This document shows, in pieces, positions 1 through 64,000 of a DNA stretch of 64,000 nucleotides. How positions within the stretch are numbered: position 1 is the first letter of the stretch; every line of letters starts with the position of its first letter. Below the pieces are notes generated by a model that saw only the letters and a list, made by a program, of their open reading frames with translations, was not told the origin of the DNA and searched no databases. This DNA is from an uncultured Acidobacteriaceae bacterium (GTDB lineage Bacteria > Acidobacteriota > Terriglobia > Terriglobales > Acidobacteriaceae). The stretch lies in the NCBI GenBank assembly GCA_963833155.1, contig CAWHWY010000001.1:51328-115327 (forward strand), read 5' to 3'. The translations under genes and the position numbers were made by a program.

Positions 1-90
1 GACTTCTTCTTCGATCAGAAATCCCGGAAGCCGCACTCGATGGGCCGGGCGTTCTTGGCGATCAGGTGCTGCCATGCTCTGCTTCTTCAC
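1..90 (-). CDS. 5' end (30 codons) of an unidentified ORF running off the left edge
   Basis: GTG at 90 (in-frame ATG at 75), GGAGG 7 nt upstream, 15 nt after the S8 peptidase stop on the same strand. Visible peptide VKKQSMAAPDRQERPAHRVRLPGFLIEEEV. Too short to classify. Confidence 0.3.
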   Translation of the reverse strand, partial: MKKQSMAAPDRQERPAHRVRLPGFLIEEEV

Positions 91-105
91 TGGGCTGCCT
101 CCGAA

Positions 106-975
106 CTAATTGACGGTCATGGCTTCATACGCCGCCCAGGCATCCAGCACGGGCGGCGCGATGGTTCTCCGCGGTCGCCTGCCAGCCTGGGTCACGGCCA
201 GCTTGATTCGGGCGGCGCTGGCGCCGGGAAACTCCGACCAAAGCAAAGCAGTCGCGCCGGTAACGAAGGGCGCTGCCACACTGGTACCGCCAGAGGTCTG
301 GGGCTTGCCATCTGTCCCCAGGCTGGTGATGTTTTGGCCGGGGGCGGCCAATCCCCACCTGCCGATGGAACTTCCCAGGTTCGATTCCGTTGTAGGCTTG
401 CCTTCCAGATCGCAACCGATAACGGCGATCACCCATGGATGACGGGTGATGGCAGAGCTGCCGACCGTTGCCTGGTTTCCCGCCGCCGCGATCACTAGAA
501 CCCCTTTCCTGGCTGCATAATCCAGCGCCTGTTCCAACTGGCGTTCACCCCGCGATGACGGTTGCGCGATTGCGGCACTTAGATTGATCACCTTTGCACC
601 GGCGCTCACGGCATCAGCAATGGCTGTCGCAAGCTCTTCTGGAGTTGCGCTGGGCATCTTTCCATTCGCTGCGGGAGTCTCCGGAAAAATCGGCCGCACC
701 AGAAGAGTGCAATCCGGACAGATGGCTGGCGCTGAAGATCCTCGTCGTGCGGAAAGCATGCCTGCGACGAACGTTCCATGCAGACAGGCAACGCTGTTGG
801 ATAACGCGCAGGAGGCGCTCGGCTTCCCGGGAACTTCACGCATGTTATTGCCGGCAAGGTCCGGATGATCCATGGCGACTGGGCCGTCGATCAAACCGAT
901 CACGATATCTGACCTCCCGCTTGAACGCTCCATGAGGCGATCCAGTTTGATTAGTTCCAGCGGTCCCATTAGCAA
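106..975 (-). CDS. Subtilisin-like serine peptidase (S8 family), apparently cytoplasmic
   Basis: 289-aa ORF with the subtilase triad motifs in order: D in VIGLIDGPV, H in CLHGTFVAG, S in SGGTSVAAPFVTG. No signal peptide or pro-domain visible. Confidence 0.9.
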   Translation of the reverse strand: MLMGPLELIKLDRLMERSSGRSDIVIGLIDGPVAMDHPDLAGNNMREVPGKPSASCALSNSVACLHGTFVAGMLSARRGSSAPAICPDCTLLVRPIFPETPAANGKMPSATPEELATAIADAVSAGAKVINLSAAIAQPSSRGERQLEQALDYAARKGVLVIAAAGNQATVGSSAITRHPWVIAVIGCDLEGKPTTESNLGSSIGRWGLAAPGQNITSLGTDGKPQTSGGTSVAAPFVTGATALLWSEFPGASAARIKLAVTQAGRRPRRTIAPPVLDAWAAYEAMTVN

Positions 976-1321
976 TCTGTCCGTCCTGGCGCGTGTACCC
1001 GTTTAGCCTGTTGCGGAGTCGGGATGCATCGAACTCGCGTTCTTCACCACGGGATGAAGTGGAGGGCGCTGTTTCAGGTATGCCTCCTGCTTGGAGGTGC
1101 AAGGTCGGGCCTGCGGCGCGCAGTCCTAACAGCCTGCGCCTCAGTATCTGATTACCCGGAGAGAAATCGCCTTGACGAAGGGAACCCCAATACTAAACGA
1201 GGCGATGCGGTCGATTATGCACCATGTGGAACCAAAGTCAAGCACAAATCACGGATCCTAACCGTCGCTAAGGAAGCCCTCTAATAAACCGCCGCACCTA
1301 TCCAGGTTGTTGATTCTAAAC

Positions 1322-1339
1322 AAAACCTCCGAGGGGAGG
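1322..1339 (-). terminator. Possible intrinsic terminator downstream of bcp
   Basis: Minus-strand CCTCC-CCTC-GGAGG hairpin followed by TTTT, about 90 nt after the bcp stop. The stem is only 5 bp. Confidence 0.3.
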
Positions 1340-1429
1340 TCAGCAAGGCGCACGCATGCGGTTCCAGCGTGCTGAGCCAGACGTCTTCGCTAGCTGCTCA
1401 GCGCTAGATATTAATTGATTGCTGCCCAA

Positions 1430-1891
1430 TCATCCGCTTTTCTTCACCTGCGCCAACACCTCTTCCGCATGGCCGTCAGGCTTCACGTTTTCGAAGATGT
1501 GCACGATCCTGCCGTCCGGCCCGATGAGAAAGGTCGTCCGCGCGATACCCATCACCTTCCTGCCGTACATGTTTTTCTCTTTGAGGACGCCGAACTTCTT
1601 CGCGACGTCTTTCTTGTCGTCGGCCAGCAAGGTATACGGCAAGTCGTACTTTTCTTTAAACTTGAGTTGTGCCTTCGATGTGTCCGGTGAGATGCCCAGC
1701 ACCACCAAGCCGGCCTTTTGCAATTTGCTGTATGCGTCGCGGAACCCGCACGCTTCAATGGTTCAGCCAGGCGTGTTGGCCCGCGGATAGAAGAACAGCA
1801 CCACGTTCTTGCCGCGGAACTGATCGAGCGAAACCGGGTTTCCGTTCTCGTCGGGCAGGGTGAAGTCGGGAGCTTGCGATTTGATTTCCAT
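1430..1891 (-). CDS. bcp: Bcp/PrxQ-type peroxiredoxin with in-frame TGA (putative selenocysteine) at the peroxidatic Cys position
   Basis: Reading from ATG 1891 gives MEIKSQAPDFTLPDENGNPVSLDQFRGKNVVLFFYPRANTPG-[TGA 1763-1765]-TIEACGFRD..., in frame with the tracked ORF 1430-1723. The TGA is codon 43, where the Prx consensus P-x3-T-P-G-C has Cys. The Bcp resolving Cys lies 5 residues later. Total 153 codons with no other lesion. Confidence 0.8.
1734..1753 (-). promoter_or_regulatory. Candidate bacterial SECIS-like hairpin after the bcp UGA
   Basis: mRNA GCGU-GCGG-GUU-CCGC-(G)-ACGC starts 9 nt after the UGA. It is a 4+4 bp stem with a 1-nt bulge and a G/U-containing apical loop. Folded by eye only. 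Confidence 0.4.
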
Positions 1892-3407
1892 GTCACACTA
1901 TCTATACCGCAAATCGCGCAATCGGGCCATTGCGGTGCTGCTTGTCGGCTTTCTGCTGACCACGATAGCGGCGGCACAGCTTCGCGATCGTACCGAGCAC
2001 CCGCGAGCCGACGAAGGTCAGCCTCAGAGCAGCAAGAAGCCGGCCAAGCGCGGTCCGCGCGCCATCGCCGTGATCGAGTTTCTGCCCAAAGGCGGCGCGC
2101 GCCTGGTTCCGATCGCACTCTGGATGGACGGCCGCTTCTACGACGCCAGCTTCTATGGCGCCAATCCCGCGCCCATGGCGCTGCAGCCCGAGACTCTCTA
2201 CCAAGCTTTGAGTTACGGCGAGCCCACGGGATGGTTCACCGTGACCACGCCCGAGCAGGTCAACGGCAACTGGGTTGCCGAAGGCACGTGGAGGCCACAA
2301 ACCGCCTTCGATATAAAAATGGCCGAGCAAGCGGCGAAGCAGCCAAAGAAGAAGGCGTCATCTCCGATAAACGACGATTCGGGTCCGCCAGTGCTACGCC
2401 GCTCGCCATCCAGCGGCTCCGCCGGACCGGAATCGTCGAGCGGCAACCGGGATAATGCGCCGTCTTCCGGCGAATCCACGAGTTCTACCAGCGCCAGCAA
2501 TCCTTCGTCGAACGATGACGCGGACCGGCCGACGCTGAAGAATTCCACGCCGTCCTCGTCCACTACTTCCTCGCGGCCGACGCTCGGCAGCGACACTTCG
2601 CAGGCCAACGCGCAGACGCCGACAGCGCCCTCGCCACCCACTTCGTCGGCGGACGAAAATGATCCCGACCGTCCAGTCCTGAAGCGTGGTAAGGCAACGG
2701 CGCAGTCGAGCACGAACGCAGCTGCGACCGCCGCTCCAAAGCAAACCTCGAAAGATGCTGCCTCAGGGACAACTGCTGCTCTTGCAATGAAAGGTCCGGC
2801 CGCGACAAATTCTGCTCAACCCGGCCATGCCTATCCCGCAATCTCCGACGCCGGAAACTATGAGACGCGCTCCTTGCTCTTCTCAATGACTCCGGCAGAG
2901 AAGGAAGAGCGCGGACGACCGATGCTGGCGCTGGCGCTGGAGGAGGTCCGCAACTTTGCCAGCAAACGGGCGACAGTAAGTGGGCCCAAGAATCCAGCGA
3001 AGACTCAGGCGAAAACTTCTTCGCGACCGCCGAATTTCGTGGTCACCGATTACGACCTGCGCGCCTTCGATCTGGATTTCAGCAACTCACCCACGCTGGT
3101 GCTGACGGCCAAAGTGCCCGCCACGAGCGCCAAGCCTGCGGGCGGCGGCGAGTTCGATTACTTCGTCACCGTGGTAGCGCGGGTCGACATCAACGGACAG
3201 GCGCAGAAGGTCTTCAGCTCGGTCACCGACAACAACCACCTCGACGCGTTCCCGCGGATGGAAATCATCGACGCCCTCGACGCCGACGCCAACGGCCGCG
3301 GCGATCTGCTCTTCCGCCAGCACTCGGACAGCAGCGTCAGCTACGCGCTGTATCGTGTGTATCCCTACCAGATGGTCAAGATATTCGAGGGCGGAGCGGG
3401 GATGTAA
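1890..3407 (+). CDS. Membrane-anchored hypothetical protein with a long Ser/Thr/Pro-rich linker
   Basis: ATG 1890 (the tracked ORF starts at GTG 1860, inside bcp). N-terminal anchor AIAVLLVGFLLTTIAAA, an S/T/P-rich segment of about 200 aa, and a C-terminal domain with DADANGRGDLLF (FG-GAP/VCBS-like). The start codons of this gene and bcp overlap divergently. Confidence 0.6.
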   Translation: MSHYLYRKSRNRAIAVLLVGFLLTTIAAAQLRDRTEHPRADEGQPQSSKKPAKRGPRAIAVIEFLPKGGARLVPIALWMDGRFYDASFYGANPAPMALQPETLYQALSYGEPTGWFTVTTPEQVNGNWVAEGTWRPQTAFDIKMAEQAAKQPKKKASSPINDDSGPPVLRRSPSSGSAGPESSSGNRDNAPSSGESTSSTSASNPSSNDDADRPTLKNSTPSSSTTSSRPTLGSDTSQANAQTPTAPSPPTSSADENDPDRPVLKRGKATAQSSTNAAATAAPKQTSKDAASGTTAALAMKGPAATNSAQPGHAYPAISDAGNYETRSLLFSMTPAEKEERGRPMLALALEEVRNFASKRATVSGPKNPAKTQAKTSSRPPNFVVTDYDLRAFDLDFSNSPTLVLTAKVPATSAKPAGGGEFDYFVTVVARVDINGQAQKVFSSVTDNNHLDAFPRMEIIDALDADANGRGDLLFRQHSDSSVSYALYRVYPYQMVKIFEGGAGM

Positions 3408-3565
3408 CGGCAGGGCCGAGCTGTTGTCTCTTCGTCGCGTTCCAGCCCTCCGCGCTTTGCCAAACCTAATCTTCTTAACGAACTCGGCACCTTTTGGCCT
3501 TGCCAACGCAATCAAGCGGCTGGACGCGAAAGAGGACATCAACAAGTAGGACGGCTTTTCCAGAA

Positions 3566-4306
3566 CTAGCGGGCCGCAGGCGCTTGCGGCTCGAGTTCTA
3601 CGAGCAGTTCCTTCTCTTCATCCGATTGCAAACGAATGAATGCCGGTCGAGAAGGATCAGACGGATCGCGGTAGAACCAATTCTTGTAGCCGCGGGCGGA
3701 GATTGTCAGAACGAGATATTTTTCCGGTGGAACTATGGCGCCTCTGATCCCTCGGTGGATTGCCTGCCCGCCTGAGGTGCTGCGATTCGGTGCGTCGGAA
3801 TCAAAGATCGTCCAGCTTACCTCAAAATCTATTACGGGCTTTCCTGTGAATTTGTCCGTCACGGTGGGAATTACCCTGCCCGCTTTAGGACCAAGCTTCA
3901 ATACAACTGTCGCCGACCGCTGGTTCGGTGTTAAGGTGACCACTTCGCTTACGCTGGTGCCGGCGAAAGCGACGTAGCCATCTTCCGGCTTTATTGCCTC
4001 GACGCCGATCGTTCCCATCGCTACGTGGTCAATGCGGAATTGGCCCGCTTCATCGGTCGTGGCCGGGCAGCCACCGCGCGATTCTCTAGATCCCGCAGGT
4101 GCGCCCCTCATCCAGGTGCACACTTGCACGCCTTTGAACGGTTGCCCATGTTCATCAAGCACGGTACCGCTGATTGTGCCCTCGGGCTGGGAAGAATTAG
4201 CAGTCTGTGGAAAGGTTGGCAGTGACGCAAGAAGCAAGAGCGTGAGCGCGAGCCACATAGGGCGCATAAGCCGGAATTTTCTTTTTGGCTTCAAGAACGG
4301 CGCCAT
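3566..4306 (-). CDS. Secreted carboxypeptidase-regulatory-like domain protein
   Basis: Signal peptide MRPMWLALTLLLLASLPTFPQ, then GTISGTVLDEHGQPFKGVQVC, typical of CarboxypepD_reg-type beta-sandwiches. Start placed at ATG 4306; alternatives are 4267 or the tracked 4432. Confidence 0.6.
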   Translation of the reverse strand: MAPFLKPKRKFRLMRPMWLALTLLLLASLPTFPQTANSSQPEGTISGTVLDEHGQPFKGVQVCTWMRGAPAGSRESRGGCPATTDEAGQFRIDHVAMGTIGVEAIKPEDGYVAFAGTSVSEVVTLTPNQRSATVVLKLGPKAGRVIPTVTDKFTGKPVIDFEVSWTIFDSDAPNRSTSGGQAIHRGIRGAIVPPEKYLVLTISARGYKNWFYRDPSDPSRPAFIRLQSDEEKELLVELEPQAPAAR

Positions 4307-4428
4307 AGTACACCCGTCTCGCCTGTTCGCGACACTGTGAAACCATTTTTTCATCGGGAACACGTCTCCAGGTCTTCCATCCGCACCAGCGAGTGCTTGT
4401 GCTTGCCGCCGCCCCCGGAATAGTTGCA

Positions 4429-5355
4429 TCACACAACAAGTTGGACGGGCATCGGAACATTTTGGGGAGTGTGTGGGGAACCCAGGCCGTCGGCCGCATG
4501 ATTAACATCGAGATGACCGACGAGTTGGGCCCCACTAACGATGGTGCCAGACCGTTGATCAATTCCCCAAGATCCACTGGAATCTGAATCGGCAGTAAAG
4601 GTACCGAGACCATCCGCCGTCCCCACATCCAACTCATTCTGTGCATTTGCATAGTCGAGCGGAGGCAATGAGCCTCCAGCATAAGTTCCCTGGAACGAGG
4701 CGTTCGAGAACGGGCCGCCAGTTTGCGGTTCCATTGTCCCGAAGATGGAGTTGGAGCCAGTGCCGACGAAGAAGCCCTGGTTCGGGCTCACCAAGAAGCC
4801 CACCGGGGCTCCGCCGCCACCTCCGCTAAGGGTAAGGGCTCCATTGGCAGCCACCGCGTACGTTCCCTGCTGCGGCTGGTTCTGTGTGATGGCGCCCGCC
4901 AGGTCTTCATCCATGGCAACTGTATTCCAGTTGCCGTTGCCGTCGAAGCTGACGATCATGGCACCGGATTGGTCGAGGCCGTCACCGCTATGAATGTCCT
5001 GATAATAGAGAACCGCCGGCCCGTTCAGCGAGCCGTCGTTGAATGACCCGCTCTGCTGCAGCACCGCGCCCGCCAGCAGTGGATTGCTGCTGGGGACCGA
5101 GTCAATTTGCTCCATCAGGAACTCGCCCGCCGAGACCACATAGACTGCCTCATGGCTGGTACCGTTATTGCTTTGGGCCGTGACAGTCGCCCGCCCGGTT
5201 TGCGGATCCACTCCTGACAAGGTGCCGTTGAAAGTGCAAGTGGAGTAATTTCCGCCCTCGTTGATATCGCAGGCCCCGTTCGTGATGGTCCCGGAGGCCA
5301 ATGTGAATTCGCCCACGTTAACCATGCGCATCCCGTTGTTGTCAGCCCCCGTCAT
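4429..5355 (-). CDS. Hypothetical Gly/Asn/Ser-rich protein, 5' end uncertain
   Basis: 308-aa ORF with coding-like composition but no signal peptide or convincing RBS. A G5 run sits at the start, so the true N-terminus may be in another frame. Confidence 0.4.
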   Translation of the reverse strand: MTGADNNGMRMVNVGEFTLASGTITNGACDINEGGNYSTCTFNGTLSGVDPQTGRATVTAQSNNGTSHEAVYVVSAGEFLMEQIDSVPSSNPLLAGAVLQQSGSFNDGSLNGPAVLYYQDIHSGDGLDQSGAMIVSFDGNGNWNTVAMDEDLAGAITQNQPQQGTYAVAANGALTLSGGGGGAPVGFLVSPNQGFFVGTGSNSIFGTMEPQTGGPFSNASFQGTYAGGSLPPLDYANAQNELDVGTADGLGTFTADSDSSGSWGIDQRSGTIVSGAQLVGHLDVNHAADGLGSPHTPQNVPMPVQLVV

Positions 5356-5617
5356 TCCTAAGACGTGCGTTCGAAGACTTCACGAATCGACAGGCCGTAG
5401 GATTAAAGATGAGGAATGCACTATGCGCGGACTGGTAAGGCGGAGTTTTCACGCGTAGCTTGGGGAAACTGCGGCAGATAACGAGACTCCGCTGGGAACG
5501 CCACCGTGAAGACTCGGGGCGGGTAAACCCGCCAGTTCGAACGCTTCCAATCTGCTTCACAAGAACATTGCACAGCGCGCTAAGATAGTCCCACACCCTG
5601 GCGGCCGGAGCAAATGC

Positions 5618-8350
5618 ATGCCGAGATGTTTGTCGTGTGGTTCTGAGGTCACGCAGCCGACTCCGTTCTGCGCCTTTTGTGGGAAGCCTCTGGACACGGA
5701 CCACGCGCAGGAGGTGACCTTTGCTCCCATCGCTCCGGGGGATCCAACCCTGGAAGCCGCTCCGCCTCCTTCACCTCCCAAGGGCCCATCTTCGTCGCGG
5801 CGATCCTCGCTCGATTCCCACTCCGCAGGACGATTTCTGCCGGGAATGATGGTCGCCGCCCGCTACCGGATTGTGGCCTTGCTGGGCCGTGGCGGCATGG
5901 GCGAGGTCTATCGCGCCGACGATCTCACCCTGGGGCAGCCAGTCGCGCTGAAGTTTCTGCCCGCGGCGGTGACCGGCGAATCGACCCTGGAGCGCTTTCG
6001 CAATGAAGTCCGGATTGCGCGCCGCATCTCGCATCCCAATGTCTGCCGCGTATACGACATCGGCCAGGCCGAAGGCCAGGCCTTCTTCTCCATGGAGTAT
6101 GTTGACGGCGAGGACCTGGCATCGCTGCTGCGCCGCATCGGCCGGCTGCCCGGCGACAAAGCCCTGGAGATAGCGCGCAAGATCTGCGCGGGCTTGGCCG
6201 CGGCGCACGACAAGGGCGTGCTACACCGCGATCTGAAACCCGCCAACATCATGCTTGACGGCCGCGGGGAAGTGCTGATTACGGACTTCGGCCTGGCCGG
6301 CATCGCGCACGAGATCGAGGATGTTCGCAGCGGAACGCCTGCCTATATGGCTCCTGAACAACTCGCGGGCAAAGAAGTTACAGCACGCAGCGACATCTAT
6401 GCCCTGGGGCTGGTGCTGTATGAGCTGTTCACCGGCAAGCCGGCGTTCGATGGAAAGACGCTGGACGACATGGTGCGCGTGCGCCGCGTCAGCACGCCTA
6501 ACAAGCCATCCACGTTTGTTCGCGAGATTGATCCCGTAGTCGAGCGGGTCATTTTGCATTGTCTGGAAGCGGAACCGGAAAGCCGGCTGCCCTCAGCGCT
6601 GGCGGTAGCCGCGGCCCTGCCCGGTGGAGATGCACTGGCGGCTGCGCTGGCAGCAGGCGAAACTCCATCGCCGCAAGTAGTGGCTGCGGCGGGTGAGAAG
6701 GCGGGGCTGAAGCCCACCCTAGCTCTTATGTCTCTGGCGATCGCGCTGGTGGGTCTGGTCGTCTACTATGCGCTGTCGGCGGCTACCACCGTCATGTCGA
6801 GAATGGACCTGCCTTACTCAACGGAAGTGCTCTCGCAAAGAGCGCACGACGTGGTGCAGCTGTTGGGTTACTCCAATCCTCCCGTTGACAGCGCCGGTGA
6901 CTACTCCTACAACGACGAGTTCCTGGAGTATTTGGACCACGAAGGCAGTGCACACCCCAATTGGACACAAGTTCTAAAGAACCGGCCAGCCATCCTGACC
7001 TATTGGCATCGCCAGAGTCCCGACTACCTGATCGCCACCGAGTACAAGAGCAACCTGCTCGTTCCCGGAGCGGTTGACCTCGATGATCCTCCCCCGATTC
7101 TGTCGGGCATGGTGCAAGTGTCTCTCGATCCGCAGGGAAGGCTGGTGCATCTGCAGGCCATTCCTCCGCAGAGAGAAAAAGAACCGGGACCATCGAAGCC
7201 CTATGAATGGGCCCAGTTGTTCAGTTTGGCCGGGCTGGATATTAGCCAATTCCAACCCGCGGAGCCGATATGGAATTCGTTGGGCGCTTCCGATGCACGC
7301 GCTGCATGGACGGGAGTTTGGCCGGGCACGTCGCGCGCCTTGCGCGTGGAGGCAGCGAGCTGGCGTGGGAAACCGATCTTTTTCCAACTGGCCGGCGAGT
7401 GGACCGAGCCCGGACGAATGCCGGAAACCGACCAGGGCTCGCAAAAAAGGATGCTTGAGGTGGCGCTCGTCCTCTTTTTGCTAATCTTGCTGGCGGGAGC
7501 TGTCCTACTAGCCCGCTACAACTACCGGCAACAAAGAAGCGACACCCAGGGCGCGTTGCGGCTGGCGGTCGTCATCTTCATCCTGCAGATGGCGATGTGG
7601 CTGTTCACTGGCCACTTCGTGCCCTCCATCGGATTGTTTGGATTATTCGTGCTGGCTGCCAGCGGAGCGCTGTTCCTGGCTGCGGTTTTTTGCGTAGTCT
7701 ATGTGGCCATCGAACCGTATGTGCGGCGGCACTGGCCGCACGCCATCATCTCGTGGAGCCGGCTGATGGCAGGCAGAATCCGCGACCCCCTGGTCGGCCG
7801 CGATGTTCTGTTCGGGGTGATTCTCGGAATCACATGGAGCGTCATTTACGCCATCAGCCATTTGGCTAATCAGCGCATCGGGGCGGAGCCCACCCTGCCA
7901 TCTCCTCCCTTCCTGCTGGGCGCGCGCCAAGTCCTCGGCGCATGCCTGTTTCATCTGGCCATTTCGGTGCAAGCCACGTTGGCTTTTTTCTTCCTCATGT
8001 TTGCTTTTCGTGTGGTTCTTCGCAAGCCCTGGCTGGCCGCGCTCGCCTTCGTCTCCTTCTGGACGTTCATCAAGGTCTACGGTGCCCACCATTTCTGGAT
8101 CGAGGTTCCGGTCCAGATCGCCGTCTATGGGATCGCAGCCTTCGTCGTTCTGCGTTTCGGATTCATCGCGCTTGCCGTCGGCATCTTTACCGCCGACCTG
8201 CTGCTCAATGTTCCGATCACAACCACTGTCTCGGCCTGGTACGCCGGCAGTTCCATCTTTGTGGTTTTGCTGGTCACCGCCATGGCCGTCTGGGGAGCCT
8301 ACACCGCGCTAGCGGGGCAGAAACTGTGGAAGGAACAGCTTTTCGAGTGA
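5618..8350 (+). CDS. Ser/Thr protein kinase with N-terminal zinc ribbon and large polytopic membrane domain
   Basis: CLSCGSEV..CAFCG ribbon. Hanks motifs GRGGMGEVY, VALKFL, HRDLKPANIM, DFGLA, YMAPEQ. One TM near residue 365, an extracytoplasmic segment of about 230 aa, then about 9 hydrophobic helices to the C-terminus. Confidence 0.9.
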   Translation: MPRCLSCGSEVTQPTPFCAFCGKPLDTDHAQEVTFAPIAPGDPTLEAAPPPSPPKGPSSSRRSSLDSHSAGRFLPGMMVAARYRIVALLGRGGMGEVYRADDLTLGQPVALKFLPAAVTGESTLERFRNEVRIARRISHPNVCRVYDIGQAEGQAFFSMEYVDGEDLASLLRRIGRLPGDKALEIARKICAGLAAAHDKGVLHRDLKPANIMLDGRGEVLITDFGLAGIAHEIEDVRSGTPAYMAPEQLAGKEVTARSDIYALGLVLYELFTGKPAFDGKTLDDMVRVRRVSTPNKPSTFVREIDPVVERVILHCLEAEPESRLPSALAVAAALPGGDALAAALAAGETPSPQVVAAAGEKAGLKPTLALMSLAIALVGLVVYYALSAATTVMSRMDLPYSTEVLSQRAHDVVQLLGYSNPPVDSAGDYSYNDEFLEYLDHEGSAHPNWTQVLKNRPAILTYWHRQSPDYLIATEYKSNLLVPGAVDLDDPPPILSGMVQVSLDPQGRLVHLQAIPPQREKEPGPSKPYEWAQLFSLAGLDISQFQPAEPIWNSLGASDARAAWTGVWPGTSRALRVEAASWRGKPIFFQLAGEWTEPGRMPETDQGSQKRMLEVALVLFLLILLAGAVLLARYNYRQQRSDTQGALRLAVVIFILQMAMWLFTGHFVPSIGLFGLFVLAASGALFLAAVFCVVYVAIEPYVRRHWPHAIISWSRLMAGRIRDPLVGRDVLFGVILGITWSVIYAISHLANQRIGAEPTLPSPPFLLGARQVLGACLFHLAISVQATLAFFFLMFAFRVVLRKPWLAALAFVSFWTFIKVYGAHHFWIEVPVQIAVYGIAAFVVLRFGFIALAVGIFTADLLLNVPITTTVSAWYAGSSIFVVLLVTAMAVWGAYTALAGQKLWKEQLFE

Positions 8351-8489
8351 TGTCGCTTCAGAGTTGAGGAACATCCCCCGCCTGGTCTTCAGGCATCGGC
8401 CGGAATAAGTAGTACTTCTCCGGGGATAAAGCTCTCGAAGTGGTAGTGAGGGTGCTCTCGTTCAGAATGATTAGTGACACTCGAATAGA

Positions 8490-8604
8490 GTGTCAGTATG
8501 CAAAGCCGCTGCCCGCAAGTCGTATCAGGGTTTCCTCACCCTTTGGAAAGACGCCGATCCCGATCTACCAGCAAGCCAAAGCCGAGTACGCCAAGCTGCG
8601 CTGA
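8490..8604 (+). pseudogene. Orphan 3' relic of a gene ending ...FLTLWKDADPD / IYQQAKAEYAKLR*
   Basis: About 35 codons in two frames, ending at TGA 8602-8604. This resembles the conserved C-terminal tail I associate with TPR-type proteins of this kind of genome (memory-based). It begins right after the palindrome TGACACTC-GAATA-GAGTGTCA (8475-8495). Confidence 0.35.
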
Positions 8605-8921
8605 AGAAAGTGGATGGTGGTTGGTGGATAGGGGAAAGCACGCCCCTTCGACTCCTCCCAGCCGATTTCGGATGTCCCATTCGGGAAATTTCGGTTATGT
8701 CTTGTTAAACGGGCGCTTTTCCCCTTAGGCCCGGCGAGAGCAACAGAGGAGCCTGATCCGTCTGGCCCAGTGCTCACACGGGATGTGGGGGAGGGGAGGG
8801 GGAATTACCAATCGATATATTCGTCGCAGTCTGGGAAACCCAGCGGAGAGATGGTTGGGTTTAGGGAATAGTACACGGCGGAACGGCACAAACATCCCGC
8901 CTCTGTTGTGGGAGCTTTCGG

Positions 8922-9680
8922 TTACTGCCCCGGCAACCGGAACTCTATGCCCCGATCTTCGTTGGCTTTGGTGGTGGCGGGCACGTTCAGCTCTGCGATG
9001 GGAATTTTGCGGGCGCGCTGCTCGGTGAACACCCACAGCGTCTTGCCGACGATGGCGTAGTCCTGAATTTCCTCGGTGTGACGGTCGCGGAACACCAGCA
9101 GGGTTGCAGAGCGGATTTGCGTTTTCGGGGGCGGCTGGGGCGCGGAGGTTGCGCCTGAACCCGGCTCCCGCTCGGCGCGCAGCCGCGCCACTTCGTCGTT
9201 CAGCCGGTCGATCTGCTGCTGCTGGTCGTAGTTGACGGCAGTGTTCGAGTTGTCAGGATAGGCATAGACATAGGCAGGAGACTGCGTCGCTGGATAGGAG
9301 TCGTAGGTGTCCGGCCAAGAGCCCCCATACCATCCCCACGCCCACGGGTATCCGTACCCGCCATATCCGTATCCGCCATATCCGTAGTAGCCGCGATAAC
9401 CCCAGGGATAACGCCCGGGGTAATAGCGTCCGGGATAGTAAGGATAATGACCGGGGTAGCCGTACGGGCCATGCCCAAAGCCACCGCGAAAACCGCCTCC
9501 CCAACCCGCGCCGCCACGGGGAGCGCCGGTGTATCCGCCACCATGTCCGGCATACCCCCCACCATGTCCGGCGTACCCGCCCCGGCCGCCGCCCATTCCC
9601 CCGTGCCCGCCTCTTTGTCCCCACAAGGGGATGGCGAGGAAAGCCACGCTCAACGCCGCCATGAAAACCCAGCGCCGCAT
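8922..9680 (-). CDS. Secreted Gly/Tyr-rich low-complexity protein with a conserved-looking C-terminal domain
   Basis: ATG 9680 gives signal peptide MRRWVFMAALSVAFLAIPLWG. About 110 aa of GGY/GHG/YPG repeats follow, then a QQQQIDRLNDEVARLRAE coil and a globular tail of about 70 aa. Confidence 0.6.
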   Translation of the reverse strand: MRRWVFMAALSVAFLAIPLWGQRGGHGGMGGGRGGYAGHGGGYAGHGGGYTGAPRGGAGWGGGFRGGFGHGPYGYPGHYPYYPGRYYPGRYPWGYRGYYGYGGYGYGGYGYPWAWGWYGGSWPDTYDSYPATQSPAYVYAYPDNSNTAVNYDQQQQIDRLNDEVARLRAEREPGSGATSAPQPPPKTQIRSATLLVFRDRHTEEIQDYAIVGKTLWVFTEQRARKIPIAELNVPATTKANEDRGIEFRLPGQ

Positions 9681-9865
9681 ACCCACATTATCTCTCCAAA
9701 CGGAGGACCAGGGGCCATCAAAATTTTGCCGGGCGAATCTTTTCATCCCTATGGGTAAGTGCCGCGAAAGGCCGCTTTCACCCCCGCAATCCAGCGTCTC
9801 AACGCATCCCATACCGCTTCCACTTCGGCCAACTATTGCTATTGCCCACCAGCCACGTAGAATAA

Positions 9866-11165
9866 ATGCACCGGAACCTGGCCTCCCGAGCACGCATGGA
9901 CTCCACACCAGAGAAGCGTACGCTTCGCCGACAGCGCGGCCGTTTCTTGCGCGAGGCGGCGCTGATCGCTTTGCAGACCATGCGCGCCCACAAACTGCGC
10001 TCGTTTCTCACCCTGCTGGGCATCATCCTGTCGGTTTCCACGTTGATCCTGGTGGTGGCGCTGATCAGCGGCATGAACCTGTATTTCGCGCAGCGCATCG
10101 CCAATCTGGGCTCCAATGTTTTCCTGGTTGCCAAGACCGGCATCATCACCGACTGGCAGGACCAGGTCAATGCGGAGCGGCGCAACCGCGACATCACCTG
10201 GGAAGATTACGAGGCGCTGCGGAACGATCTGAAGCTGCCCAAGGAAGTTGGGGTCGAGGTGCGCACTCCGGGCAAGGTCCGGGCCGAGCACCGCGACCTG
10301 GAGGAGGTGGATATCCGCGGCGTCACCGCCAACATTGCCGAGATGGATGTGGAGGAAATCGCCAGCGGGCGCTACGTGAGCGACAGCGACAATCAGCACC
10401 ACGCCATGGTGGCGGTGTTGGGCGCTGACGTGGTGAAAAAGCTGTACCCCAACCGCGATCCTTTGGGCAAGACCGTGGCCATTGACGGCGAGGAGTTCAA
10501 CGTCATCGGGGTCTGCAAGCCGGTGGGCACTGTCTTCGGACAATCGCAGGACAACTTCGTTTACATTCCCGTCCGCAGTTGGCTGAAGATGTACGGGCAG
10601 AGGAGGTCGCTGACCATCAACGTGCAGGCGCAGAGGGGCGGAGTACATGGAGCGGACTCGGGAAGAGGCCCGGGTACTGATGCGCGCCCGCCGCCACCTG
10701 TCGCCCAAGGATAAGGACAATTTCGGCATCATCGCCAGCGATAGTTTGATGAGCCTGTGGAAGAACTTGACAGGCACGCTGGCCTCCGGGATGGTCGGGC
10801 TGGTGTCCATCTTCCTGATCATCGGCGGCGTGGTGATCATGAACGTGATGCTGGCGGCGGTGACGGAGCGCACCCGCGAAATCGGCATTCGCAAGTCGCT
10901 GGGCGCCAAGCGGCGCGACATTCTGATGCAGTTTCTGGTGGAGTCCACGGTGATGTCGGCCGTGGGCGGGGCCATCGGTGTGATCCTTGCGTGGATGCTG
11001 GCGGTGGTCGTGCGGAACACAACGCCGGTGCCCATGGCGGTGCCGATCGTCGCCGTCATCATCGCGATCGGAATTTCGTCAGCCGTGGGTGTGTTCTTCG
11101 GCGTCTATCCCGCGCGCAAGGCAGCACGGCTGGATCCCATCGAGGCGCTGCGGTTCGAGGCGTAG
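9866..11165 (+). pseudogene. MacB/FtsX-family ABC transporter permease, frame broken in a G4 run
   Basis: N-terminal half (9866-10640) has KLRSFLTLLGIILSVSTLILVVAL and a MacB periplasmic-core-like region. The FtsX half is ORF 10647-11165. Deleting one G of GGGG 10635-10638 joins them (..VQAQRAEYMERTREE..), collinear with the intact paralogue at 18668-19927. Confidence 0.8.
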
Positions 11166-11171
11166 CTGGGT

Positions 11172-11234
11172 GGAAGAGCTGGCCTTTAGGCCAGCGTCAA
11201 AACGGTTGATAATGATGTCGGGCTTCAGCCCCGG
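11172..11234. repeat. REP-like element, copy 1 (GCTGGCC-TTTA-GGCCAGC hairpin plus GGCTTCAGCC hairpin)
   Basis: Near-identical to 12525-12588. Both copies begin a few nt after a plus-strand stop codon, so they may double as terminators. Confidence 0.8.
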
Positions 11235-11261
11235 TGGGTCTAGAATACAGTGAAGGGAACC

Positions 11262-11522
11262 ATGGAATCCGACGTGACACAACTACGGCAGCAGGCCCAC
11301 GCGCTGCTCGATATGCTGCCCGAGGAAAAGCTGACCGCGGTGCGCAGCTTGCTGGAGGTGATGGTGGAACCGCTGTCGCGTTCGCTGGCTTCCGCGCCCG
11401 TGGAAGAGGAAGAAATCACCCCGGAGACGGCTGCCGCGCTTGACCGCGCTCGCGCTTCGCTCGCCCGCGGTGAGGGCATTCCCCACGAAGACATACTGCG
11501 CGAGTTCGGCATGAGCAAATGA
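11262..11522 (+). CDS. Putative type II antitoxin (addiction-module component)
   Basis: 86-aa acidic protein. ATG 11262 follows GAAGGGA. Its stop overlaps the start of the RelE/ParE-like gene (ATGA at 11519-11522). Confidence 0.6.
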   Translation: MESDVTQLRQQAHALLDMLPEEKLTAVRSLLEVMVEPLSRSLASAPVEEEEITPETAAALDRARASLARGEGIPHEDILREFGMSK

Positions 11523-11791
11523 CCGAACCGCCGGCGCCCGAGCGGATCGCGGTGATCTGGTCCTCGGAGGCGCGGGCCGACCTTCGTTCCATTGATCGTG
11601 ACACCGCAATGCAGACTCTCCACTGCCTGGATCGCTATCTGGCTAGCCGAACGGGTGATGTGAAGAAGCTCAAGCCTCCGCGCACGGGCTTCCGGCTCCG
11701 CTGCGGCGACTATCGGGTTTTCTTCGATCAACAGGGCGAACACACCATCAACGTCACCGCCGTCCGCCACCGCCGCCAAGCCTATCGTTAA
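11519..11791 (+). CDS. RelE/ParE-family type II toxin
   Basis: 90 aa. The pattern ..LKPPRTGFRLRCGDYRVFFDQQGEHTINVTAVRHRRQAY is typical of RelE/ParE toxins. Translationally coupled to the upstream small ORF. Confidence 0.75.
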   Translation: MTEPPAPERIAVIWSSEARADLRSIDRDTAMQTLHCLDRYLASRTGDVKKLKPPRTGFRLRCGDYRVFFDQQGEHTINVTAVRHRRQAYR

Positions 11792-11977
11792 CCAGCACAA
11801 TTTGCTACTCCCCAGGCTCGCCTGCTATCGAGGAGCGCCGGCACGCGGCGCCGCCGCGCTTGCGAGAGGAGCAGAACCGCGCTACGGTTATAGGCAAAGA
11901 GCAAGTCGTGCCGCAAAGTCGTAGAAAGGAACAGGGCTTCAGCCCCGGAAATCGCTGTCCACGAATCTGAGGAGCAT

Positions 11978-12517
11978 ATGGAACATAACTTACGAGACAC
12001 AATATCGCTTCTCACTCGCACTCCCGCTGCTCTCGATGCGCTTCTGCGCGATCTCCCGGATACGTGGACGTTTCGCAACGAAGGTGAAAACACCTGGAGC
12101 GCGTTCGATGTCGTCGGCCATCTGATTCACGGCGAGCGCACCGACTGGATGGTTCGGACGAAAGTAATTCTGCAGTTTGGCGACGGCCAGCCGTTTGAGC
12201 GCTTCGATCGTTGGGCACAAATACGAGAGAGCCAAGGTAAGTCGCTGGGGCAGTTATTGGATGAGTTTGCCCGCTTGCGGTCCGAAAATCTGGACGAACT
12301 GCGCGCCCTGAATCTGAGGCCAGAGGATCTGGAGCGGCGTGGACGGCATCGTGTGCTGGGGAGCGTTACACTCTCACAGCTGCTGGCGACGTGGGCAGCG
12401 CATGACTTAACGCATCTGCACCAAATTTCCAGGATCATGGCCCATCAAAACCGGGAGGCCGTAGGTCCGTGGATCCAATTCCTTGGTGTGATGCAGTGCG
12501 CTGGGCACAGTGCGTAA
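11978..12517 (+). CDS. DinB-family (DinB_2) metal-dependent protein
   Basis: 179 aa with spaced His motifs (HLIHGERTDW ... AHDLTHLHQI) of the four-helix DinB superfamily. Confidence 0.75.
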   Translation: MEHNLRDTISLLTRTPAALDALLRDLPDTWTFRNEGENTWSAFDVVGHLIHGERTDWMVRTKVILQFGDGQPFERFDRWAQIRESQGKSLGQLLDEFARLRSENLDELRALNLRPEDLERRGRHRVLGSVTLSQLLATWAAHDLTHLHQISRIMAHQNREAVGPWIQFLGVMQCAGHSA

Positions 12518-12524
12518 TAGCGAT

Positions 12525-12588
12525 GGAAGAGCTGGCCTTTAGGCCAGCGTCCAAGCCGCTGATAATAATGCCGGAGCTTTAGCCCCGG
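12525..12588. repeat. REP-like element, copy 2
   Basis: Matches 11172-11234. Further GGGCTT(C/T)AGCCCC-type hairpins lie at about 11925-11950, 12640-12700 and 13168-13182. Confidence 0.8.
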
Positions 12589-12699
12589 GAAATACATCGC
12601 TGGATACCGTTCGGAATCTTCGAGAATAGGTTTGTATCAGGGCACGACTTCAGTCGTGCCGCAGAGTCATGGAAAGGAATCTGGCTTTAGCCCCTGTGT

Positions 12700-13185
12700 A
12701 TGGCCACGCCTGTCCGTCATGCCGCTTCGAGCGCAGTCCTAAGCTCGGCGCGTACGTTTTTTGTCACTACCAAGACAAGCATGGGGCGCCGATTGTTGCA
12801 GTCGGAACGCAATGCAACGCTGTTCGTTGACGTTCTGCGCTCGTATGTCGCGGCGGGCAAATTCCGGTTGCACGACTTCGTGGTCATGCCCGACCATGTG
12901 CATCTCCTGCTGACCGTCGGCAGCAACATGGCCATTGAACGAGTCATGCAGTTCATCAAGGGCGGATTCTCCTACCGGTTGAAGAGGGAATTCGGATACT
13001 CTGGAGAGGTCTGGCAGCGCGGGTTTTCCGAGGTGCGGGTTCAGGACAAACAGAGCTTCCTGCGACATCGGGAGTACATTGCTGAGAATCCGGTGAAGGC
13101 CGGTTTGGTCGAGTCGCCCGAGAAGTTTCCTTATTGCTTTACCTATTTGGCAAGGAAAAAAGCAACAGGGGCTAAAGCCCAATAA
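12700..13185 (+). CDS. REP-associated tyrosine transposase (RAYT, Y1/HUH IS200-like)
   Basis: 161 aa. FFVTTKT..., HUH motif MPDHVHLLL, and REYIAENPVKAGL with the catalytic-Tyr region. Surrounded by REP hairpins. Confidence 0.8.
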   Translation: MATPVRHAASSAVLSSARTFFVTTKTSMGRRLLQSERNATLFVDVLRSYVAAGKFRLHDFVVMPDHVHLLLTVGSNMAIERVMQFIKGGFSYRLKREFGYSGEVWQRGFSEVRVQDKQSFLRHREYIAENPVKAGLVESPEKFPYCFTYLARKKATGAKAQ

Positions 13186-13201
13186 TTTCCTTACCGCTAG
13201 C

Positions 13202-14546
13202 GGCACGGCTAAAGAGGCTGCTGAAAAAGTCGATGGTACCTCGGGAGGTACGAGCCTTTCCACAGGCAAGTAGGGTATGTAAGTAGCATGCGTGGAGATG
13301 AGAAGCAACAAGAGGCGATGTTCAGCTACATCAACCTGGAGCAGCGGGTTCCTGCCGAGCACCCTTTGCGCGCGATCCGCCAGATGGTCGATCAGGCCTT
13401 GGGCGAGCTGTCGCAGCATTTTGACGGGCTGTATGCCCGCGGGGGACGGCCCTCGATACCTCCGGAGCAACTGCTGCGGGCCCTGTTAGTACAGGTGTTG
13501 TACGGGCTGCGCAGTGAGCGGCAACTGATGGAGCAGGTGGATTACAACCTGCTGTACCGTTGGTTTGTGGGTCTGGGGATGGATGAATTGGCCTGGGATG
13601 CGACGGTCTATAGCAAGAATCGCGACCGCTTGCTGCAGGGCGAGGTGTCGCAGCGGTTGCTGGTGGCGGTGGTGGAACAGGCGCGGGCCCAGAGTTTACT
13701 GAGCGAAGAGCACTTCACGGTGGATGGAACGCTGCTGGAAGCCTGGGCGAATCGGCGTAGTTTCGAGCCCAAGGATCCGCCCCCGACCAAGGGCACGGGA
13801 TCGAAGGGGCAAGAAATGTTTGCGCGACACGCATGAGTCAAGGACGGACCCGGAAGCGCGCTTGTATAAGAAGAGCACGGCCGGGGAGGCCAAGCCGAGT
13901 TACCTGGGGCATGTGATCGTCGAGAACCGTAACGGGCTGGTGGTGGCGGCCTGTGCCACGCAGTCGAGTACGACGGCGGAGCGGGAGGCGGCGTTGGCCA
14001 TGCTGGACGAGATGGCGCGAGGAGCCGGAAATCGAGCGCCGAGCCGGAAGCCAATCACGCTGGGAGCCGACAAGTTGTATCAGGAGGAGAAGTTTATCGC
14101 GGGACTGCGGCAACGCCGGATTGCCCCGCATGTGGCGGAATACGAAAAAGACTTCGACCCACTGGCCGAACTTTCTGACCGAGGCCGAACGTAACGATCC
14201 CGGCTTGGCCATCAGCCAGAAGAAACGCAAACTGGTGGAGATGGTGTTTGGTTGGGGCAAGCTGGACAGCATCATGCGCAAGTTCAAGCTGCAAGGGGTA
14301 AAGCGGATCGATTGGCTGTTTCGCCTGTTGGCGACGGCGAACAATCTGCTGCGAATGGTAAAGCTGCGGAGACTAATTCCGGTTCCGGCGCAGTAAGCGC
14401 CGGGAGTCGTGTGTCTGCTGGGCGAAAACAAGCCCCGCAGAGAGCAAAAACGCGATGCCGAACGGCGGCTCTACTCAAAAAAAACGACCACGGCGAAAAG
14501 CGGCCACAAAATAAGCGACTTTTTCAGCAGCCTCTAAAGCCGTGCC
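13202..14546 (+). mobile_element. IS5-family insertion sequence (1345 bp) with 31-bp terminal inverted repeats
   Basis: IRL 13202-13232 GGCACGGCTAAAGAGGCTGCTGAAAAAGTCG matches the reverse complement of IRR 14516-14546 at 29/31 positions. The repeats tightly enclose a DDE transposase reading frame. I could not see a clean target duplication. Confidence 0.7.
13288..14396 (+). pseudogene. IS5-family DDE transposase, split over three frames at two homopolymer runs
   Basis: N-terminal InsH-type domain (..LRALLVQVLYGLRSERQLMEQVDYNLLYRWFVGL..), middle THESRTDPEARLYKK..GHVIVENRNGLVV, C-terminal ..AISQKKRKLVEMVFGWGKL. Removing one G of G4 13806-13809 and one A of A5 14145-14149 gives one continuous ORF. 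Confidence 0.8.
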
Positions 14547-14636
14547 CTGATACAAAACGAATTATGAAGCGAGTCCCGGGCGCTCAGTGTGAGCTCTCCC
14601 ACCCAACCAAAAAAAGGTTGGGTGGGCACCGGCGAA

Positions 14637-16274
14637 TTATCTCGGACACGCCAATATCCCAGATGACGAGACCGGCTGGACGACTTGTTTCGCTAATAGT
14701 GGACCCCGGTACGAGGCGACAAACAACTCTGGTATCTGGGTGTCATCGAAGGCCAACCCAGGTAAGCTCGGCAACGGATGAACATCCGCTGGGGGACAGG
14801 GGATCTTGACATCGCCAATTTGAGTCTTGTTCTGGTTAACGTTGTAGTCGTTCATATCGGTGAGGGCACTGGTAGTGTAGTTGCCACCGCCCCGCGGGAA
14901 GTGCTGGATGCCGTAAAGAGTGTCGGGGTTACCCAGGTGCAGTGCGTCGCCGTTTGCGGAGACCCGGCCCGTGGCTTGGTCGTAATCGACGCCGCCAGTC
15001 GCATTAGTTGGCGTGGAGCTAATCATCACACTTCCGACCTGGTACCTCGTGAAATTTGCGGGCAAAAGCGTCCAGGTTGTGGCCCCCGGGTCAAACTCGA
15101 GAACCCGAGCGTTGTGTGGCGACGTACTATTGTTGGAAGACATTGCTCTCTCAGCAACGATCATTGTGCCTTGGGGGCCAAAACTCAGATCCGCGACCGG
15201 GTTGGTCCAAGGGGCGGGGTAACCGTTCTGTGTTACTGCGAATGTAGGCAACGTAACTTCCAGGCGGGCCGGGCCCACGATACCACACTCCGAATCAAGA
15301 GCAACTGACCAGATCTCCGTAGGAGTAGTCCCGCGAAAACTCGGGGGACCAAAACCACCAGGACCCTTACCCCCATATGTCCAGTTTTGGCTCCAGATGC
15401 TGTAATACACACGATGGTTCCAGACGCGTACGGCCCATGGCCGTCGTCCCAACGCAGCGTAAGAAGAGTTGCCGTCTTTGCCGGTGATCGGGCTGCGGCC
15501 TAGATTGTTACCTAGGAGATCAACCGCGGTGGCCAGATTCGCACCATGGTCCCAGGTATACGCGATGTTGCCGTTGGCATCCATCTCGTAAATCAAGCCG
15601 TCATAGAAGTTAGTGGCAAGAACACTCTTACAGCCGCAATCGAAGTAGACATTGCCGATGCCGTTACCGTCATTGGGGAGCTGCACGAATAAGGTTGGAG
15701 TACCGGTGCCGTTCGCCAGCTTAGCAATCACACCCGCCCTTTGGTTGGCGGTTCCGCTACCGAGAGAGCTCGGGTTGGCGGTTCCGTATACACGCGTCGC
15801 AGCGGCATAGATATTTCCAAGGTTATCCAGGGTTACACCAAAGTTGTCGCCCAAAGTTTTGGTGTCCCAGGTGGTCGCGGAAAACGGCTCCGACGGCGGC
15901 GTAGAATACGGGCTTTCGTGCCACCAAGTGTTCAACGGAGCCGTAGTGTTGTAGGGGAAGTAGGGGCTGCTGAGGTGAGTCAGGTTCCAGATCATCACAG
16001 ATTGGGGCGCCCAAGGAGTGGGATCGTTGCTGGTCAATTGGGTACCAACAGCGATGGTACCGGTGAAGTCTTCCTGGTAATAATTGTTGTCATAGTCGGG
16101 TAAATGGATGCCGACACCGGCATTGTACTGCGGTTTTGTGGCGCAGCAGCAATTACACGTAGCCGAGGTTACCGTATCATCCGGCGACTGCTCCGCGGCA
16201 AGCACGGGTGCCTGACAAAACAGAATGGTGAGAGCGACAACTGAAATCAGGGTGCTCCGGAAAGGTGCGAACAT
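14637..16274 (-). CDS. Secreted hypothetical protein (545 aa), third gene of the CuAO-like operon
   Basis: Signal peptide MFAPFRSTLISVVALTILFCQAPVLAAE, an unusual TCNCCCATKP cluster near the N-terminus, and repeat-rich beta-type composition. It starts 24 nt after the upstream gene. Confidence 0.6.
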   Translation of the reverse strand: MFAPFRSTLISVVALTILFCQAPVLAAEQSPDDTVTSATCNCCCATKPQYNAGVGIHLPDYDNNYYQEDFTGTIAVGTQLTSNDPTPWAPQSVMIWNLTHLSSPYFPYNTTAPLNTWWHESPYSTPPSEPFSATTWDTKTLGDNFGVTLDNLGNIYAAATRVYGTANPSSLGSGTANQRAGVIAKLANGTGTPTLFVQLPNDGNGIGNVYFDCGCKSVLATNFYDGLIYEMDANGNIAYTWDHGANLATAVDLLGNNLGRSPITGKDGNSSYAALGRRPWAVRVWNHRVYYSIWSQNWTYGGKGPGGFGPPSFRGTTPTEIWSVALDSECGIVGPARLEVTLPTFAVTQNGYPAPWTNPVADLSFGPQGTMIVAERAMSSNNSTSPHNARVLEFDPGATTWTLLPANFTRYQVGSVMISSTPTNATGGVDYDQATGRVSANGDALHLGNPDTLYGIQHFPRGGGNYTTSALTDMNDYNVNQNKTQIGDVKIPCPPADVHPLPSLPGLAFDDTQIPELFVASYRGPLLAKQVVQPVSSSGILACPR

Positions 16275-16298
16275 AGTTGGCCTCCAAAGTTTGGTTTT

Positions 16299-17348
16299 TT
16301 ACCACTTTCCAATCGGACGTAATGTAGGACCGACGAAACGGCATCGACCGCTGTTTTCGTGGCGGTCCATGGCGTGAACCCAAAGCACAGTTCTTGCGCC
16401 ATCCACGGACTCGTCATTGAGGTACTGGTCGAGATGGACAGCGTTTCCCCCTGGGCCCTTCCGGGCGCCGCCATCGTCAATTTCCTCGGGATGAAACGCG
16501 AGGACCCAGAGGTCGGCAACGGCCCACGCGTCGGCCGCGCCATTTTCGGGTGAAGAAATGATTTCGAAGCCTCGTTGGAGCGATTCCGATTGCACGCGCC
16601 AAGCTCCGCCCCGGACCGGATCGCTACGGCGCGAAGCTTCGGTAAGAAAAGGGTCCCAACTTACCGCGTTGTCCTTGGTCTGCGGGTGGGCCTCTTCGAC
16701 GCGGTCTTGGCCGTCCCCACCAATATCGAATTCCAAGCGCCAGTAGGCGTGGTGGTTGTGGGGCTTGACGTTGCAGGGCTCGACGCGAGCGGTAAAACCG
16801 ACGCGAGCGTCGATGGATCCATCCAGTCGAAAGGTCCACTTCTGCGTATAACGGTATGGTCCGGCCTGCAATTGGGTGGTAAGCACCAGTGCGCTGGCTG
16901 TCTTCTGAGCAGCAACGCCCGCGAAGTCACCCTTGTCAGTGCCCGGATGGTCGCACATGGTTCGGGGAGGCTTGGTAGGTTCCGCGTAGCGCGACCCTGG
17001 AGGGGGAACGAAGCCATCGGACTCGAAATCCATCAGAGCATTCTGCCAGTCTCGCAAAGAGCCGCAGCCGCCGGGATCATAGTTGACGTTCAGGACGGGA
17101 ATTCCAGCGCGACGGAGCACGAGCTTTCCCTTGTAGAAGACATCCCGCAACTCGATTCCCGAGCCGTCGACTCCGGAACTGCTGTCTGGAGCGATCCAGC
17201 ACAAAGACCAAACCGGGTGGTCCGCCGGCCAAACGATCCTATGCGGCGCAGCGCAGTCGTCGTTCACGGATTGGGCGTGCGCCAGGGTGATGCTGGCCAG
17301 CCCCAAGAGGGGCGCCATCCGGCGAGCCGCGCGTAGGATTCTGTGCAT
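16299..17348 (-). CDS. Compact copper amine oxidase catalytic-domain-like protein (secreted)
   Basis: Signal peptide. By-eye collinear matches to the CuAO catalytic domain: GPYRYTQKWTFRLDGSIDARV (TPQ region), HNHHAYWRLEFDIGGDGQDRVEE (HxH copper ligands), DLWVLAFHPEE, and TVLWVHAMDRHE...VGPTLRPIGKW (third His). Confidence 0.6.
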   Translation of the reverse strand: MHRILRAARRMAPLLGLASITLAHAQSVNDDCAAPHRIVWPADHPVWSLCWIAPDSSSGVDGSGIELRDVFYKGKLVLRRAGIPVLNVNYDPGGCGSLRDWQNALMDFESDGFVPPPGSRYAEPTKPPRTMCDHPGTDKGDFAGVAAQKTASALVLTTQLQAGPYRYTQKWTFRLDGSIDARVGFTARVEPCNVKPHNHHAYWRLEFDIGGDGQDRVEEAHPQTKDNAVSWDPFLTEASRRSDPVRGGAWRVQSESLQRGFEIISSPENGAADAWAVADLWVLAFHPEEIDDGGARKGPGGNAVHLDQYLNDESVDGARTVLWVHAMDRHENSGRCRFVGPTLRPIGKW

Positions 17349-17351
17349 AGT

Positions 17352-17876
17352 TCACTCGTACCAAGCGCGGTCTGATGCAGCGACACCCAGAGTCAAGTCC
17401 ACCAGGACGAGACGAAGTAAACTACGCCGATCAGGACTTAACAGGCGAATCTGAATGTAGCGATCCTGGCTTGGATGGCCAGACGGCCCGTCCACGATGA
17501 ATCCCCCTTCCGGGACCGCTCCGCTGGTGATGAAATGGCCGAGGTTCCGGTCTCGACTTATGATCTTGATTGCCTCTCGGAATTCTTTCCGGGAGCTTTG
17601 CGGTCTGCCCGGCAGTATCTGTTCCCGCAATACCTTCCGGCTACTGCCGTCAAGCATGATGCGTGACGCTGTTCCGGTCGCGTAATCAAAGACGATAAGA
17701 GTGACAGCGCGATCCTGCTCGTACGCTTGCCTCAAAACAACCTGATGCATCTGCAAGTTACCGCCAAACCGATACGACTCTCGCAGTCGGATCAGGCTTT
17801 GAGCAGAGCCGGCGAGCGCAAACAGTAGAGTCGCCAGTACCATACCCATACTTGCAATATTGTTTGGTCTCTTCAT
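17352..17876 (-). CDS. Small secreted protein, possibly CuAO N2/N3-domain-like
   Basis: ATG 17876 after GGAGAGG. Signal peptide MKRPNNIASMGMVLATLLFALAGSAQS. The pattern ..GRPQSSRKEFREAIKIISRD..GFIVDGP..RYIQIRLL recalls CuAO N-terminal alpha/beta domains (weak). The stop is 3 nt before the next gene. Confidence 0.45.
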   Translation of the reverse strand: MKRPNNIASMGMVLATLLFALAGSAQSLIRLRESYRFGGNLQMHQVVLRQAYEQDRAVTLIVFDYATGTASRIMLDGSSRKVLREQILPGRPQSSRKEFREAIKIISRDRNLGHFITSGAVPEGGFIVDGPSGHPSQDRYIQIRLLSPDRRSLLRLVLVDLTLGVAASDRAWYE

Positions 17877-18531
17877 CACGTGCCTCTCCTCTGAACCAGT
17901 GCAAAAGGGCCTGGGCTGTTCCAAGCGGGTGGCTGAGGGTGTTCGCTGCCCGCCTTAATGACGACGATGCCGTTGCGAACCGCGCGCCCTGGCTCACAAA
18001 GAGGAGTGTCGTGACACGACGCCGCAGAGAGCCAAGGACGGCGAGAGCGGCGCTAAATCAGTTCGATCCGAGGGGAAAGGCATCCTTACTTCCGCTGCTC
18101 CGCGGACGGTCGGCGGATTACATGCAGAAGCTCCCTGCCCAATTCCTACACAACTAACTGCTTGATCGCCCACGCCTCGAAAGGGGTCACGAGGTGTCGT
18201 ACGTTGGGGCCGACACCGAAGAATTTCGTCGGCTGAATTAAGCACATAGTGCTACGGCTTTGTCAATATGTCAAGCACTTTTTGACATAATTTTAATAAA
18301 TAATTCGTGGGGTGGTGGTTTGTCGCCCCTGGCACGATAGAAGGACGTTGAAATGGGACGTCCTGGCATGAAGGTGTCGTTACGAGTGTCGCATGGGCCT
18401 GCGGCCTTTCCATCATCCATACATCCATAGCGACGAAAATAGGTGGAAGCGTCGGGCTTCAGCCGGGCGAAATGCCGATTCTACTCCACGGTTCGCGAAG
18501 CCACATTTTCGCTCGAACGCTGACTATCAGG

Positions 18532-18666
18532 GCGGTGTATTCTATCCACGATCCACCATCCATTGACCACTGTCTTATGCGCAATGGCAGATTATGTCTC
18601 CAACGTAAGAACGCCGCCATCATCGCGGTGTATTCTATCCACTAGCCACTATCCACTATCCACTGC
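18532..18666 (+). repeat. Two ~42-bp direct repeats immediately upstream of the MacB-like permease
   Basis: The perfect 18-mer GCGGTGTATTCTATCCAC occurs at 18532-18549 and 18625-18642. Each copy is followed by CCAC(C/T)ATCCA(C/T)T-type motifs, and the second ends at the ATG. Confidence 0.7.
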
Positions 18667-18667
18667 T

Positions 18668-19927
18668 ATGCGGATGAACTTTGGCGAAAATGCGAAGATG
18701 GCGCTGCAGACGGTGCGCGAGCACAAGACGCGCTCCTTCCTCACCGTGCTGGGCGTGGTGATCGGCGTCGCTGCCATGATCTTCGTGGCTTCCATCCTGG
18801 TTGGCGTGGACAAGAACACCGCCGACTACCTCAACGACTGGGGCACCAACACGCTGTTCCTTTTCCGCTTCGATATCGGCTTTAGGACCTCACAGCTAAC
18901 GGCGGAGGAGCGCGCGCGCAAGCCGCTCACCCTGGACGATACCAACGCCATACTGGCAGAGTGTCCCAGCATTAAGAACGTTACGTCGGAGCTGATGCAG
19001 CGGCTTACCTTCGGCCCGGGGATGCGGACATTCAGCACGCGTTACGGCTCGCATGAGGTTCAGAACATTGACTTTTCCGGCGCGACGCCTTCCTGGCAGG
19101 AGGTCTACAACGGGCACGTTGCCCAGGGCAGGTTCTTTACTGACTTCGAAAACCTGCACAGCGCCGATGTCGCCATCATCGGCGCTGACATTAACAAAGC
19201 TTTCTTCCCGGCTAACGACGGCGTGGGGCAAACCATCCTGGTTGACGGCCTTCCCTATGCCGTTGTCGGGGTGATGCAGAAGCGTAAGAGCGCTGTCCTG
19301 AGCGGAGACTCTCCCGACAAGCTTATTCGCATTCCCTACAACACCTACCACAAGCATTACCCTGGCGATGACGAGAACTTCGTCGGCGCTGAGGCTTATC
19401 CCGGAAAGATGGCGGAGGCGGAGGATGAAATAACGGGACTGCTGCGCCGTAGGCGTCACGTAGCCTATGACAAGCCTGACAGCTTCGCCATTACCAGCGC
19501 CGCCGCTATCGCTGACACCTTCCGCCAAATCATGAGCACCGTCGCGCTGATGACGGTTGTTGTCAGCTCCATCGGCTTGCTGGTCGGTGGCGTCGGCGTG
19601 ATGAACATCATGCTAATGTCAGTAACCGAGCGTACCCATGAGATCGGAGTACGCAAAGCCATTGGCGCGCGGCGTGGGGATGTCATTCGCCAATTCCTTA
19701 CCGAGGCTGTTGTCCTAACCGGACTCGGCGGCATCGCCGGTGTACTCGTTGGCATTGCCGGAGCATCGTTGATAGGGTTGGCGTTCCCCTCGATGCCGAC
19801 GTCGGTACCGGTATGGGCCATCGTTATGGCGGTCGGGATGGCGGCCAGCGTCGGCCTATTCTTCGGCATGTATCCGGCGGTGAAAGCGGCGCGCCTCGAC
19901 CCGGTCGAAGCCCTTCGTTATGAATGA
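18668..19927 (+). CDS. MacB/FtsX-family ABC transporter permease (intact)
   Basis: MRMNFGENAKMALQTVREHKTRSFLTVLGVVIGVAAMIFV, a periplasmic core domain, and a C-terminal FtsX 3-TM bundle with TERTHEIGVRKAIGARRGDV. No ATPase gene is adjacent. Confidence 0.85.
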   Translation: MRMNFGENAKMALQTVREHKTRSFLTVLGVVIGVAAMIFVASILVGVDKNTADYLNDWGTNTLFLFRFDIGFRTSQLTAEERARKPLTLDDTNAILAECPSIKNVTSELMQRLTFGPGMRTFSTRYGSHEVQNIDFSGATPSWQEVYNGHVAQGRFFTDFENLHSADVAIIGADINKAFFPANDGVGQTILVDGLPYAVVGVMQKRKSAVLSGDSPDKLIRIPYNTYHKHYPGDDENFVGAEAYPGKMAEAEDEITGLLRRRRHVAYDKPDSFAITSAAAIADTFRQIMSTVALMTVVVSSIGLLVGGVGVMNIMLMSVTERTHEIGVRKAIGARRGDVIRQFLTEAVVLTGLGGIAGVLVGIAGASLIGLAFPSMPTSVPVWAIVMAVGMAASVGLFFGMYPAVKAARLDPVEALRYE

Positions 19928-20103
19928 GTTACCGCCGCCGCCATCTTTCCGAGCGAAGCAATCCAAACCGCTCGCGCCTGCGTACATTATTTGGAGCTAC
20001 CCAAGGCAACAACGTTACTCAGAGTTTGCTTCTGTTGTAACTTTTGCCCCGGCGATGACTCTAAGAATAAGAACGGCATCGGAGGCAATAACTCCGAACG
20101 AGG

Positions 20104-20799
20104 ATGGCTATGTCGAAGTTTCGTTGGTTTGTCATTCCATTGTTGCTGGTAATCTTTGCGGGATACATCGTTTCCCTCAATGCTGGCGATAAGAACGCTG
20201 TCGCCCTGCCCAACCCCGCGGTGGACGAAGCCCTGGCAGCGAAGAGCAGTAAGGAAACACTGATACTGGCGGGTGGCTGTTTCTGGGGAGTACAGGCAGT
20301 CTTTCAGCACGTTAAAGGCGTTATCAGCGCTACGTCAGGCTACTCGGGGGGAGCTTCCAACACCGCTGAGTATGAAGTCGTCAGCACCGGCAGGACTGGC
20401 CATGCTGAGTCTGTCAGGATCGTCTACGATCCCTCCAAGATCACGCACGGGCAGTTGCTGCAAGTGTTCTTCTCGGTAGCGCTTGATCCTACGCAGTTGA
20501 ACCGTCAAGGACCGGACGAAGGTACGCAGTATCGCTCGGCCATCTTCTACGGTAACGACGAACAGAAACGCATTGCCGAGGCGTATATCGCGCAACTCGA
20601 TCAGGCCAAGGTGTTTCCCCGCCCCATCGTTACCCAGGTCGTGGCGTTCAAGGCGTTCTATCCGGCGGAGGGGTATCACCAGGACTACGCCACGCTGCAT
20701 CCCGACAACCCTTACATCAGGTACAACGATTTGCCCAAGGTGGCGCATTTGCAACAGCAGTTCCCCAATCTTTACCAGGCGAACATTGCGGGCCACTGA
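20104..20799 (+). CDS. msrA: Peptide-methionine (S)-S-oxide reductase MsrA with N-terminal membrane anchor or signal
   Basis: GGCFWGVQAVFQHVKGV active-site motif, preceded by the hydrophobic MAMSKFRWFVIPLLLVIFAG. Confidence 0.9.
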   Translation: MAMSKFRWFVIPLLLVIFAGYIVSLNAGDKNAVALPNPAVDEALAAKSSKETLILAGGCFWGVQAVFQHVKGVISATSGYSGGASNTAEYEVVSTGRTGHAESVRIVYDPSKITHGQLLQVFFSVALDPTQLNRQGPDEGTQYRSAIFYGNDEQKRIAEAYIAQLDQAKVFPRPIVTQVVAFKAFYPAEGYHQDYATLHPDNPYIRYNDLPKVAHLQQQFPNLYQANIAGH

Positions 20800-20909
20800 A
20801 TTTAGCCTTTCGCTTATTCGCGTTTCGCTATTCGCAAGAGCGCAAGTAACAAGAAATAGCGAAAGCGAATGGCGAACAGCGAAGAGCGAACAACGAAGAG
20901 CGTTATTTT

Positions 20910-21464
20910 ATGAGCAACCGCAGAGATTTTCTGAAGACAACGTTTCTATCCCTATCAGGAGTGGCGATGATGAGCTTATTGAATCGTTCCGAAGCAACCG
21001 CCGAGCCGGCCACGCAGTACGTGGAGATCGTGGAATTCGACGACTCCGGCAAGAAAATCGGGGTGAAGCGCGTGGAGAAGGTGGTCAAGACCGACGCCGA
21101 ATGGCGAGCGAAGCTCACCCCCGAGCAGTTCGACGTGACGCGCAAACAGGGCACCGAGCGGGCCTTCACCGGCCAGTACTGGGACCTGCACGCCAAGGGG
21201 ATCTTCCGCTGCGTTTGCTGCAAGAATGCCCTGTTCACCTCGGCGACCAAGTTCGACTCCGGTACGGGCTGGCCGAGTTTCTGGGAGCCGATCGCCAAGC
21301 AGAACGTGAAGCAGAACACCGACCGCAGCCTGGGCATGGTCCGCAACGAGGTCGAGTGCACACAGTGCGACGCCCACCTGGGGCACGTCTTTGACGATGG
21401 CCCCAAGCCGACCGGCCTGCGCTACTGCATGAATTCGGCGTCGTTGTTGTTCGTAAAGAGCTAG
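20910..21464 (+). CDS. msrB: Peptide-methionine (R)-S-oxide reductase MsrB with Tat-type signal
   Basis: [20 protein letters not shown] twin-arginine leader. SelR domain with CxxC pairs ([22 protein letters not shown]) and catalytic RYCMNS. Confidence 0.9.
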
Positions 21465-21529
21465 CGCACCTCAGGCTTGCGGGTGGCCAGATTGGAAATG
21501 TCGGATAACTTCACTCAAGGGGGTCGACT

Positions 21530-22006
21530 ATGCAGCAGCCTATAACCAGAGTTAATCCTTCGGAAGAGACCATCGAGATTGGCCCGCTAGGGATCCGGTT
21601 CCTCCTCACGGGCGATGATTCCAACGGCACCGCGTCAGTGTTCGAGGTTATCGTTCCCGCCGGGCAGAAGCTGGTGGCGCCGGCCCACAAGAACGATGCC
21701 TACGAGGAGATCCTCTACGGTATCGATGGCGTCCTTACCTGGACGGTTGACGGCACGCCCATCGAGGTTGGTCCCGGGCAGGCGTTGTGCATCCCCCGAG
21801 GCGCCGTGCACCGCTTCGATAACCTCGGCAGCGCGGATGTGAAACAGCTCGCCGTCATAACCCCTGCGATAATGGGCCCCGCCTACTTCCGCGAGGCTGC
21901 CGAGGTAATCGGTGCAGCCGCCGGCGGCCCGCCCGACCGCGCGAAGATGATGGACGTCTTCCGGCGTCATGGCATGACTGCGGCCGCACCCCCGCCTGCG
22001 AAGTAG
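21530..22006 (+). CDS. Cupin-domain protein
   Basis: 158 aa. Beta-barrel motif ..ASVFEVIVPAGQKLVAPAHKNDAYEEILYGIDG..PRGAVHRFDN. Confidence 0.7.
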   Translation: MQQPITRVNPSEETIEIGPLGIRFLLTGDDSNGTASVFEVIVPAGQKLVAPAHKNDAYEEILYGIDGVLTWTVDGTPIEVGPGQALCIPRGAVHRFDNLGSADVKQLAVITPAIMGPAYFREAAEVIGAAAGGPPDRAKMMDVFRRHGMTAAAPPPAK

Positions 22007-22602
22007 CGGGCGGCTGGCGTGGTTTCGCCTCGCCGCAGCCCCGGGTGTGCGTTGCACTGATTAATCCTCTGGAGTTGAAATCAGCGGGCTGGGCCCCGTT
22101 GATTTACATGTAAAAGACTGACAATAAACCAGTTGCATGGAGGCGGCGGGAGTTGGAATTGCTGCTCCATTTTGCAAGGTGTCATTCGGAGCGAAGGCGG
22201 CCCGCTGTTGGCCGCCTGAGCCGAGAAATTTCTGTCGTACGGGCAACGCCTTTCCCAGTTCCCGGATTGGAGTGGTATAGCACTTAAATGGCGAAACTGG
22301 GGGCGAATAATCAGCACTATTAGTCCATAAGCTGGCAACCACTATTTGGCTACATCAACCGTCACAAGAAGTGCCCCGTAAGCGCTGCTCAGGAGCCCGT
22401 AGGACGCGTTTCGACTCTCGCGACGACCCAAAGTACCTCCAAATCGAGAAACGGCCTCCCAGGGCCGTTTAACGCGAGATTCTCGTTTCGAGAGTCGGCG
22501 TCATTCATTCCCGTTTTGGAATCGCCTCCATCTTGAACCACCGCGGCCAGCAAGGGGTTCCTGAATTGCCCCCGATACGTGATTGTAATGACGAGATAGC
22601 TT

Positions 22603-22851
22603 GGCTCTGTTGACATCCCGCTTTGCGGGAGTCACCGCTGTCAAGAAACTCTCTTGCCCGTTGTTTTGAAGGGGCGCGCCTTCAGGCGCGCCGTAGCCCG
22701 GCATAACCCCGCTGGCTTTAGCCACCGAGGGAACTCGCTTCTGGGCCTCCAAAAATCGAGTTCGCCGAGGGGCTGAAGCCCGGCTCAAGATCGCCCCAGA
22801 TCGGCGCGGCTGAAAGCCGCGCCCCCTTCAAAGCAGGATATCAACAGAGCC
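22603..22851. repeat. MITE-like unit: 16-bp inverted termini enclosing REP hairpins
   Basis: GGCTCTGTTGACATCC (22603-22618) versus GGATATCAACAGAGCC (22836-22851), matching at 15/16 as inverted repeats. The interior holds GGGGCGCGCC-TTCA-GGCGCGCC and GGCGCGGC-TGAAA-GCCGCGCC hairpins and no credible ORF. Confidence 0.5.
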
Positions 22852-23155
22852 AGACGGCCTCACAGCTTGCGCTGAAAGCAGGGCAAAAACTCTCCCTGTG
22901 CGAGTTCCTTGAGCAACTCTTCGCGGTTTGGAGTGTTTTTTGCCAAAGTGCACAATATTTGACAGACGTGCTACCGCGGGTCGTGCTATGGTGGTTGCAC
23001 TGGGTTTCCAAAACCACCACTTAAGAGATCCTATAGCAGTTGGGCTTCAAAAGCGGCACCTCAAGTATCGTGTCGGCTCTCGGCAGCCAAAACGGAAATT
23101 CCCGAGAGCCCGAATGGAAACCACACCTAACTGAGTACGAAAGGAAAAACAGCAT

Positions 23156-23482
23156 ATGCAAGCATGCTCAAAAATCGCCGTCAACAATATGGGCGGGTAC
23201 GTCTTCAACTTCACCGTTCAATGGCTGGACCCCTCCACTGGCGACTGGGTCACCGTGAAGTGGAATAGCGGCAATTACCCGATTGACCAAAGCCAGACCT
23301 CTCCGGAATTGGGAACGCTCGGTGTAGCCTCGGGCGCGATAGTCACCCCCTATGGCCATGCTGTTTTGGGAACTAGCGGTCAAGGAAAGCCGTTTTGTAC
23401 CTACACACCAGGTGCGGCCACCGCGTCCTATAATGCGAAGGGTACAACTTATGTAGGCTTCGAGATCGTGTTAGTGCAGTAG
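23156..23482 (+). CDS. Small hypothetical protein (108 aa), beta-rich
   Basis: ATG follows GAAAGGAAAAACAGCAT. Non-repetitive sequence (..FNFTVQWLDPSTGDWVTVKWNSGNYPID..). I recognise no family. Confidence 0.5.
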   Translation: MQACSKIAVNNMGGYVFNFTVQWLDPSTGDWVTVKWNSGNYPIDQSQTSPELGTLGVASGAIVTPYGHAVLGTSGQGKPFCTYTPGAATASYNAKGTTYVGFEIVLVQ

Positions 23483-23570
23483 CCTGCATTAGCGATCCAT
23501 TCGCCGGCGGCGCTTTCGTGGGCGCCGCGTGGACACCCAACCGACCATCGCACATTGCTAAATGAAAACT

Positions 23571-23614
23571 GGGTCTCCCGCTCTAGCCTTCTCTTCTGGC
23601 TAGAGCGCGGACCC
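23571..23614 (+). other. Strong 44-nt interrupted hairpin in the convergent intergenic region
   Basis: GGGTC-TCC-CGCTCTAGCC / TTCTCTTCT / GGCTAGAGCG-CG-GACCC (5+10 bp stem). No U-tract follows, so it is not a classic terminator. Confidence 0.5.
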
Positions 23615-23794
23615 ACGTTCTCTCAGCGCCAGTCTTCCAGTCTGCCGGTTTTATCTTATTTACTGTAAAATTATCATAATGTTTACTGCTAAATTACTAG
23701 ATTATTTCTCATAGCTTGCTTTATTTCGGGGCACGGCTCCACTATCCACTGCCTTTAGGTCCTTCACCAGCCGCTGAAACGCCCTTGAACCGGA

Positions 23795-24358
23795 TCACAG
23801 TTTCGGCTGGGGAGGCTTCTCGCGCGCGCCTTCGTCGGTGCGCAGCGCCCGGATGACGTTCTCCACCTGCGCCTCGAACTTATGCGGATCCTGCCTCCAG
23901 CCGGTAAAGTCGGCGGCCAGGCGCTGGCGGACGGGCTTCGCCTTCCCGCTTTCCCACTTAAACAGGTGGCCGTCAAGGTCCAACGGAATCAGGGCCAGCA
24001 CCTTCTGTTTGCGCTCTTTCATCAGCAGGCGTTCTTTTTCGAAGGCGGCATCAATTTCGTTGTCCACCCACCAGCTCGCCAGCGAGTGCTGGGAGCAGCA
24101 GAGCAGGACCTTGTCCCACATCCGGATGCCGCGGTCCACCTGCTCGTAGATGTCGTCGCCGGGCAGCATCTGCTTTTCGTCCAGCCAGCAGCGTATGCCG
24201 CGGCCTTGCAGCGTATCGTGCAGGCGGCCGGCAAACAGCTTGTCCTCGTGACTGTAGCTGATGAAGCAGGAGTAGAAGTCGATGGGGCTGACCACCAGCG
24301 AGCGCATGTATTCGATGAAGTTCTCGGGCACGCCGCAACCGCGCAGCGGACTCGCCAT
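23795..24358 (-). CDS. Stand-alone TIR-domain protein
   Basis: 187 aa. [43 protein letters not shown]..., a [10 protein letters not shown] segment with a candidate catalytic Glu, and no additional domain. Confidence 0.8.
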
Positions 24359-24361
24359 CGC

Positions 24362-25042
24362 GCCAGTCCCGCCCTGCGGGACGAAATAAGAAAGCCCACC
24401 GCTTCAGCGGTGGGTGAGGGTGATTAGCGACTCCGAGTGCCTCGGGCACGGCACAATCAGCCCAAGATGAATCGAGGATCGTACTCAATCCCCGATTTCC
24501 GCAACATCGCTACGAATTCTTGCTCAAAGCTGCGTTTCTGGTGATGACGCGGCTGCTCGGCAATGTATTCCATCACCGCTCGTTTGTTCGAGGCGCTGAC
24601 GCTGAAAGCGCCATATCCCTCCTGCCAAGCGAACGCGGACCCGTGCTGGTTCAGCCAACGGGAACTGTTGCCCTTCAACTCCTGGATCGCCTTCGCCAGC
24701 GGCATGGCGGCGGGCAGTGCAATCAGCAAGTGAAGGTGGTTGTTGGTTCCACCGGCCATCAGCAGTGGGATATTCTTTTCACGCGCCACGCCTCCGAGAT
24801 AGCGTCCAAGCGCCTGTGGATCAGGGATTGAGTTGGCGCGATCTTTGGTGCTGAAAACGCAATGCAGGAGATTCGAGGTCAGGGCATGTGGCATTGCACT
24901 AGGCTAAAGGCCTCGCAGGTCGGATTCGGTGATGCACGGCACAGACCCTTGTGTCGTCCCCGGGGGACTCGGATTCCACCTCCACGCGACCCACCGCTGA
25001 AGCGGTGGGCTTTCTTATTTCGTCCCGCAAAGCGGGACTCGT
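24362..25042 (-). mobile_element. IS200-like unit: Y1 transposase flanked by inverted composite REP hairpins
   Basis: 24362-24456 is the reverse complement of the 24934-25042 pattern (..CCCACCGCTGAAGCGGTGGGCTTTCTTATTTCGTCCCGCA(A/G)(A/G)GCGGGACT..). The total of about 680 bp is close to IS200 size. The same hairpin module recurs at about 27066-27205 and in related form at about 27553-27662. Confidence 0.6.
24457..24894 (-). CDS. tnpA: IS200/IS605-family Y1 (HUH) transposase / RAYT
   Basis: 145 aa. LLHCVFSTKDR, HUH motif NNHLHLLIA, and ..AVMEYIAEQPRHH with the catalytic Tyr. Confidence 0.85.
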   Translation of the reverse strand: MPHALTSNLLHCVFSTKDRANSIPDPQALGRYLGGVAREKNIPLLMAGGTNNHLHLLIALPAAMPLAKAIQELKGNSSRWLNQHGSAFAWQEGYGAFSVSASNKRAVMEYIAEQPRHHQKRSFEQEFVAMLRKSGIEYDPRFILG

Positions 25043-25510
25043 GCCCGGCGCCTCGAACGCCCGATGCGGGCCGACTCTTCCCAATTACACCCCTTGCTTG
25101 AGGATTTCGAGATGTTCAGGGTTCGCCATGGCCGCGTGACCTCGCTTGCTTCCGCGAGGCTAAGGATGATCTTGACTGCCTGCTTCGAAGGCCACACTGT
25201 ATGCGACCCTCCCCGTCCAGTCAACGCGCAAAGCTAAGCAGCGCTTCTGGGGAGGGCAGCACGTCTTCGAGGGTCTCGCTTGAGAGACGAAATAAGTTGC
25301 TTTACAAGGGGGGCGGAAGCATAATCGCTAACGGCTGGGACGAGGTGGAAGTCCCGGATAAATTCAGCGCCAGTGCCCCTTTCCCTCAACCCGAGACGAG
25401 GACTGTTAGTGCGATGCGTACAAGCAGACCCCTCAATCCCGGCGCGGGGAATAGGAGGAGCCTTCACCTGTAGTGCTGCGACCTCGATCGGCGTCCTGCG
25501 CCGGTTGAGA

Positions 25511-26116
25511 ATGCTCACGTGCATTGCAGTTGTTCTAGTTCTTTCAGCGCCGCGTGGTATGGCGCAAGTGAACGTGACAGCTGGTACCACGGAAAGAAAC
25601 GCGCTGATCCTGGCCCCCTCTTTGATTTTCGAGAAGCTCCAGGACGAATCTCCGCTCGACCCGGCTAAGTTTGGCGCCGCGGCGCTGGAGAAACGGTTGT
25701 CTGCAGCGGCGAACGAGTGTCTTCTTTCCAAGGGATTCAATATCCTCGCAGCAACCAACTTTCCCCCGGAGGTGGCCACATTGATCGGAAAACTGCAACC
25801 GATGGCTGGCCGGGCTGCCCGGGGCTCCTTAACGGCGGGCTCGCGGGCGGCATTGGCCGATCTTGCAAGCGGGCTGGGTCCGGCCCTCATACTTGCGCAG
25901 TACCTTAGGGTGCGCGTGGGTGGAAAGTGGTCGTGGGATCCGCTATATGGGGACATACGCTCCAGTCAGATGGAGACTCTGCTGGCGGCGGCGTTGATCG
26001 ATCCCGCCAATGGGACAGTCGTCTGGAAAAACGAAATACTGGCCCGAAAGGTCCTTTCACCAGACTCGAAGGATCTGAAGGATGCTCTGAGCGCCCTGTA
26101 CGCGACGGTTAAGTGA
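25511..26116 (+). CDS. Secreted hypothetical protein
   Basis: MLTCIAVVLVLSAPRGMAQV signal peptide. The ORF on the opposite strand (25234-25956) has Arg/Ala/Pro shadow composition. Confidence 0.5.
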   Translation: MLTCIAVVLVLSAPRGMAQVNVTAGTTERNALILAPSLIFEKLQDESPLDPAKFGAAALEKRLSAAANECLLSKGFNILAATNFPPEVATLIGKLQPMAGRAARGSLTAGSRAALADLASGLGPALILAQYLRVRVGGKWSWDPLYGDIRSSQMETLLAAALIDPANGTVVWKNEILARKVLSPDSKDLKDALSALYATVK

Positions 26117-26138
26117 GAGGCCAGTTTTTTGAGGAGAG

Positions 26139-26840
26139 ATGATGCGAGTACCCCCAAATCTATATGCTCTGGCTTTTGCGGTCACGATATCCTTCGCCTC
26201 GGTGTGCGCGGCCAAGACGAAAGAGCCGGTTTTCGTTGATCCGGGATTCCGGTTCGAAGACGTCGATACCATTTATGTTTTGCCAACGGTCGATCTCATG
26301 ACCCAGAGGGATCAGAACGCCGAGAAATCCTTGCTACAAGTCGATTGGATGGGTCGCTACTATCTCAAGCATGAGGGCTACGGAATAGCGCCAGAGGGAG
26401 ACTTCGGAAACCAAAACCGAGGGGAGATGTTTGTCTATAAAGAGTTCTATGATTTTGAGAAGCGGCGCGAGAATGAAGCTAAGGGCAAGGGGCCGGCCCC
26501 TCCCGCCCGTATGGAAGTCACTGAAGACGATCTGAAGGAGCCGGAGGAAGCATGGATTCGAAAGCTGGGCCCGGACGATGCCCGATGGGTACTGATCCTT
26601 GCCCTAGAGGATGCGGAATCTCATCTGACCTTCGGGGCTACGGGCAGCGCGATCGTGATGGGCACGCTGTTTGACAGGCAGAATGGGAAGCTCGTCTGGC
26701 GTGCCATTGGCACGGGAAGGGCAGGACAAGGGGGGCTCATCGGCATGGGCATGAAGTCCGCATCCGAGAAAACTGCCATTCAAGACGCTGTAAAAGAACT
26801 TTGTTCCATGGTACCCAAGCGGGGCGGCAAGAAGAAGTAG
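26139..26840 (+). CDS. Secreted or lipoprotein-like hypothetical protein
   Basis: MMRVPPNLYALAFAVTISFASVCAAK signal. The C-terminal segment ..FDRQNGKLVWRAIGTG.. resembles ..IDPANGTVVWKNEI.. of the upstream gene, suggesting distant paralogy. Confidence 0.55.
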   Translation: MMRVPPNLYALAFAVTISFASVCAAKTKEPVFVDPGFRFEDVDTIYVLPTVDLMTQRDQNAEKSLLQVDWMGRYYLKHEGYGIAPEGDFGNQNRGEMFVYKEFYDFEKRRENEAKGKGPAPPARMEVTEDDLKEPEEAWIRKLGPDDARWVLILALEDAESHLTFGATGSAIVMGTLFDRQNGKLVWRAIGTGRAGQGGLIGMGMKSASEKTAIQDAVKELCSMVPKRGGKKK

Positions 26841-26907
26841 CGTTTCAAAATGGGTAAGCCTTGAGACGAAACACGAGCCGCAGGAAATCAAGGGGCGGGC
26901 GCCTACC

Positions 26908-27002
26908 CTTGTCCGCCGCCTTTGCGGACAGGGTGGGGAGACTGCCACACTCTATGCGACCCTCCCCGCCATAGTCAACGCACAAACGTCCCAGCGATTT
27001 GG
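26908..27002. repeat. ~95-bp intergenic repeat, copy A
   Basis: CTTGTCCGCC-N-GGCGGACAGGG hairpin plus CACTCTATGCGACCCT(C/A)CCCGCCATAGTCAACGCACAAACGTC. Copy B is at 27291-27386. A partial third copy is at 25192-25250. Confidence 0.8.
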
Positions 27003-27290
27003 GGCAGAATCAATCTATTCATGGACAGGGCGTGAAAGCCGGGCTCGCCAGCGTGGTTAGACGATCCGAGTGCCTCGGGCACGGCACAAGACGGCGCGTC
27101 AACAAAATGTTCTGCCGTCCCCGAGGGACTCGGATTCCTTCTCCCCGCCTACCCACCGTTGAAACGGTGGGCTATCATCTTCCGCCCGCCGCGGCGGGCT
27201 CGGGTTACGGCAATTCATCCCGTCAGGCGAAGTCCCACAACGTGGGAGGTTCGCGGGGCCCCACCCCCTCGGCTACGCTCGGGGCAGGCT

Positions 27291-27386
27291 CTTGTCCGCC
27301 GTCTTTGGCGGACAGGGCGGGGAGATTGTCGCACTCTATGCGACCCTACCCGCCATAGTCAACGCACAAACGTCGCAGCGCTTTGG
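27291..27386. repeat. ~95-bp intergenic repeat, copy B
   Basis: See 26908-27002. The two copies are direct, 383 bp apart, and bracket a REP module. Confidence 0.8.
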
Positions 27387-27692
27387 ATCAGAATCGTCTC
27401 ACCGTTCGGAGCAGAATCAGTTTGGTGGCCGAGACGCCAGAGCGCCGCAGGCGCGGAATTGCAGTTAGCCCAGGGTGGAACCGGGGTCCCCGACTCGTGC
27501 CGCTTTTGCGCGAGTTGGGGTGGTGGAACCCTGGGTAGGATGGATTTATGAACCCCGAGCCGGCTTCAGCCGGCGACACAAGAAGAATGTGTGCCGCCCC
27601 TACGGGGCTCGGATCAATTTTTCCACTTACCCAGCACTCCGCCTGCGGCTCCGTGCTGGGGGCCCGCTTCGTCGTATGCGATCCCAGAGCGC

Positions 27693-28694
27693 CTATTCCG
27701 AAATCATCCCGATCGTCCCCAGCCATGTCTCCACCAACTGAGGCCATCCCGTTATCGGGAACTTCGTACGCCGCAGTCCAAATGCATGCCCGCCCTGAGC
27801 ATACAGATGCATCTCCACCGGAACCCCAGCGTTTTTCAGAGCAATGTAGTAAGCCAGCGAGTCGTTTACATTGTCCACGTGGTCATCCTCTGCCTGCAGC
27901 AAAAACGTCGGCGGAGTCTGATGGGTGACAGGAAGATCAGGATTCGACCCCAGATGTTTATCGGCAGTCGCTGGATAACGAATCGCAAAGTTTTTGGTGC
28001 CTTGCTTTGCATCCCACTCCGCCGCGGACAGCGACAGATGGCCCGGATAAATAGCCACCGCGAAATCGGGGCGGCAGCTCTCTTTGTCGGCGGCATCGAC
28101 AGCCGGATACAAACGCTTCGCAAAATGCGTGCTCATCGCTGCCACCAGATGACCGCCTGACGAAAACCCAAGCACACCAATCTTGTGCGGATCAATATGC
28201 CACTCCGCCGCGTGAAAGCGCACCAGCCCCACCGTCCTCTGCGCATCTTCCAACGCCATCGGTGATTCCGGATACGGCCCTGATTTCGGATACGCCCCCA
28301 CATCCGTCACGCGGTATTTCAGTAGCACACACGTGATCCCCTTGGGCGTCAGCCAATCACAGACCTCCGTGCCTTCAAGATCGATGGCCAGACCCTGATA
28401 GCCCCCTCCAGGGAAGACGACGACCGCCGCGCCCGTATTGTTTCCCTTAGGCGGATAGACCGTCATCGTAGGCCGCGTAACGTTGCTCACCCCAGTCGCC
28501 GGCCTGCCGGTACCCATCCACGGCTTCGCCGTCGTCTCAGCGAACTCCGGCCCCGCAACCGGCTGGGGATCAGGCACTCTCCCCGGCCATATCGGCACTT
28601 GCGTATGTCCGGGCGATGGCTGCCATACAGGCTTCTGCGCGCTCAGACCGCCAAACGCAAACACAACACCGAGAGCAACAAGCAAAGGCTTCAT
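27693..28694 (-). CDS. Secreted alpha/beta-hydrolase (esterase/lipase-type)
   Basis: ATG 28694 gives signal MKPLLVALGVVFAFGGLSAQ. Motifs: oxyanion VVVFPGGGY, nucleophile elbow GFSSGGH, DDH and GGHAF. Confidence 0.8.
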   Translation of the reverse strand: MKPLLVALGVVFAFGGLSAQKPVWQPSPGHTQVPIWPGRVPDPQPVAGPEFAETTAKPWMGTGRPATGVSNVTRPTMTVYPPKGNNTGAAVVVFPGGGYQGLAIDLEGTEVCDWLTPKGITCVLLKYRVTDVGAYPKSGPYPESPMALEDAQRTVGLVRFHAAEWHIDPHKIGVLGFSSGGHLVAAMSTHFAKRLYPAVDAADKESCRPDFAVAIYPGHLSLSAAEWDAKQGTKNFAIRYPATADKHLGSNPDLPVTHQTPPTFLLQAEDDHVDNVNDSLAYYIALKNAGVPVEMHLYAQGGHAFGLRRTKFPITGWPQLVETWLGTIGMISE

Positions 28695-28842
28695 CACAAT
28701 CCTCAGAGCAAAACAGGCGTCGTCGTGCTTCTGCACAACCGGCGAGGATAGCCGATCAACTCCCAATGTCCCGCCATCGTGCATGTGGAGTCCCACAGAG
28801 AACTTTTCCCGCAGCCCGCACCTGTGATCTGGAACCACCTGC

Positions 28843-30558
28843 TCAGGTGGTGAACAGTTGGTTCTTCAGGAATGGGTTGAAAAACAGGTTCTGCGAGTCG
28901 TACTTCGCCAGCGTGTCGACCTCCCAGGCCCAGTTGTCGTCAGCCGCCCTGCCGGTGGTAAAGGTATCCTGAATCGTTTGGATGATGGTCGCGTTGGTCC
29001 ACGCTCCCCCGCTTGCGGTATAGGCCCAGCCCTTCGACCATTCCGGACAGACGCGGAAACCCTTGCCGAAGTGCGAGTAGCACCAGGATTCGAAGTCCGC
29101 ATAGAACTTGTAGGCCTGCTGCGGATCGCCATCAGGAATGACGGTGAGCACGTCAAACCAGCAGGCCACGTCCCAGCCGTTCTGCTGCACGACCGGATCG
29201 ACGCTCAGCGACGAGATCACCGGGCTCTGCGCCGTCTGCCCCGAGGGAGCTACGATCTGCGACGGATCGTCGAGCGCGGTCACGCGAATCTCCAAAGGCG
29301 AATTGATCGGCCATAGGTTGTTGCTCTGGAACTCCGCGAGCATGGAAGAGAACTGGTCGGCGAAGTCGGCTATCGCCTGCTGGACTTGGGCCTTCTTCAT
29401 CAAGATGGCGTAGCCATTGGCCGTTACCCGTAGAGTGGTGTCCTTCACGTACAGCAGAGTGTTTTTCGAGGCGCCCCAGAGGTCGGTTGCATTCTGGAAT
29501 CCGAACTGTCCCGTCAGCGCTGCCGCTGTGAAGCTGGCAAATGCACTGCTGAAGGTCGGCGTGAGCCAAGCCCACCCACTAACGATCTGCTTGAGAAGAT
29601 CGGTGACCAACACCGGCAGGTTGTCGGAGAAGGGATAGTTGTACGGCGCGTTTACCTGGGTCGACGACGCAGGTTTCTGCGCCGCCACGGTCCAGACTTT
29701 CAACCAGGGATAGCTTGTGGGGGTGATGCCGAGAATGGGGAAGGAGGGAAACCAGATCACTTCAACGCGGCCTGACTGATTCAGATAGTCGCCCACGCTT
29801 CCCGCGGGAGGGTTGCCGCCCGTCGGCTGCGCGAACAGGGTCGTGCTCGGGATGTTCATGAAGCTCTGGCAGCGGAGGTTGTAGTTTTCCGTAACCTGGA
29901 GGGTTACATCGAGCAGGAAGGCGCGACCGCAATGGGTGAGGAACGCCTTGTCATCTCCCTGCCCACGGGTGAAGGTCTGGGCGGTGTAGACGTTCGAGCC
30001 GGGCATGGTCACCACGGCGGTGAACGCCAGAATCTGGTTGCTCAAGGAGCCGTAGGGGACATTGAAGTTGTCGTTCGGGGGCGTCGGGACGGCGGTTCCG
30101 TGAGCGTTAATGGCCAGAGCGCCGCCGACGGTGATGTTGCCGGGGGCAGGGATGTGGGCGAAGCTGTAGCCTCCGGAGGAGTTCGCGTTTTCCAGCGCGG
30201 TCATCAAAGCTTCCATGGTGCAGCCGGTTTGCACCACGACCTGCGCGGGCTGGCTGCCGCTCGCCGGGGTGATGCTGACGACGTTGTTCAGCTTTTGAGT
30301 CATGTCGACCAGCAGCACGTTGGCCGGCGACTCCCCTTCGGTCACGGTCAGGGGCGACCAGGTGTGCATTATGCCGCGTGCGCGGACGGTATACCCTGCC
30401 CCCGCGGCCCAATTACACACGCTAACCACGTCGGCCTCCGTAGCGGGGACGCAGGTCCACACGTTGGGCACGATGATCATTTGCGACCAGTTCTCGAAAG
30501 TCTCCTGCGAGACCGGGATACCTGCGGGGAAACCACTGGGGGCGGATGCGTTGCTCAT
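28843..30558 (-). CDS. FAD-linked oxidase (PCMH/VAO fold), possibly type II cholesterol-oxidase-like
   Basis: 571 aa. N-terminal FAD-binding pattern ..VWTCVPATEADVVSVCNWAAGAGYTVRARGIMHTWSPL.. followed by a large cap domain. The substrate call is a memory-based resemblance only. Confidence 0.6.
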   Translation of the reverse strand: MSNASAPSGFPAGIPVSQETFENWSQMIIVPNVWTCVPATEADVVSVCNWAAGAGYTVRARGIMHTWSPLTVTEGESPANVLLVDMTQKLNNVVSITPASGSQPAQVVVQTGCTMEALMTALENANSSGGYSFAHIPAPGNITVGGALAINAHGTAVPTPPNDNFNVPYGSLSNQILAFTAVVTMPGSNVYTAQTFTRGQGDDKAFLTHCGRAFLLDVTLQVTENYNLRCQSFMNIPSTTLFAQPTGGNPPAGSVGDYLNQSGRVEVIWFPSFPILGITPTSYPWLKVWTVAAQKPASSTQVNAPYNYPFSDNLPVLVTDLLKQIVSGWAWLTPTFSSAFASFTAAALTGQFGFQNATDLWGASKNTLLYVKDTTLRVTANGYAILMKKAQVQQAIADFADQFSSMLAEFQSNNLWPINSPLEIRVTALDDPSQIVAPSGQTAQSPVISSLSVDPVVQQNGWDVACWFDVLTVIPDGDPQQAYKFYADFESWCYSHFGKGFRVCPEWSKGWAYTASGGAWTNATIIQTIQDTFTTGRAADDNWAWEVDTLAKYDSQNLFFNPFLKNQLFTT

Positions 30559-30943
30559 CTTGTTCTCTCCTTTTGCGCTGGCTGGGGTTGAGTTAAGCCC
30601 ACGGAATGGGCCGGTTCACCGCTGGTTCGAAGGCGGTCCAGAGAACGACCACCGAATCGGCGCATGAAGCCGAATAAAACTACGGTCCTGATCTCCCCTG
30701 CGGAACAATCCCACCAGTCCTAGTTTCGCCGGAGATTCTCTAAGCAACCCAGAGAGAGACAAAAACAGAGAGACAGGAGACAGTTGAGGTTCGTTGGCGT
30801 CAGATTACCATCTTGTGGTTCACAACTGCGATCGCTGAACTATACACTTTCAGGAATTTCAGCGCAATTTTTTGCCTGTATCCAAGGGTCTGTGTTCTGT
30901 GTGAGGACTGCGCCGTACCTGATTCAAAACAAAAGCGGGGAAC

Positions 30944-30970
30944 TGGCGGAAGGAGAGGGATTCGGATTCC
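30944..30970. repeat. Degenerate third copy of the tRNA-Ser 3' end (old att remnant)
   Basis: TGGCGGAAGGAGAGGGATTCGGATTCC matches TGGCGGAGGGAGAGGGATTCGAACCCC (33121 and 48304 copies) at 23/27, in the same orientation. Confidence 0.5.
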
Positions 30971-31184
30971 AAGCAGGCATTGATAACAGGCAAGTTATTG
31001 AATTGTAAGGTTGCCCAAAACGCTGAAAGCTCAAAATTGGGCGAATCGTTGCACGTATATTGTACGCAGCGCCAATCTTTCTCCTCCTCCGGTGATTTCT
31101 CCGTACTGTAACGGCAATAACTTCTCTTGTTCCCCTTCCTGAATCGTCAACCAACCGATATTCTTCTCGTTATAATCTCGCTAG

Positions 31185-31580
31185 ATGCGTGTTCACCTGC
31201 TTCCTCGCGACATCCGAGAAGTCTACCAAGTCGAGGAACGCCATCACGCCTGTTCGATTCTCAAGACTGATTTCCCCGCACAATGGAAAGATCTGATTGA
31301 CGTTTTGCGCGACTTTAAGCTGCGGAAGAGCTACATTGCCCAGAAGGGCGGCAACAAATCGCCAATTTCGAGAGCTATAGACGGCCTGTTCTTTGAACGC
31401 GGTTGGATAGAAAAGAGTTTTGACATCAGGGTGACTGCTGACGGAGTGCAGACGCTTGCCCCTACCCATCACGTCGATTACTACAAGGGCCGAATAGCTG
31501 TCGAGACCGAATGGAACAACAAAGACCTTCACGGTACGACTAACGCGGCACCTCGTAATTTCCCGGGCTTGCGAACCTGA
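31185..31580 (+). pseudogene. C-terminally truncated BglII/BstYI/BamHI-superfamily-like type II restriction endonuclease
   Basis: ..GGNKSPISRAIDGLFFERGWIEKSF..HHVDYYKGRIAVETEWNNKD has a D-x8-E-x-E core with the spacing of BglII-type enzymes. Similarity stops at about 31526, 14 nt before the convergent DpnI-like stop. The remaining 17 codons look like read-through. Confidence 0.5.
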
Positions 31581-32307
31581 CAAGGCCCAAATCGCGCAGC
31601 ACTTGTAGCTGCTGGCGTATCTTCGGTCGCACATTTTGATTGCGCGGATGGAGACGCTGAAGGTAGGGTTCAAGCTGATAGAGCTCCTGAAGCGAGAAGC
31701 GGGTTTTTCCCAGCGTACGTACGGCACCAAGCACATCGAGCGTCCAACCCCTTATCGCTGGCGGCACATCAGCCAGCTTCCGAACACGCGAGAATTCCTG
31801 TCGGACTTGCTTTTCCGCGACAATCGAACCATCTGACACGACCGCTATCCTACCGTCCTGAGGGATTCGATCCAGGAGAATGTTGCATCCTACCCACCCG
31901 GCCCGGCGCGCAGTGGGGCTCAGCGGAGCTCGCTTCTCAATAACCGTTTCCGAAAAGAAAACGTGGGGGACTAAGACCAGGTTTCTAACCAGCCAGTCAG
32001 AGGAGTACTGCAAGATCAACAAGTTAGGAACCTTGTCTGATCGTATCGCGCGGATCATTGAGTTGTACGCAGCATCCACGATCTTCCTTTGCCCCCAAGT
32101 CTTAAGGCTCTTCAGCTGGAAGCATTGGTCACACTGAGGGCAGACAAGGTCAAGGGCGGGAGTATTCGCTCTTGAGGGCAAAAGGCAATCGGAACTGCAG
32201 GCAGCACAATACAGCTCCCGCGCGCACCAGTCTTCGCCAAGCACACGAGCGATTTGGGAGGCAGCTTTGTAGGGACGGCCCAGCTCAACCCTGCACTGCA
32301 GGTTCAT
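31540..32307 (-). CDS. DpnI-family methyl-directed (GmATC) restriction endonuclease
   Basis: Collinear with my memory of pneumococcal DpnI: ..QIARVLGEDWCARELYCAACS..CPQCDQCFQLKS (Cys4), PLSPTARRAGWVGCNILL, and C-terminal winged helix ..RGWTLDVL..FSLQELY..IRQQLQVLRDLGLV. ATG 32307 (GTG 32322 in the track). Confidence 0.85.
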   Translation of the reverse strand: MNLQCRVELGRPYKAASQIARVLGEDWCARELYCAACSSDCLLPSRANTPALDLVCPQCDQCFQLKSLKTWGQRKIVDAAYNSMIRAIRSDKVPNLLILQYSSDWLVRNLVLVPHVFFSETVIEKRAPLSPTARRAGWVGCNILLDRIPQDGRIAVVSDGSIVAEKQVRQEFSRVRKLADVPPAIRGWTLDVLGAVRTLGKTRFSLQELYQLEPYLQRLHPRNQNVRPKIRQQLQVLRDLGLVRFASPGNYEVPR

Positions 32308-32318
32308 CGGCGCGCCCC

Positions 32319-32495
32319 TCACCGAGGCTCATACAGGCCGTTCTTGGTGCAGTACTCTCTGGCTTCATCTGATGGAAAGCTATCCCCTGCTTCGATGTTG
32401 TCGAAGTCGATTATCTCCACCGCGACACCCGTGGGCACGGTATCCTCGATCACATACGCGCATCCACCAGACACTGTAACAAATATCTTGCGCAT
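32319..32495 (-). CDS. 58-aa hypothetical protein translationally coupled upstream of the DpnI-like gene
   Basis: ATG 32495 lies 7 nt after GGAGAA. Peptide MRKIFVTVSGGCAYVIEDTVPTGVAVEIIDFDNIEAGDSFPSDEAREYCTKNGLYEPR. Its TGA overlaps the GTG 32322 of the endonuclease ORF (GTGA). Confidence 0.55.
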   Translation of the reverse strand: MRKIFVTVSGGCAYVIEDTVPTGVAVEIIDFDNIEAGDSFPSDEAREYCTKNGLYEPR

Positions 32496-32595
32496 CGCTG
32501 ATTCTCCGCTGATCACGACTGCTGCGCAGAAGGATATCACGCTAAAATCGCGTGCAATTGCAGTCAGAATTTCCTCAGCTGGACCCCCTCGTGCC

Positions 32596-33018
32596 ATGGA
32601 GGCGTGGGGCTTTGAATACAAGACGAATATTGTTTGGCTCAAAGTGAGAAGAGACGGCGGTCCCGACGGTCGCGGCGTGGGTTTTTATTATCGAAACGTT
32701 ACAGAACTCGTTCTCTTTGGAACGCGAGGTCATTTGAGAACTGCCCAAGCCGGGCGCAGGATGGTGAACTTCATTGCCACGATGAAAGAACGCCATTCCA
32801 AGAAACCCGACGAGCTCTATGACATGATCGAACATTGCAGCCCAGCGCCCTATCTCGAACTCTTCGCCCGAGGAACACGTAGAGGCTGGACGCAGTGGGG
32901 CGACGAAATCCCACCAAACGAAGATCCCGAGATCTCGAAAGCGAAAGTCTCGCCCCGTCCGATGGAAGACGGCATGATCAGACCCTATCGTATGCCCCAG
33001 TTGCCACTCCTCCCGTAG
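32596..33018 (+). pseudogene. N-terminally truncated MT-A70-family N6-adenine DNA methyltransferase
   Basis: MEAWGFEYKTNIVWLK..GVGFYYRNVTELVLFGTRG..HSKKPDELYDMIEHCSPAPYLELFARGTRRGWTQWGDE matches the C-terminal two thirds of MT-A70 enzymes. I found no DPPW/DPPY motif in any frame upstream (checked 32400-32595). Confidence 0.7.
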
Positions 33019-33120
33019 AAATAGGATCTTGGCGGCGGCCGATTTTACGTGTATTGCACATAGGAGCACGAACGGACAGCGTAACGCATTGGTTGCGCTT
33101 GAGTTGGATGCGTAGAGATA

Positions 33121-33178
33121 TGGCGGAGGGAGAGGGATTCGAACCCCCGATACCCTTTCAGGTATAGCGGTTTTCAAG
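33121..33178 (-). repeat. attR: 58-bp duplicate of the 3' part of tRNA-Ser(UGA)
   Basis: Identical to 48304-48361 except one position (A at 33150 versus G at 48333). It runs from CCA to the anticodon loop, then diverges. Confidence 0.85.
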
Positions 33179-33599
33179 TTCTCTACCTAGAGATGCTGCC
33201 CAGCAATCCCAATCACTTAGCAGTTGTACACCCGCACGAAATAGCATCACATGCGACCTCAGTAGTCAGTTACAGGACACCTTACGGGACAGGTGGGTAT
33301 TCCGGTGAAGGTGAACATCGATTCCGGAGGCAAGCCGAACGGCATTCCGGAGCGAAGGTGAACAGCAGTCGGAGCGAAGCGACGCTGACACGGTGATTGT
33401 GGAGCAAGTGTTCGGAATCGTCAAGCGAGATTGTCCGAAGCGTAGGGAAGGCAGGCTCAATCGCTCAATCCAAGAATCATCCGGAGTCGGAGATCTTTGG
33501 TCCAGTTGGCTCCGGGATTCCGGGGAAGGGTGCGCGAGGGAAGGGGCGGCGTCCCTTCCCTCGCTCAGCGCTTTAGAAGCCGGTAGCAGCGCTAGGAGG

Positions 33600-34391
33600 C
33601 TACTTGCCGGTGTTGACGTACTGGATGCAAAGGCCCTGATTGTTGAACACCGTTCCGTTAGGACGCTCGAGAAATTGCCACCCTCCGTTCTTGCACTGGT
33701 TTTTGTCGGTTGGGACTGGGTTCGCGAGCAGATAAACCTGAGCGGCCGTAAGAGCCCCGTCATAGATTTGTAATTCGTCGACGAGGCCGTAGAACTGCTG
33801 GGGTTGGGGGGAGGTTCCAATCAGGATGTCCGCTGTTTGGGTTCCGGGGGTGCCATACGGGTACCACGTAAGCACCAAATTACCGTTGATGTATCCGTTC
33901 ATGATGTTTCCGTCATAGGTCACGGCCACGTGGGTCCAGTTTCCAACCGGGCTTGGAGTAAGTGGCGCGGAATAGTTACAACCCGAACCATTGGGCGCCA
34001 CCAGGCATCCCTGCAAGTTCATGTTCACGTCGTCAAAGCTGCTGAGGTTCACCTGCCAGGAGCTTTCCGAATCGCCCAAGTTGCGTTTATCGGCGATGGC
34101 CGGATTTTGAGCGTAGGGCAGGTACGCCCAGTAGGCGACGGTGAAAGCTGGCGTCTGCAGACTGGGACTGTTTGGAATCCTGACGTAGCCTTGGCCTGCT
34201 GTGAGGTCAAGTGCCTGGCCGAACCTGCCGGGCGCATAACCCACAGTACCGGTAGCCGTCCCGTTGTTGTTGTTGCCAGACGAATCTAGCAGGTTTCCTT
34301 CGAAGCTCCACTGACCGACGAGATTCTGTGCCACGGCCAAGGGAGCCACAGAGACTAACAAAATGCTTAACACCAGTAGAAGTTTCTTCAT
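33600..34391 (-). CDS. Secreted LamG / concanavalin-A-like lectin domain protein
   Basis: Signal MKKLLLVLSILLVSVAPLAVAQ. The pattern LVGQWSFEGNLLDSSGNNNNGTATG..GQALDL..GYVRIP..FTVAYWAY..WTHVAVTYDG..NGYINGNL..DELQIYDGALTAAQV is the classic Laminin_G_3 signature. Confidence 0.85.
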   Translation of the reverse strand: MKKLLLVLSILLVSVAPLAVAQNLVGQWSFEGNLLDSSGNNNNGTATGTVGYAPGRFGQALDLTAGQGYVRIPNSPSLQTPAFTVAYWAYLPYAQNPAIADKRNLGDSESSWQVNLSSFDDVNMNLQGCLVAPNGSGCNYSAPLTPSPVGNWTHVAVTYDGNIMNGYINGNLVLTWYPYGTPGTQTADILIGTSPQPQQFYGLVDELQIYDGALTAAQVYLLANPVPTDKNQCKNGGWQFLERPNGTVFNNQGLCIQYVNTGK

Positions 34392-34705
34392 GCCATCCTC
34401 ACTTTTCTGTAGGTTAGGGCTGGGAGAGTTCGCAGATTCGACTCTCGCCGCGGGGTGAGCTTCAGAACAATCCGAAATCGCGATGCCTGCGTGGCATCGG
34501 TCATGAGATCAAATCGGATCGCAGAAATTACTTGTACCTTGTGCTATAAAGCTGGGCGATTGGGCCAACCATAAGAAAGGACATAGAGGGAAGACGTATG
34601 GTGTAGGCGCAATAGGGCGACTCTAAGCTTCATATTGCCGAACGTCAAGGAGATTCGGGGCTATCGTGAAATCGCCATCTCGCACTCAAAGATGTTGACT
34701 TTGGT

Positions 34706-35461
34706 TCATTCCTTCTTCTCGTCCTGCGGCGGATTGCGTTTCTTGCGCATGGACTCTCCGCGCATCTCGATGCGATGAGCGTTGTGCACCAGACGGTCGA
34801 GGATGCCGTCAGCGATGGTGGGATCGCCGATCTGCTCGTGCCAGCGCGAGATCGGCAACTGGGAAGTGAGGATGGTGGAACGAGTCTGGTAGCGATCTTC
34901 GCAGATCTCCCAGACTTCGCGGCGCTCGTTTTCATTCAGCGGCGCCATGGCCCAGTCATCAATGACCAGAACATCGATACGGCCCAGTCGAGCCAGGAAG
35001 TGACGCAAGCTTCCATCGGCCCGTGCCAGGGCCAGTTCGCGCAGCAAGGCGGCAGCCCGCAAATAGAGAGCCGAGTAGCCGTCGCGACAGGCTTTCTGTG
35101 CCAGGGCCGATGCGATGAAGCTCTTGCCCACGCCGGTCGGACCCAACACGAAAATGTTTTCGTGGTTGCGGACCCAGGCCGAGTCTTTTGCCAGAGCACG
35201 CACTACCGTCTTGTCCAGGCCACGCGCCGTGCGATAGTCGATGTCCTCCACACAGGCCGGTCCTCGCAGCTTGGCCGCTTTCAGTCTTCGCGCCAGCGCC
35301 TGGTTCTCGCGCCAACTCCATTGTTGATCGACCAGCAGCGCGAGTCGTTCGAGGAAACTCAGCTCGTTGATCGCTCGATCTTGCTCCTGCGTCTTCAGGG
35401 CCTCGACCATGCCCTGCAGCCGCATGGCCAGCAGTTTTTCCATCATCGGTTGGTTCAGCAT
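34706..35461 (-). CDS. istB: IS21-family helper ATPase IstB
   Basis: MLNQPMMEKLLAMRLQGM.., Walker A GPTGVGKS, Walker B VLVIDDW. Overlaps the istA stop. Confidence 0.95.
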   Translation of the reverse strand: MLNQPMMEKLLAMRLQGMVEALKTQEQDRAINELSFLERLALLVDQQWSWRENQALARRLKAAKLRGPACVEDIDYRTARGLDKTVVRALAKDSAWVRNHENIFVLGPTGVGKSFIASALAQKACRDGYSALYLRAAALLRELALARADGSLRHFLARLGRIDVLVIDDWAMAPLNENERREVWEICEDRYQTRSTILTSQLPISRWHEQIGDPTIADGILDRLVHNAHRIEMRGESMRKKRNPPQDEKKE

Positions 35462-37005
35462 GAGGTCGGTCCCCCTTGGTCGAAGTACTCGGCGCCGCGG
35501 ACATTGTCATGGGTCAGGGGTGGAGAGCCGGGTTGTGGTGGAGATAAGGGAACCGCGTCGAGCGAGTTCTTCAAGATCGACTTCACGCTCTGATAGCGAC
35601 AAGCCTGGGCGAGGAGTGCCCGTTCCGCCGCGGCTTCCATGCGTTGCCGGGAGTACTGCTGCGCCAGGCGAATGATGCCGAGACAGGAGCGGTAGCCCAT
35701 CTCCGGGTGCGGCTTCTCGTTCAGGATTCGCTCGAACAACTGGGCCGTGTTGGGACCGATGCTGCGTGCCCAGTTCACCATCCGCGATGGCGGCCATTCC
35801 AGATGGGCTTGATGACTCTTGGGGCGGTGCTCGTTCTGGGTGATGGCTTGACCGCGCCTGCGACTGCGCAGGTGGGAAGCGATCCGGTTGCCCTTGTGAA
35901 AGATCTCCACCGTGGTCGGCGTGGAGCGGACTTCCACGACCTGCTGCACCAGAGTGTACGGCACACTGTAAAAGTTCCCATCGAAGGCAATGTGGTAATC
36001 GATGTTGACGGTGGCACGCGACCACTGGCTCATGTCGAAGCGCTCGGCCGGTAACGCTGCCAGAGCCGGTTTCTCCAGGCTGTGAAACAGACTCGACCGC
36101 GATCCGTCCCGCTTGCGGAAAGGACGCTCATTCAGTCGCACCAGCAGCTCGCGGATCGCCTGGTTGAGTTCCGGCAGGCTGAAGAACTTCCGGTTTCGCA
36201 GCGCCGCCACGATCCAGCGTTCGCATACTTGCACTCCGCTTTCGGCCTTGGCCTTGTCCCGTGGCTTGTACGGACGTGCGGGCACGACTCCCATCCCGTA
36301 ATGCACCGCGAACTCTTGATAGGTGGGATTCAGGTCTGGATCGTAGCGGCAGGCTCGGGTGACGGCCGTCTTGGTGTTATCGGGTACTACCAGAATCGGC
36401 ACCCCGCCGAAAAACTCCAGCGCGTGGATGTGCGCCTGAATCCAGGCTTCCAGCTGCTGATCCCGAGTCGCTTCTGCGTAGGTGTAGGAACTGGCGCCCA
36501 GCACAGAAACAAACAGCGATGCTGGCCAGGCTTGCCCCGTCGTGGCGTCATACACGGGGATCGTTGCCCCCGCCCAGTCCACGAACATCTTTTCCCCGGC
36601 TTTGTGTTCCTGACGCAGCACCACATCCAGGTGCCGCCGCCAGTGCTGATAGCGCTCGCAAAACCAACTGTAGCGATACCCCTCGGGATTCGCTTGCCGG
36701 TATTCTTCCCACACCAACTGCAGGGTCAGATGACGATGTTGTTGCAGTTGCTGATGGATGGTATTCCAATCCGGTTGTGACCGCTGTCGCACCGCTCCGG
36801 CCTGCACGGGCTGGTTGCCAAACAGCTTGGCTTCCAGTTCTTCTTCGCCCAAGCCTTCCGGCAACGGCCAACCGATCCCGGCTGCCACCGCCCGTTCCAG
36901 ATACTCGTGGACCGTACCCAGCCCCATTCCGCAACTGCGTGCGATCTGGCGCTGCCCCAACCCCAACTCGAACCTCAACCGCAGGACCTCTTTGACTTTC
37001 CGCAT
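35455..37005 (-). CDS. istA: IS21-family transposase IstA
   Basis: ATG 37005 gives MRKVKEVLRLRFELGLGQRQIARSCGMGLGTVHEYL (HTH), followed by the DDE core ..FVDWAG..VPDNTK... The tracked ORF extends upstream to 37167. Confidence 0.95.
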   Translation of the reverse strand: MRKVKEVLRLRFELGLGQRQIARSCGMGLGTVHEYLERAVAAGIGWPLPEGLGEEELEAKLFGNQPVQAGAVRQRSQPDWNTIHQQLQQHRHLTLQLVWEEYRQANPEGYRYSWFCERYQHWRRHLDVVLRQEHKAGEKMFVDWAGATIPVYDATTGQAWPASLFVSVLGASSYTYAEATRDQQLEAWIQAHIHALEFFGGVPILVVPDNTKTAVTRACRYDPDLNPTYQEFAVHYGMGVVPARPYKPRDKAKAESGVQVCERWIVAALRNRKFFSLPELNQAIRELLVRLNERPFRKRDGSRSSLFHSLEKPALAALPAERFDMSQWSRATVNIDYHIAFDGNFYSVPYTLVQQVVEVRSTPTTVEIFHKGNRIASHLRSRRRGQAITQNEHRPKSHQAHLEWPPSRMVNWARSIGPNTAQLFERILNEKPHPEMGYRSCLGIIRLAQQYSRQRMEAAAERALLAQACRYQSVKSILKNSLDAVPLSPPQPGSPPLTHDNVRGAEYFDQGGPTSC

Positions 37006-37556
37006 GGACTTTCTCCTGGCCGGCACCCTGTCCTCCTTCATTGATGGAGTTTCAATGCCGGGTGATTGTCCAGCGTCGCTGCACCTCCTGCTGTTCGTCT
37101 GTGGAAAACATTCCGCTCCAAGCCGAACGCCATTCCGCCAGGCGACAAAAACTGTTCGCCTTCCCACCGGAATCGGCGTTCACCTTCAGACCGGAATGCT
37201 GTTCGGAATCACAACGGAATCGTGTTCGGCTTCACAGCGGAATCGCGTTCACCTTCGACCGGATTCCCCAACAGTAGATTTAACGGTCCCGCGTGTGGCT
37301 CCGTGAGTGGTTCCAGGCCAACAGCCCGCGACAAACGCGCTACAGTGCGCGGGGAGCGTTTCGCCGTCTCCCTAGTACCAGCGAGCAGCCGAAACGCCAG
37401 CAGCGGCCACGGGGCGCGCGGGGCTGTGCCTCTACGGAAGTTGTCAGAGCAAGAATTCAGCGGTTGATTTCCCCGAGAAATGACGGCGTTTTCACGCTAT
37501 GCCGAATCACCGAGAAATCATCAAGAATCATCAATCCGGGCAGCGCGCGACTCGCC

Positions 37557-37739
37557 TCAGAACAGCCAACTGCCGCGCCGTGACCGCCTGCTAGACCCGA
37601 AGATGGCCTTTCTGAACAGCGCACCCGCTTTACGTTCACGGCCCGAACGGGTGAGCGGGATGCCGATGTCCTTCGACATCTCCCGCTTCGCCCGTGTGAT
37701 GCCGAGCAGTCGCTTGAGGGAAAAACCACCCAAATTCAC
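37557..37739 (-). CDS. Possible small basic protein
   Basis: 60-codon ORF (..GFSLKRLLGITRAKREMSKDIGIPLTRSGRERKAG..) starting 20 nt after the T5orf172 gene stop. Weak evidence: no clear RBS. Confidence 0.25.
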   Translation of the reverse strand: MNLGGFSLKRLLGITRAKREMSKDIGIPLTRSGRERKAGALFRKAIFGSSRRSRRGSWLF

Positions 37740-38498
37740 GATGCTTTCTTTCTGCGAACCTAACTAAGACCACCCGCAGCGGCGAAGAGTCCATCTGGAA
37801 ACTTCCCGGTGGGTGGTGTCGACGGGACATTCGTTAGAACCTGCTCCCGCTTGGCTAAGGTTTCGCGGTACTCTCTTGCCTCGGGCACTCTGATGAATTG
37901 AGCGCTCAAGCCCTTGTTCCGGACGAATGTCTCGACTTCTTCGATTTCGACATCTCGATAGAACTCTCGTCGTGCATTGACCAGATTCAGTCGCCGCTCC
38001 GCAAACAGGTGGTGCAGCGCAGTCTCAAGATCGGGAGCGTTGTCAGAGTACAGGATGGCATGAAGATCGAAGGGAAAGGGAACCGATGCACCGCCAAGCT
38101 CGATAATTCGATCCATCGGCTCTAACCGCCGGGTCATACCGATCTTGTAAATTTTTTCTCCGAACGAGCCGATATTGGAAATCACGTAAACAAAGCCCGA
38201 CTTCGTGAATTGTGCTCGGGCGATCGCTTTCTCCTTCTTTTTTCGCGCTTCGTCTAGCTTGGCCTCAAACGAACTAAGCTGCTCAGTGAGTTTCTGAAGC
38301 TGGGCTCCGGTAGCCTTTGCGGCCTCCTCTCGTGCCTTCTCCAATGCCTTCTGGTACCTAGCTTCCTCTGACTCGGCCTCCTCTCGCGCCCTTTCGAACT
38401 CCTGACTTGCCTTGTCTTCCTCGCGCTTCTCTTCCCTTAGCCGACGTTGTTCTTCGCGTTCTTGATATCGCTTTTCCTCATATTCGTGCGTCAATCTA

Positions 38499-39588
38499 TT
38501 GACTTTTGCATAATATAGTTACAGCGGAAAGAGTTCCGCTTGTTCCCAGAAAGCGCAGACCAAGGTGGGCCGACGGCGCATCCGACGCAACGCTCGGCGT
38601 GCGGAATCGCTCAACTGTCCAAAGGTCGTGGGGCAGAAGTTGGGTAATTCGTGCTGCTTCCAGTGTGACCACAGATACTCCACTGGGTTCAGTTCTGGAG
38701 CATAGCCGGGAAGATATTCCAGCCACAGACGCCCCCTCTGTTGCTGTACGAACTGCCAGACGGCACGGCTGCGGTGCCCCGGCAGTCCGTCCCAAACGAT
38801 CAGCAGCTTGCCAGGAATATGGCGCAGCAGATGGGAAAGGAACTCAATGATTTGCGGGCTACGGATTGCTCCCGGAAACAGGCGGAAGTAAAAGTTCCAC
38901 CAGGTTACGCCCGCTATCGCCGACAAGGTCCTCCAATTAAAGTGGTATTGCAGCACGGGGGTCTGTCCGCGGGGTGCCCAGGTACGACAGCGGTGGGGAC
39001 GCTCGCTCAGCCCGCTCTCGTCGATGAAGACGATCGTGCGACCTTCGTTTTTGGCCTTTTTTTTAACTCCGGCCAGCGCTTCTGCTTCCACCGCCGGATC
39101 TTCTCTTCGTCCCGCTCCAAGGCGCGGCCCGTCGGACGCTGACAACTCCATCCCAACTGCCGCAGGATGCGCCATGCCTGCGAGGGATGGTAGGAAATCC
39201 CACATTCTTGCTCGATCAAATGGGTGACACGGTTGGTGGTCCACAATCCGGTCTCGTAGCCCAGGGTTTCCGGACCGCGTTTGAGTCCCTGCTCGATCTT
39301 GCCCAGATCCTCCACGCTCAACCGTGGCTTGCGGCCAGCACGGCCCGCCTTCTTCAGCCCGGCGCGGCCGTTCTCGCGTAACTCGGCCGCCCACTGACTT
39401 ACCGACTGCCGGTGCGCTCCCACTCGTCGGGCCACTTCCGACTGGCTGTACCCCTTCTCTAGGAGCCGCGCCGCCTGCATCCGCCGCTGCTCAAGTGCCT
39501 GAAAGTCTCGCCGAACTCCGGCCGGATTTCCCATGCCCAAACCATAGCACGAGATCAAGAAAATGTCACTATATTATTCAATAATCAA
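38499..39588 (-). mobile_element. IS630-family insertion sequence (1090 bp), TA target duplication
   Basis: 25-bp imperfect inverted repeats: TTGACTTTTGCATAATATAGTTACA (38499-38523) versus the reverse complement of 39564-39588, TTGATTATTGAATAATATAGTGACA (21/25). Flanked by TA at 38497-38498 and 39589-39590. Confidence 0.85.
38519..39534 (-). CDS. IS630-family DDE transposase in two overlapping frames joined at an A8 run
   Basis: HTH part MGNPAGVRRDFQALEQRRMQAARLLEKGYSQSEVARRV.. ends shortly after ..ELKKRPK. The DDE part ..KKKAKNEGRTIVFIDESG..LIVWDGLPGH..APELNPVEYLW lies in the -1 frame. The shift site is GTT-AAA-AAA-AAG (T8 on the plus strand, 39057-39064). Confidence 0.85.
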
Positions 39589-40426
39589 TAAGCTCATCAA
39601 GTTTCAGCTTCAGGTAATCCGCAGTCAGCGAGACCTTGAGCGCATCGCCGAGTTTGCTCACCGCCTCGAAGGACTTTCTAACCCGTTCCTCCATCTTCGT
39701 GGCGTTATTCCATGAAACATTTGCCAGTGCAGCCTCACACTCGCCGTTGAAAGCGCGGAGCAGCAGCTTCGAGTTAAGCTTTACCATTCGCTTTCCTTCT
39801 CGTTTGCTCTCGCCCACAGTCCAAACGACGGGGCAGAAAGCGGCCTTGCCGTCTCGAACCATCTGGCGCTCCCGTTCTCGTAGGTCCGTCAGAGCGACCT
39901 TGTACTCTTCGGGCGTCTGGAAGCTGAAGTGTGGTTGATAAACTCCGAAGGAAATGTCTTCGAGATTCTCCTCAAGAAGGCCGATTTCCTTCTGCAAACT
40001 GTTGTATGTATGCAGCGCATTCTGATATTCCTCCGTTAGTTTCGCACGCCGCTGATCGTTTTCCGCAGCGATCTCCTGTTGCTGGCGTCTTAATCCTTCG
40101 AGTTTGATTCTGTCGGCTTCTATCTCAGCGTTGATGTCAGCAATTCCCGCATAGCGCGCACGGAGATCCTTGTTGATGCCATCAATTTCCGCTTAGTGGG
40201 CTCGGAGGTCCTTCGAACTTCGCAGGCATCGCCAGAGAAAGAACGCGAGCACGAGAGTAATCGCAGTCAGCAGAAACATTGGTGGGTCTCCGAGAGAAGT
40301 CCTAGGGTCGCGCGGATTATTCCACCCGCGCAGCCTGCCCCGCAAGGACGCAGATCACAACGAGATGTGCAACTTCAAACAAAGCACTTAAATCAACGGA
40401 AATCACAAGAATCAAGTTTATCGCGC

Positions 40427-40609
40427 ATGGGGGAAAGCGGCGGGGAGCAACTAAAAGCTTCTGACGTTCTATGCGTTTTTGTTGCCCACTACCTAAAGGA
40501 CGGCAACGGCACAAGTGCGGCTATTGCAGCGGGTTACAGCCCAAAGAGTACAGCGGTCCACGCCATTCGGATGTTAAGAAATGCTAAGGTTGCGGAAGAA
40601 ATCGAACAG
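40427..40609 (+). pseudogene. N-terminal fragment of a phage terminase small subunit-like HTH protein
   Basis: MGESGGEQLKASDVLCVFVAHYLKDGNGTSAAIAAGYSPKSTAVHAIRMLRNAKVAEEIEQL matches the F(V/I)xEYLxDxNGTxAAIxAGYSxKSA pattern. Similarity ends where the convergent recombinase fragment ends. Confidence 0.5.
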
Positions 40610-41159
40610 CTACCCGAGACTCACGACGGTTGCAGGCTGGCCCGGCGCGCAGCCCAACGCCATACATACCCGGTGGATGTCACCTTTCGAGCGCCCCAGC
40701 CCTTCCGCAATCTCGCCGTAAGAGTCTCCGTCGGCGCGCATCCCCCGGATGATCTTGGCGTCTTTGTCGCGCTCCCGCTTCACCCTTGGCCTGCCTCCGA
40801 TGCGCCCCTTGCTGCGCGCATGGGCTAGACCGGCCTTCACTCGTTCGCGTATCAGCTCACGCTCGAACTCAGCCATTGCACCTATGACGTGGAACATCAT
40901 CCGTCCAGCCGGCGTGGTCAGGTCCAGGGTTGTAACGCAGCGATACGAAAGCGCAGCCTACCGCTTGCAGTTCGGCTAGCGCGTCCACAAGGTGACGCAG
41001 GCTGCGCCCGAAGCGGTCCAGCTTCCAGCAGACAATGACATCCACTTTGCGCGCCTTGGCGAGGCGCATCATGGCGTCGAGTTGCGGGCGGTGATCTTTG
41101 GACCCGGAGCACGTGTCCACGAACTCGCCCGCGATCTGCCAGCCGCAGTCTAAGCGCAT
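40610..41159 (-). pseudogene. Serine recombinase (resolvase/invertase), 5'-truncated and frame-shifted
   Basis: ..DTCSGSKDHRPQLDAMMRLAKARKVDVIVCWKLDRFGRSLRHL.. and ..LDLTTPAGRMMFHVIGAMAEFERELIRERVKAGL..HTH. The catalytic-Ser segment (YxRVSTxxQ) is absent. The frame changes in a C3 run (G3 on the plus strand, 40927-40929). Confidence 0.75.
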
Positions 41160-41218
41160 GAGCCAGCCGCGGCGCGCTCTAAACTCCTTTTAGTGCTTCA
41201 TAGCTGGATTTGTCCCAT

Positions 41219-42490
41219 CTACGGGGTGATCTCCCAGACGACACCGCAACCGCTCGGGAGACATCCTTCGCCGCCCGCCTCGGTCGTGCCGTAGAGATTG
41301 CCGTGGGCGTCAAATATGATGTCGCTTAATGGATATCCCCCGTCGCTGCCGCCCGTAAAATCGTGGAGATCGATGTAAGTCCAGCCACCGTTCGAGGGCG
41401 TTAGTTTGAAAGCCGAACCGTATCCATAAGCGCCTTCCTGGTTGGTCGTGCCATAGAGGTTACCAGCAGCGTCCATAGTTAGGCTGGCTTGCGGTCCTCC
41501 AAAATCCCCAGACCCGCCGGTGAAGCTGTAAAGAATGCTTTCTATCCATTGCCCTCCAGAGGACGGCGTCAGCTCGAAGACCGTGCCGCAACCTTGCCTG
41601 CCATAACACCCGGAACCTCCTCCATTATGCGTGACACCATATAGATCGCCCGAATTGTCGAAGATCAGGCCGCCAGCAGGACCTAAACCGTCACTGCCGC
41701 CCTGAAAAGTGTAGAGAACGTTCTCTGTCCAACCAGAGCCAGACGTGGTCAACTCGAAAGCCAGCCCATAACCGTATACGCCGCCGCCACCCGCGACCCC
41801 GTACAAGTTGCCGGATGTATCCAGTATCAGGCCGCTAGGGCTATCACCATTGCCTCCGTCGAATATATAGCTACGGGTTTCCTCCCATCCTCCATTGGAA
41901 GGTGTCAGCTCGACGATAATTCCATCCCCATACCCAAAACTGCTGAGATACATTTTGCCCGCTGGGTCGAAAATTACCCCACGGTCGGGATTAGCTCCAT
42001 CTCCGCCTCCCGTGAACCGATAAAGCACGGTTTCATTCCAAGGGCATAGTGCGGTTTTGCAGGCTGACGGTTGGGGTCTTAGACTGAAAACCGTTCCGCA
42101 GCCACTCCCGCCGACGCATCCGCTACCTCCTCCAGAGAAGGTCGTGCCGTAGAGGCTGCCGTCCGAACCGATGGTTACCCCCGCCGTTCCTGGGTACTCC
42201 CCGTCGTTGTCCCCTTGAAAGCTGTAAAGCGGAGAGAAAACCCAGCCAGAGCCTTTGTGCGACAGCTTGAATACCGTGCCGAAGCCAACTCCGCCCGCGT
42301 CGGTCGTGCCGTAGAGATTTCCTGCCTTATCCAGCGTCAAGCCGGCAGAAGGTTCTCCCCCGTCCTGTCCGCCGGTGAAGGCGTGCAGTACGGTGAATGT
42401 CTGGGCCTGGGCCGATTGCGAACAAACAATCGCAAGCGCAAACGTCAACAACCTGAAAAGACAGTAATGAGTTGAGGATAAGCGGCGCAT
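41219..42490 (-). CDS. Secreted Gloeo_Verruco (GloVer) repeat beta-propeller protein
   Basis: Signal MRRLSSTHYCLFRLLTFALAIVCSQSAQAQ, then seven G(N/S/D)LYG(T/V)T..GG..G(T/V)VF(K/E)L units. Ends ..CGVVWEITP. Confidence 0.8.
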   Translation of the reverse strand: MRRLSSTHYCLFRLLTFALAIVCSQSAQAQTFTVLHAFTGGQDGGEPSAGLTLDKAGNLYGTTDAGGVGFGTVFKLSHKGSGWVFSPLYSFQGDNDGEYPGTAGVTIGSDGSLYGTTFSGGGSGCVGGSGCGTVFSLRPQPSACKTALCPWNETVLYRFTGGGDGANPDRGVIFDPAGKMYLSSFGYGDGIIVELTPSNGGWEETRSYIFDGGNGDSPSGLILDTSGNLYGVAGGGGVYGYGLAFELTTSGSGWTENVLYTFQGGSDGLGPAGGLIFDNSGDLYGVTHNGGGSGCYGRQGCGTVFELTPSSGGQWIESILYSFTGGSGDFGGPQASLTMDAAGNLYGTTNQEGAYGYGSAFKLTPSNGGWTYIDLHDFTGGSDGGYPLSDIIFDAHGNLYGTTEAGGEGCLPSGCGVVWEITP

Positions 42491-42533
42491 GGTTCGCCCC
42501 TTTTGGTGCTTGCGTTAGCTGGATTTGTCCCAG

Positions 42534-43853
42534 TTATGGCGTGATCTCCCAGACAACGCCGCAACCGGAAGGGTAGCATCCTGTGCCACCGCTCGACGCC
42601 GTGCCGTAGAGATCGCCATTGGCGTCGAGGATGACGTTGCTATACGGCTGTCCTCCGTCGCTTCCCCCGGTGAAATCGTGCAGGTCGCTATATGTCCAGC
42701 CGCCGTTTGGATCAGGTGTCAGCTTGAAAACCGAACCGTATCCGTAGGTGCCGTCCCCATACGTAGTACCGTACAGGTTGCCTGCGGCATCCATAGCCAA
42801 CACGGCTAGGGAGCCTGGTGGGTAGGAGTTCCCGGATTGGTTGAAGCTATAAAGCACGGTCTGTTTCCAACTGCCATTGGTCGGTGACAGTTCGTAAACA
42901 GTACCGCCGTTACCTAAGCCGCCCCAGCCAGTCGTACCATAGAGATTTCCCGACTGATCAAAGATCAGGCCACCCGTTGGATTTCCGTCGCTTCCGATTT
43001 GAAAGGCATAGAGAATATTCTCGGCCCAGCTGGATCCTGAAGGCGTTAACTGGAAAGCCGTGCCTTCGTTATAGCCGCCCATGCCCTCAGTCGTACCATA
43101 GAGGTTTCCTGCTTGATCGAAGATCACGCCACTGAATGGGTATCCCCCATCGTTTTCTCCAGTGAAGCTGTAAAGAACGCTTTCTGTCCAGCCGCCATTG
43201 GTCGGTAACAGTTCGTAAACAGTACCGCAGCCCGTGCCGTCACATCCCGGACCTCCTCCTTCTTCTGTAGTGTCGTAGATGTTCCCTGCTTCATCGAATA
43301 CAACGTCACCCTGTCCGGGAGCCCACCCATCCGTGCCTGCCTGGAACGAATAAAGCACGGTTTCCGTCCAAGGGCATAGTGCGGTTTTGCAGGCTGACGG
43401 CTGGGGTCTTAGATTGAAAACCGTTCCGCAGCCATATGAGCACTTGTCGGAAGTTCCTCCTCCGGACACCGTTGTGCCGTAGAGGCTGCCGTTCGGGCCG
43501 ATGATTACTCTGGCTCGTGGATTAGCCCCATCAAAGCGTCCTTGAAAGTTGTACAGCGAGTTCAAGACCCAGCCGGAGCCGGTATGCTTCAGCTCAAACA
43601 CCCCGCCGCATCCAACATATTCGCCCAGGCACCCGTTGTACCCGCCATCAAATGTCGTTCCATAGAGATTTCCAGCTCTATCCATTGTTAGTCCGGCGTA
43701 GGGATTTGCTCCGTCCTGCCCGTGAGTGAAGGTGTGCAATACAGTGAATGTCTGGGCTCGCGCCGATGGGGCCGCGACGACCGTCAGCGCAAGCACTGCC
43801 GCTCGCAAGATGGTGCGGGAGAGTAAATTCTGAAGCTGCTGTTTGCTGCGCAT
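42534..43853 (-). CDS. Secreted Gloeo_Verruco (GloVer) repeat beta-propeller protein (paralogue)
   Basis: ATG 43853 follows GGAGAGGAG. Signal ..LRAAVLALTVVAAPSARAQ, seven LYGTT-type units, and the same ..CGVVWEITP end. The ~60 bp around the stop/3' flank is near-identical to that of 41219-42490. Confidence 0.8.
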   Translation of the reverse strand: MRSKQQLQNLLSRTILRAAVLALTVVAAPSARAQTFTVLHTFTHGQDGANPYAGLTMDRAGNLYGTTFDGGYNGCLGEYVGCGGVFELKHTGSGWVLNSLYNFQGRFDGANPRARVIIGPNGSLYGTTVSGGGTSDKCSYGCGTVFNLRPQPSACKTALCPWTETVLYSFQAGTDGWAPGQGDVVFDEAGNIYDTTEEGGGPGCDGTGCGTVYELLPTNGGWTESVLYSFTGENDGGYPFSGVIFDQAGNLYGTTEGMGGYNEGTAFQLTPSGSSWAENILYAFQIGSDGNPTGGLIFDQSGNLYGTTGWGGLGNGGTVYELSPTNGSWKQTVLYSFNQSGNSYPPGSLAVLAMDAAGNLYGTTYGDGTYGYGSVFKLTPDPNGGWTYSDLHDFTGGSDGGQPYSNVILDANGDLYGTASSGGTGCYPSGCGVVWEITP

Positions 43854-43998
43854 GGGGTTTAACTCCTCTCCGTGCGGATCGGGATGAATTAAAAGCCGAA
43901 GCAGCAAGCCTCGCAAGGAGCTAGATCACATGAGTACGTGAGGAGTAAACTCGTAGCTTCGCAAATGGCGACGTTCGGAATGAAGGAGTGGCAGCGTT

Positions 43999-44820
43999 GT
44001 GCAATCCGCGAAGGAGCAATTCGGAGACAAGCTGAATGCCGCAAAGCGGCGCCTCTCGAACGCCCTGTCCGATATACAGCGCAACTTCCTGCTGAGCAAC
44101 CGAGTCACTTTCAGCACATCGTCGGGCATAACTGCCGCTAACCGTGCCATCAATGAAGCGTACCTGTCCAGTATCCGTTCCGTTTATGTCCAAGCATTCC
44201 TCGAAAAGTCGGAGGCCTGCATCACCGATTGGTTCTACACCCTTCTCGCGATAGCAACTGACTTTCCAGGTCAGATCGGCGAGGAATCCGCTGTCTCGTG
44301 GGCGAAGGCTATCGCAGTCCGAGTCATCACGGAAGACGTGAAGGATTCCTGTTCGGAATTTCTGCCGCAGCTACTAATGACGTTAGACCGTCTTGTGGAC
44401 GAGGAGCTGTTGCGGCAGCTACCGCAAAGTGCCGAACCAGAGCCTGCCCAATCAAGCAGCGCGAGTGCGGCAACTTGGGACACGATCGAAATTTCGTTCC
44501 TGAGCGATGAACGGGTACAGATTCGCAATGGTGGCAGCAGCGCAACCTGTAACTACGGGGAGCTTGGCTTCGAAGATCACAGAGGCGGAAAACCAAATCT
44601 TGCGTGGGAGACCCTACGTGAACTGGCAGAGCAGAGTGGAGTTATTCGAGAAGCAAGGCAAGGGTTTCAGGCGCGACCGAAGCTTGAGAAACGAATCCAA
44701 GAAATCCGAAAAGCACTTCGAAAGTACTTCGACATATCGGCTGATCCCATCCCGTTTGTAGAAGGCGCCGGATACCGCGCATGTTTCAAGATCGTCTGTG
44801 CGCCCTCGTTCCCCACGTAG
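43999..44820 (+). CDS. Hypothetical protein (273 aa) of the island
   Basis: GTG 43999 lies 9 nt after GAAGGAG. No family recognised. The C-terminal ..WDTIEISFLSDERVQIRNGG..YGELGFEDHRGGKPNLAWETLRELA.. looks like a DNA-binding/regulatory module seen in mobile elements (impression only). Confidence 0.5.
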   Translation: MQSAKEQFGDKLNAAKRRLSNALSDIQRNFLLSNRVTFSTSSGITAANRAINEAYLSSIRSVYVQAFLEKSEACITDWFYTLLAIATDFPGQIGEESAVSWAKAIAVRVITEDVKDSCSEFLPQLLMTLDRLVDEELLRQLPQSAEPEPAQSSSASAATWDTIEISFLSDERVQIRNGGSSATCNYGELGFEDHRGGKPNLAWETLRELAEQSGVIREARQGFQARPKLEKRIQEIRKALRKYFDISADPIPFVEGAGYRACFKIVCAPSFPT

Positions 44821-44973
44821 GCGAATTTTCTCCAACAGCAAACAAAAAACTTTGAATTATTTTCGCCTAATCTTTCAATGGCTTAGGGGAGTTTTCGCCG
44901 AAAACCCTGTTCTCCTGTCGAATTTTCGCCAGTAGTGGGCGACGCGGAAAAATTTCCGCAAGGAGCGGTGATT

Positions 44974-45201
44974 ATGAACAGACTTAGAGCGATGCGAAAG
45001 GCCGCTGGTCTCACACAATTCGCGCTCGCCCAGATCGCGGGGGTCTCACGCTTTCGCCTTTCCATGGCCGAGACCGGCTACCTGGAATTGAGGCCCGAGG
45101 AGGTCGCCGCGATAACGAACGTGGTGCGGCCCGAGATGGAAAAAACCGCACGCTTGGTCTCGGAGCTTGCTGCTGTGGGCGCGCGAGGGGGAGCAAGATG
45201 A
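44974..45201 (+). CDS. XRE-family helix-turn-helix regulator
   Basis: ATG 44974 follows AAGGAG. MNRLRAMRKAAGLTQFALAQIAGVSRFRLSMAETG is a canonical HTH_3 pattern. Confidence 0.8.
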   Translation: MNRLRAMRKAAGLTQFALAQIAGVSRFRLSMAETGYLELRPEEVAAITNVVRPEMEKTARLVSELAAVGARGGAR

Positions 45202-45794
45202 CCGACGGGAAATCAAAATCTGCACGCGGTGGGAACCGACCCGGCACTGGTCGTAAGCCCGGCGTCTCTCGCAATCGTGAAACTGCACTGGCGTTGATCG
45301 AACGTGAACTGATTCGCGAGGCGACCACTCACAGCAACTCACCGGCGGAATTGTCAAAAGAGAAACCCCGGACGCTGGAGGTGTTCGGACCCCTTGCGGA
45401 AAAAGCATTTGGGAGCGACTCCCTTCGAGACAAAACGGCTATCGTTTTCATAACTCAGCTCTGTGATGCCATGTATCCAGGTCGCGCAGGTCGCGGCTTG
45501 CAGGAATCGGGCGATTTCTGCATTAACACTGTGGCGTCGATTGGGCCGCGTGACGCCGTCGAGACCATGTTAGTCGTTCAGATGATCGGGACTCACAACA
45601 ACGCTATGGACCTCCTCCGCACCAAGCAACCCCGTGAGGCCGCGCGACTCTTGCGCGCATACGCCGCCCAGGTTGTGGCTTTGCGTGATTACAGGAGGAA
45701 AGGCGAGCAGCGGGTAACCATCGAACACGTGAGCGTGGGAGCTGGTGGCCAAGCGATTGTTGGCCAAGTAGTAACGGGGGGGGCAGAAAAATGA
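45198..45794 (+). CDS. Hypothetical protein (198 aa), translationally coupled (ATGA)
   Basis: Basic N-terminus GGNRPGTGRKPG, conserved-looking tail ..RVTIEHVSVGAGGQAIVGQV. Start overlaps the XRE stop. Confidence 0.55.
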   Translation: MTDGKSKSARGGNRPGTGRKPGVSRNRETALALIERELIREATTHSNSPAELSKEKPRTLEVFGPLAEKAFGSDSLRDKTAIVFITQLCDAMYPGRAGRGLQESGDFCINTVASIGPRDAVETMLVVQMIGTHNNAMDLLRTKQPREAARLLRAYAAQVVALRDYRRKGEQRVTIEHVSVGAGGQAIVGQVVTGGAEK

Positions 45795-46381
45795 GGAGTG
45801 GACTCCCGCCGATCACGCTAAGCGAGCCTTTCCCGCTCTTGGACGATGGACAGTATGTCGCACGCTGCACAGAGGCGACGTTCGCATGGGCGCGGCAGTG
45901 GAACAAATGGATGGCACGTCTTGTGCTTGAGCCTCTCAATTACCAAGGACGGCCCTACTCAGGACGGCTCTGCAAGTTTCTCGGACTCGGCAAAGACCCT
46001 CAGAAACCCTACGCCGGGCCGCAGAGTGACTTCAGGCAATTGCTCGTCGAGGTGAACGGCGCGCAGCCGACGGCCCAAGCCGCTGGGATGGAAGTTTTTG
46101 TTCATGTTCTCTACGAAATCGAAGTTGTGACCGTGAAGAAGGACAGAGAAGGCAAGCCGCGCCCGGCTGAGCACTGGTACAGCATCGTGCGCGAGATTCA
46201 TCCGTACAAGCAAGGCTCTGAGCGCACGCGAACCCTTCAACCCTCAAACCCTGTACCCTTCAACCATTCAACACCTAGAACACAGACAACACTTACAACC
46301 GACCAACACAGCAACACCGTAAACACACCCCTGGCAAGAGCGAGAGCGAAGCACGGAGACGGAATTGACAAGTTTGGGTAG
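45791..46381 (+). CDS. Hypothetical protein (196 aa), translationally coupled (ATGA)
   Basis: Start overlaps the previous stop. Globular first 135 aa, then a low-complexity Thr/Asn/Pro tail. Confidence 0.5.
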   Translation: MRSGLPPITLSEPFPLLDDGQYVARCTEATFAWARQWNKWMARLVLEPLNYQGRPYSGRLCKFLGLGKDPQKPYAGPQSDFRQLLVEVNGAQPTAQAAGMEVFVHVLYEIEVVTVKKDREGKPRPAEHWYSIVREIHPYKQGSERTRTLQPSNPVPFNHSTPRTQTTLTTDQHSNTVNTPLARARAKHGDGIDKFG

Positions 46382-46498
46382 TGAGTCTTTCGACCAAAAG
46401 CACAAACTACCCCGAAGGCGGGGCTAGTTCTTTCGCAAGGGGCTGGCCCTGCCTGGCAAATCAGGAATCGCGGTTTCTCTAACCGCTATACAAGGTAA

Positions 46499-46753
46499 GT
46501 GATTGAAACCATGAGTGAAAAAACGGTAGATGTCCCAATGATGTCCCGAACTAGCGGAATCGGCAGTATTGAGCTAATCGACGCGGGGGAACTTGCGGCC
46601 CGTTGGCGCGTGCCTCCGTCGTGGATTCGCAACCGGACACGCGCCCGTACTCCGAGGGAAGAACGTATCCCATGCTTGAGGCTTGGGCGCTATGTGCGCT
46701 TTGAGTGGGGATCAGTCCCATTATGGGAATGGCTGGAGAAAAAACGAAACTAA
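46499..46753 (+). CDS. AlpA/excisionase-like HTH protein
   Basis: ..IDAGELAARWRVPPSWIRNRTRA..IPCLRLGRYVRFEW..WEWLEKKR fits the MerR-like HTH_17 excisionase pattern. The start may be ATG 46511. Confidence 0.6.
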   Translation: MIETMSEKTVDVPMMSRTSGIGSIELIDAGELAARWRVPPSWIRNRTRARTPREERIPCLRLGRYVRFEWGSVPLWEWLEKKRN

Positions 46754-46766
46754 CCGCATTTCCCCC

Positions 46767-46795
46767 TTGACATGCTTAACGCTAAGTACGATAAT
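46767..46795 (+). promoter_or_regulatory. Near-consensus sigma70-type promoter (TTGACA-17-GATAAT) for the small-protein/integrase operon
   Basis: TTGACA 46767-46772, an exact 17-nt spacer, GATAAT 46790-46795. ATG 46802 lies 7 nt after the -10 box, implying a leaderless or nearly leaderless mRNA. Confidence 0.5.
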
Positions 46796-46801
46796 TCAGG
46801 C

Positions 46802-47008
46802 ATGGCGAAAAAGAAAAACCCGAACGCTGTGGCCTTGGGCAGTCTTGGCGGGACGGCCCGCGCGGAATCTCTGTCGAAGGCGAAACTTGCTAAGATCGCG
46901 AGCGAAGGCGGGAAAGCAAGGGCCGCGAAGTTATCCGCTGCTGAACTCAGCCGGATTGCAAAGCTCGCTGTTGCAGCCCGCGAACGCAAGAGAAAGGGGA
47001 ATAGCTAA
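46802..47008 (+). CDS. Small basic repeat protein (GG.AR...LS motif, two copies)
   Basis: MAKKKNPNAVALGSLGGTARAESLSKAKLAKIASEGGKARAAKLSAAELSRIAKLAVAARERKRK. The stop TAA abuts the integrase ATG 47009. Confidence 0.5.
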   Translation: MAKKKNPNAVALGSLGGTARAESLSKAKLAKIASEGGKARAAKLSAAELSRIAKLAVAARERKRKGNS

Positions 47009-48271
47009 ATGCGGAATCGAAAGCAGCACGGAACCATCGTTCGCATCGGGGGAGGCTGGTATGTCCGCTACTGGGAGCGCCGCAACGTCGGCGGGCATAT
47101 CGAGCGCAAGCGGGTGACACATCAGCTCGGCCCGGTCACTACGCGCGGCAAAAGGCCGCCGGCAGACATCAAGACCGAGGCTGAGCGCTACATGGTGAAC
47201 ATCAACAGCGGCACAATTCCAGCCGAGCGCATCGTCACCATTGGTGATTTTGTGGAGCGGGTCTTTCTGCCGTGGATTGCCACGCACAGGCGCCCATCCA
47301 CAGTGAAGGGTTATCGTGACATCTGGGAAGATCACCTGCAGCCGCTCTGTGCTTCGATGTGGCTCAAGGATACTCGAACATTCCACGTTCAAGCATGGCT
47401 GAATCAAATCGCAGCGGCCAAGCTGAGCCGCAACACGCTGAAGCACATCAAGAGTGTTATCAGCGGCACTTTCACTCTAGCGAAGCAGCAGGACTATTTC
47501 CAAAGCGAGAACCCCCGCCCGCGATAGCGCAATTGATCCCAAGGCGAGCGAACCACAGGAAACCTATGCGTACACGCTTGAGGAGTTGCAGACCATCATC
47601 AGCTTACTGCCCGAGCCCGCAGCTACGGCTTTCGCCGTCGCGGGTTTCATGGGACTGCGGCATGGAGAGATCCAAGGGCTGCTGTGGGAGAACTATCGCA
47701 ACGGCGAAATCTTCGTGTCCCGCTCGATCTGGAATGGACAGGTGAACGACCCAAAGACTCGCAAAGGCCGCGCGCCTGTGCCCGTGATTCGGCAGCTAGC
47801 GGATCGTCTGGAGATGCATCGGCTTCGCTGCGGCAACCCGCAGAGTGGGCCGATCTTCGCCAACGGCCTGGGTAGGCCGCTGGCACTGGGTAGCCTCGTC
47901 AATCGAGCCATCCTGCCCGCGCTGAATCGTTGCGAGCGATGTGGCAAGGCGGAATCAGACGCACGAAAAGGCAGACCACCCGTACAAGACGGGATGAGAG
48001 CATTCCTGAATGGCACGGCTGGCACGCTGCCCGGCGCGGACTCGGGAGCAATCTGTATCGCCTCGGGGTCCATGAACTGGTAATTCAGCGAATCCTGCGT
48101 CACGCGAACGTGAGCACAACGGCCTCGTACTACATCAAGAGCGCCGCTGATGATGTGCGGAACGCAATGACGAAGCTGGAAAACCAGATCACCGTCACCA
48201 GCCAAACGCAAACGGACACTAATGGGACACTAGCCGCCAGCAAGAGCGCGCAGCCGGGCGCGATTCAATAG
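47009..48271 (+). pseudogene. int: Tyrosine integrase (phage-type), reading frame broken three times in homopolymer runs
   Basis: N-terminal SAM-like part ..GTIVRIGGGWYVRYWE..STVKGYRDIWEDHL... Core ..AFAVAGFMGLRHGEIQGLLWENY.. and ..WHGWHAARRGLGSNLYRLGV..ILRHANVSTTASYYIK. Removing one base each from C5 47512-47516, A4 47966-47969 and G3 47991-47993 restores one ORF. Confidence 0.85.
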
Positions 48272-48303
48272 CGTGCGAAGTGATTGGGATTGCAAGATTT
48301 AAA

Positions 48304-48393
48304 TGGCGGAGGGAGAGGGATTCGAACCCCCGGTACCCTTTCAGGTATAGCGGTTTTCAAGACCGCCTGTTTCAACCGCTCACACATCCCTCC
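48304..48393 (-). tRNA. tRNA-Ser (anticodon UGA), class II, CCA encoded
   Basis: Folded by hand: acceptor GGAGGGA/TCCCTCC, 3-bp D stem, anticodon stem GCGGT/ACCGC with loop CTTGAAA, long variable arm TACC-TGAAA-GGTA, and T arm GGGGG-TTCGAAT-CCCTC. Confidence 0.9.
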
Positions 48394-48446
48394 GCGTGAG
48401 ACCAAATGCTACTTTTATTGTAATCGACCCGATCGTGCGAGATGGA

Positions 48447-49196
48447 TCAGTTATTGCCCCGTTCGCGGGCCAGCATTTCGGCCTCGGCTTGCTTCAAGGC
48501 CTCCTGCGGGTCGCGTCCCGTGACCGCTTTGTACCACGCGGGATGATGGGTCCAGGCCCAACCCTCACTAACGGTACCGCGGGTCATAGCCTGAATGGTA
48601 CCGGGCTCGCCGAAGGTGCTGAGATAGACGTGGAAGAAAATCCCAAACAGCATGATCAGCGCAGAAATGTCGTGGAGCACATACGAGATGGAGACCAGGA
48701 TGCGTCCAAAAATCTCCGGGAACCACATGATCACGCCGGTGATGACGTAGGCGATGCAGCCGCAGACAATCTCCCAGAACTGCATCTTCTGCCCGGCGTT
48801 GAAGAAGCCGGTCTCAGGAGATTCCGCCGAGTCGCTGCGGGTGACGTATTGCTTGATGTGCTTCATCCAGCGCGAATCGGCGGGCGTCCAGCGCATCACT
48901 TGCAGCCAATTGATCGCCTGTAGAGAAAAGAACAACACGAACCCCAGACCGAACCAGGGATGCAGCAAGCGGGTGGTGGCTCCGCCGCCGAACAGCGGCG
49001 TGAAGAAGCGAAAGATCCACGGCAGGTAAATGCCGAACCCGGACAGGAGCGCAAAGAAGAAGAAGATGCCGACCATCCAGTGGAGAAAACGGGTGTACAC
49101 GGGATGGCGCAACAACTCGCCCGCATAGACGACGGTGCGCCCGAGACGGTCGATGGCGTTGGTGCGGTGTTCGAAGCGATTGGCTGTGGTCGCCAT
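48447..49196 (-). CDS. fdnI: Formate dehydrogenase-N gamma subunit (cytochrome b556)
   Basis: 249 aa, four TM helices with conserved His (..FLHWMVGIFFF.., ..SYVLHDISALIM..). Directly follows fdnH. Confidence 0.85.
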   Translation of the reverse strand: MATTANRFEHRTNAIDRLGRTVVYAGELLRHPVYTRFLHWMVGIFFFFALLSGFGIYLPWIFRFFTPLFGGGATTRLLHPWFGLGFVLFFSLQAINWLQVMRWTPADSRWMKHIKQYVTRSDSAESPETGFFNAGQKMQFWEIVCGCIAYVITGVIMWFPEIFGRILVSISYVLHDISALIMLFGIFFHVYLSTFGEPGTIQAMTRGTVSEGWAWTHHPAWYKAVTGRDPQEALKQAEAEMLARERGNN

Positions 49197-50117
49197 CTAG
49201 TTCTCCTTTCCTGCGGGCTGCGGGGGCGGGTCGATCAGCCTCACCGGCGCGGTGGGCTGCGTGCGCCGCGGGCCTTCGAAGACGTAATGCATCACCACCC
49301 CCACGAAGCCCAGCATGGCGCCGAATAGCCCGATGGGCTTGAAGATGCTCTTCCAAACGGTGAAGGCCAGAGGAATTCTGGGGCTGGCCGGCAGGTTGCC
49401 GTACTTTTCGGGCTTGTTGATGTCATGCAGCACATAGATGACGCTGGTGCCGCCGATGGTGTCCGGGTCGTACACTCCGGCATCCTTGAAGCCGGAGACG
49501 TCGCGCAACTGCTTGGCGCGACCCTCGGCCAGGAACTTCATGTCGTCTTTGGTGCCGAAGTGCAAGCACCCGGTCGGACACGACTTGATACAAGCGGGCT
49601 CCAAGCCTGCTCCCACTCTGTCAGAGCAGAGGGTACATTTGTAAACCTTCTTAGTGCTGGAATTAAACTTCGGGATGTTGAAGGGACAGCCCGAGACACA
49701 GAACTGGCAACCGATGCAGTTCTCCTGCTGGAAATCGACGATGCCGTTGGAGTATTGAACAATGGCGCCATCGGCTGGACAGGCACGCAGACACCCGGGA
49801 TCGGCGCAGTGCATGCACTGGTGCTTGCGCATCAGCCAGGCGAAACTGCCGTCGTTGTGCTGGTCCTCGTTGAACTTGATGAGGTTCCAGTAGTTCCAGT
49901 CGGTGTCGGGCATGGTTTGGTAGGTGTTGTCGAACTGCGTGGTTTGGAACGGCATGTCGTTCCATTCGACGCAGGCCACCTCGCACGCCTTGCACCCGAT
50001 GCAGGTGGTGGTGTCGATGAGCTTGCACACCTTGTCCTGCCGTTGTGTGCCCTCGCCGGGTACCGGACCGGGGTGGGCCGAGATTTGCTGGATTCGTAAT
50101 GTGTTGCGATCGCCCAT
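49197..50117 (-). CDS. fdnH: Formate dehydrogenase-N beta (4x[4Fe-4S]) subunit
   Basis: CIGCKACEVAC, CMHCADPGCLRAC, CIGCQFCVSGCP and CTLCSDR..C clusters, plus a C-terminal TM anchor. Confidence 0.9.
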   Translation of the reverse strand: MGDRNTLRIQQISAHPGPVPGEGTQRQDKVCKLIDTTTCIGCKACEVACVEWNDMPFQTTQFDNTYQTMPDTDWNYWNLIKFNEDQHNDGSFAWLMRKHQCMHCADPGCLRACPADGAIVQYSNGIVDFQQENCIGCQFCVSGCPFNIPKFNSSTKKVYKCTLCSDRVGAGLEPACIKSCPTGCLHFGTKDDMKFLAEGRAKQLRDVSGFKDAGVYDPDTIGGTSVIYVLHDINKPEKYGNLPASPRIPLAFTVWKSIFKPIGLFGAMLGFVGVVMHYVFEGPRRTQPTAPVRLIDPPPQPAGKEN

Positions 50118-50129
50118 CTCGTCCCTCCT

Positions 50130-53100
50130 TTACACCTTCTCCAGCTTCACCAGGAACCCTTTGAATTCGGGGGTGAAGGCATTGGGGTCAATAACGGTTG
50201 GCGTCAGCAAGTTGGCGGGCTTCTTGGCGGTCCGGTCCACATCTTCAGCAATACCCATGAAGCCCCAATGGATCGGCATCCCGATCTGGTAGGTCTTCTT
50301 GCCGTCCACCATCATGGGCTTAATCCGCTTGGTCACCATTGCCTTGGCGATGTAATCGCTACGCGCGCTGGTCACCTTCACTTTGTCGCCGCCCTTGATG
50401 CCCATCTCCTCGGCGAGCTCGGCAGGTATCTCCACGAACGGCACCGGAACCAACTGCACATTCATGGGATTGTTCTTCGTCCAGTAGTGATAGTGTTCCG
50501 TGAGGCGATAGGTGGTGCATACCAGGTTGTAGCCGTCCTTGACGGTGCCGTACTTGTCCAGCGGGGTCTTGTACTTCTTGACCACCGGGTTGTTGGACTG
50601 GTTGGGATGCAGCAGGTTCGCAATCGGGCTCTCGATCGGTTCGTAGTACTCCGGGAACGGCCCATCCGCCATCGCGCCAAGCGGCACAAAGATGCGGCCG
50701 ACACCTTCCGGAGTCATGATAAACGGGCCCATGTGCTCTTCCGGCTTGGAATCAGGCTTGAAGTCGGGGACATCGTTGCCCACCCATTTCTGGGCGGTTT
50801 CGTTCCACCAGACCTGCTTGCGGGAGGGATCATAGGGCTTGCCCGTCAGATCGCAGGATGCGCGGTTGTACAGCACCCGCCGGTTGGCCGGCCAGGACCA
50901 ACCCCAGTTCTGGTAAACACCCATCCCTGAGGGATCGTCCGTACCGCGCCTCTGGCTCATCGCCCCGGCTTCGGTCCAGGAGCCGCAGTACAGCCAATTG
51001 CCGCACATGGTTGTACCGTCATCGTGCAGCAGGGCAAATCCCGGAAGTTGCTGTCCGGCCTTGAACGACGCACCGGTCTTCTCGTCGGTAAAGTCAGCCA
51101 GCGTTTTGCCATTGATTTCCTTCGCGATCTCCGATAGCGAAGGATGCGCCGGAAGGGTGTAGGTCCACGAGGCGTGCAGAATGGGATCGGGGAACTTGCC
51201 TCCTTCTTTCTGATACAGCTCGCGGATCTTCAGGAAAATCTGCGCCAGAATGTCCTGATCGAGGCGGCAGTCTCCCGGCGGCGGAAGGGCTGCGTTCTTC
51301 CATTGCAGCCAGCGCGCGGAATTGACGAAGGTGCCATCCTTCTCCGCGAACCCGGCCCCCGGCAGCCGGTAGACCGTGGTGTTGATCTTCTTCATCTCGT
51401 CCGCGGTTGTGCCGGGCGCCATCCAGAAGCTGCTGGTCTCATCGGGATAAATCTCGCAGACCACCAGGAAATCGGCCTTCTTCAGTGCGTCAATGTTCTT
51501 CTGCGTATCCGGGCCGATCATCACGCCGTTCATGCCAAAGGCAAAGAAGCCCTTGACCTTGCCGTTGTACATGTCGTTCCAGATATTCACCCAGGAATAG
51601 TTGCGGTCGAGCTTCGGCAGATGGTGGAAGGCGAAATCGTTTTCCTTGGTGGCGTTGTTCCCGTACATGGCCTTCAGAAACGACACCATGAACTTAGGCG
51701 TGTTCGACCAGTAATTGAACGAATCCCACTCCTTCGGCTTGGCAGTTTTGGGCGTTATTCGGTCCAGGTAGGTCTTCAAGTCTTTGTCGGCGGGCACCGG
51801 CATTTTGAGGTATCCGGGAAGGATGTCGAAGATGCCGGCCATGTCGGTGGCGCCCTGGATATTCGAGTGCCCACGCAGGGCGTTCATCCCGCCACCGGCG
51901 CGGCCTATATTGCCCATGAGCAACTGAGCCATCGCCGCCGTGCGGATAATCTGCGTCCCGAAGCTGTGCTGGGTCCAGCCCACCGCGTAGATAATGGTGG
52001 CCACCTTCTTCATGTCGCCGTCTTTGCGTATCGAGGTGAACAGGTCGTAGGACTTCAGAAGCTGATCTTGGGGGATGCCCGTGATCCGCTCCACCATGTC
52101 GGGCGTGTAACGGGAATACTGCTGCTTCAGCAATTGATAGACACAGCGCGGGTGCTGCAGCGACAGGTCGTAGGCGATGTTTGGAGGTAGCGAGGGTGGA
52201 GGCGGTGGAGTACCGGCAGGAGTCCCCTTTGCGGGAGCCGAGACCGGCATCACCGCAGCTTTCGCTTCGTGGCCCTGCGGCGGGTTCCCTGCGCCTGCGA
52301 CCGGCACGGCCTTGCCAGTTTCGTTGCCGCCCTCCTGGTAATTCCAAGTCGCCTTATCGTAGGTCTTGGTGGCATCATCGAAGCCGGAGAACAGGCCATC
52401 TTCTGGCAGTTTGAAACCTTCCTTGATGAGGAAGGCAGCATTGGTGTAGTTGACCAGATATTCCTTTGCCACGCGGTCGTGCGCAAGGGTGTAGTTGATG
52501 AGGCCGCCCAGGAAGGCAGTGTCGGTGCCGGCGCGAATTTGCAGGAAGAGATCGGCTTGAGTCGCGGTGCGGGTGAATCGCGGATCGACCACGATGATCT
52601 TGGCGTTGCGGTTCCGCTTGGCTTCAACCGCCCACTTGAATCCGCAGGGATGGTTTTCGGCCGGATTGCCACCCATGATCAACATCATGTCGGTGTTCTT
52701 GATGTCGATCCAGCCGTTGGTCATCGCCCCGCGTCCGAAAGTTGGTCCCAAACTTGAGACCGTGGGGCCGTGTCAAACCCGGGCCTGGTTTTCCAGGCCG
52801 ACCACCCCCAAGCTCCGCATCGTTTTTACGACGAGGTAATTGAACTCATTGGTATCGGTGCAGCCACCGGTGAACGCCACCGTCTCCAGACGGTTCACCG
52901 TCTGGCCTTTGGCGTCCGTCTCGATGAACGTTTCATCGCGCGTCTTCTTGGTCCAGCGCGCGATTTCGTCAACCGCCTTGTCCCACGAGATGTCCTCCCA
53001 GTGGTCGGACCCGGGACGCCTGACCTGCGGCTTCAGCAGGCGACGCTCGTTCTGAATGTCCTGCTGTAGTGACGCGCCCTTGGGACACAGCGTGCCGCGA

Positions 53101-53369
53101 TTGATCGGATGGTCGGGATCGCCCTCCACGTGGATCACCTGCGGTGTGACGTTCTTGGCTTTGTCGCCGATGCTGTGGATGATGACGCCGCAGCTTACTG
53201 CACAATACGGGCAGGTGCTGCGCGTCTCGGTGGAGCGCGAAATTTTCAGGCTCCCGGCTTGCGCCAGCAGCGGCTGCGCATCGAAGCCGAAAACAGTAAT
53301 CCCGATGGCGCCTGCTATGCCAGTCTTAAAGAATGCCCGTCTAGATACATCCATTACGCAGCCCTCCAT
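50130..53369 (-). CDS. fdnG: Formate dehydrogenase-N alpha subunit, selenocysteine-containing, Tat-exported
   Basis: Tracked ORFs 52773-53369 and 50130-52751 are one frame joined through TGA 52773-52775: ..GLENQARV-U-HGPTVSSLGPTFGRGAMTNGW.., the canonical Sec context of FdnG/FdoG. Twin-arginine leader DVSRRAFFKTG, and an N-terminal CPYCAVSC 4Fe-4S motif. Confidence 0.9.
52744..52761 (-). promoter_or_regulatory. SECIS-like hairpin after the fdnG UGA
   Basis: mRNA GGUCUC-AAGUUU-GGGACC (6-bp stem including one G-U pair) begins 11 nt after the UGA. Folded by eye. Confidence 0.5.
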
Positions 53370-53696
53370 GACGAAAGACTTGCAACCGTGAATTTGTGTA
53401 GGGAAGGAACGGAAGCGCTCGAGGAGCGCGAAATCGGAAGAGCGAAAAGGGTGCGCGCAGTGTGGTCCGCATCTTCAACTAAGCCGTTTACAGTACGACC
53501 CAGGAACACACATCTGAAGCCAAACAACGCGAAAGAGCGTATACCGGGAAACCCCTACTGGTCAAATGGATTCCGGATGGCTTAAAAAGGATGGCTGGGA
53601 ATTGAACGGGGGGCATAAACAGGCGTACGCGAAACCTCGACTTGTGAAATTGCGAAAGAAGCAAGGAGGCCCTGGGGTGGACAGCAGGGCGGCACT

Positions 53697-54500
53697 CTAA
53701 AAACCCATGAGGTTCAGGCTGATTTTGCTAAACCCGTGCTCCATCGCCCACACGTCGAGCGGCGCCGTGGCGACCTCGTCCACCAGGGGGACGGCGTGCC
53801 CGTCCACCGTCATGTCAACGCCTTTCAGGTAAGAGTGGCAGGTGTCGCAGGCCTCAACGCGAACTGCAGGGAGGCCTTCGGCCGAATAGCGTGGCAGCTT
53901 CTGATGATCTTCCTCGCCGCAAACCGGGCAAAGAATCCGCCGGAACTCCCACTCCATCAGGCAGAAAGAGCAGACGAGGAAACGCTTCCCGCCGTCGCCT
54001 TCAGGACGCAGCACCGCGACCTGCGGCTTCGCGTTGCATATCGGACACACCGAGCCGGCGAATCCAGCCAACCCTGCGGCCGGGGTTGCGGCGAGATATT
54101 CGGCCAGCGGTTGGAACAGAACCCGGGCGAAGAACGAATTGGGTCCTGCCTCATCGGCGTTGGTGGCTGCCAGGAAATCGTGCAGCATCTGCCGGTGCTG
54201 TTCTGCAGAAGCCCTGCCGATCTCGGCGGCTTGCTGCGCCAGTTTCGAAGGACCGTTCTTCTGGACGAGCGAAAGCAAGGCCGGCAACTGTTGCATCGCG
54301 AAATCAAGGTCCAGCCGCTCGCGAAACGAACCATCGCCGCCAGGAGCAGGCCGGAAGGAAATGCCGTCGTAAAGCGTCTTCTGAAATTCCAGGATTCGCG
54401 AATAGAACGCCAGGACCTCAGCGGTACTGGGATATCGCCCGGCGAGATCGATCGCACGCTCGATGCGCTTACCCCAATCGGGTTTCTTCGTCTGAATCAT
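53697..54500 (-). CDS. fdhE: Formate dehydrogenase accessory protein FdhE
   Basis: Rubredoxin-like CxxC pairs CPICNAKP..CSFCLMEWEF..CPVCGEED..CDTCHSYLK in FdhE order. Confidence 0.85.
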   Translation of the reverse strand: MIQTKKPDWGKRIERAIDLAGRYPSTAEVLAFYSRILEFQKTLYDGISFRPAPGGDGSFRERLDLDFAMQQLPALLSLVQKNGPSKLAQQAAEIGRASAEQHRQMLHDFLAATNADEAGPNSFFARVLFQPLAEYLAATPAAGLAGFAGSVCPICNAKPQVAVLRPEGDGGKRFLVCSFCLMEWEFRRILCPVCGEEDHQKLPRYSAEGLPAVRVEACDTCHSYLKGVDMTVDGHAVPLVDEVATAPLDVWAMEHGFSKISLNLMGF

Positions 54501-54708
54501 GGATCAACCGGACTTCTGGGCGTCGTCAGCAAACACTATAACAACTATCGCTGCTGTCATTGCGAAAGAAGACCGAGATCCGGCCTCCGACCGTCTCCTG
54601 CACAAGAGAGTATTCACTCTTAGCGTCACGCACCGCGGTGACATGCATCACTGACGTAACCAACGGCAAAGAGTATACAACTCCTCAGAGCGCACATCTC
54701 CCAACGTC

Positions 54709-54756
54709 AACCCTTATCAGCCACAACCCTTATCAGCCACAACCCTTATCAGCCAC
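54709..54756 (+). repeat. Perfect 3 x 16-bp tandem repeat (AACCCTTATCAGCCAC) upstream of the C1 protease
   Basis: Units at 54709, 54725 and 54741. The array ends 36 nt before ATG 54793. Confidence 0.9.
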
Positions 54757-54792
54757 ACCTTCCAATATTTGCTACGTTTTCAGGAGGTCTTT

Positions 54793-55764
54793 ATGGCGCA
54801 AGAATCCTACATTGCACAACTCCATGCGGAACTCGTTGCGAAAAATGCACGCTGGAAAGCGAGGAGAACAAGTTTAACTGATATGCCAGAGCATCTTAAG
54901 CGCATTCGATGTGGCTACATTCCTGCACCAGGACATGAGTCCTTAGAGAAACGAGAGCAACGGGCATCGGTGAACAGGATCGATTCCGCTACCCCACGTA
55001 TTCGCGAGGAGATTGGAGCAGCCGCGAGCTTTGATTGGCGGAATGTTGCAGGGGACAACTTCGTGACCCCCGTAAGAGATCAGGGAAATTGCGGGTCGTG
55101 CGTGGCATTCGGAACAATCGCGGCCGTTGAATCTGCAGTCCGTCTTATGAAACAAGATGCCCAATATCCAATCGATCTTTCTGAAGCGCACCTATTTTAT
55201 TGTCAAGCACGCGCACAGGGTCGCCGTTGTTCAGGCGAGAATGCAGGATGGTGGGTTTCAGACGCATTGGACTGCTTGAGAAAGACCGGCGTTCCAGGTG
55301 AGGCGAGCTACAAGTATCAACCTTGGGATCAGGACTGCCTATGCGGGGACGTGCACTCTGAAGTATGGATCATCGGTTCCCACGAGATCGAAGGCGCCAA
55401 GGACATGAAATCCTGGATTGAATCACATGGACCTCTAGTTACCACCATGACGGTGTACGACGATTTCTTTTCATATGGAAGCGGGGTGTATCACCACGTC
55501 ACGGGTGACAAAGTCGCCGGACACTGCATGTGCGTCGTCGGATATGACGATGATACCGGTTGCTGGATCGTGAAGAACAGTTGGGGAACAGACTGGGGCT
55601 TAGATGGCTTTGTGAACATGGGGTACGGCGAGTGTGGCATTGACGCCACCATGTATGCAGTGGAAGGTGTGCTGGCTGACATTACGGAAGAATTCGACAT
55701 ATTGGATTTGATGACCTTCAATGGAACTGAATCCGACACATTGGATTTGATGGCCTTTAGTTGA
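54793..55764 (+). CDS. Papain-like (C1A) cysteine protease without signal peptide
   Basis: ATG follows AGGAGG (5-nt spacing). QGNCGSCVAFG (catalytic Cys), GHCMCVVGYDD (His), VKNSWGTDWG (Asn/Trp). The C-terminal tail repeats FDILDLMTF / DTLDLMAF. Confidence 0.85.
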   Translation: MAQESYIAQLHAELVAKNARWKARRTSLTDMPEHLKRIRCGYIPAPGHESLEKREQRASVNRIDSATPRIREEIGAAASFDWRNVAGDNFVTPVRDQGNCGSCVAFGTIAAVESAVRLMKQDAQYPIDLSEAHLFYCQARAQGRRCSGENAGWWVSDALDCLRKTGVPGEASYKYQPWDQDCLCGDVHSEVWIIGSHEIEGAKDMKSWIESHGPLVTTMTVYDDFFSYGSGVYHHVTGDKVAGHCMCVVGYDDDTGCWIVKNSWGTDWGLDGFVNMGYGECGIDATMYAVEGVLADITEEFDILDLMTFNGTESDTLDLMAFS

Positions 55765-56273
55765 AACTAAGGAAGTGGCTAGTATCTGGGTCTGTAACAT
55801 TTGCTATCGCTAAGAAACGTCAACATGATTGCCTCATAGTTATGGGGGATTGACATTAACGAAATAGAAGGGAGTAACCGATGCGAGCAGTGTAGAAAAT
55901 CCGCCAGTAACTTTCAGGACACCAGTAGCCAATTCCTCCGTGAGATTCAATTGCTGCAAAAACTGATGAAAAACTCACAGCTGCGCCGGTGGATGGTGGA
56001 ACGCAGGATAACTCAAACTGTCCCAGCCGACAATGGGATTGTTTACATCGCTGAGCGAGACGTCGGGGAAATTTTCTTGCTGGTTTTCAGCGAATCCCGA
56101 TATGAAAAAGGAGATGTTGGCAACTTCGCTTACTGCTATGGCTAACAATCGAAAAGTTGTCACGTACCTGACGACAACAGACGAGTACGGGGTGGTTATG
56201 CGTCTTTACATGCAGGCGTAGTAGCGTCACTGCGGCCCAGGGCGTCTCACACACGGAGCATCACAAGTCTCCA

Positions 56274-56320
56274 CCCCGTCGGCTACAGCCTTCCCGCTGT
56301 GCCGACGGGGTTGGATTTTA
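56274..56320 (+). terminator. Intrinsic-terminator-like hairpin
   Basis: CCCCGTCGGC-(17 nt)-GCCGACGGGG followed by TTGGATTTTA. Lies between the protease/small-ORF region and the inhibitor gene. Confidence 0.5.
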
Positions 56321-56350
56321 CCGGCGACGATTATCATCAGGGGAGGGTTC

Positions 56351-56719
56351 GTGTCAAACTATGAGCTCTCGGTGGCCCAGAATGGAGAGACGATCGATAT
56401 CGAGCAAGGTGATACCGTGACGATCACCCTTGAGGAAATCTCGAGCGCTGGCTATCGATGGCAGATCGATAGCCTAGACGACCAGATAATTCGGCAAGTT
56501 GGGTGCAATGTTGTACCCGGCAGTCTAGTTGGCGGAGCCAGTCGTCGTACTTTCCAATTCGTAGCCGTTGGAACCGGTGAAGCGCACCCAACGCTGAAGT
56601 TGTGGCGTGAATGGCTGGGAGATAGATCCATACTAGAACGGTTTCGAATTAACCTGAGGGTTCATCCTAGAAAAGCTAGACCACCCGAAGCAGATGCGCC
56701 TGGACAGTCGGAAAGATGA
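56351..56719 (+). CDS. Chagasin-family (I42) cysteine-peptidase inhibitor, no signal peptide
   Basis: GTG follows GGGAGGG. The three loop motifs occur in order: ISSAGYRWQ (NPTTGYxW-like), GGASRRTFQFVAVGTG (GxGGxxxFxF), and LKLWREW (RPWE-like). Confidence 0.7.
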   Translation: MSNYELSVAQNGETIDIEQGDTVTITLEEISSAGYRWQIDSLDDQIIRQVGCNVVPGSLVGGASRRTFQFVAVGTGEAHPTLKLWREWLGDRSILERFRINLRVHPRKARPPEADAPGQSER

Positions 56720-57034
56720 CGAGTTAGTAGAACCGAGGGGCCGAACGTTTCCTTATGTGTGACGCCCTCGGAGAAGAACGGTCGCCCCCGCACGCTCCCA
56801 TCGCCTCGCTCCCGCCCCCGCACCGCCTCCCGCGCGGACCGGAGGTAGCCCGATTTCCCGATTTAACTTCTACACAAGCCTACATTCTGCTGTAAAATTC
56901 GGATTCCCGACTACGGCGAACGCGCGAGATCCCGCAAGTGTTGTGGAATCAGCGGACCCTTCGAAGCCGCAAGCGCATACATCTGCTGTAGACCAATTTT
57001 GCACCGAGAAGTAGCCTCGAACAGCAGGAAGACG

Positions 57035-58446
57035 ATGCGACTTCATCTCAGCAGGTTTTGCTTATACGCCCTCTTGCTGCTCGCCGCCGGCCTTCAGGCA
57101 CAGGAACAGGCCGCTCCCGGCGGTGCGGCCGACCAGCTTCCGCCCGTGCCGGCGGGAAGAGTCGTCACCATCACGCCGGAAGCGGGTTACCGCAATGAGC
57201 CTTCCATCGCGGTGAACGCCAAAGATCCAGCACAGCTCGTGGCGGCCTATCAGACCAAGGCCAGTGTGGCGTACTCGCAGGATGCGGGCAACTCGTGGAA
57301 AATCGCGGCCGGCACGGCTCCCACCGATTATCGCGTTTCGGGAGACGTGTCGGTGACCTACGACAAGCGTGGAACGGCGATCCTGTGTTACATCGCTTTC
57401 GACAAGCTGGGCACCATGAACTACTGGGCGCACGGGGCCACCCGCAATGGCATTTTCGTGCGCCGCTCGCCCGATGGCGGCGCGACCTGGGAGACCGATG
57501 CGCACGCCGTCATCGCCCAGCCGACCAAGCCGGGCATTCCCTTCGAGGACAAGCCCTACATCGCTGCCGACAACACCAACAGCAAGTACGCGGGCAACCT
57601 CTACGTGGGCTGGACTGAGTTTCGCCTTGACGAGTCGGTGATTCTGTTTTCGCGCTCCAGCGACGGCGGCCAAAGCTGGTCAACGCCAATCGACATCAGT
57701 ACCCATCACGGTCTGCCGCGTGACGACAACGGCGCGGTGGAAGGCTTCACCGGAGCGGTCGCGGCCGACGGCACTCTTTATGCGGTGTGGGCCGATGGCA
57801 ATTCGATCGCATTCACGTCGTCGCGCGATGGTGGCAAGACATTTGCAAAGAGCCGCAGCGTGATTCAAACCGCACCACTGTATTTCGATGGTGCCGGGCT
57901 CGACCGTGCCAACGGCTTTCCGCAGGTGCCATCGATCCGCGCCACGGCCGCAAGGGCAGGCTGTACGTCACCTGGAGCGATTATCGCGATGGCGACATCG
58001 GCGTCTACTGCGCAACTTCGGACGATGGAGGCAAGTCGTGGAGCAAGGCAGTGCGCGTGAACTCGAATCCCGCGCACGACGGTACCGATCAGTTTTTCCA
58101 GTGGCTGGCCGTGGATCCGGTGACCGGCGCCGCCAACGTCATCTTCTATGACCGGCGGCTCGATCCCAGGAACCAGAAGACCACCGTGACGCTGGCGCGC
58201 TCAACCGACGGCGGGCGAACCTTCGCTAACTACGCCTGGACGCGCGACGTGTTCATCCCACGCCGGGATGATTTCCTGGGAGACTACATCGGCGTGGCGG
58301 CACTGAACAACAAGGTGTACGGCGCGTGGGCGGAGATCGCGCCGCCCTCCGCTCCGAAGGAAAAAGAAGAAGAGGCGCCGCCTACGGAGCGGCGTCCTCA
58401 CACCATTGTTCGAGTCGGTGTGGCGGACTTCGGCGCTGTGCGCTGA
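57035..58446 (+). pseudogene. BNR/Asp-box repeat (sialidase-fold) secreted protein, one frame break
   Basis: Signal MRLHLSRFCLYALLLLAAGLQA. Asp-boxes SQDAGNSW, SPDGGATW, SSDGGQSW, SRDGGKTF, SDDGGKSW and STDGGRTF. Frames 56999-58060 and 57787-58446 join if one G is added at 57926-57929 (..FPQVAIDPRHGR..). Confidence 0.8.
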
Positions 58447-58497
58447 ACGGTTGAGTGACGGGGTGGATGCTGAAATTGCTGGTGGGCCTTCTTCTCG

Positions 58498-59916
58498 CTA
58501 GAGCGACCGCAGGAAATCGATAATCTCTTGCTGCTCCTGCGTGTTCAGCTTATTGAAATGTTCGATGACCTTACTGGCCTCGCTGCCATGGCTCTTGTGA
58601 GCTCGGATGGCGTCTACCAGGTTGGTCGTCCGTCCGTCGTGGAGGAAGAAGACACGTTGTCCGACACCCCAGAGGGGAGCGGTGCGGAACTCGTCGGGGC
58701 CGGCGCCGCCTTGCGTGATGCCGTCGGCGAGGCCTTTGCCCATGTGGTGAACGAGAAGGTCGGAGAAAAGATTCGCCGTCTGATTGGAAAGCGCAGCGCT
58801 TGGGATGGTCGATGAACCGCTCGCAATCCTTGGGCCCGTGGTCAACGAGGGTGTATGGCAGTGGGCACATCCTATCCTGGCAAAAGTGCCGCGTCCCTTC
58901 TCGCTGGACGGTGTAGAGGGAGCGGGTGTGGGTGGGGCCAGCATCCGCATGAAGTTGGCAAACGCTTCGATGTCTGAGATGACCGCCGGGTTCGAATTGC
59001 CGGTGGGCGTGGAAGTCGTTGTGAAGTTGAGGGTGTCCTCAGGAGTGGGGTTGAAGAGACAGCCGGGGGTTTCGTCGCGCTCTTGCGGGAAAAGCTGGTT
59101 CGTGACCCCCATCTCGACGTTGTAGGCCTCGCTCGCAAACAAGAGAAGGGATTTATTCTGCGCCTTCCATCCGAAACGGGTAATGGTTCCATCGTTTGCA
59201 CTGCGGTTTACATTTCCGCTTAGGTGCGAGTTCGGGTGCCCGGAAATTCCCAATTTCGACTTCACGGATGCGTTGGACGTCATATTCGCAAGGATGGCCG
59301 AGTCGGGGATCGCTTCGATGAGCCCGGCGCCAAAGACAGGAGTCGGGATTCGGAAAATAATGTTCGAATTTCCACCCTGACCCGTGAGCGGATTTCCCGC
59401 GGGCAGAAAGTCAGGTTGGGCGATGTTGCAACCGGGAGCGTCACTCCGCCCGGTGATCACGAACAGGTCGTGCACTGAGCCGTCGCTGACACCGTTGCTC
59501 TTCTTAAACCGCGCTTCGCGGACAGGACCATTCTGCGTGATGAACCACGGAACCGTGTTTTTCGCCCCATTCAAGCTGGCCACGCCGAGTAGGGGATTGC
59601 GCGCCGGGCTCGATCCGCCTGCATCCGGCTGCGAATGGCAAGAGAAACACTGGTTTGAGTTGAAACGGGGACCGAGGCCGTTGTTCGAGCCTTTGGTCAC
59701 GGACTCGATTTCCATGAACCTCGCCAGCCCATCCTGGAAGAACGCAGCTTCATCCGCAGTAAGACCCTTCAGCGGAGCGCCGGCGCCCGCCGGACCACCG
59801 CGCACACCAGGGTCTACGGGGCCCGCTTTGGTTTGACCCAAACTGTGGACGCATATTGTCAAAGCCACAGCAACGAATGCGCCGAAGCTCTTGAGTGCAA
59901 ATCTCTTGAGCATCAT
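58498..59916 (-). CDS. DUF1111-type di-haem protein (putative peroxidase / thiol oxidoreductase family)
   Basis: Start at ATG 59916 gives signal MMLKRFALKSFGAFVAVALTICV. Two CxxCH motifs, CFSCH and CAHCH, about 260 residues apart. Confidence 0.75.
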   Translation of the reverse strand: MMLKRFALKSFGAFVAVALTICVHSLGQTKAGPVDPGVRGGPAGAGAPLKGLTADEAAFFQDGLARFMEIESVTKGSNNGLGPRFNSNQCFSCHSQPDAGGSSPARNPLLGVASLNGAKNTVPWFITQNGPVREARFKKSNGVSDGSVHDLFVITGRSDAPGCNIAQPDFLPAGNPLTGQGGNSNIIFRIPTPVFGAGLIEAIPDSAILANMTSNASVKSKLGISGHPNSHLSGNVNRSANDGTITRFGWKAQNKSLLLFASEAYNVEMGVTNQLFPQERDETPGCLFNPTPEDTLNFTTTSTPTGNSNPAVISDIEAFANFMRMLAPPTPAPSTPSSEKGRGTFARIGCAHCHTPSLTTGPRIASGSSTIPSAALSNQTANLFSDLLVHHMGKGLADGITQGGAGPDEFRTAPLWGVGQRVFFLHDGRTTNLVDAIRAHKSHGSEASKVIEHFNKLNTQEQQEIIDFLRSL

Positions 59917-60062
59917 CAGCAGTGTTCTCCTCGTTTGACCCAGGAATGGCGGTATTGTACACCGGGTCAAACTGCTCTCGGCTTGGTAAGGGCGACTGAT
60001 CACGACACCTGGCCCAGCCTAGCACTGCCTCCATTCAATCTGCGCAGTCGGCGTTCCCGTAG

Positions 60063-60640
60063 CTACTTCGCCACAGAAGATGGTTCGATAGTTCCTGAGT
60101 TTTGCAGCCAGTGTCGTCGGGTGTAGGTGACGACCAGGACCAAGGCAATCAGCAACAGAATGAGATAACTCCAGGGCACTTCTAAACCGGTCTCGGCCTT
60201 CACCACATGAACTGGTAGGCCGAAATTGGCGCTTTCTGAATTCCGCCGGATGGCAACACTCACCACCCAATCGCCGGGAGCCGATAGGTCCAGCGCTCCG
60301 CTCTGCAGCAGCTTGTTAGGCGAATCGTCGTGACTCGCGCGCGCCGTTGGAGAAGGCCCTTGTACGTTAGCAGCCGAACGCGCCGTGAGATCGACCGTTG
60401 TGTCGAGCACGACGTCCTGAGTTTTTGCGTCCTGCACCAGCACGCTGAACGGGGACGAACCCAGCCGCAAGATTGCCAGGAGAGCGCGAAAACGGCCACC
60501 GCAAACGGTCCCGACGTGTCTTTGAACCGCAGGGCTTGATTGTCGTCATCGTCGGCCCCTGCCCCGAGCAGTGCGACAAAGCACAGGCCCACAACCGCGA
60601 ACAAAGCCACGAACGAGATAGCTTCGATGCGTTCGCCTCT
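60063..60640 (-). CDS. Membrane-anchored hypothetical protein (FixH/YtkA-like?), reading frame uncertain
   Basis: Clean ORF 60063-60470 (..SVLVQDAKTQDVVLDTTVDL.., C-terminal TM). An upstream TM segment (ISFVALFAVVGLCFVALLGAGA) lies in another frame. One extra T in the T4 run near 60488 would join them. Start not determined. Confidence 0.35.
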
Positions 60641-61574
60641 CCATCGTGCCGGCAGCGAACGAGAGAGGAACGGAAATTCCTTCTGAGCACGCGGGAAACA
60701 CACTAAACCATGACGTCTCGCGCCTGCGAGGGGCGATTGCCTCCTGCGACGGCTTCCTCGACAAGCACTGGACCGCGATGACGATGGCCGGCACGACAAA
60801 CGCCAACGATCCGACGACCCACATTATGGCTCCGGCAGCGACTTGATCTTCCAGAGCGGAGAAGCCAAACAGCCGTGGTGCGGCCGAATACGAGGGATAG
60901 AGCACTCGGTCGGAGAAGGCCAGGATCGCAGACAAGGCAGTGTTCTGAAGGTCGGCGACTAGCAGGTACGGTACCATCGCCCAGCGAGGCCATTGCGCGC
61001 GGCTGGGCCACGGCTGTACGACTGGCCACCAGAAGATCAGTGAAGTGAGAAAGAAGCAGGCATGTTCGACTTGGTGCCATGCTGGCGAACGCAATGCCAG
61101 TTCGTAGAGTGCGGGAGTGTGCCAGGCGAACATCGCCACGCCCATCAGCAGCAGCGCAAAGACCGGATGGGTGAGCGCGCTTCCGACGTGTTTGGCGACG
61201 GGCCAATTCAAGAACGGCCCGGCAAACTCGCGCGCCGCAAAAATCGGCAAGCCGCGCACCATCGGGACCAGCGGTGCTCCCAGCAGAATCAGTGGCGGCG
61301 CCACCATCATCAACACCATGTGCTGCAGCATGTGAGCGGTGAGCACGAAAGCGTTGAGCACATCCATTGCCGAGGCGAGCGACACCCAGAGCGAGAAAAG
61401 CCCGAAGAGGAAACTGAAGGCTCGCCAGGGCGGAAGGCTCGGGGAGCCTGCGCGCCGCAGCAACCACCATCCGCGTAGATAGACAAGAGCCGATAGGACA
61501 ATGGCGAACGTCGCGGCCGGAGGAATTGACCACGAACGCAAGACAGCTTGATAGACGGACTGCATGGAGGTCAA
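60546..61574 (-). CDS. ctaG: Cytochrome c oxidase assembly factor CtaG (caa3-type family)
   Basis: Polytopic. The stretch ..LTAHMLQHMVLMMVAPPLILLGAPLVPMVRGLP.. is characteristic. The last ~50 codons look non-native, so the 3' end is uncertain. Confidence 0.7.
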   Translation of the reverse strand: MTSMQSVYQAVLRSWSIPPAATFAIVLSALVYLRGWWLLRRAGSPSLPPWRAFSFLFGLFSLWVSLASAMDVLNAFVLTAHMLQHMVLMMVAPPLILLGAPLVPMVRGLPIFAAREFAGPFLNWPVAKHVGSALTHPVFALLLMGVAMFAWHTPALYELALRSPAWHQVEHACFFLTSLIFWWPVVQPWPSRAQWPRWAMVPYLLVADLQNTALSAILAFSDRVLYPSYSAAPRLFGFSALEDQVAAGAIMWVVGSLAFVVPAIVIAVQCLSRKPSQEAIAPRRRETSWFSVFPACSEGISVPLSFAAGTMERRTHRSYLVRGFVRGCGPVLCRTARGRGRR

Positions 61575-63058
61575 CGATTGTTCGCGGGAGGACGGCCCTG
61601 TTCTTCCTGCGTGAGCACAGCCTGGGATGCGTCGCGGGCCGCCGGCTGGTTGGGCGGTCGCAAAGTCTCCAGGAAGGAAACCAAAGCGGTCACCTCGGCC
61701 GGGTTCAGGTTCTTGCCGTAGGCGGGCATGTTGCCGCCGCCCTGAATGACCTGGCGCACAAGCTGGTCGCGGGTCAGTCTAGTTGCGACTCTATCCAGGG
61801 CCGGGCCTCTTTTGCCTCCAGAGTCGCCAAGCGCATGACAGTTGCGGCACTGCTTCACCTGGAAGACGAGCGCGCCCTGGCGTTCCAACGGTGACCTCCC
61901 GTTGAGATATTTAACTGGGACGGGATCGCCACTCCAGCCGTTCATCACCGGACTCCAGGGAGAATAGGTTGCAAGCTTGGTAAATGTGCCCAGAGCCACT
62001 GCAATCAGCAGCAACGTGACCACCGCAACCGGCCGTTTCTTCCAGCTCTTTTCGCCTTCGCCCGACAGGAAGGGCAACAGAACGAGAAAACCAATGACGA
62101 CTACGGGACCGATGAGCAGAGCGGGCGTCTCCATCGATGGTGGCAGCAAAGCCAACATCGCATACAGCCACAGGAAGAAGAAGTCCGGCTTGGGGATGGT
62201 CTGGACGATAGTCGGATCGGGGTAGCCACTCGGGCCAAACGGGCCGAAGAACCAGGCGCATGCCATCACGCTGACGATGATGGCAGCGGAGAAAAACATG
62301 TCTTTCCAGATGGCCACCGGCACGAACGGCACGCCGTCCTTGTGCGTCAGCTCTTCGTATTCCTTGAGGTACGTGGAGCGGCGCACGACACGCCCGGGCA
62401 TGGGCCACTCGTTGATACCCAGCTTCAATACCAGCAGCAGGTGCAATGAGACAAGTGCGATGAGTAGGCCCGGAATCAGGAACACATGGAGCGCGAAGAA
62501 GTGCGAGAGCGTCGCGCCCGCGATGATCGGGCCACCCAGCAACATGTGGACCAGGGAACCGCCAACTAACGGAACACGGCTGGTGATGGAAGCGCCGATC
62601 CCCAGACCCCAATACGCATCCTGATCGAAGCGCAAGACCTGTCCGGTGAAGGCCATGCCGAGCGTCATCAGCAGCAGAAAAACTCCGACGATCCAGGTGA
62701 GTTCGCGCGGAAATTTATAGGCGCCGAACAGGAAGACCTGGCACAAGTGGATGAGCACCACGGCGACCATGAAGTTTGAACCCCAGCCGTGCACGGCGCG
62801 TAGAAACCAGCCCAGGGTGACATCGTGATTGAGGAATTGCAGGCTGTTCCAGGCTTCTGCCGCCGAGGGAATATAGATCAGCGCCAGCATGATGCCGGTG
62901 AAGACTTGGAGAATAAAGAGAGTAAGCGCGGCGCTGCCGAAAACGTACCACCAGCTCGCCGATTTGCGCGGGACGGGATGCGTCATCGCTTCGCGAACGA
63001 CCCCGCCGATCTGCAATCTCTGGTCGAACCAGTCCGCAATGTTCTTTAAGCTTGACAT
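61571..63058 (-). CDS. Cytochrome b (bc-complex) fused to a C-terminal mono-haem cytochrome c domain
   Basis: ..WWYVFGSAALTLFILQVFTGIMLALIY..RAVHGWGSNFMV.. (cytochrome b N and C parts), then CRNCH near the C-terminus. Confidence 0.85.
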   Translation of the reverse strand: MSSLKNIADWFDQRLQIGGVVREAMTHPVPRKSASWWYVFGSAALTLFILQVFTGIMLALIYIPSAAEAWNSLQFLNHDVTLGWFLRAVHGWGSNFMVAVVLIHLCQVFLFGAYKFPRELTWIVGVFLLLMTLGMAFTGQVLRFDQDAYWGLGIGASITSRVPLVGGSLVHMLLGGPIIAGATLSHFFALHVFLIPGLLIALVSLHLLLVLKLGINEWPMPGRVVRRSTYLKEYEELTHKDGVPFVPVAIWKDMFFSAAIIVSVMACAWFFGPFGPSGYPDPTIVQTIPKPDFFFLWLYAMLALLPPSMETPALLIGPVVVIGFLVLLPFLSGEGEKSWKKRPVAVVTLLLIAVALGTFTKLATYSPWSPVMNGWSGDPVPVKYLNGRSPLERQGALVFQVKQCRNCHALGDSGGKRGPALDRVATRLTRDQLVRQVIQGGGNMPAYGKNLNPAEVTALVSFLETLRPPNQPAARDASQAVLTQEEQGRPPANNR

Positions 63059-63597
63059 CCACTCTTCCTGGCCTTCAGGCTCGCCGTGGTCGACAACGTG
63101 GGCAGTTGTCCGGCTTCGATCAGCAACTTGCCTCCTTCAACTTTGTACGGGTACTCAAACAGCCCACGCGGCGGCGGTCCAGACGCGCGTGACCCGTCCT
63201 GGTAGTACACACCACCATGGCAGGGGCACATGAACAGTCCGGATTGCGCAAACCAGCGCACCGGACATCCCAGGTGGGCGCAGTTAACGGCGAAGACCTG
63301 GAACTGCTCGCCCTGAATTCTGCGGACCCAGCAGGGAGTGTTGTCGGTCTCGCCATCCCAGGAGCTCGAGATAGGGTTGCGGAACTTGGCGAGCCGCGTC
63401 TGGCCTTCGGGAAATTCATCCAGCTCACCGAGGGTGATCCAGCGCTTGTATTGCCCGCGATCTCCACCAAGGATCGGTGAAACCAGGTAACCGATCACCG
63501 GCACGGCCAGGATGACAACCGCCAGACCGTTCAGCAACATCCCGACCTTGGCGAACAGATCGCGCCGGGAAATTTCGTTCTTGTCCTGATCGCTCAA
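63046..63597 (-). CDS. Rieske [2Fe-2S] subunit of the bc complex
   Basis: CAHLGCPV and CPCHGGVY boxes. Preferred start is TTG 63597, 5 nt after GGAGGA and overlapping the upstream stop (TTGA). The tracked ORF extends to 63672. Confidence 0.8.
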   Translation of the reverse strand: MSDQDKNEISRRDLFAKVGMLLNGLAVVILAVPVIGYLVSPILGGDRGQYKRWITLGELDEFPEGQTRLAKFRNPISSSWDGETDNTPCWVRRIQGEQFQVFAVNCAHLGCPVRWFAQSGLFMCPCHGGVYYQDGSRASGPPPRGLFEYPYKVEGGKLLIEAGQLPTLSTTASLKARKSGCQA

Positions 63598-64000
63598 TGA
63601 ATTCCTCCGGACGACGATGAATTCGCAGAAGCACCCGGGGCGGGGTGTTTGGGCCGCTGTGCGATAAGCCACGCCACAACATCAGAAATCTGCTGGTCGG
63701 TCATGGGATGTCCGGGAACATTGTCACGCCAGTCGGGCGCGCCGAAATCGGGACGGCCGGTAATGACGATCGTGCGCAGTCCCTGATCGCTGATCAGGCT
63801 GAGATATGCGGCGTTCGTGACGGAGCCAGCTTTCGGCCCACCTTTGCCATCGGTACCATGGCACGACGCACAGAACGTGGCGTATACTGCTGCGCCCTGC
63901 TGCGGGTTGCCGGGCTCTTTGGCGGCGTAAGGAGGAGCAACTACGCCGGCCAGTGCGTTTGGCTTGCTCCAGCGCTCGCGGATGCCGTGAATGATGGCGT
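63594..64000 (-). CDS. c-type cytochrome, 3' part (runs off the right edge)
   Basis: Reverse translation gives ..AAVYATFCASCHGTDGKGGPKAGS..GRPDFGAPDWRDNVPGHPMTDQQISDVVAWLIAQRP..*, with the stop at 63594-63596. Not in the ORF track because it is truncated. Confidence 0.7.
   Translation of the reverse strand, partial: AIIHGIRERWSKPNALAGVVAPPYAAKEPGNPQQGAAVYATFCASCHGTDGKGGPKAGSVTNAAYLSLISDQGLRTIVITGRPDFGAPDWRDNVPGHPMTDQQISDVVAWLIAQRPKHPAPGASANSSSSGGIH

Follow-up and report, generated by a model that had tools for sequence, protein, structure and literature searches.

The replacement of a methylase gene by a gene for a methyl-directed nuclease has previously been documented in pneumococcus and in Neisseria. 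The pneumococcal DpnI cassette comprises two genes, dpnC and a second gene, dpnD. Depending on the strain, a single locus of Streptococcus pneumoniae carries either a methylating restriction-modification (R-M) system, DpnII, or the DpnI-type (dpnC) cassette, and these are exchanged by homologous recombination (PMC3812788, which reviews the DpnI/DpnII work of Lacks and colleagues). In Neisseria, drg (NmeBII), a DpnI-family gene of foreign composition, is found at the leuS/dam locus, inserted in dam, the methylase gene that makes its target (PMC516771, PMC4269198). The drg and dam genotypes are mutually exclusive, drg has spread in populations by horizontal exchange (PMC516771), and some drg copies are frameshifted. 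R-M systems in which a BglII-type endonuclease is paired with a methylase of the MT-A70 clade have been noted as well (PMC4738411).

In the window (the whole stretch of DNA analysed, 64 kb), a DpnI-family gene and a small ORF lie between the remains of a BglII-like restriction endonuclease (REase) gene and those of an MT-A70 methylase gene. As is the case in pneumococcus, one locus holds either a methylating R-M system or a DpnI-type cassette, apparently exchanged by homologous recombination; pneumococcus, however, swaps whole cassettes through homology outside the genes, whereas here both breakpoints are intragenic, one in the REase gene and one in the methylase gene, and the shared homology would be that of the remnants. 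Both pneumococcal systems are known to act on GATC, while the pair displaced here is of the BglII-like/MT-A70 type and occurs at several chromosomal sites. Unlike drg, which displaces an orphan Dam methylase (alpha class) in another host phylum, the window cassette displaced a two-gene R-M operon with an MT-A70 methylase (beta class), and it has a small partner ORF, none being described for drg. The intact relatives of this operon show the BglII-type/MT-A70 pairing, but both members of the pair are truncated and without function in the window. We consider the locus, with a probability of about 70%, to be an eroded cassette allele of a Type II R-M operon that has been spread by recombination and carries a DpnI-like Gm6ATC cutter inside it.

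Structure of the locus

A blastn comparison with an intact BglII-like REase/MT-A70 methylase operon (locus L001) places the operon's two ends (L001 6013-6343 and 6863-7283) at window positions 31197-31527 and 32590-33010, with 80% and 73% nucleotide identity, respectively. Between them, 519 bp of colinear operon have been precisely exchanged for about 1 kb of opposite-strand DNA, so that the arrangement is far beyond chance. Besides a DpnI-family gene of full length, the insert contains a 58-aa ORF and a conserved block resembling a promoter. A preliminary description had proposed that an intact two-gene unit in opposite orientation fills the gap, with the DpnI-like stop 14 nt from the last REase-like codon; both genes proved real, and the stop codon (31540-31542) was measured to lie 12-13 nt from the last REase-like base. 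The search that it recommended for an intact REase-methylase version led to L001, with breakpoints where it had predicted them, and the recommended profile search of the three products gave matches to Pfam Endonuc-BglII, DpnI plus DpnI_C, and MT-A70. It had also called the region AT-richer than its flanks, which is true but modest in extent: the flanks have a G+C content of 58-60%, compared with 55-56% for the cassette and the methylase remnant, 51% for the REase remnant and 46% for positions 30944-31184.

The REase ORF (31185-31580, plus strand) matches Endonuc-BglII over positions 1-94 of 163 only (E 2e-19). Similarity had been said to end at about 31526, and blastn to L001 stops at 31527, beyond which the open frame runs to 31580 through unrelated sequence. 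That the ORF has no REase similarity, or that its homologues end at the same place, is contradicted by the Pfam match and by full-length homologues of 196 aa, to which it aligns only up to residue ~114. The remnant protein is 87% identical to intact enzymes and keeps the D-x8-E-x-E catalytic stretch, but the C-terminal 82 residues are gone, and no C-terminal piece was found elsewhere in the 64-kb window. The gene is therefore a fragment of a member of the BglII/BstYI family (PF09195) and not a complete member. The intact REase gave no direct sequence match to the solved BglII, BstYI or BamHI structures, nor to any other solved structure.

On the methylase side, the ORF 32254-33018 (plus strand) matches Pfam MT-A70 (PF05063) over positions 62-172 of 172 only, from 32593. 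The preliminary description let similarity begin at about 32590, where blastn does restart, but a weaker remnant extends back to ~32548 (residue ~55) and contains an internal deletion of residues ~63-79. It was right that the DPPW half is missing: DPPW occupies residues 21-24 of the intact 220-aa enzyme (LIDPPWQF in intact relatives), and neither this motif nor any N-terminal methylase piece was found in the 64-kb window, so the MT-A70 combination of DPPW and a C-terminal AdoMet-binding part is not present. An ORF of 140 aa from ATG 32596 is still open.

The DpnI-like protein (31540-32322, minus strand, in its longer form) matches Pfam DpnI (PF06044) over positions 1-181 of 183 (9e-57), DpnI_C (PF17726) over positions 3-69 of 70 (1e-23) and the PADLOC profile mREase_II over positions 1-253 of 256 (4e-68), and can be aligned over its whole length with R.DpnI as crystallized in 4ESJ (E 4e-56). 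It has the full-length two-domain architecture of R.DpnI, a Type IIM enzyme (4ESJ/4KYW; PMC3424567), with an N-terminal PD-(D/E)XK nuclease and a C-terminal winged helix bearing a KIRQQLQ recognition helix; it is 37% identical to that enzyme and is known from sequence. The zinc cysteines (CxxC...CxxC) are present, and catalytic D53, E64 and K66 of R.DpnI correspond to D58, Q69 and K71. The change of E64 to Q was considered as an inactivating one and rejected: D...QxK is the family norm (78 of 80 homologues), so Q is probably tolerated at this position. Recognition-helix residues K229, R231, Q232 and Q235, whose roles in R.DpnI are given in PMC3424567, are shared and are invariant in 89/89 homologues, while E228 is P here. 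The gene is intact and under purifying selection (dN/dS 0.02-0.15, and 0.02-0.11 in comparisons of the window gene with its relatives). The enzyme is most likely a solitary, methylation-dependent Gm6ATC cutter like R.DpnI that needs no protecting methylase, its methyl dependence being deduced from homology to R.DpnI, the conserved helix and the lack of a partner methylase.

The small ORF is likewise intact and under purifying selection (dN/dS ~0.03-0.2), and its stop and the start of the DpnI gene overlap in relatives. Its product has no Pfam domain, a predicted model (AF2, pLDDT 91) found no significant PDB fold match, and a search for NCBIfam names returned none for any product of the locus. 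As it adjoins DpnI genes in distant clades also, the small protein is a conserved partner of DpnI-type enzymes. Upstream of it lies a leader whose conserved block (32522-32547; TTTTAGCGTGATATCCTTCTGCGCAG read on the minus strand) includes an extended -10-like motif, TGATATCCT, at 32531-32539 and is kept in nearly all cassette loci, even those without a methylase remnant. Since a scan of the locus for sigma-70 two-hexamer promoters and terminators gave nothing above shuffles, leader included, we can only infer that the leader is the promoter of the small ORF-DpnI operon and also the left end of the cassette. The preliminary description thus recognized the two-gene unit but drew its boundary too narrowly, as the cassette carries its own conserved upstream block and reaches ~32547. 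A methylase-side junction at codon ~40 was rejected after wider alignment identified the block there as this leader, which places the junction at codon ~48-50.

The unit sits in a decayed integrative islet at tRNA-Ser (Table 1), the shorter tRNA copy being a putative old attachment-site scar at its left edge. The gene order in L001 is REase, methylase, two ORFs, integrase and tRNA-Ser; the att repeat of the L001 element was not found within the 10 kb of L001 sequence examined.

Table 1. Coordinates of features in and around the cassette locus (window positions)
Feature	Position	Strand	Remarks
~21-nt copy of tRNA-Ser(UGA) 3' end, direct repeat D1	30944..30964	-	2 mismatches in 22 nt
5' remnant of BglII/BstYI-family REase gene (pseudogene)	31185..31527	+	residues 1-114 of 196; Pfam, blastn
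REase-side junction	31528..31539	.	12 nt, last REase-like base to DpnI stop; blastn end point, junction alignment
DpnI-family endonuclease gene	31540..32307	-	255 aa from ATG 32307; 260 aa if GTG 32322
Small partner ORF	32319..32495	-	58 aa; at least 170 homologues of 61-63 aa
Cassette leader	32496..32547	-	RBS GGAGAA 32502-32507; conserved block 32522-32547
3' remnant of MT-A70 N6-adenine DNA methyltransferase gene	32548..33018	+	residues ~55-220 of 220
58-nt copy of tRNA-Ser(UGA) 3' part, attachment-site scar	33121..33178	-	1 mismatch
Intact tRNA-Ser(UGA) gene	48304..48393	-	ARAGORN; anchor of 17-kb variable region holding the locus

Intact operons, cassette alleles and their spread

Intact relatives of the operon (L001 and L090-L169) encode an REase of the BglII/BstYI family (196 aa) and, after it, a DPPW methylase of 220 aa. 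About 70 intact operons of this order and six further cassette loci come from metagenomes, and the window-type cassette, with a methylase remnant beginning at about the same codon, is found in some 25 other Acidobacteriota loci. In three different contexts, related genomes carry an intact operon or a cassette at the same chromosomal site: L101 (intact) and L003 (cassette), between which flanking stretches of 2.9 kb and 2.0 kb share 90.2% and 92.6% identity, respectively; L105 and L087; and L097 and L086 (with L002). These pairs bear out the analogy with the alternative pneumococcal cassettes drawn in the preliminary description. None of the 169 loci is syntenic with the window's own flanks.

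The histories of remnants and cassettes are discordant. REase and methylase remnants each find their closest match in intact genes at other loci (the L150 REase remnant is 94.9% identical in nucleotides to intact L092; the methylase remnants of L003 and L036 are 93.5% and 93.3% identical to L101 and L099, respectively), and in comparisons of L150 or L140 with L162 the cassettes are only 65-66% identical and the remnants 86-89%. L002, L003 and L141 have cassettes with 93-94% identity in unrelated flanks, while L002 and L086 share flanks (81%) with cassettes only 78.6% identical. The cassette contains no recombinase gene. Its spread by homologous recombination through the remnants fits these discordant similarities, on which, and not on crossover points, the proposal is based; alternatively, the disrupted operon could be transferred in one piece.

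Losses in the original event were confined to the last ~10-15 codons of the REase gene, the spacer and ~48 codons of the methylase gene. The methylase remnant is longest, from codon ~48-50, in at least seven loci, and synonymous sites between cassettes are saturated, so the cassette allele must be old. It therefore seems that the cassette replacement envisaged in the preliminary description did take out the middle of the operon, but as an old allele shared among Acidobacteriota and not as an event in this genome. Since then, another ~210 bp of REase gene and ~40 bp of methylase gene have gone from the window copy, which is among the most eroded. REase-side junctions are ragged (residues ~185, 175, 164, 148, 128, 115 or 0), the truncation points ranging from 113 to 185 or to complete loss. 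The methylase remnant has a stop in L006, a frameshift immediately behind Met82 in L131 and deletions in L007 and L141, and in L002 it has lost Met82; roughly one in two cassette loci lack the fragment (L005, L022, L082, L086, L141 and others).

A cassette that replaced the middle of a resident operon in the recent past of this very genome would agree with the open frame and 87% protein identity of the REase remnant and with the position of the locus in a mobile-DNA region. This is very improbable, however, as the window cassette has only 67-76% DNA identity to every other cassette, its remnants are only 77-80% identical to the nearest intact genes, both sides bear secondary deletions missing in others, and the surrounding islet has itself lost its integrase and most of the tRNA copy.

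With an old, recombining cassette allele, the events could be ordered as follows. Ancestrally, a unit of ~1 kb was inserted inversely where the REase gene gives way to the methylase gene. This deleted the 3' end of the former, the spacer and, from the latter, the first ~48 codons with DPPW, so that, as comparison with intact operons shows, both activities were killed in one event. The disrupted operon could then serve as a vehicle: through what is left of the REase gene (5' part) and of the methylase gene (3' part) it shares homology with intact operons of other cells, and homologous recombination could thereby put the cassette in place of a resident operon's middle; exchange in the other direction, from cassette to intact operon, may occur too. 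The outcome would be the presence of both alleles at the same chromosomal sites in related genomes, where the pairs are observed and the recombination is our interpretation. After acquisition the remnants decay through nested deletions, frameshifts and stops; in the window, the REase has been cut back to residue 114 and the methylase has its additional internal deletion.

The displaced methylase and the fate of its fragment

If the old DPPW methylase, together with its BglII/BstYI-type REase, made Gm6ATC-containing sites, it would be incompatible with the cassette, which would explain why the methylase is always broken; we regard this as slightly better than an even proposition, the preliminary description having called a GATC link between the two systems conceivable but speculative. 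Against it stand the characterised methylases of BglII, BstYI and BamHI, which modify cytosine at N4. None of the cassette loci compared has an intact MT-A70 gene as a neighbour. DpnI genes also occur inside BglII-like/MT-A70 wrecks of other architecture (L013, L017, L024 and L044): in L013 and L017 in direct orientation with a Zn-ribbon ORF, in L024 in the order DpnI gene, small ORF, methylase remnant. In 18 of 67 other loci, the DpnI gene adjoins an intact CcrM-like methylase gene (matching 6PBD, E 1e-57), upstream and on the same strand in 16 of the 18. These were considered as conventional R-M pairs and rejected, since the methylase is of the GANTC type and so does not conflict with Gm6ATC cutting.

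It seems rather unlikely that there is no specificity link at all, the DpnI-like gene having landed once by accident in a system that did not methylate GATC, with later carriage by recombination and defence-island turnover, and the enzyme being possibly a conventional REase whose methylase is encoded elsewhere. DpnI homologues do adjoin other R-M genes, as in the 18/67 CcrM-like cases, so R-M loci in general may be landing sites, and the methylase remnant begins near the same codon in many loci, so most window-type copies descend from one event. GATC is neither depleted nor unusual in the window (observed/expected 0.86), the statistics for GATC, AGATCT and RGATCY in the 64 kb being ordinary or their counts too few to interpret. 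Against an accident, however, different architectures (L013/L017, L024 and L044) recur with the same two gene families, and CcrM-like (GANTC) partners are intact in every case, in contrast to MT-A70 partners, which are without exception broken. A conventional REase alone would be lethal, and the helix that reads Gm6ATC is invariant. Moreover, DPPW marks an N6-adenine enzyme, and the only adenine that BglII/BstYI/BamHI-like sites would have in common is that of GATC.

The 140-aa MT-A70 fragment (32596-33018) could also be seen as a working third gene of the DpnI module, perhaps encoding a regulator that binds DNA or AdoMet, selected after the catalytic motif was lost. It is found in ~12 independent loci, a conserved Met heads its ORF, JGI called it as a gene in L087-89, and codons 82-216 have dN 0.02-0.10 with dS saturated (omega ~0.02-0.04), tighter than the DpnI gene itself and with far fewer non-synonymous changes than neutrality predicts. 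Yet non-synonymous/synonymous (N/S) counts are 25/194 on cassette branches against 6/172 on intact branches (3.7-fold higher, P=0.004, branch test), and the certainly dead REase remnant, truncated and sometimes frameshifted, has the same pattern (19/82 against 7/75). The low omega of the remnants therefore points to recent descent from working genes, and selection on a 140-aa protein was rejected as the main explanation of omega ~0.03. The nearest relative of every methylase remnant is, moreover, an intact methylase of another locus and not a further remnant, and the lesions in L006, L131 and L002, like the absence of the fragment from half of the loci, are not expected of a working gene, so that such a function is highly doubtful. 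Low dN/dS in a gene fragment can reflect recurrent recombination with working alleles and not function.

Implications for R-M operons

More tentatively, the cassette may be a selfish operon killer that uses the remnant stumps as homology arms and repeatedly homes into intact Gm6ATC-producing operons throughout Acidobacteriota, whatever their chromosomal position, and destroys them, a possibility to which we give less than even credence. If true, a single viable step would turn a methylating cell into a methylation-restricting one, and DpnI-family genes in several phyla may have independently hit the same type of operon. For the large BglII-like/MT-A70 family, the locus leads to the prediction of m6A within GATC. 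A conserved partner of ~60 aa with no fold match has also been brought to attention beside DpnI-type enzymes.

The cassette allele is common in soil Acidobacteria, and the swap in which a methylase goes out and a methyl-directed nuclease comes in is thus recorded also in a phylum abundant in soil and for a Type II operon of the classical two-gene kind. The comparative series is clear, running from the intact operon through cassettes with long stumps and with short stumps to cassettes with none, and shows the fossils left by conflicts between defence systems. Pairs of R-M pseudogenes with an odd gene between them should therefore not be written off as junk.

The locus and its intact counterpart

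The locus consists of four reading frames: the truncated genes of a BglII-like restriction endonuclease (REase) and an MT-A70 methylase on the plus strand and, between them on the minus strand, a two-gene cassette formed of a small ORF and a DpnI-like gene. The preliminary description, which saw here a DpnI-type cassette standing in for the missing middle of a restriction-modification (R-M) operon, was essentially right in its interpretation, and the finding is real. The profile searches it called for match Endonuc-BglII, DpnI and MT-A70; the DpnI-like protein can be aligned over its full length with the R.DpnI crystal chain 4ESJ (E 4e-56) and is also matched by PADLOC's Type II methyl-directed enzyme model; and the AT-richness of the region is borne out (51-56% G+C, against 58-60% in the flanks).

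Features of the locus and of the surrounding mobile DNA (window coordinates)
Feature	Position	Strand	Remarks
tRNA-Ser scar, ~21-nt copy	at 30944
BglII-like REase remnant	31185-31580	+	Pfam Endonuc-BglII, profile positions 1-94 of 163 only
DpnI-like gene	31540-32322	-	Pfam DpnI catalytic domain 1-181/183, 9e-57; DpnI C-terminal winged helix
MT-A70 methylase remnant	32254-33018	+	MT-A70 profile positions 62-172 only, from ~32593
Small ORF, 58 aa	32319-32495	-	no Pfam family match
tRNA-Ser(UGA) 3'-part copy, 58 nt	33121-33178		~100 nt beyond methylase stop
Laminin_G_3 protein	33600-34391
IS21 istA/istB	34706-37167
T5orf172/MUG113 protein	37760-38494
DDE_3 transposase	38519-39394
Terminase small-subunit fragment	40196-40828
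Intact tRNA-Ser(UGA) gene	48304-48393

Nearly all homologues of the 131-aa REase fragment have 196 aa, their alignment with the window protein stopping at about residue 114. One of them (P0003) is encoded on metagenome contig L001, where 35 nt separate the 196-aa REase gene from a downstream 220-aa MT-A70 gene carrying the motif LIDPPWQF, beyond which lie two small ORFs, then an integrase and tRNA-Ser. In blastn comparisons, window positions 31197-31527 correspond to L001 6013-6343 (80% identity) and 32590-33010 to L001 6863-7283 (73% identity). This intact version places both breakpoints, at or within a nucleotide of where REase similarity had been proposed to end (~31526) and methylase similarity to resume (~32590), and 1062 bp in the window stand in place of 519 bp of the L001 operon. 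Neither the missing methylase N-terminus, whose presence elsewhere would have spoken against a replacement, nor the missing REase C-terminus was found in a search across the window. A perfect TATAAT lies at 31171-31176, just 8 nt before the REase remnant's ATG, which suggests a leaderless or very short-leader transcript running antisense into the DpnI gene.

As the window holds two partial copies of tRNA-Ser(UGA) along with the intact gene, the locus is a decayed islet (2.2 kb) of the L001 kind; no integrase was found beside tRNA-Ser(UGA) in the window. The islet lies within a 17-kb stretch of mobile DNA (30944-48393, with IS21, a DDE transposase, a T5orf172 protein, a terminase fragment and several ORFs without family) that appears to be made up of remnants of integrative elements stacked on one another.

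In the window neither gene of the cassette is disrupted, and comparisons with relatives show both to be under purifying selection (dN/dS 0.02-0.15 for DpnI, ~0.03-0.2 for the small ORF). Residues K229, R231, Q232 and Q235, which belong to the winged-helix recognition helix of R.DpnI (roles: PMC3424567), are invariant in 89/89 homologues, and the nuclease motif reads D...QxK instead of D...ExK, as it does in 78 of 80 relatives. Being solitary, with no working methylase adjacent, the nuclease would most simply be a methyl-directed enzyme. At least 170 homologues (61-63 aa) of the small protein were found; its family (the window copy and P0121-P0240), found in no domain library, has invariant G10, G11, P21 and D30 and an FPS motif. 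The protein's fold, predicted with confidence (pLDDT 91), is a small alpha/beta unit, for which a search against the PDB gave no match. In distant clades, too, the ORF neighbours DpnI genes, on the upstream or the downstream side (L024, L064).

Erosion and probable exchange of the cassette

The DpnI-like protein was scanned against one genome per species (80 loci) and the intact REase against metagenomes (80 further loci), with eight more loci coming from look-ups of small-ORF homologues. The small ORF and DpnI pair is present in ~25 independent loci, all from Acidobacteriota, with mutual DNA identities of 67-94%. A conserved block 25-45 nt upstream of the small-ORF ATG (consensus TTTCG-GCGTGATATCCTT-CTGC; read from the window as the reverse complement of positions 32522-47) is found in nearly all cassette loci, including those without a methylase remnant, and belongs to the cassette. 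It resembles an extended -10 promoter (TGATATCCT) and may function as one; a two-hexamer promoter scan gave no signal there.

The methylase remnant, where kept, lies upstream of the small ORF on the other strand and begins at methylase codon ~48-50 at best. The other end of the cassette is the DpnI stop codon, beyond which the REase remnant is cut at widely differing points: it is kept to residue ~185 in L086, ~175 in L131 and L150, ~164 in L140 and L141, ~148 in L162, 128 in P0002 and ~114-115 in the window, with none left in L003 and L087. The simplest history would be a single ancestral insertion at the boundary of the two operon genes, then nested deletions. Compared with the longest stumps, the REase remnant of the window is shorter by ~210 bp, and the methylase remnant there also lacks codons ~63-79. 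The DpnI-like gene is split by a frameshift in L022, L025, L034, L035, L036 (DpnI ~6001-6770) and the contig of P0002, which may reflect real decay, as in some Neisseria drg alleles, or assembly errors in long-read MAGs.

The pneumococcal-type alternative alleles envisaged by the preliminary description do exist at other loci. The cassette locus L003 and the intact locus L101 share 2.9 kb on the methylase side (90.2%) and 2.0 kb on the REase side (92.6%), the cassette replacing 803 bp of L101 (the entire REase gene and 150 nt of the methylase gene). L087, whose cassette has uppS/cdsA/dxr on one side and an HtrA-like gene on the other, likewise has flanks in common with intact L105, as does L086 (with L002) with L097. 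Both alleles therefore occupy at least three different chromosomal contexts.

The histories of cassettes, stumps and flanks are discordant. Over REase codons 4-114, each cassette-linked remnant is nearest to the intact gene of another locus (L150-L092, 94.9% nt; L140-L095, 91.6%; L162-L091, 90.7%), as it also is over methylase codons 82-216 (L003-L101, 93.5%; L036-L099, 93.3%; L140-L092, 91.2%). The cassettes of L150 or L140 are just 65-66% identical to that of L162, with remnants at 86-89%; L002, L003 and L141 have cassettes 93-94% identical in unrelated flanks, and L002 and L086 share flanks (81%) around cassettes just 78.6% identical. The cassette carries no recombinase gene. Judging from these sequences, recombinational spread seems the best reading, and alleles would be exchanged by homologous recombination via the outer flanks or the stumps of the genes. 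Spread of drg in Neisseria has been inferred to proceed in this way (PMC516771), and for the pneumococcal Dpn cassettes exchange of this kind has been shown (PMC3812788). IS200-like Y1 transposase genes near DpnI-family genes (L086 6236-6682 and several other DpnI loci; 5 of 130 flanking ORFs scanned) hint that DpnI loci lie in recombination-prone defence or mobile regions.

Fate and possible specificity of the old methylase

The methylase fragment might have been exapted as a working protein, as codons 82-216, compared pairwise among cassette loci, give a dN/dS of 0.02-0.04 (dS saturated), lower than for DpnI, and a conserved Met heads a 140-aa ORF annotated by JGI. However, polarised N/S is 25/194 for cassette branches and 6/172 for intact ones (P=0.004), a pattern also seen in the certainly dead REase remnant (19/82 against 7/75). 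The fragment is moreover interrupted by a stop in L006, by a frameshift two codons past Met82 in L131 and by large deletions in L007 and L141, lacks Met82 in L002, and is absent altogether from about half of the cassette loci. Branch ratios, lesions and absences argue against exaptation, and the low dN/dS is better explained by remnants that stem from working genes of the recent past or have recombined with such genes.

The old methylase's specificity may have overlapped the GATC target of the DpnI-like enzyme, a proposed link with points for and against it. The intact methylase has DPPW and is nearest to DNA m6A enzymes of the MT-A70 clade, whose pairing with 'BglII R-M systems' is recognised (PMC4738411). 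DpnI genes occur within broken operons of these two families in other arrangements as well. In L024, DpnI and then a small ORF stand between the REase stub and the methylase stub; L044 has DpnI followed by a methylase stub; and in L013 and L017, in direct orientation, an REase stub is followed by a Zn-ribbon ORF, DpnI and a methylase stub. The MT-A70 neighbour of the DpnI gene is broken in every case, whereas among 67 other, more distant DpnI loci, 18 have an intact ~390-aa DPPY N6_N4 methylase beside the DpnI-like gene, either immediately upstream on the same strand as the DpnI match at ~6001 (16 loci: L041-L043, L045, L047, L048, L050, L053, L058, L061, L062, L065, L068, L069, L077, L079) or downstream on the opposite strand (L033, L070). 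Nearest to CcrM (6PBD, E 1e-57), this methylase is by similarity of the GANTC type and would not create Gm6ATC; possibly the DpnI gene there replaced a HinfI-like REase. Against the link, those methylases of BglII, BstYI and BamHI that have been characterised modify cytosine at N4, and GATC frequency in the window is unremarkable.

The direct-orientation loci (L013 4894-6981, L017 5440-6765) represent a second cassette architecture, with all genes on one strand. Their Zn-ribbon-like ORF (72-76 aa, YYxCPxxGTxWxDxWSxxCNDxCPxC) has no Pfam family, their MT-A70 stub begins at residue ~98, and the L013 cassette adjoins a XerD-like integrase. In L021 (5197-6780), from a Kryptoniota MAG, the REase gene of the BglII family is full-length (Pfam 1-162/163) and a DpnI-like gene comes directly after it, with no methylase close by; a lone conventional REase would be expected to be lethal.

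The window locus extends to a new phylum and a new operon type a phenomenon already described in pneumococcus and Neisseria. To this the comparison adds an erosion series, pairs of alternative alleles at the same site in several contexts, evidence that the cassette spreads by recombination, a conserved partner protein and a testable specificity prediction for a large R-M family.
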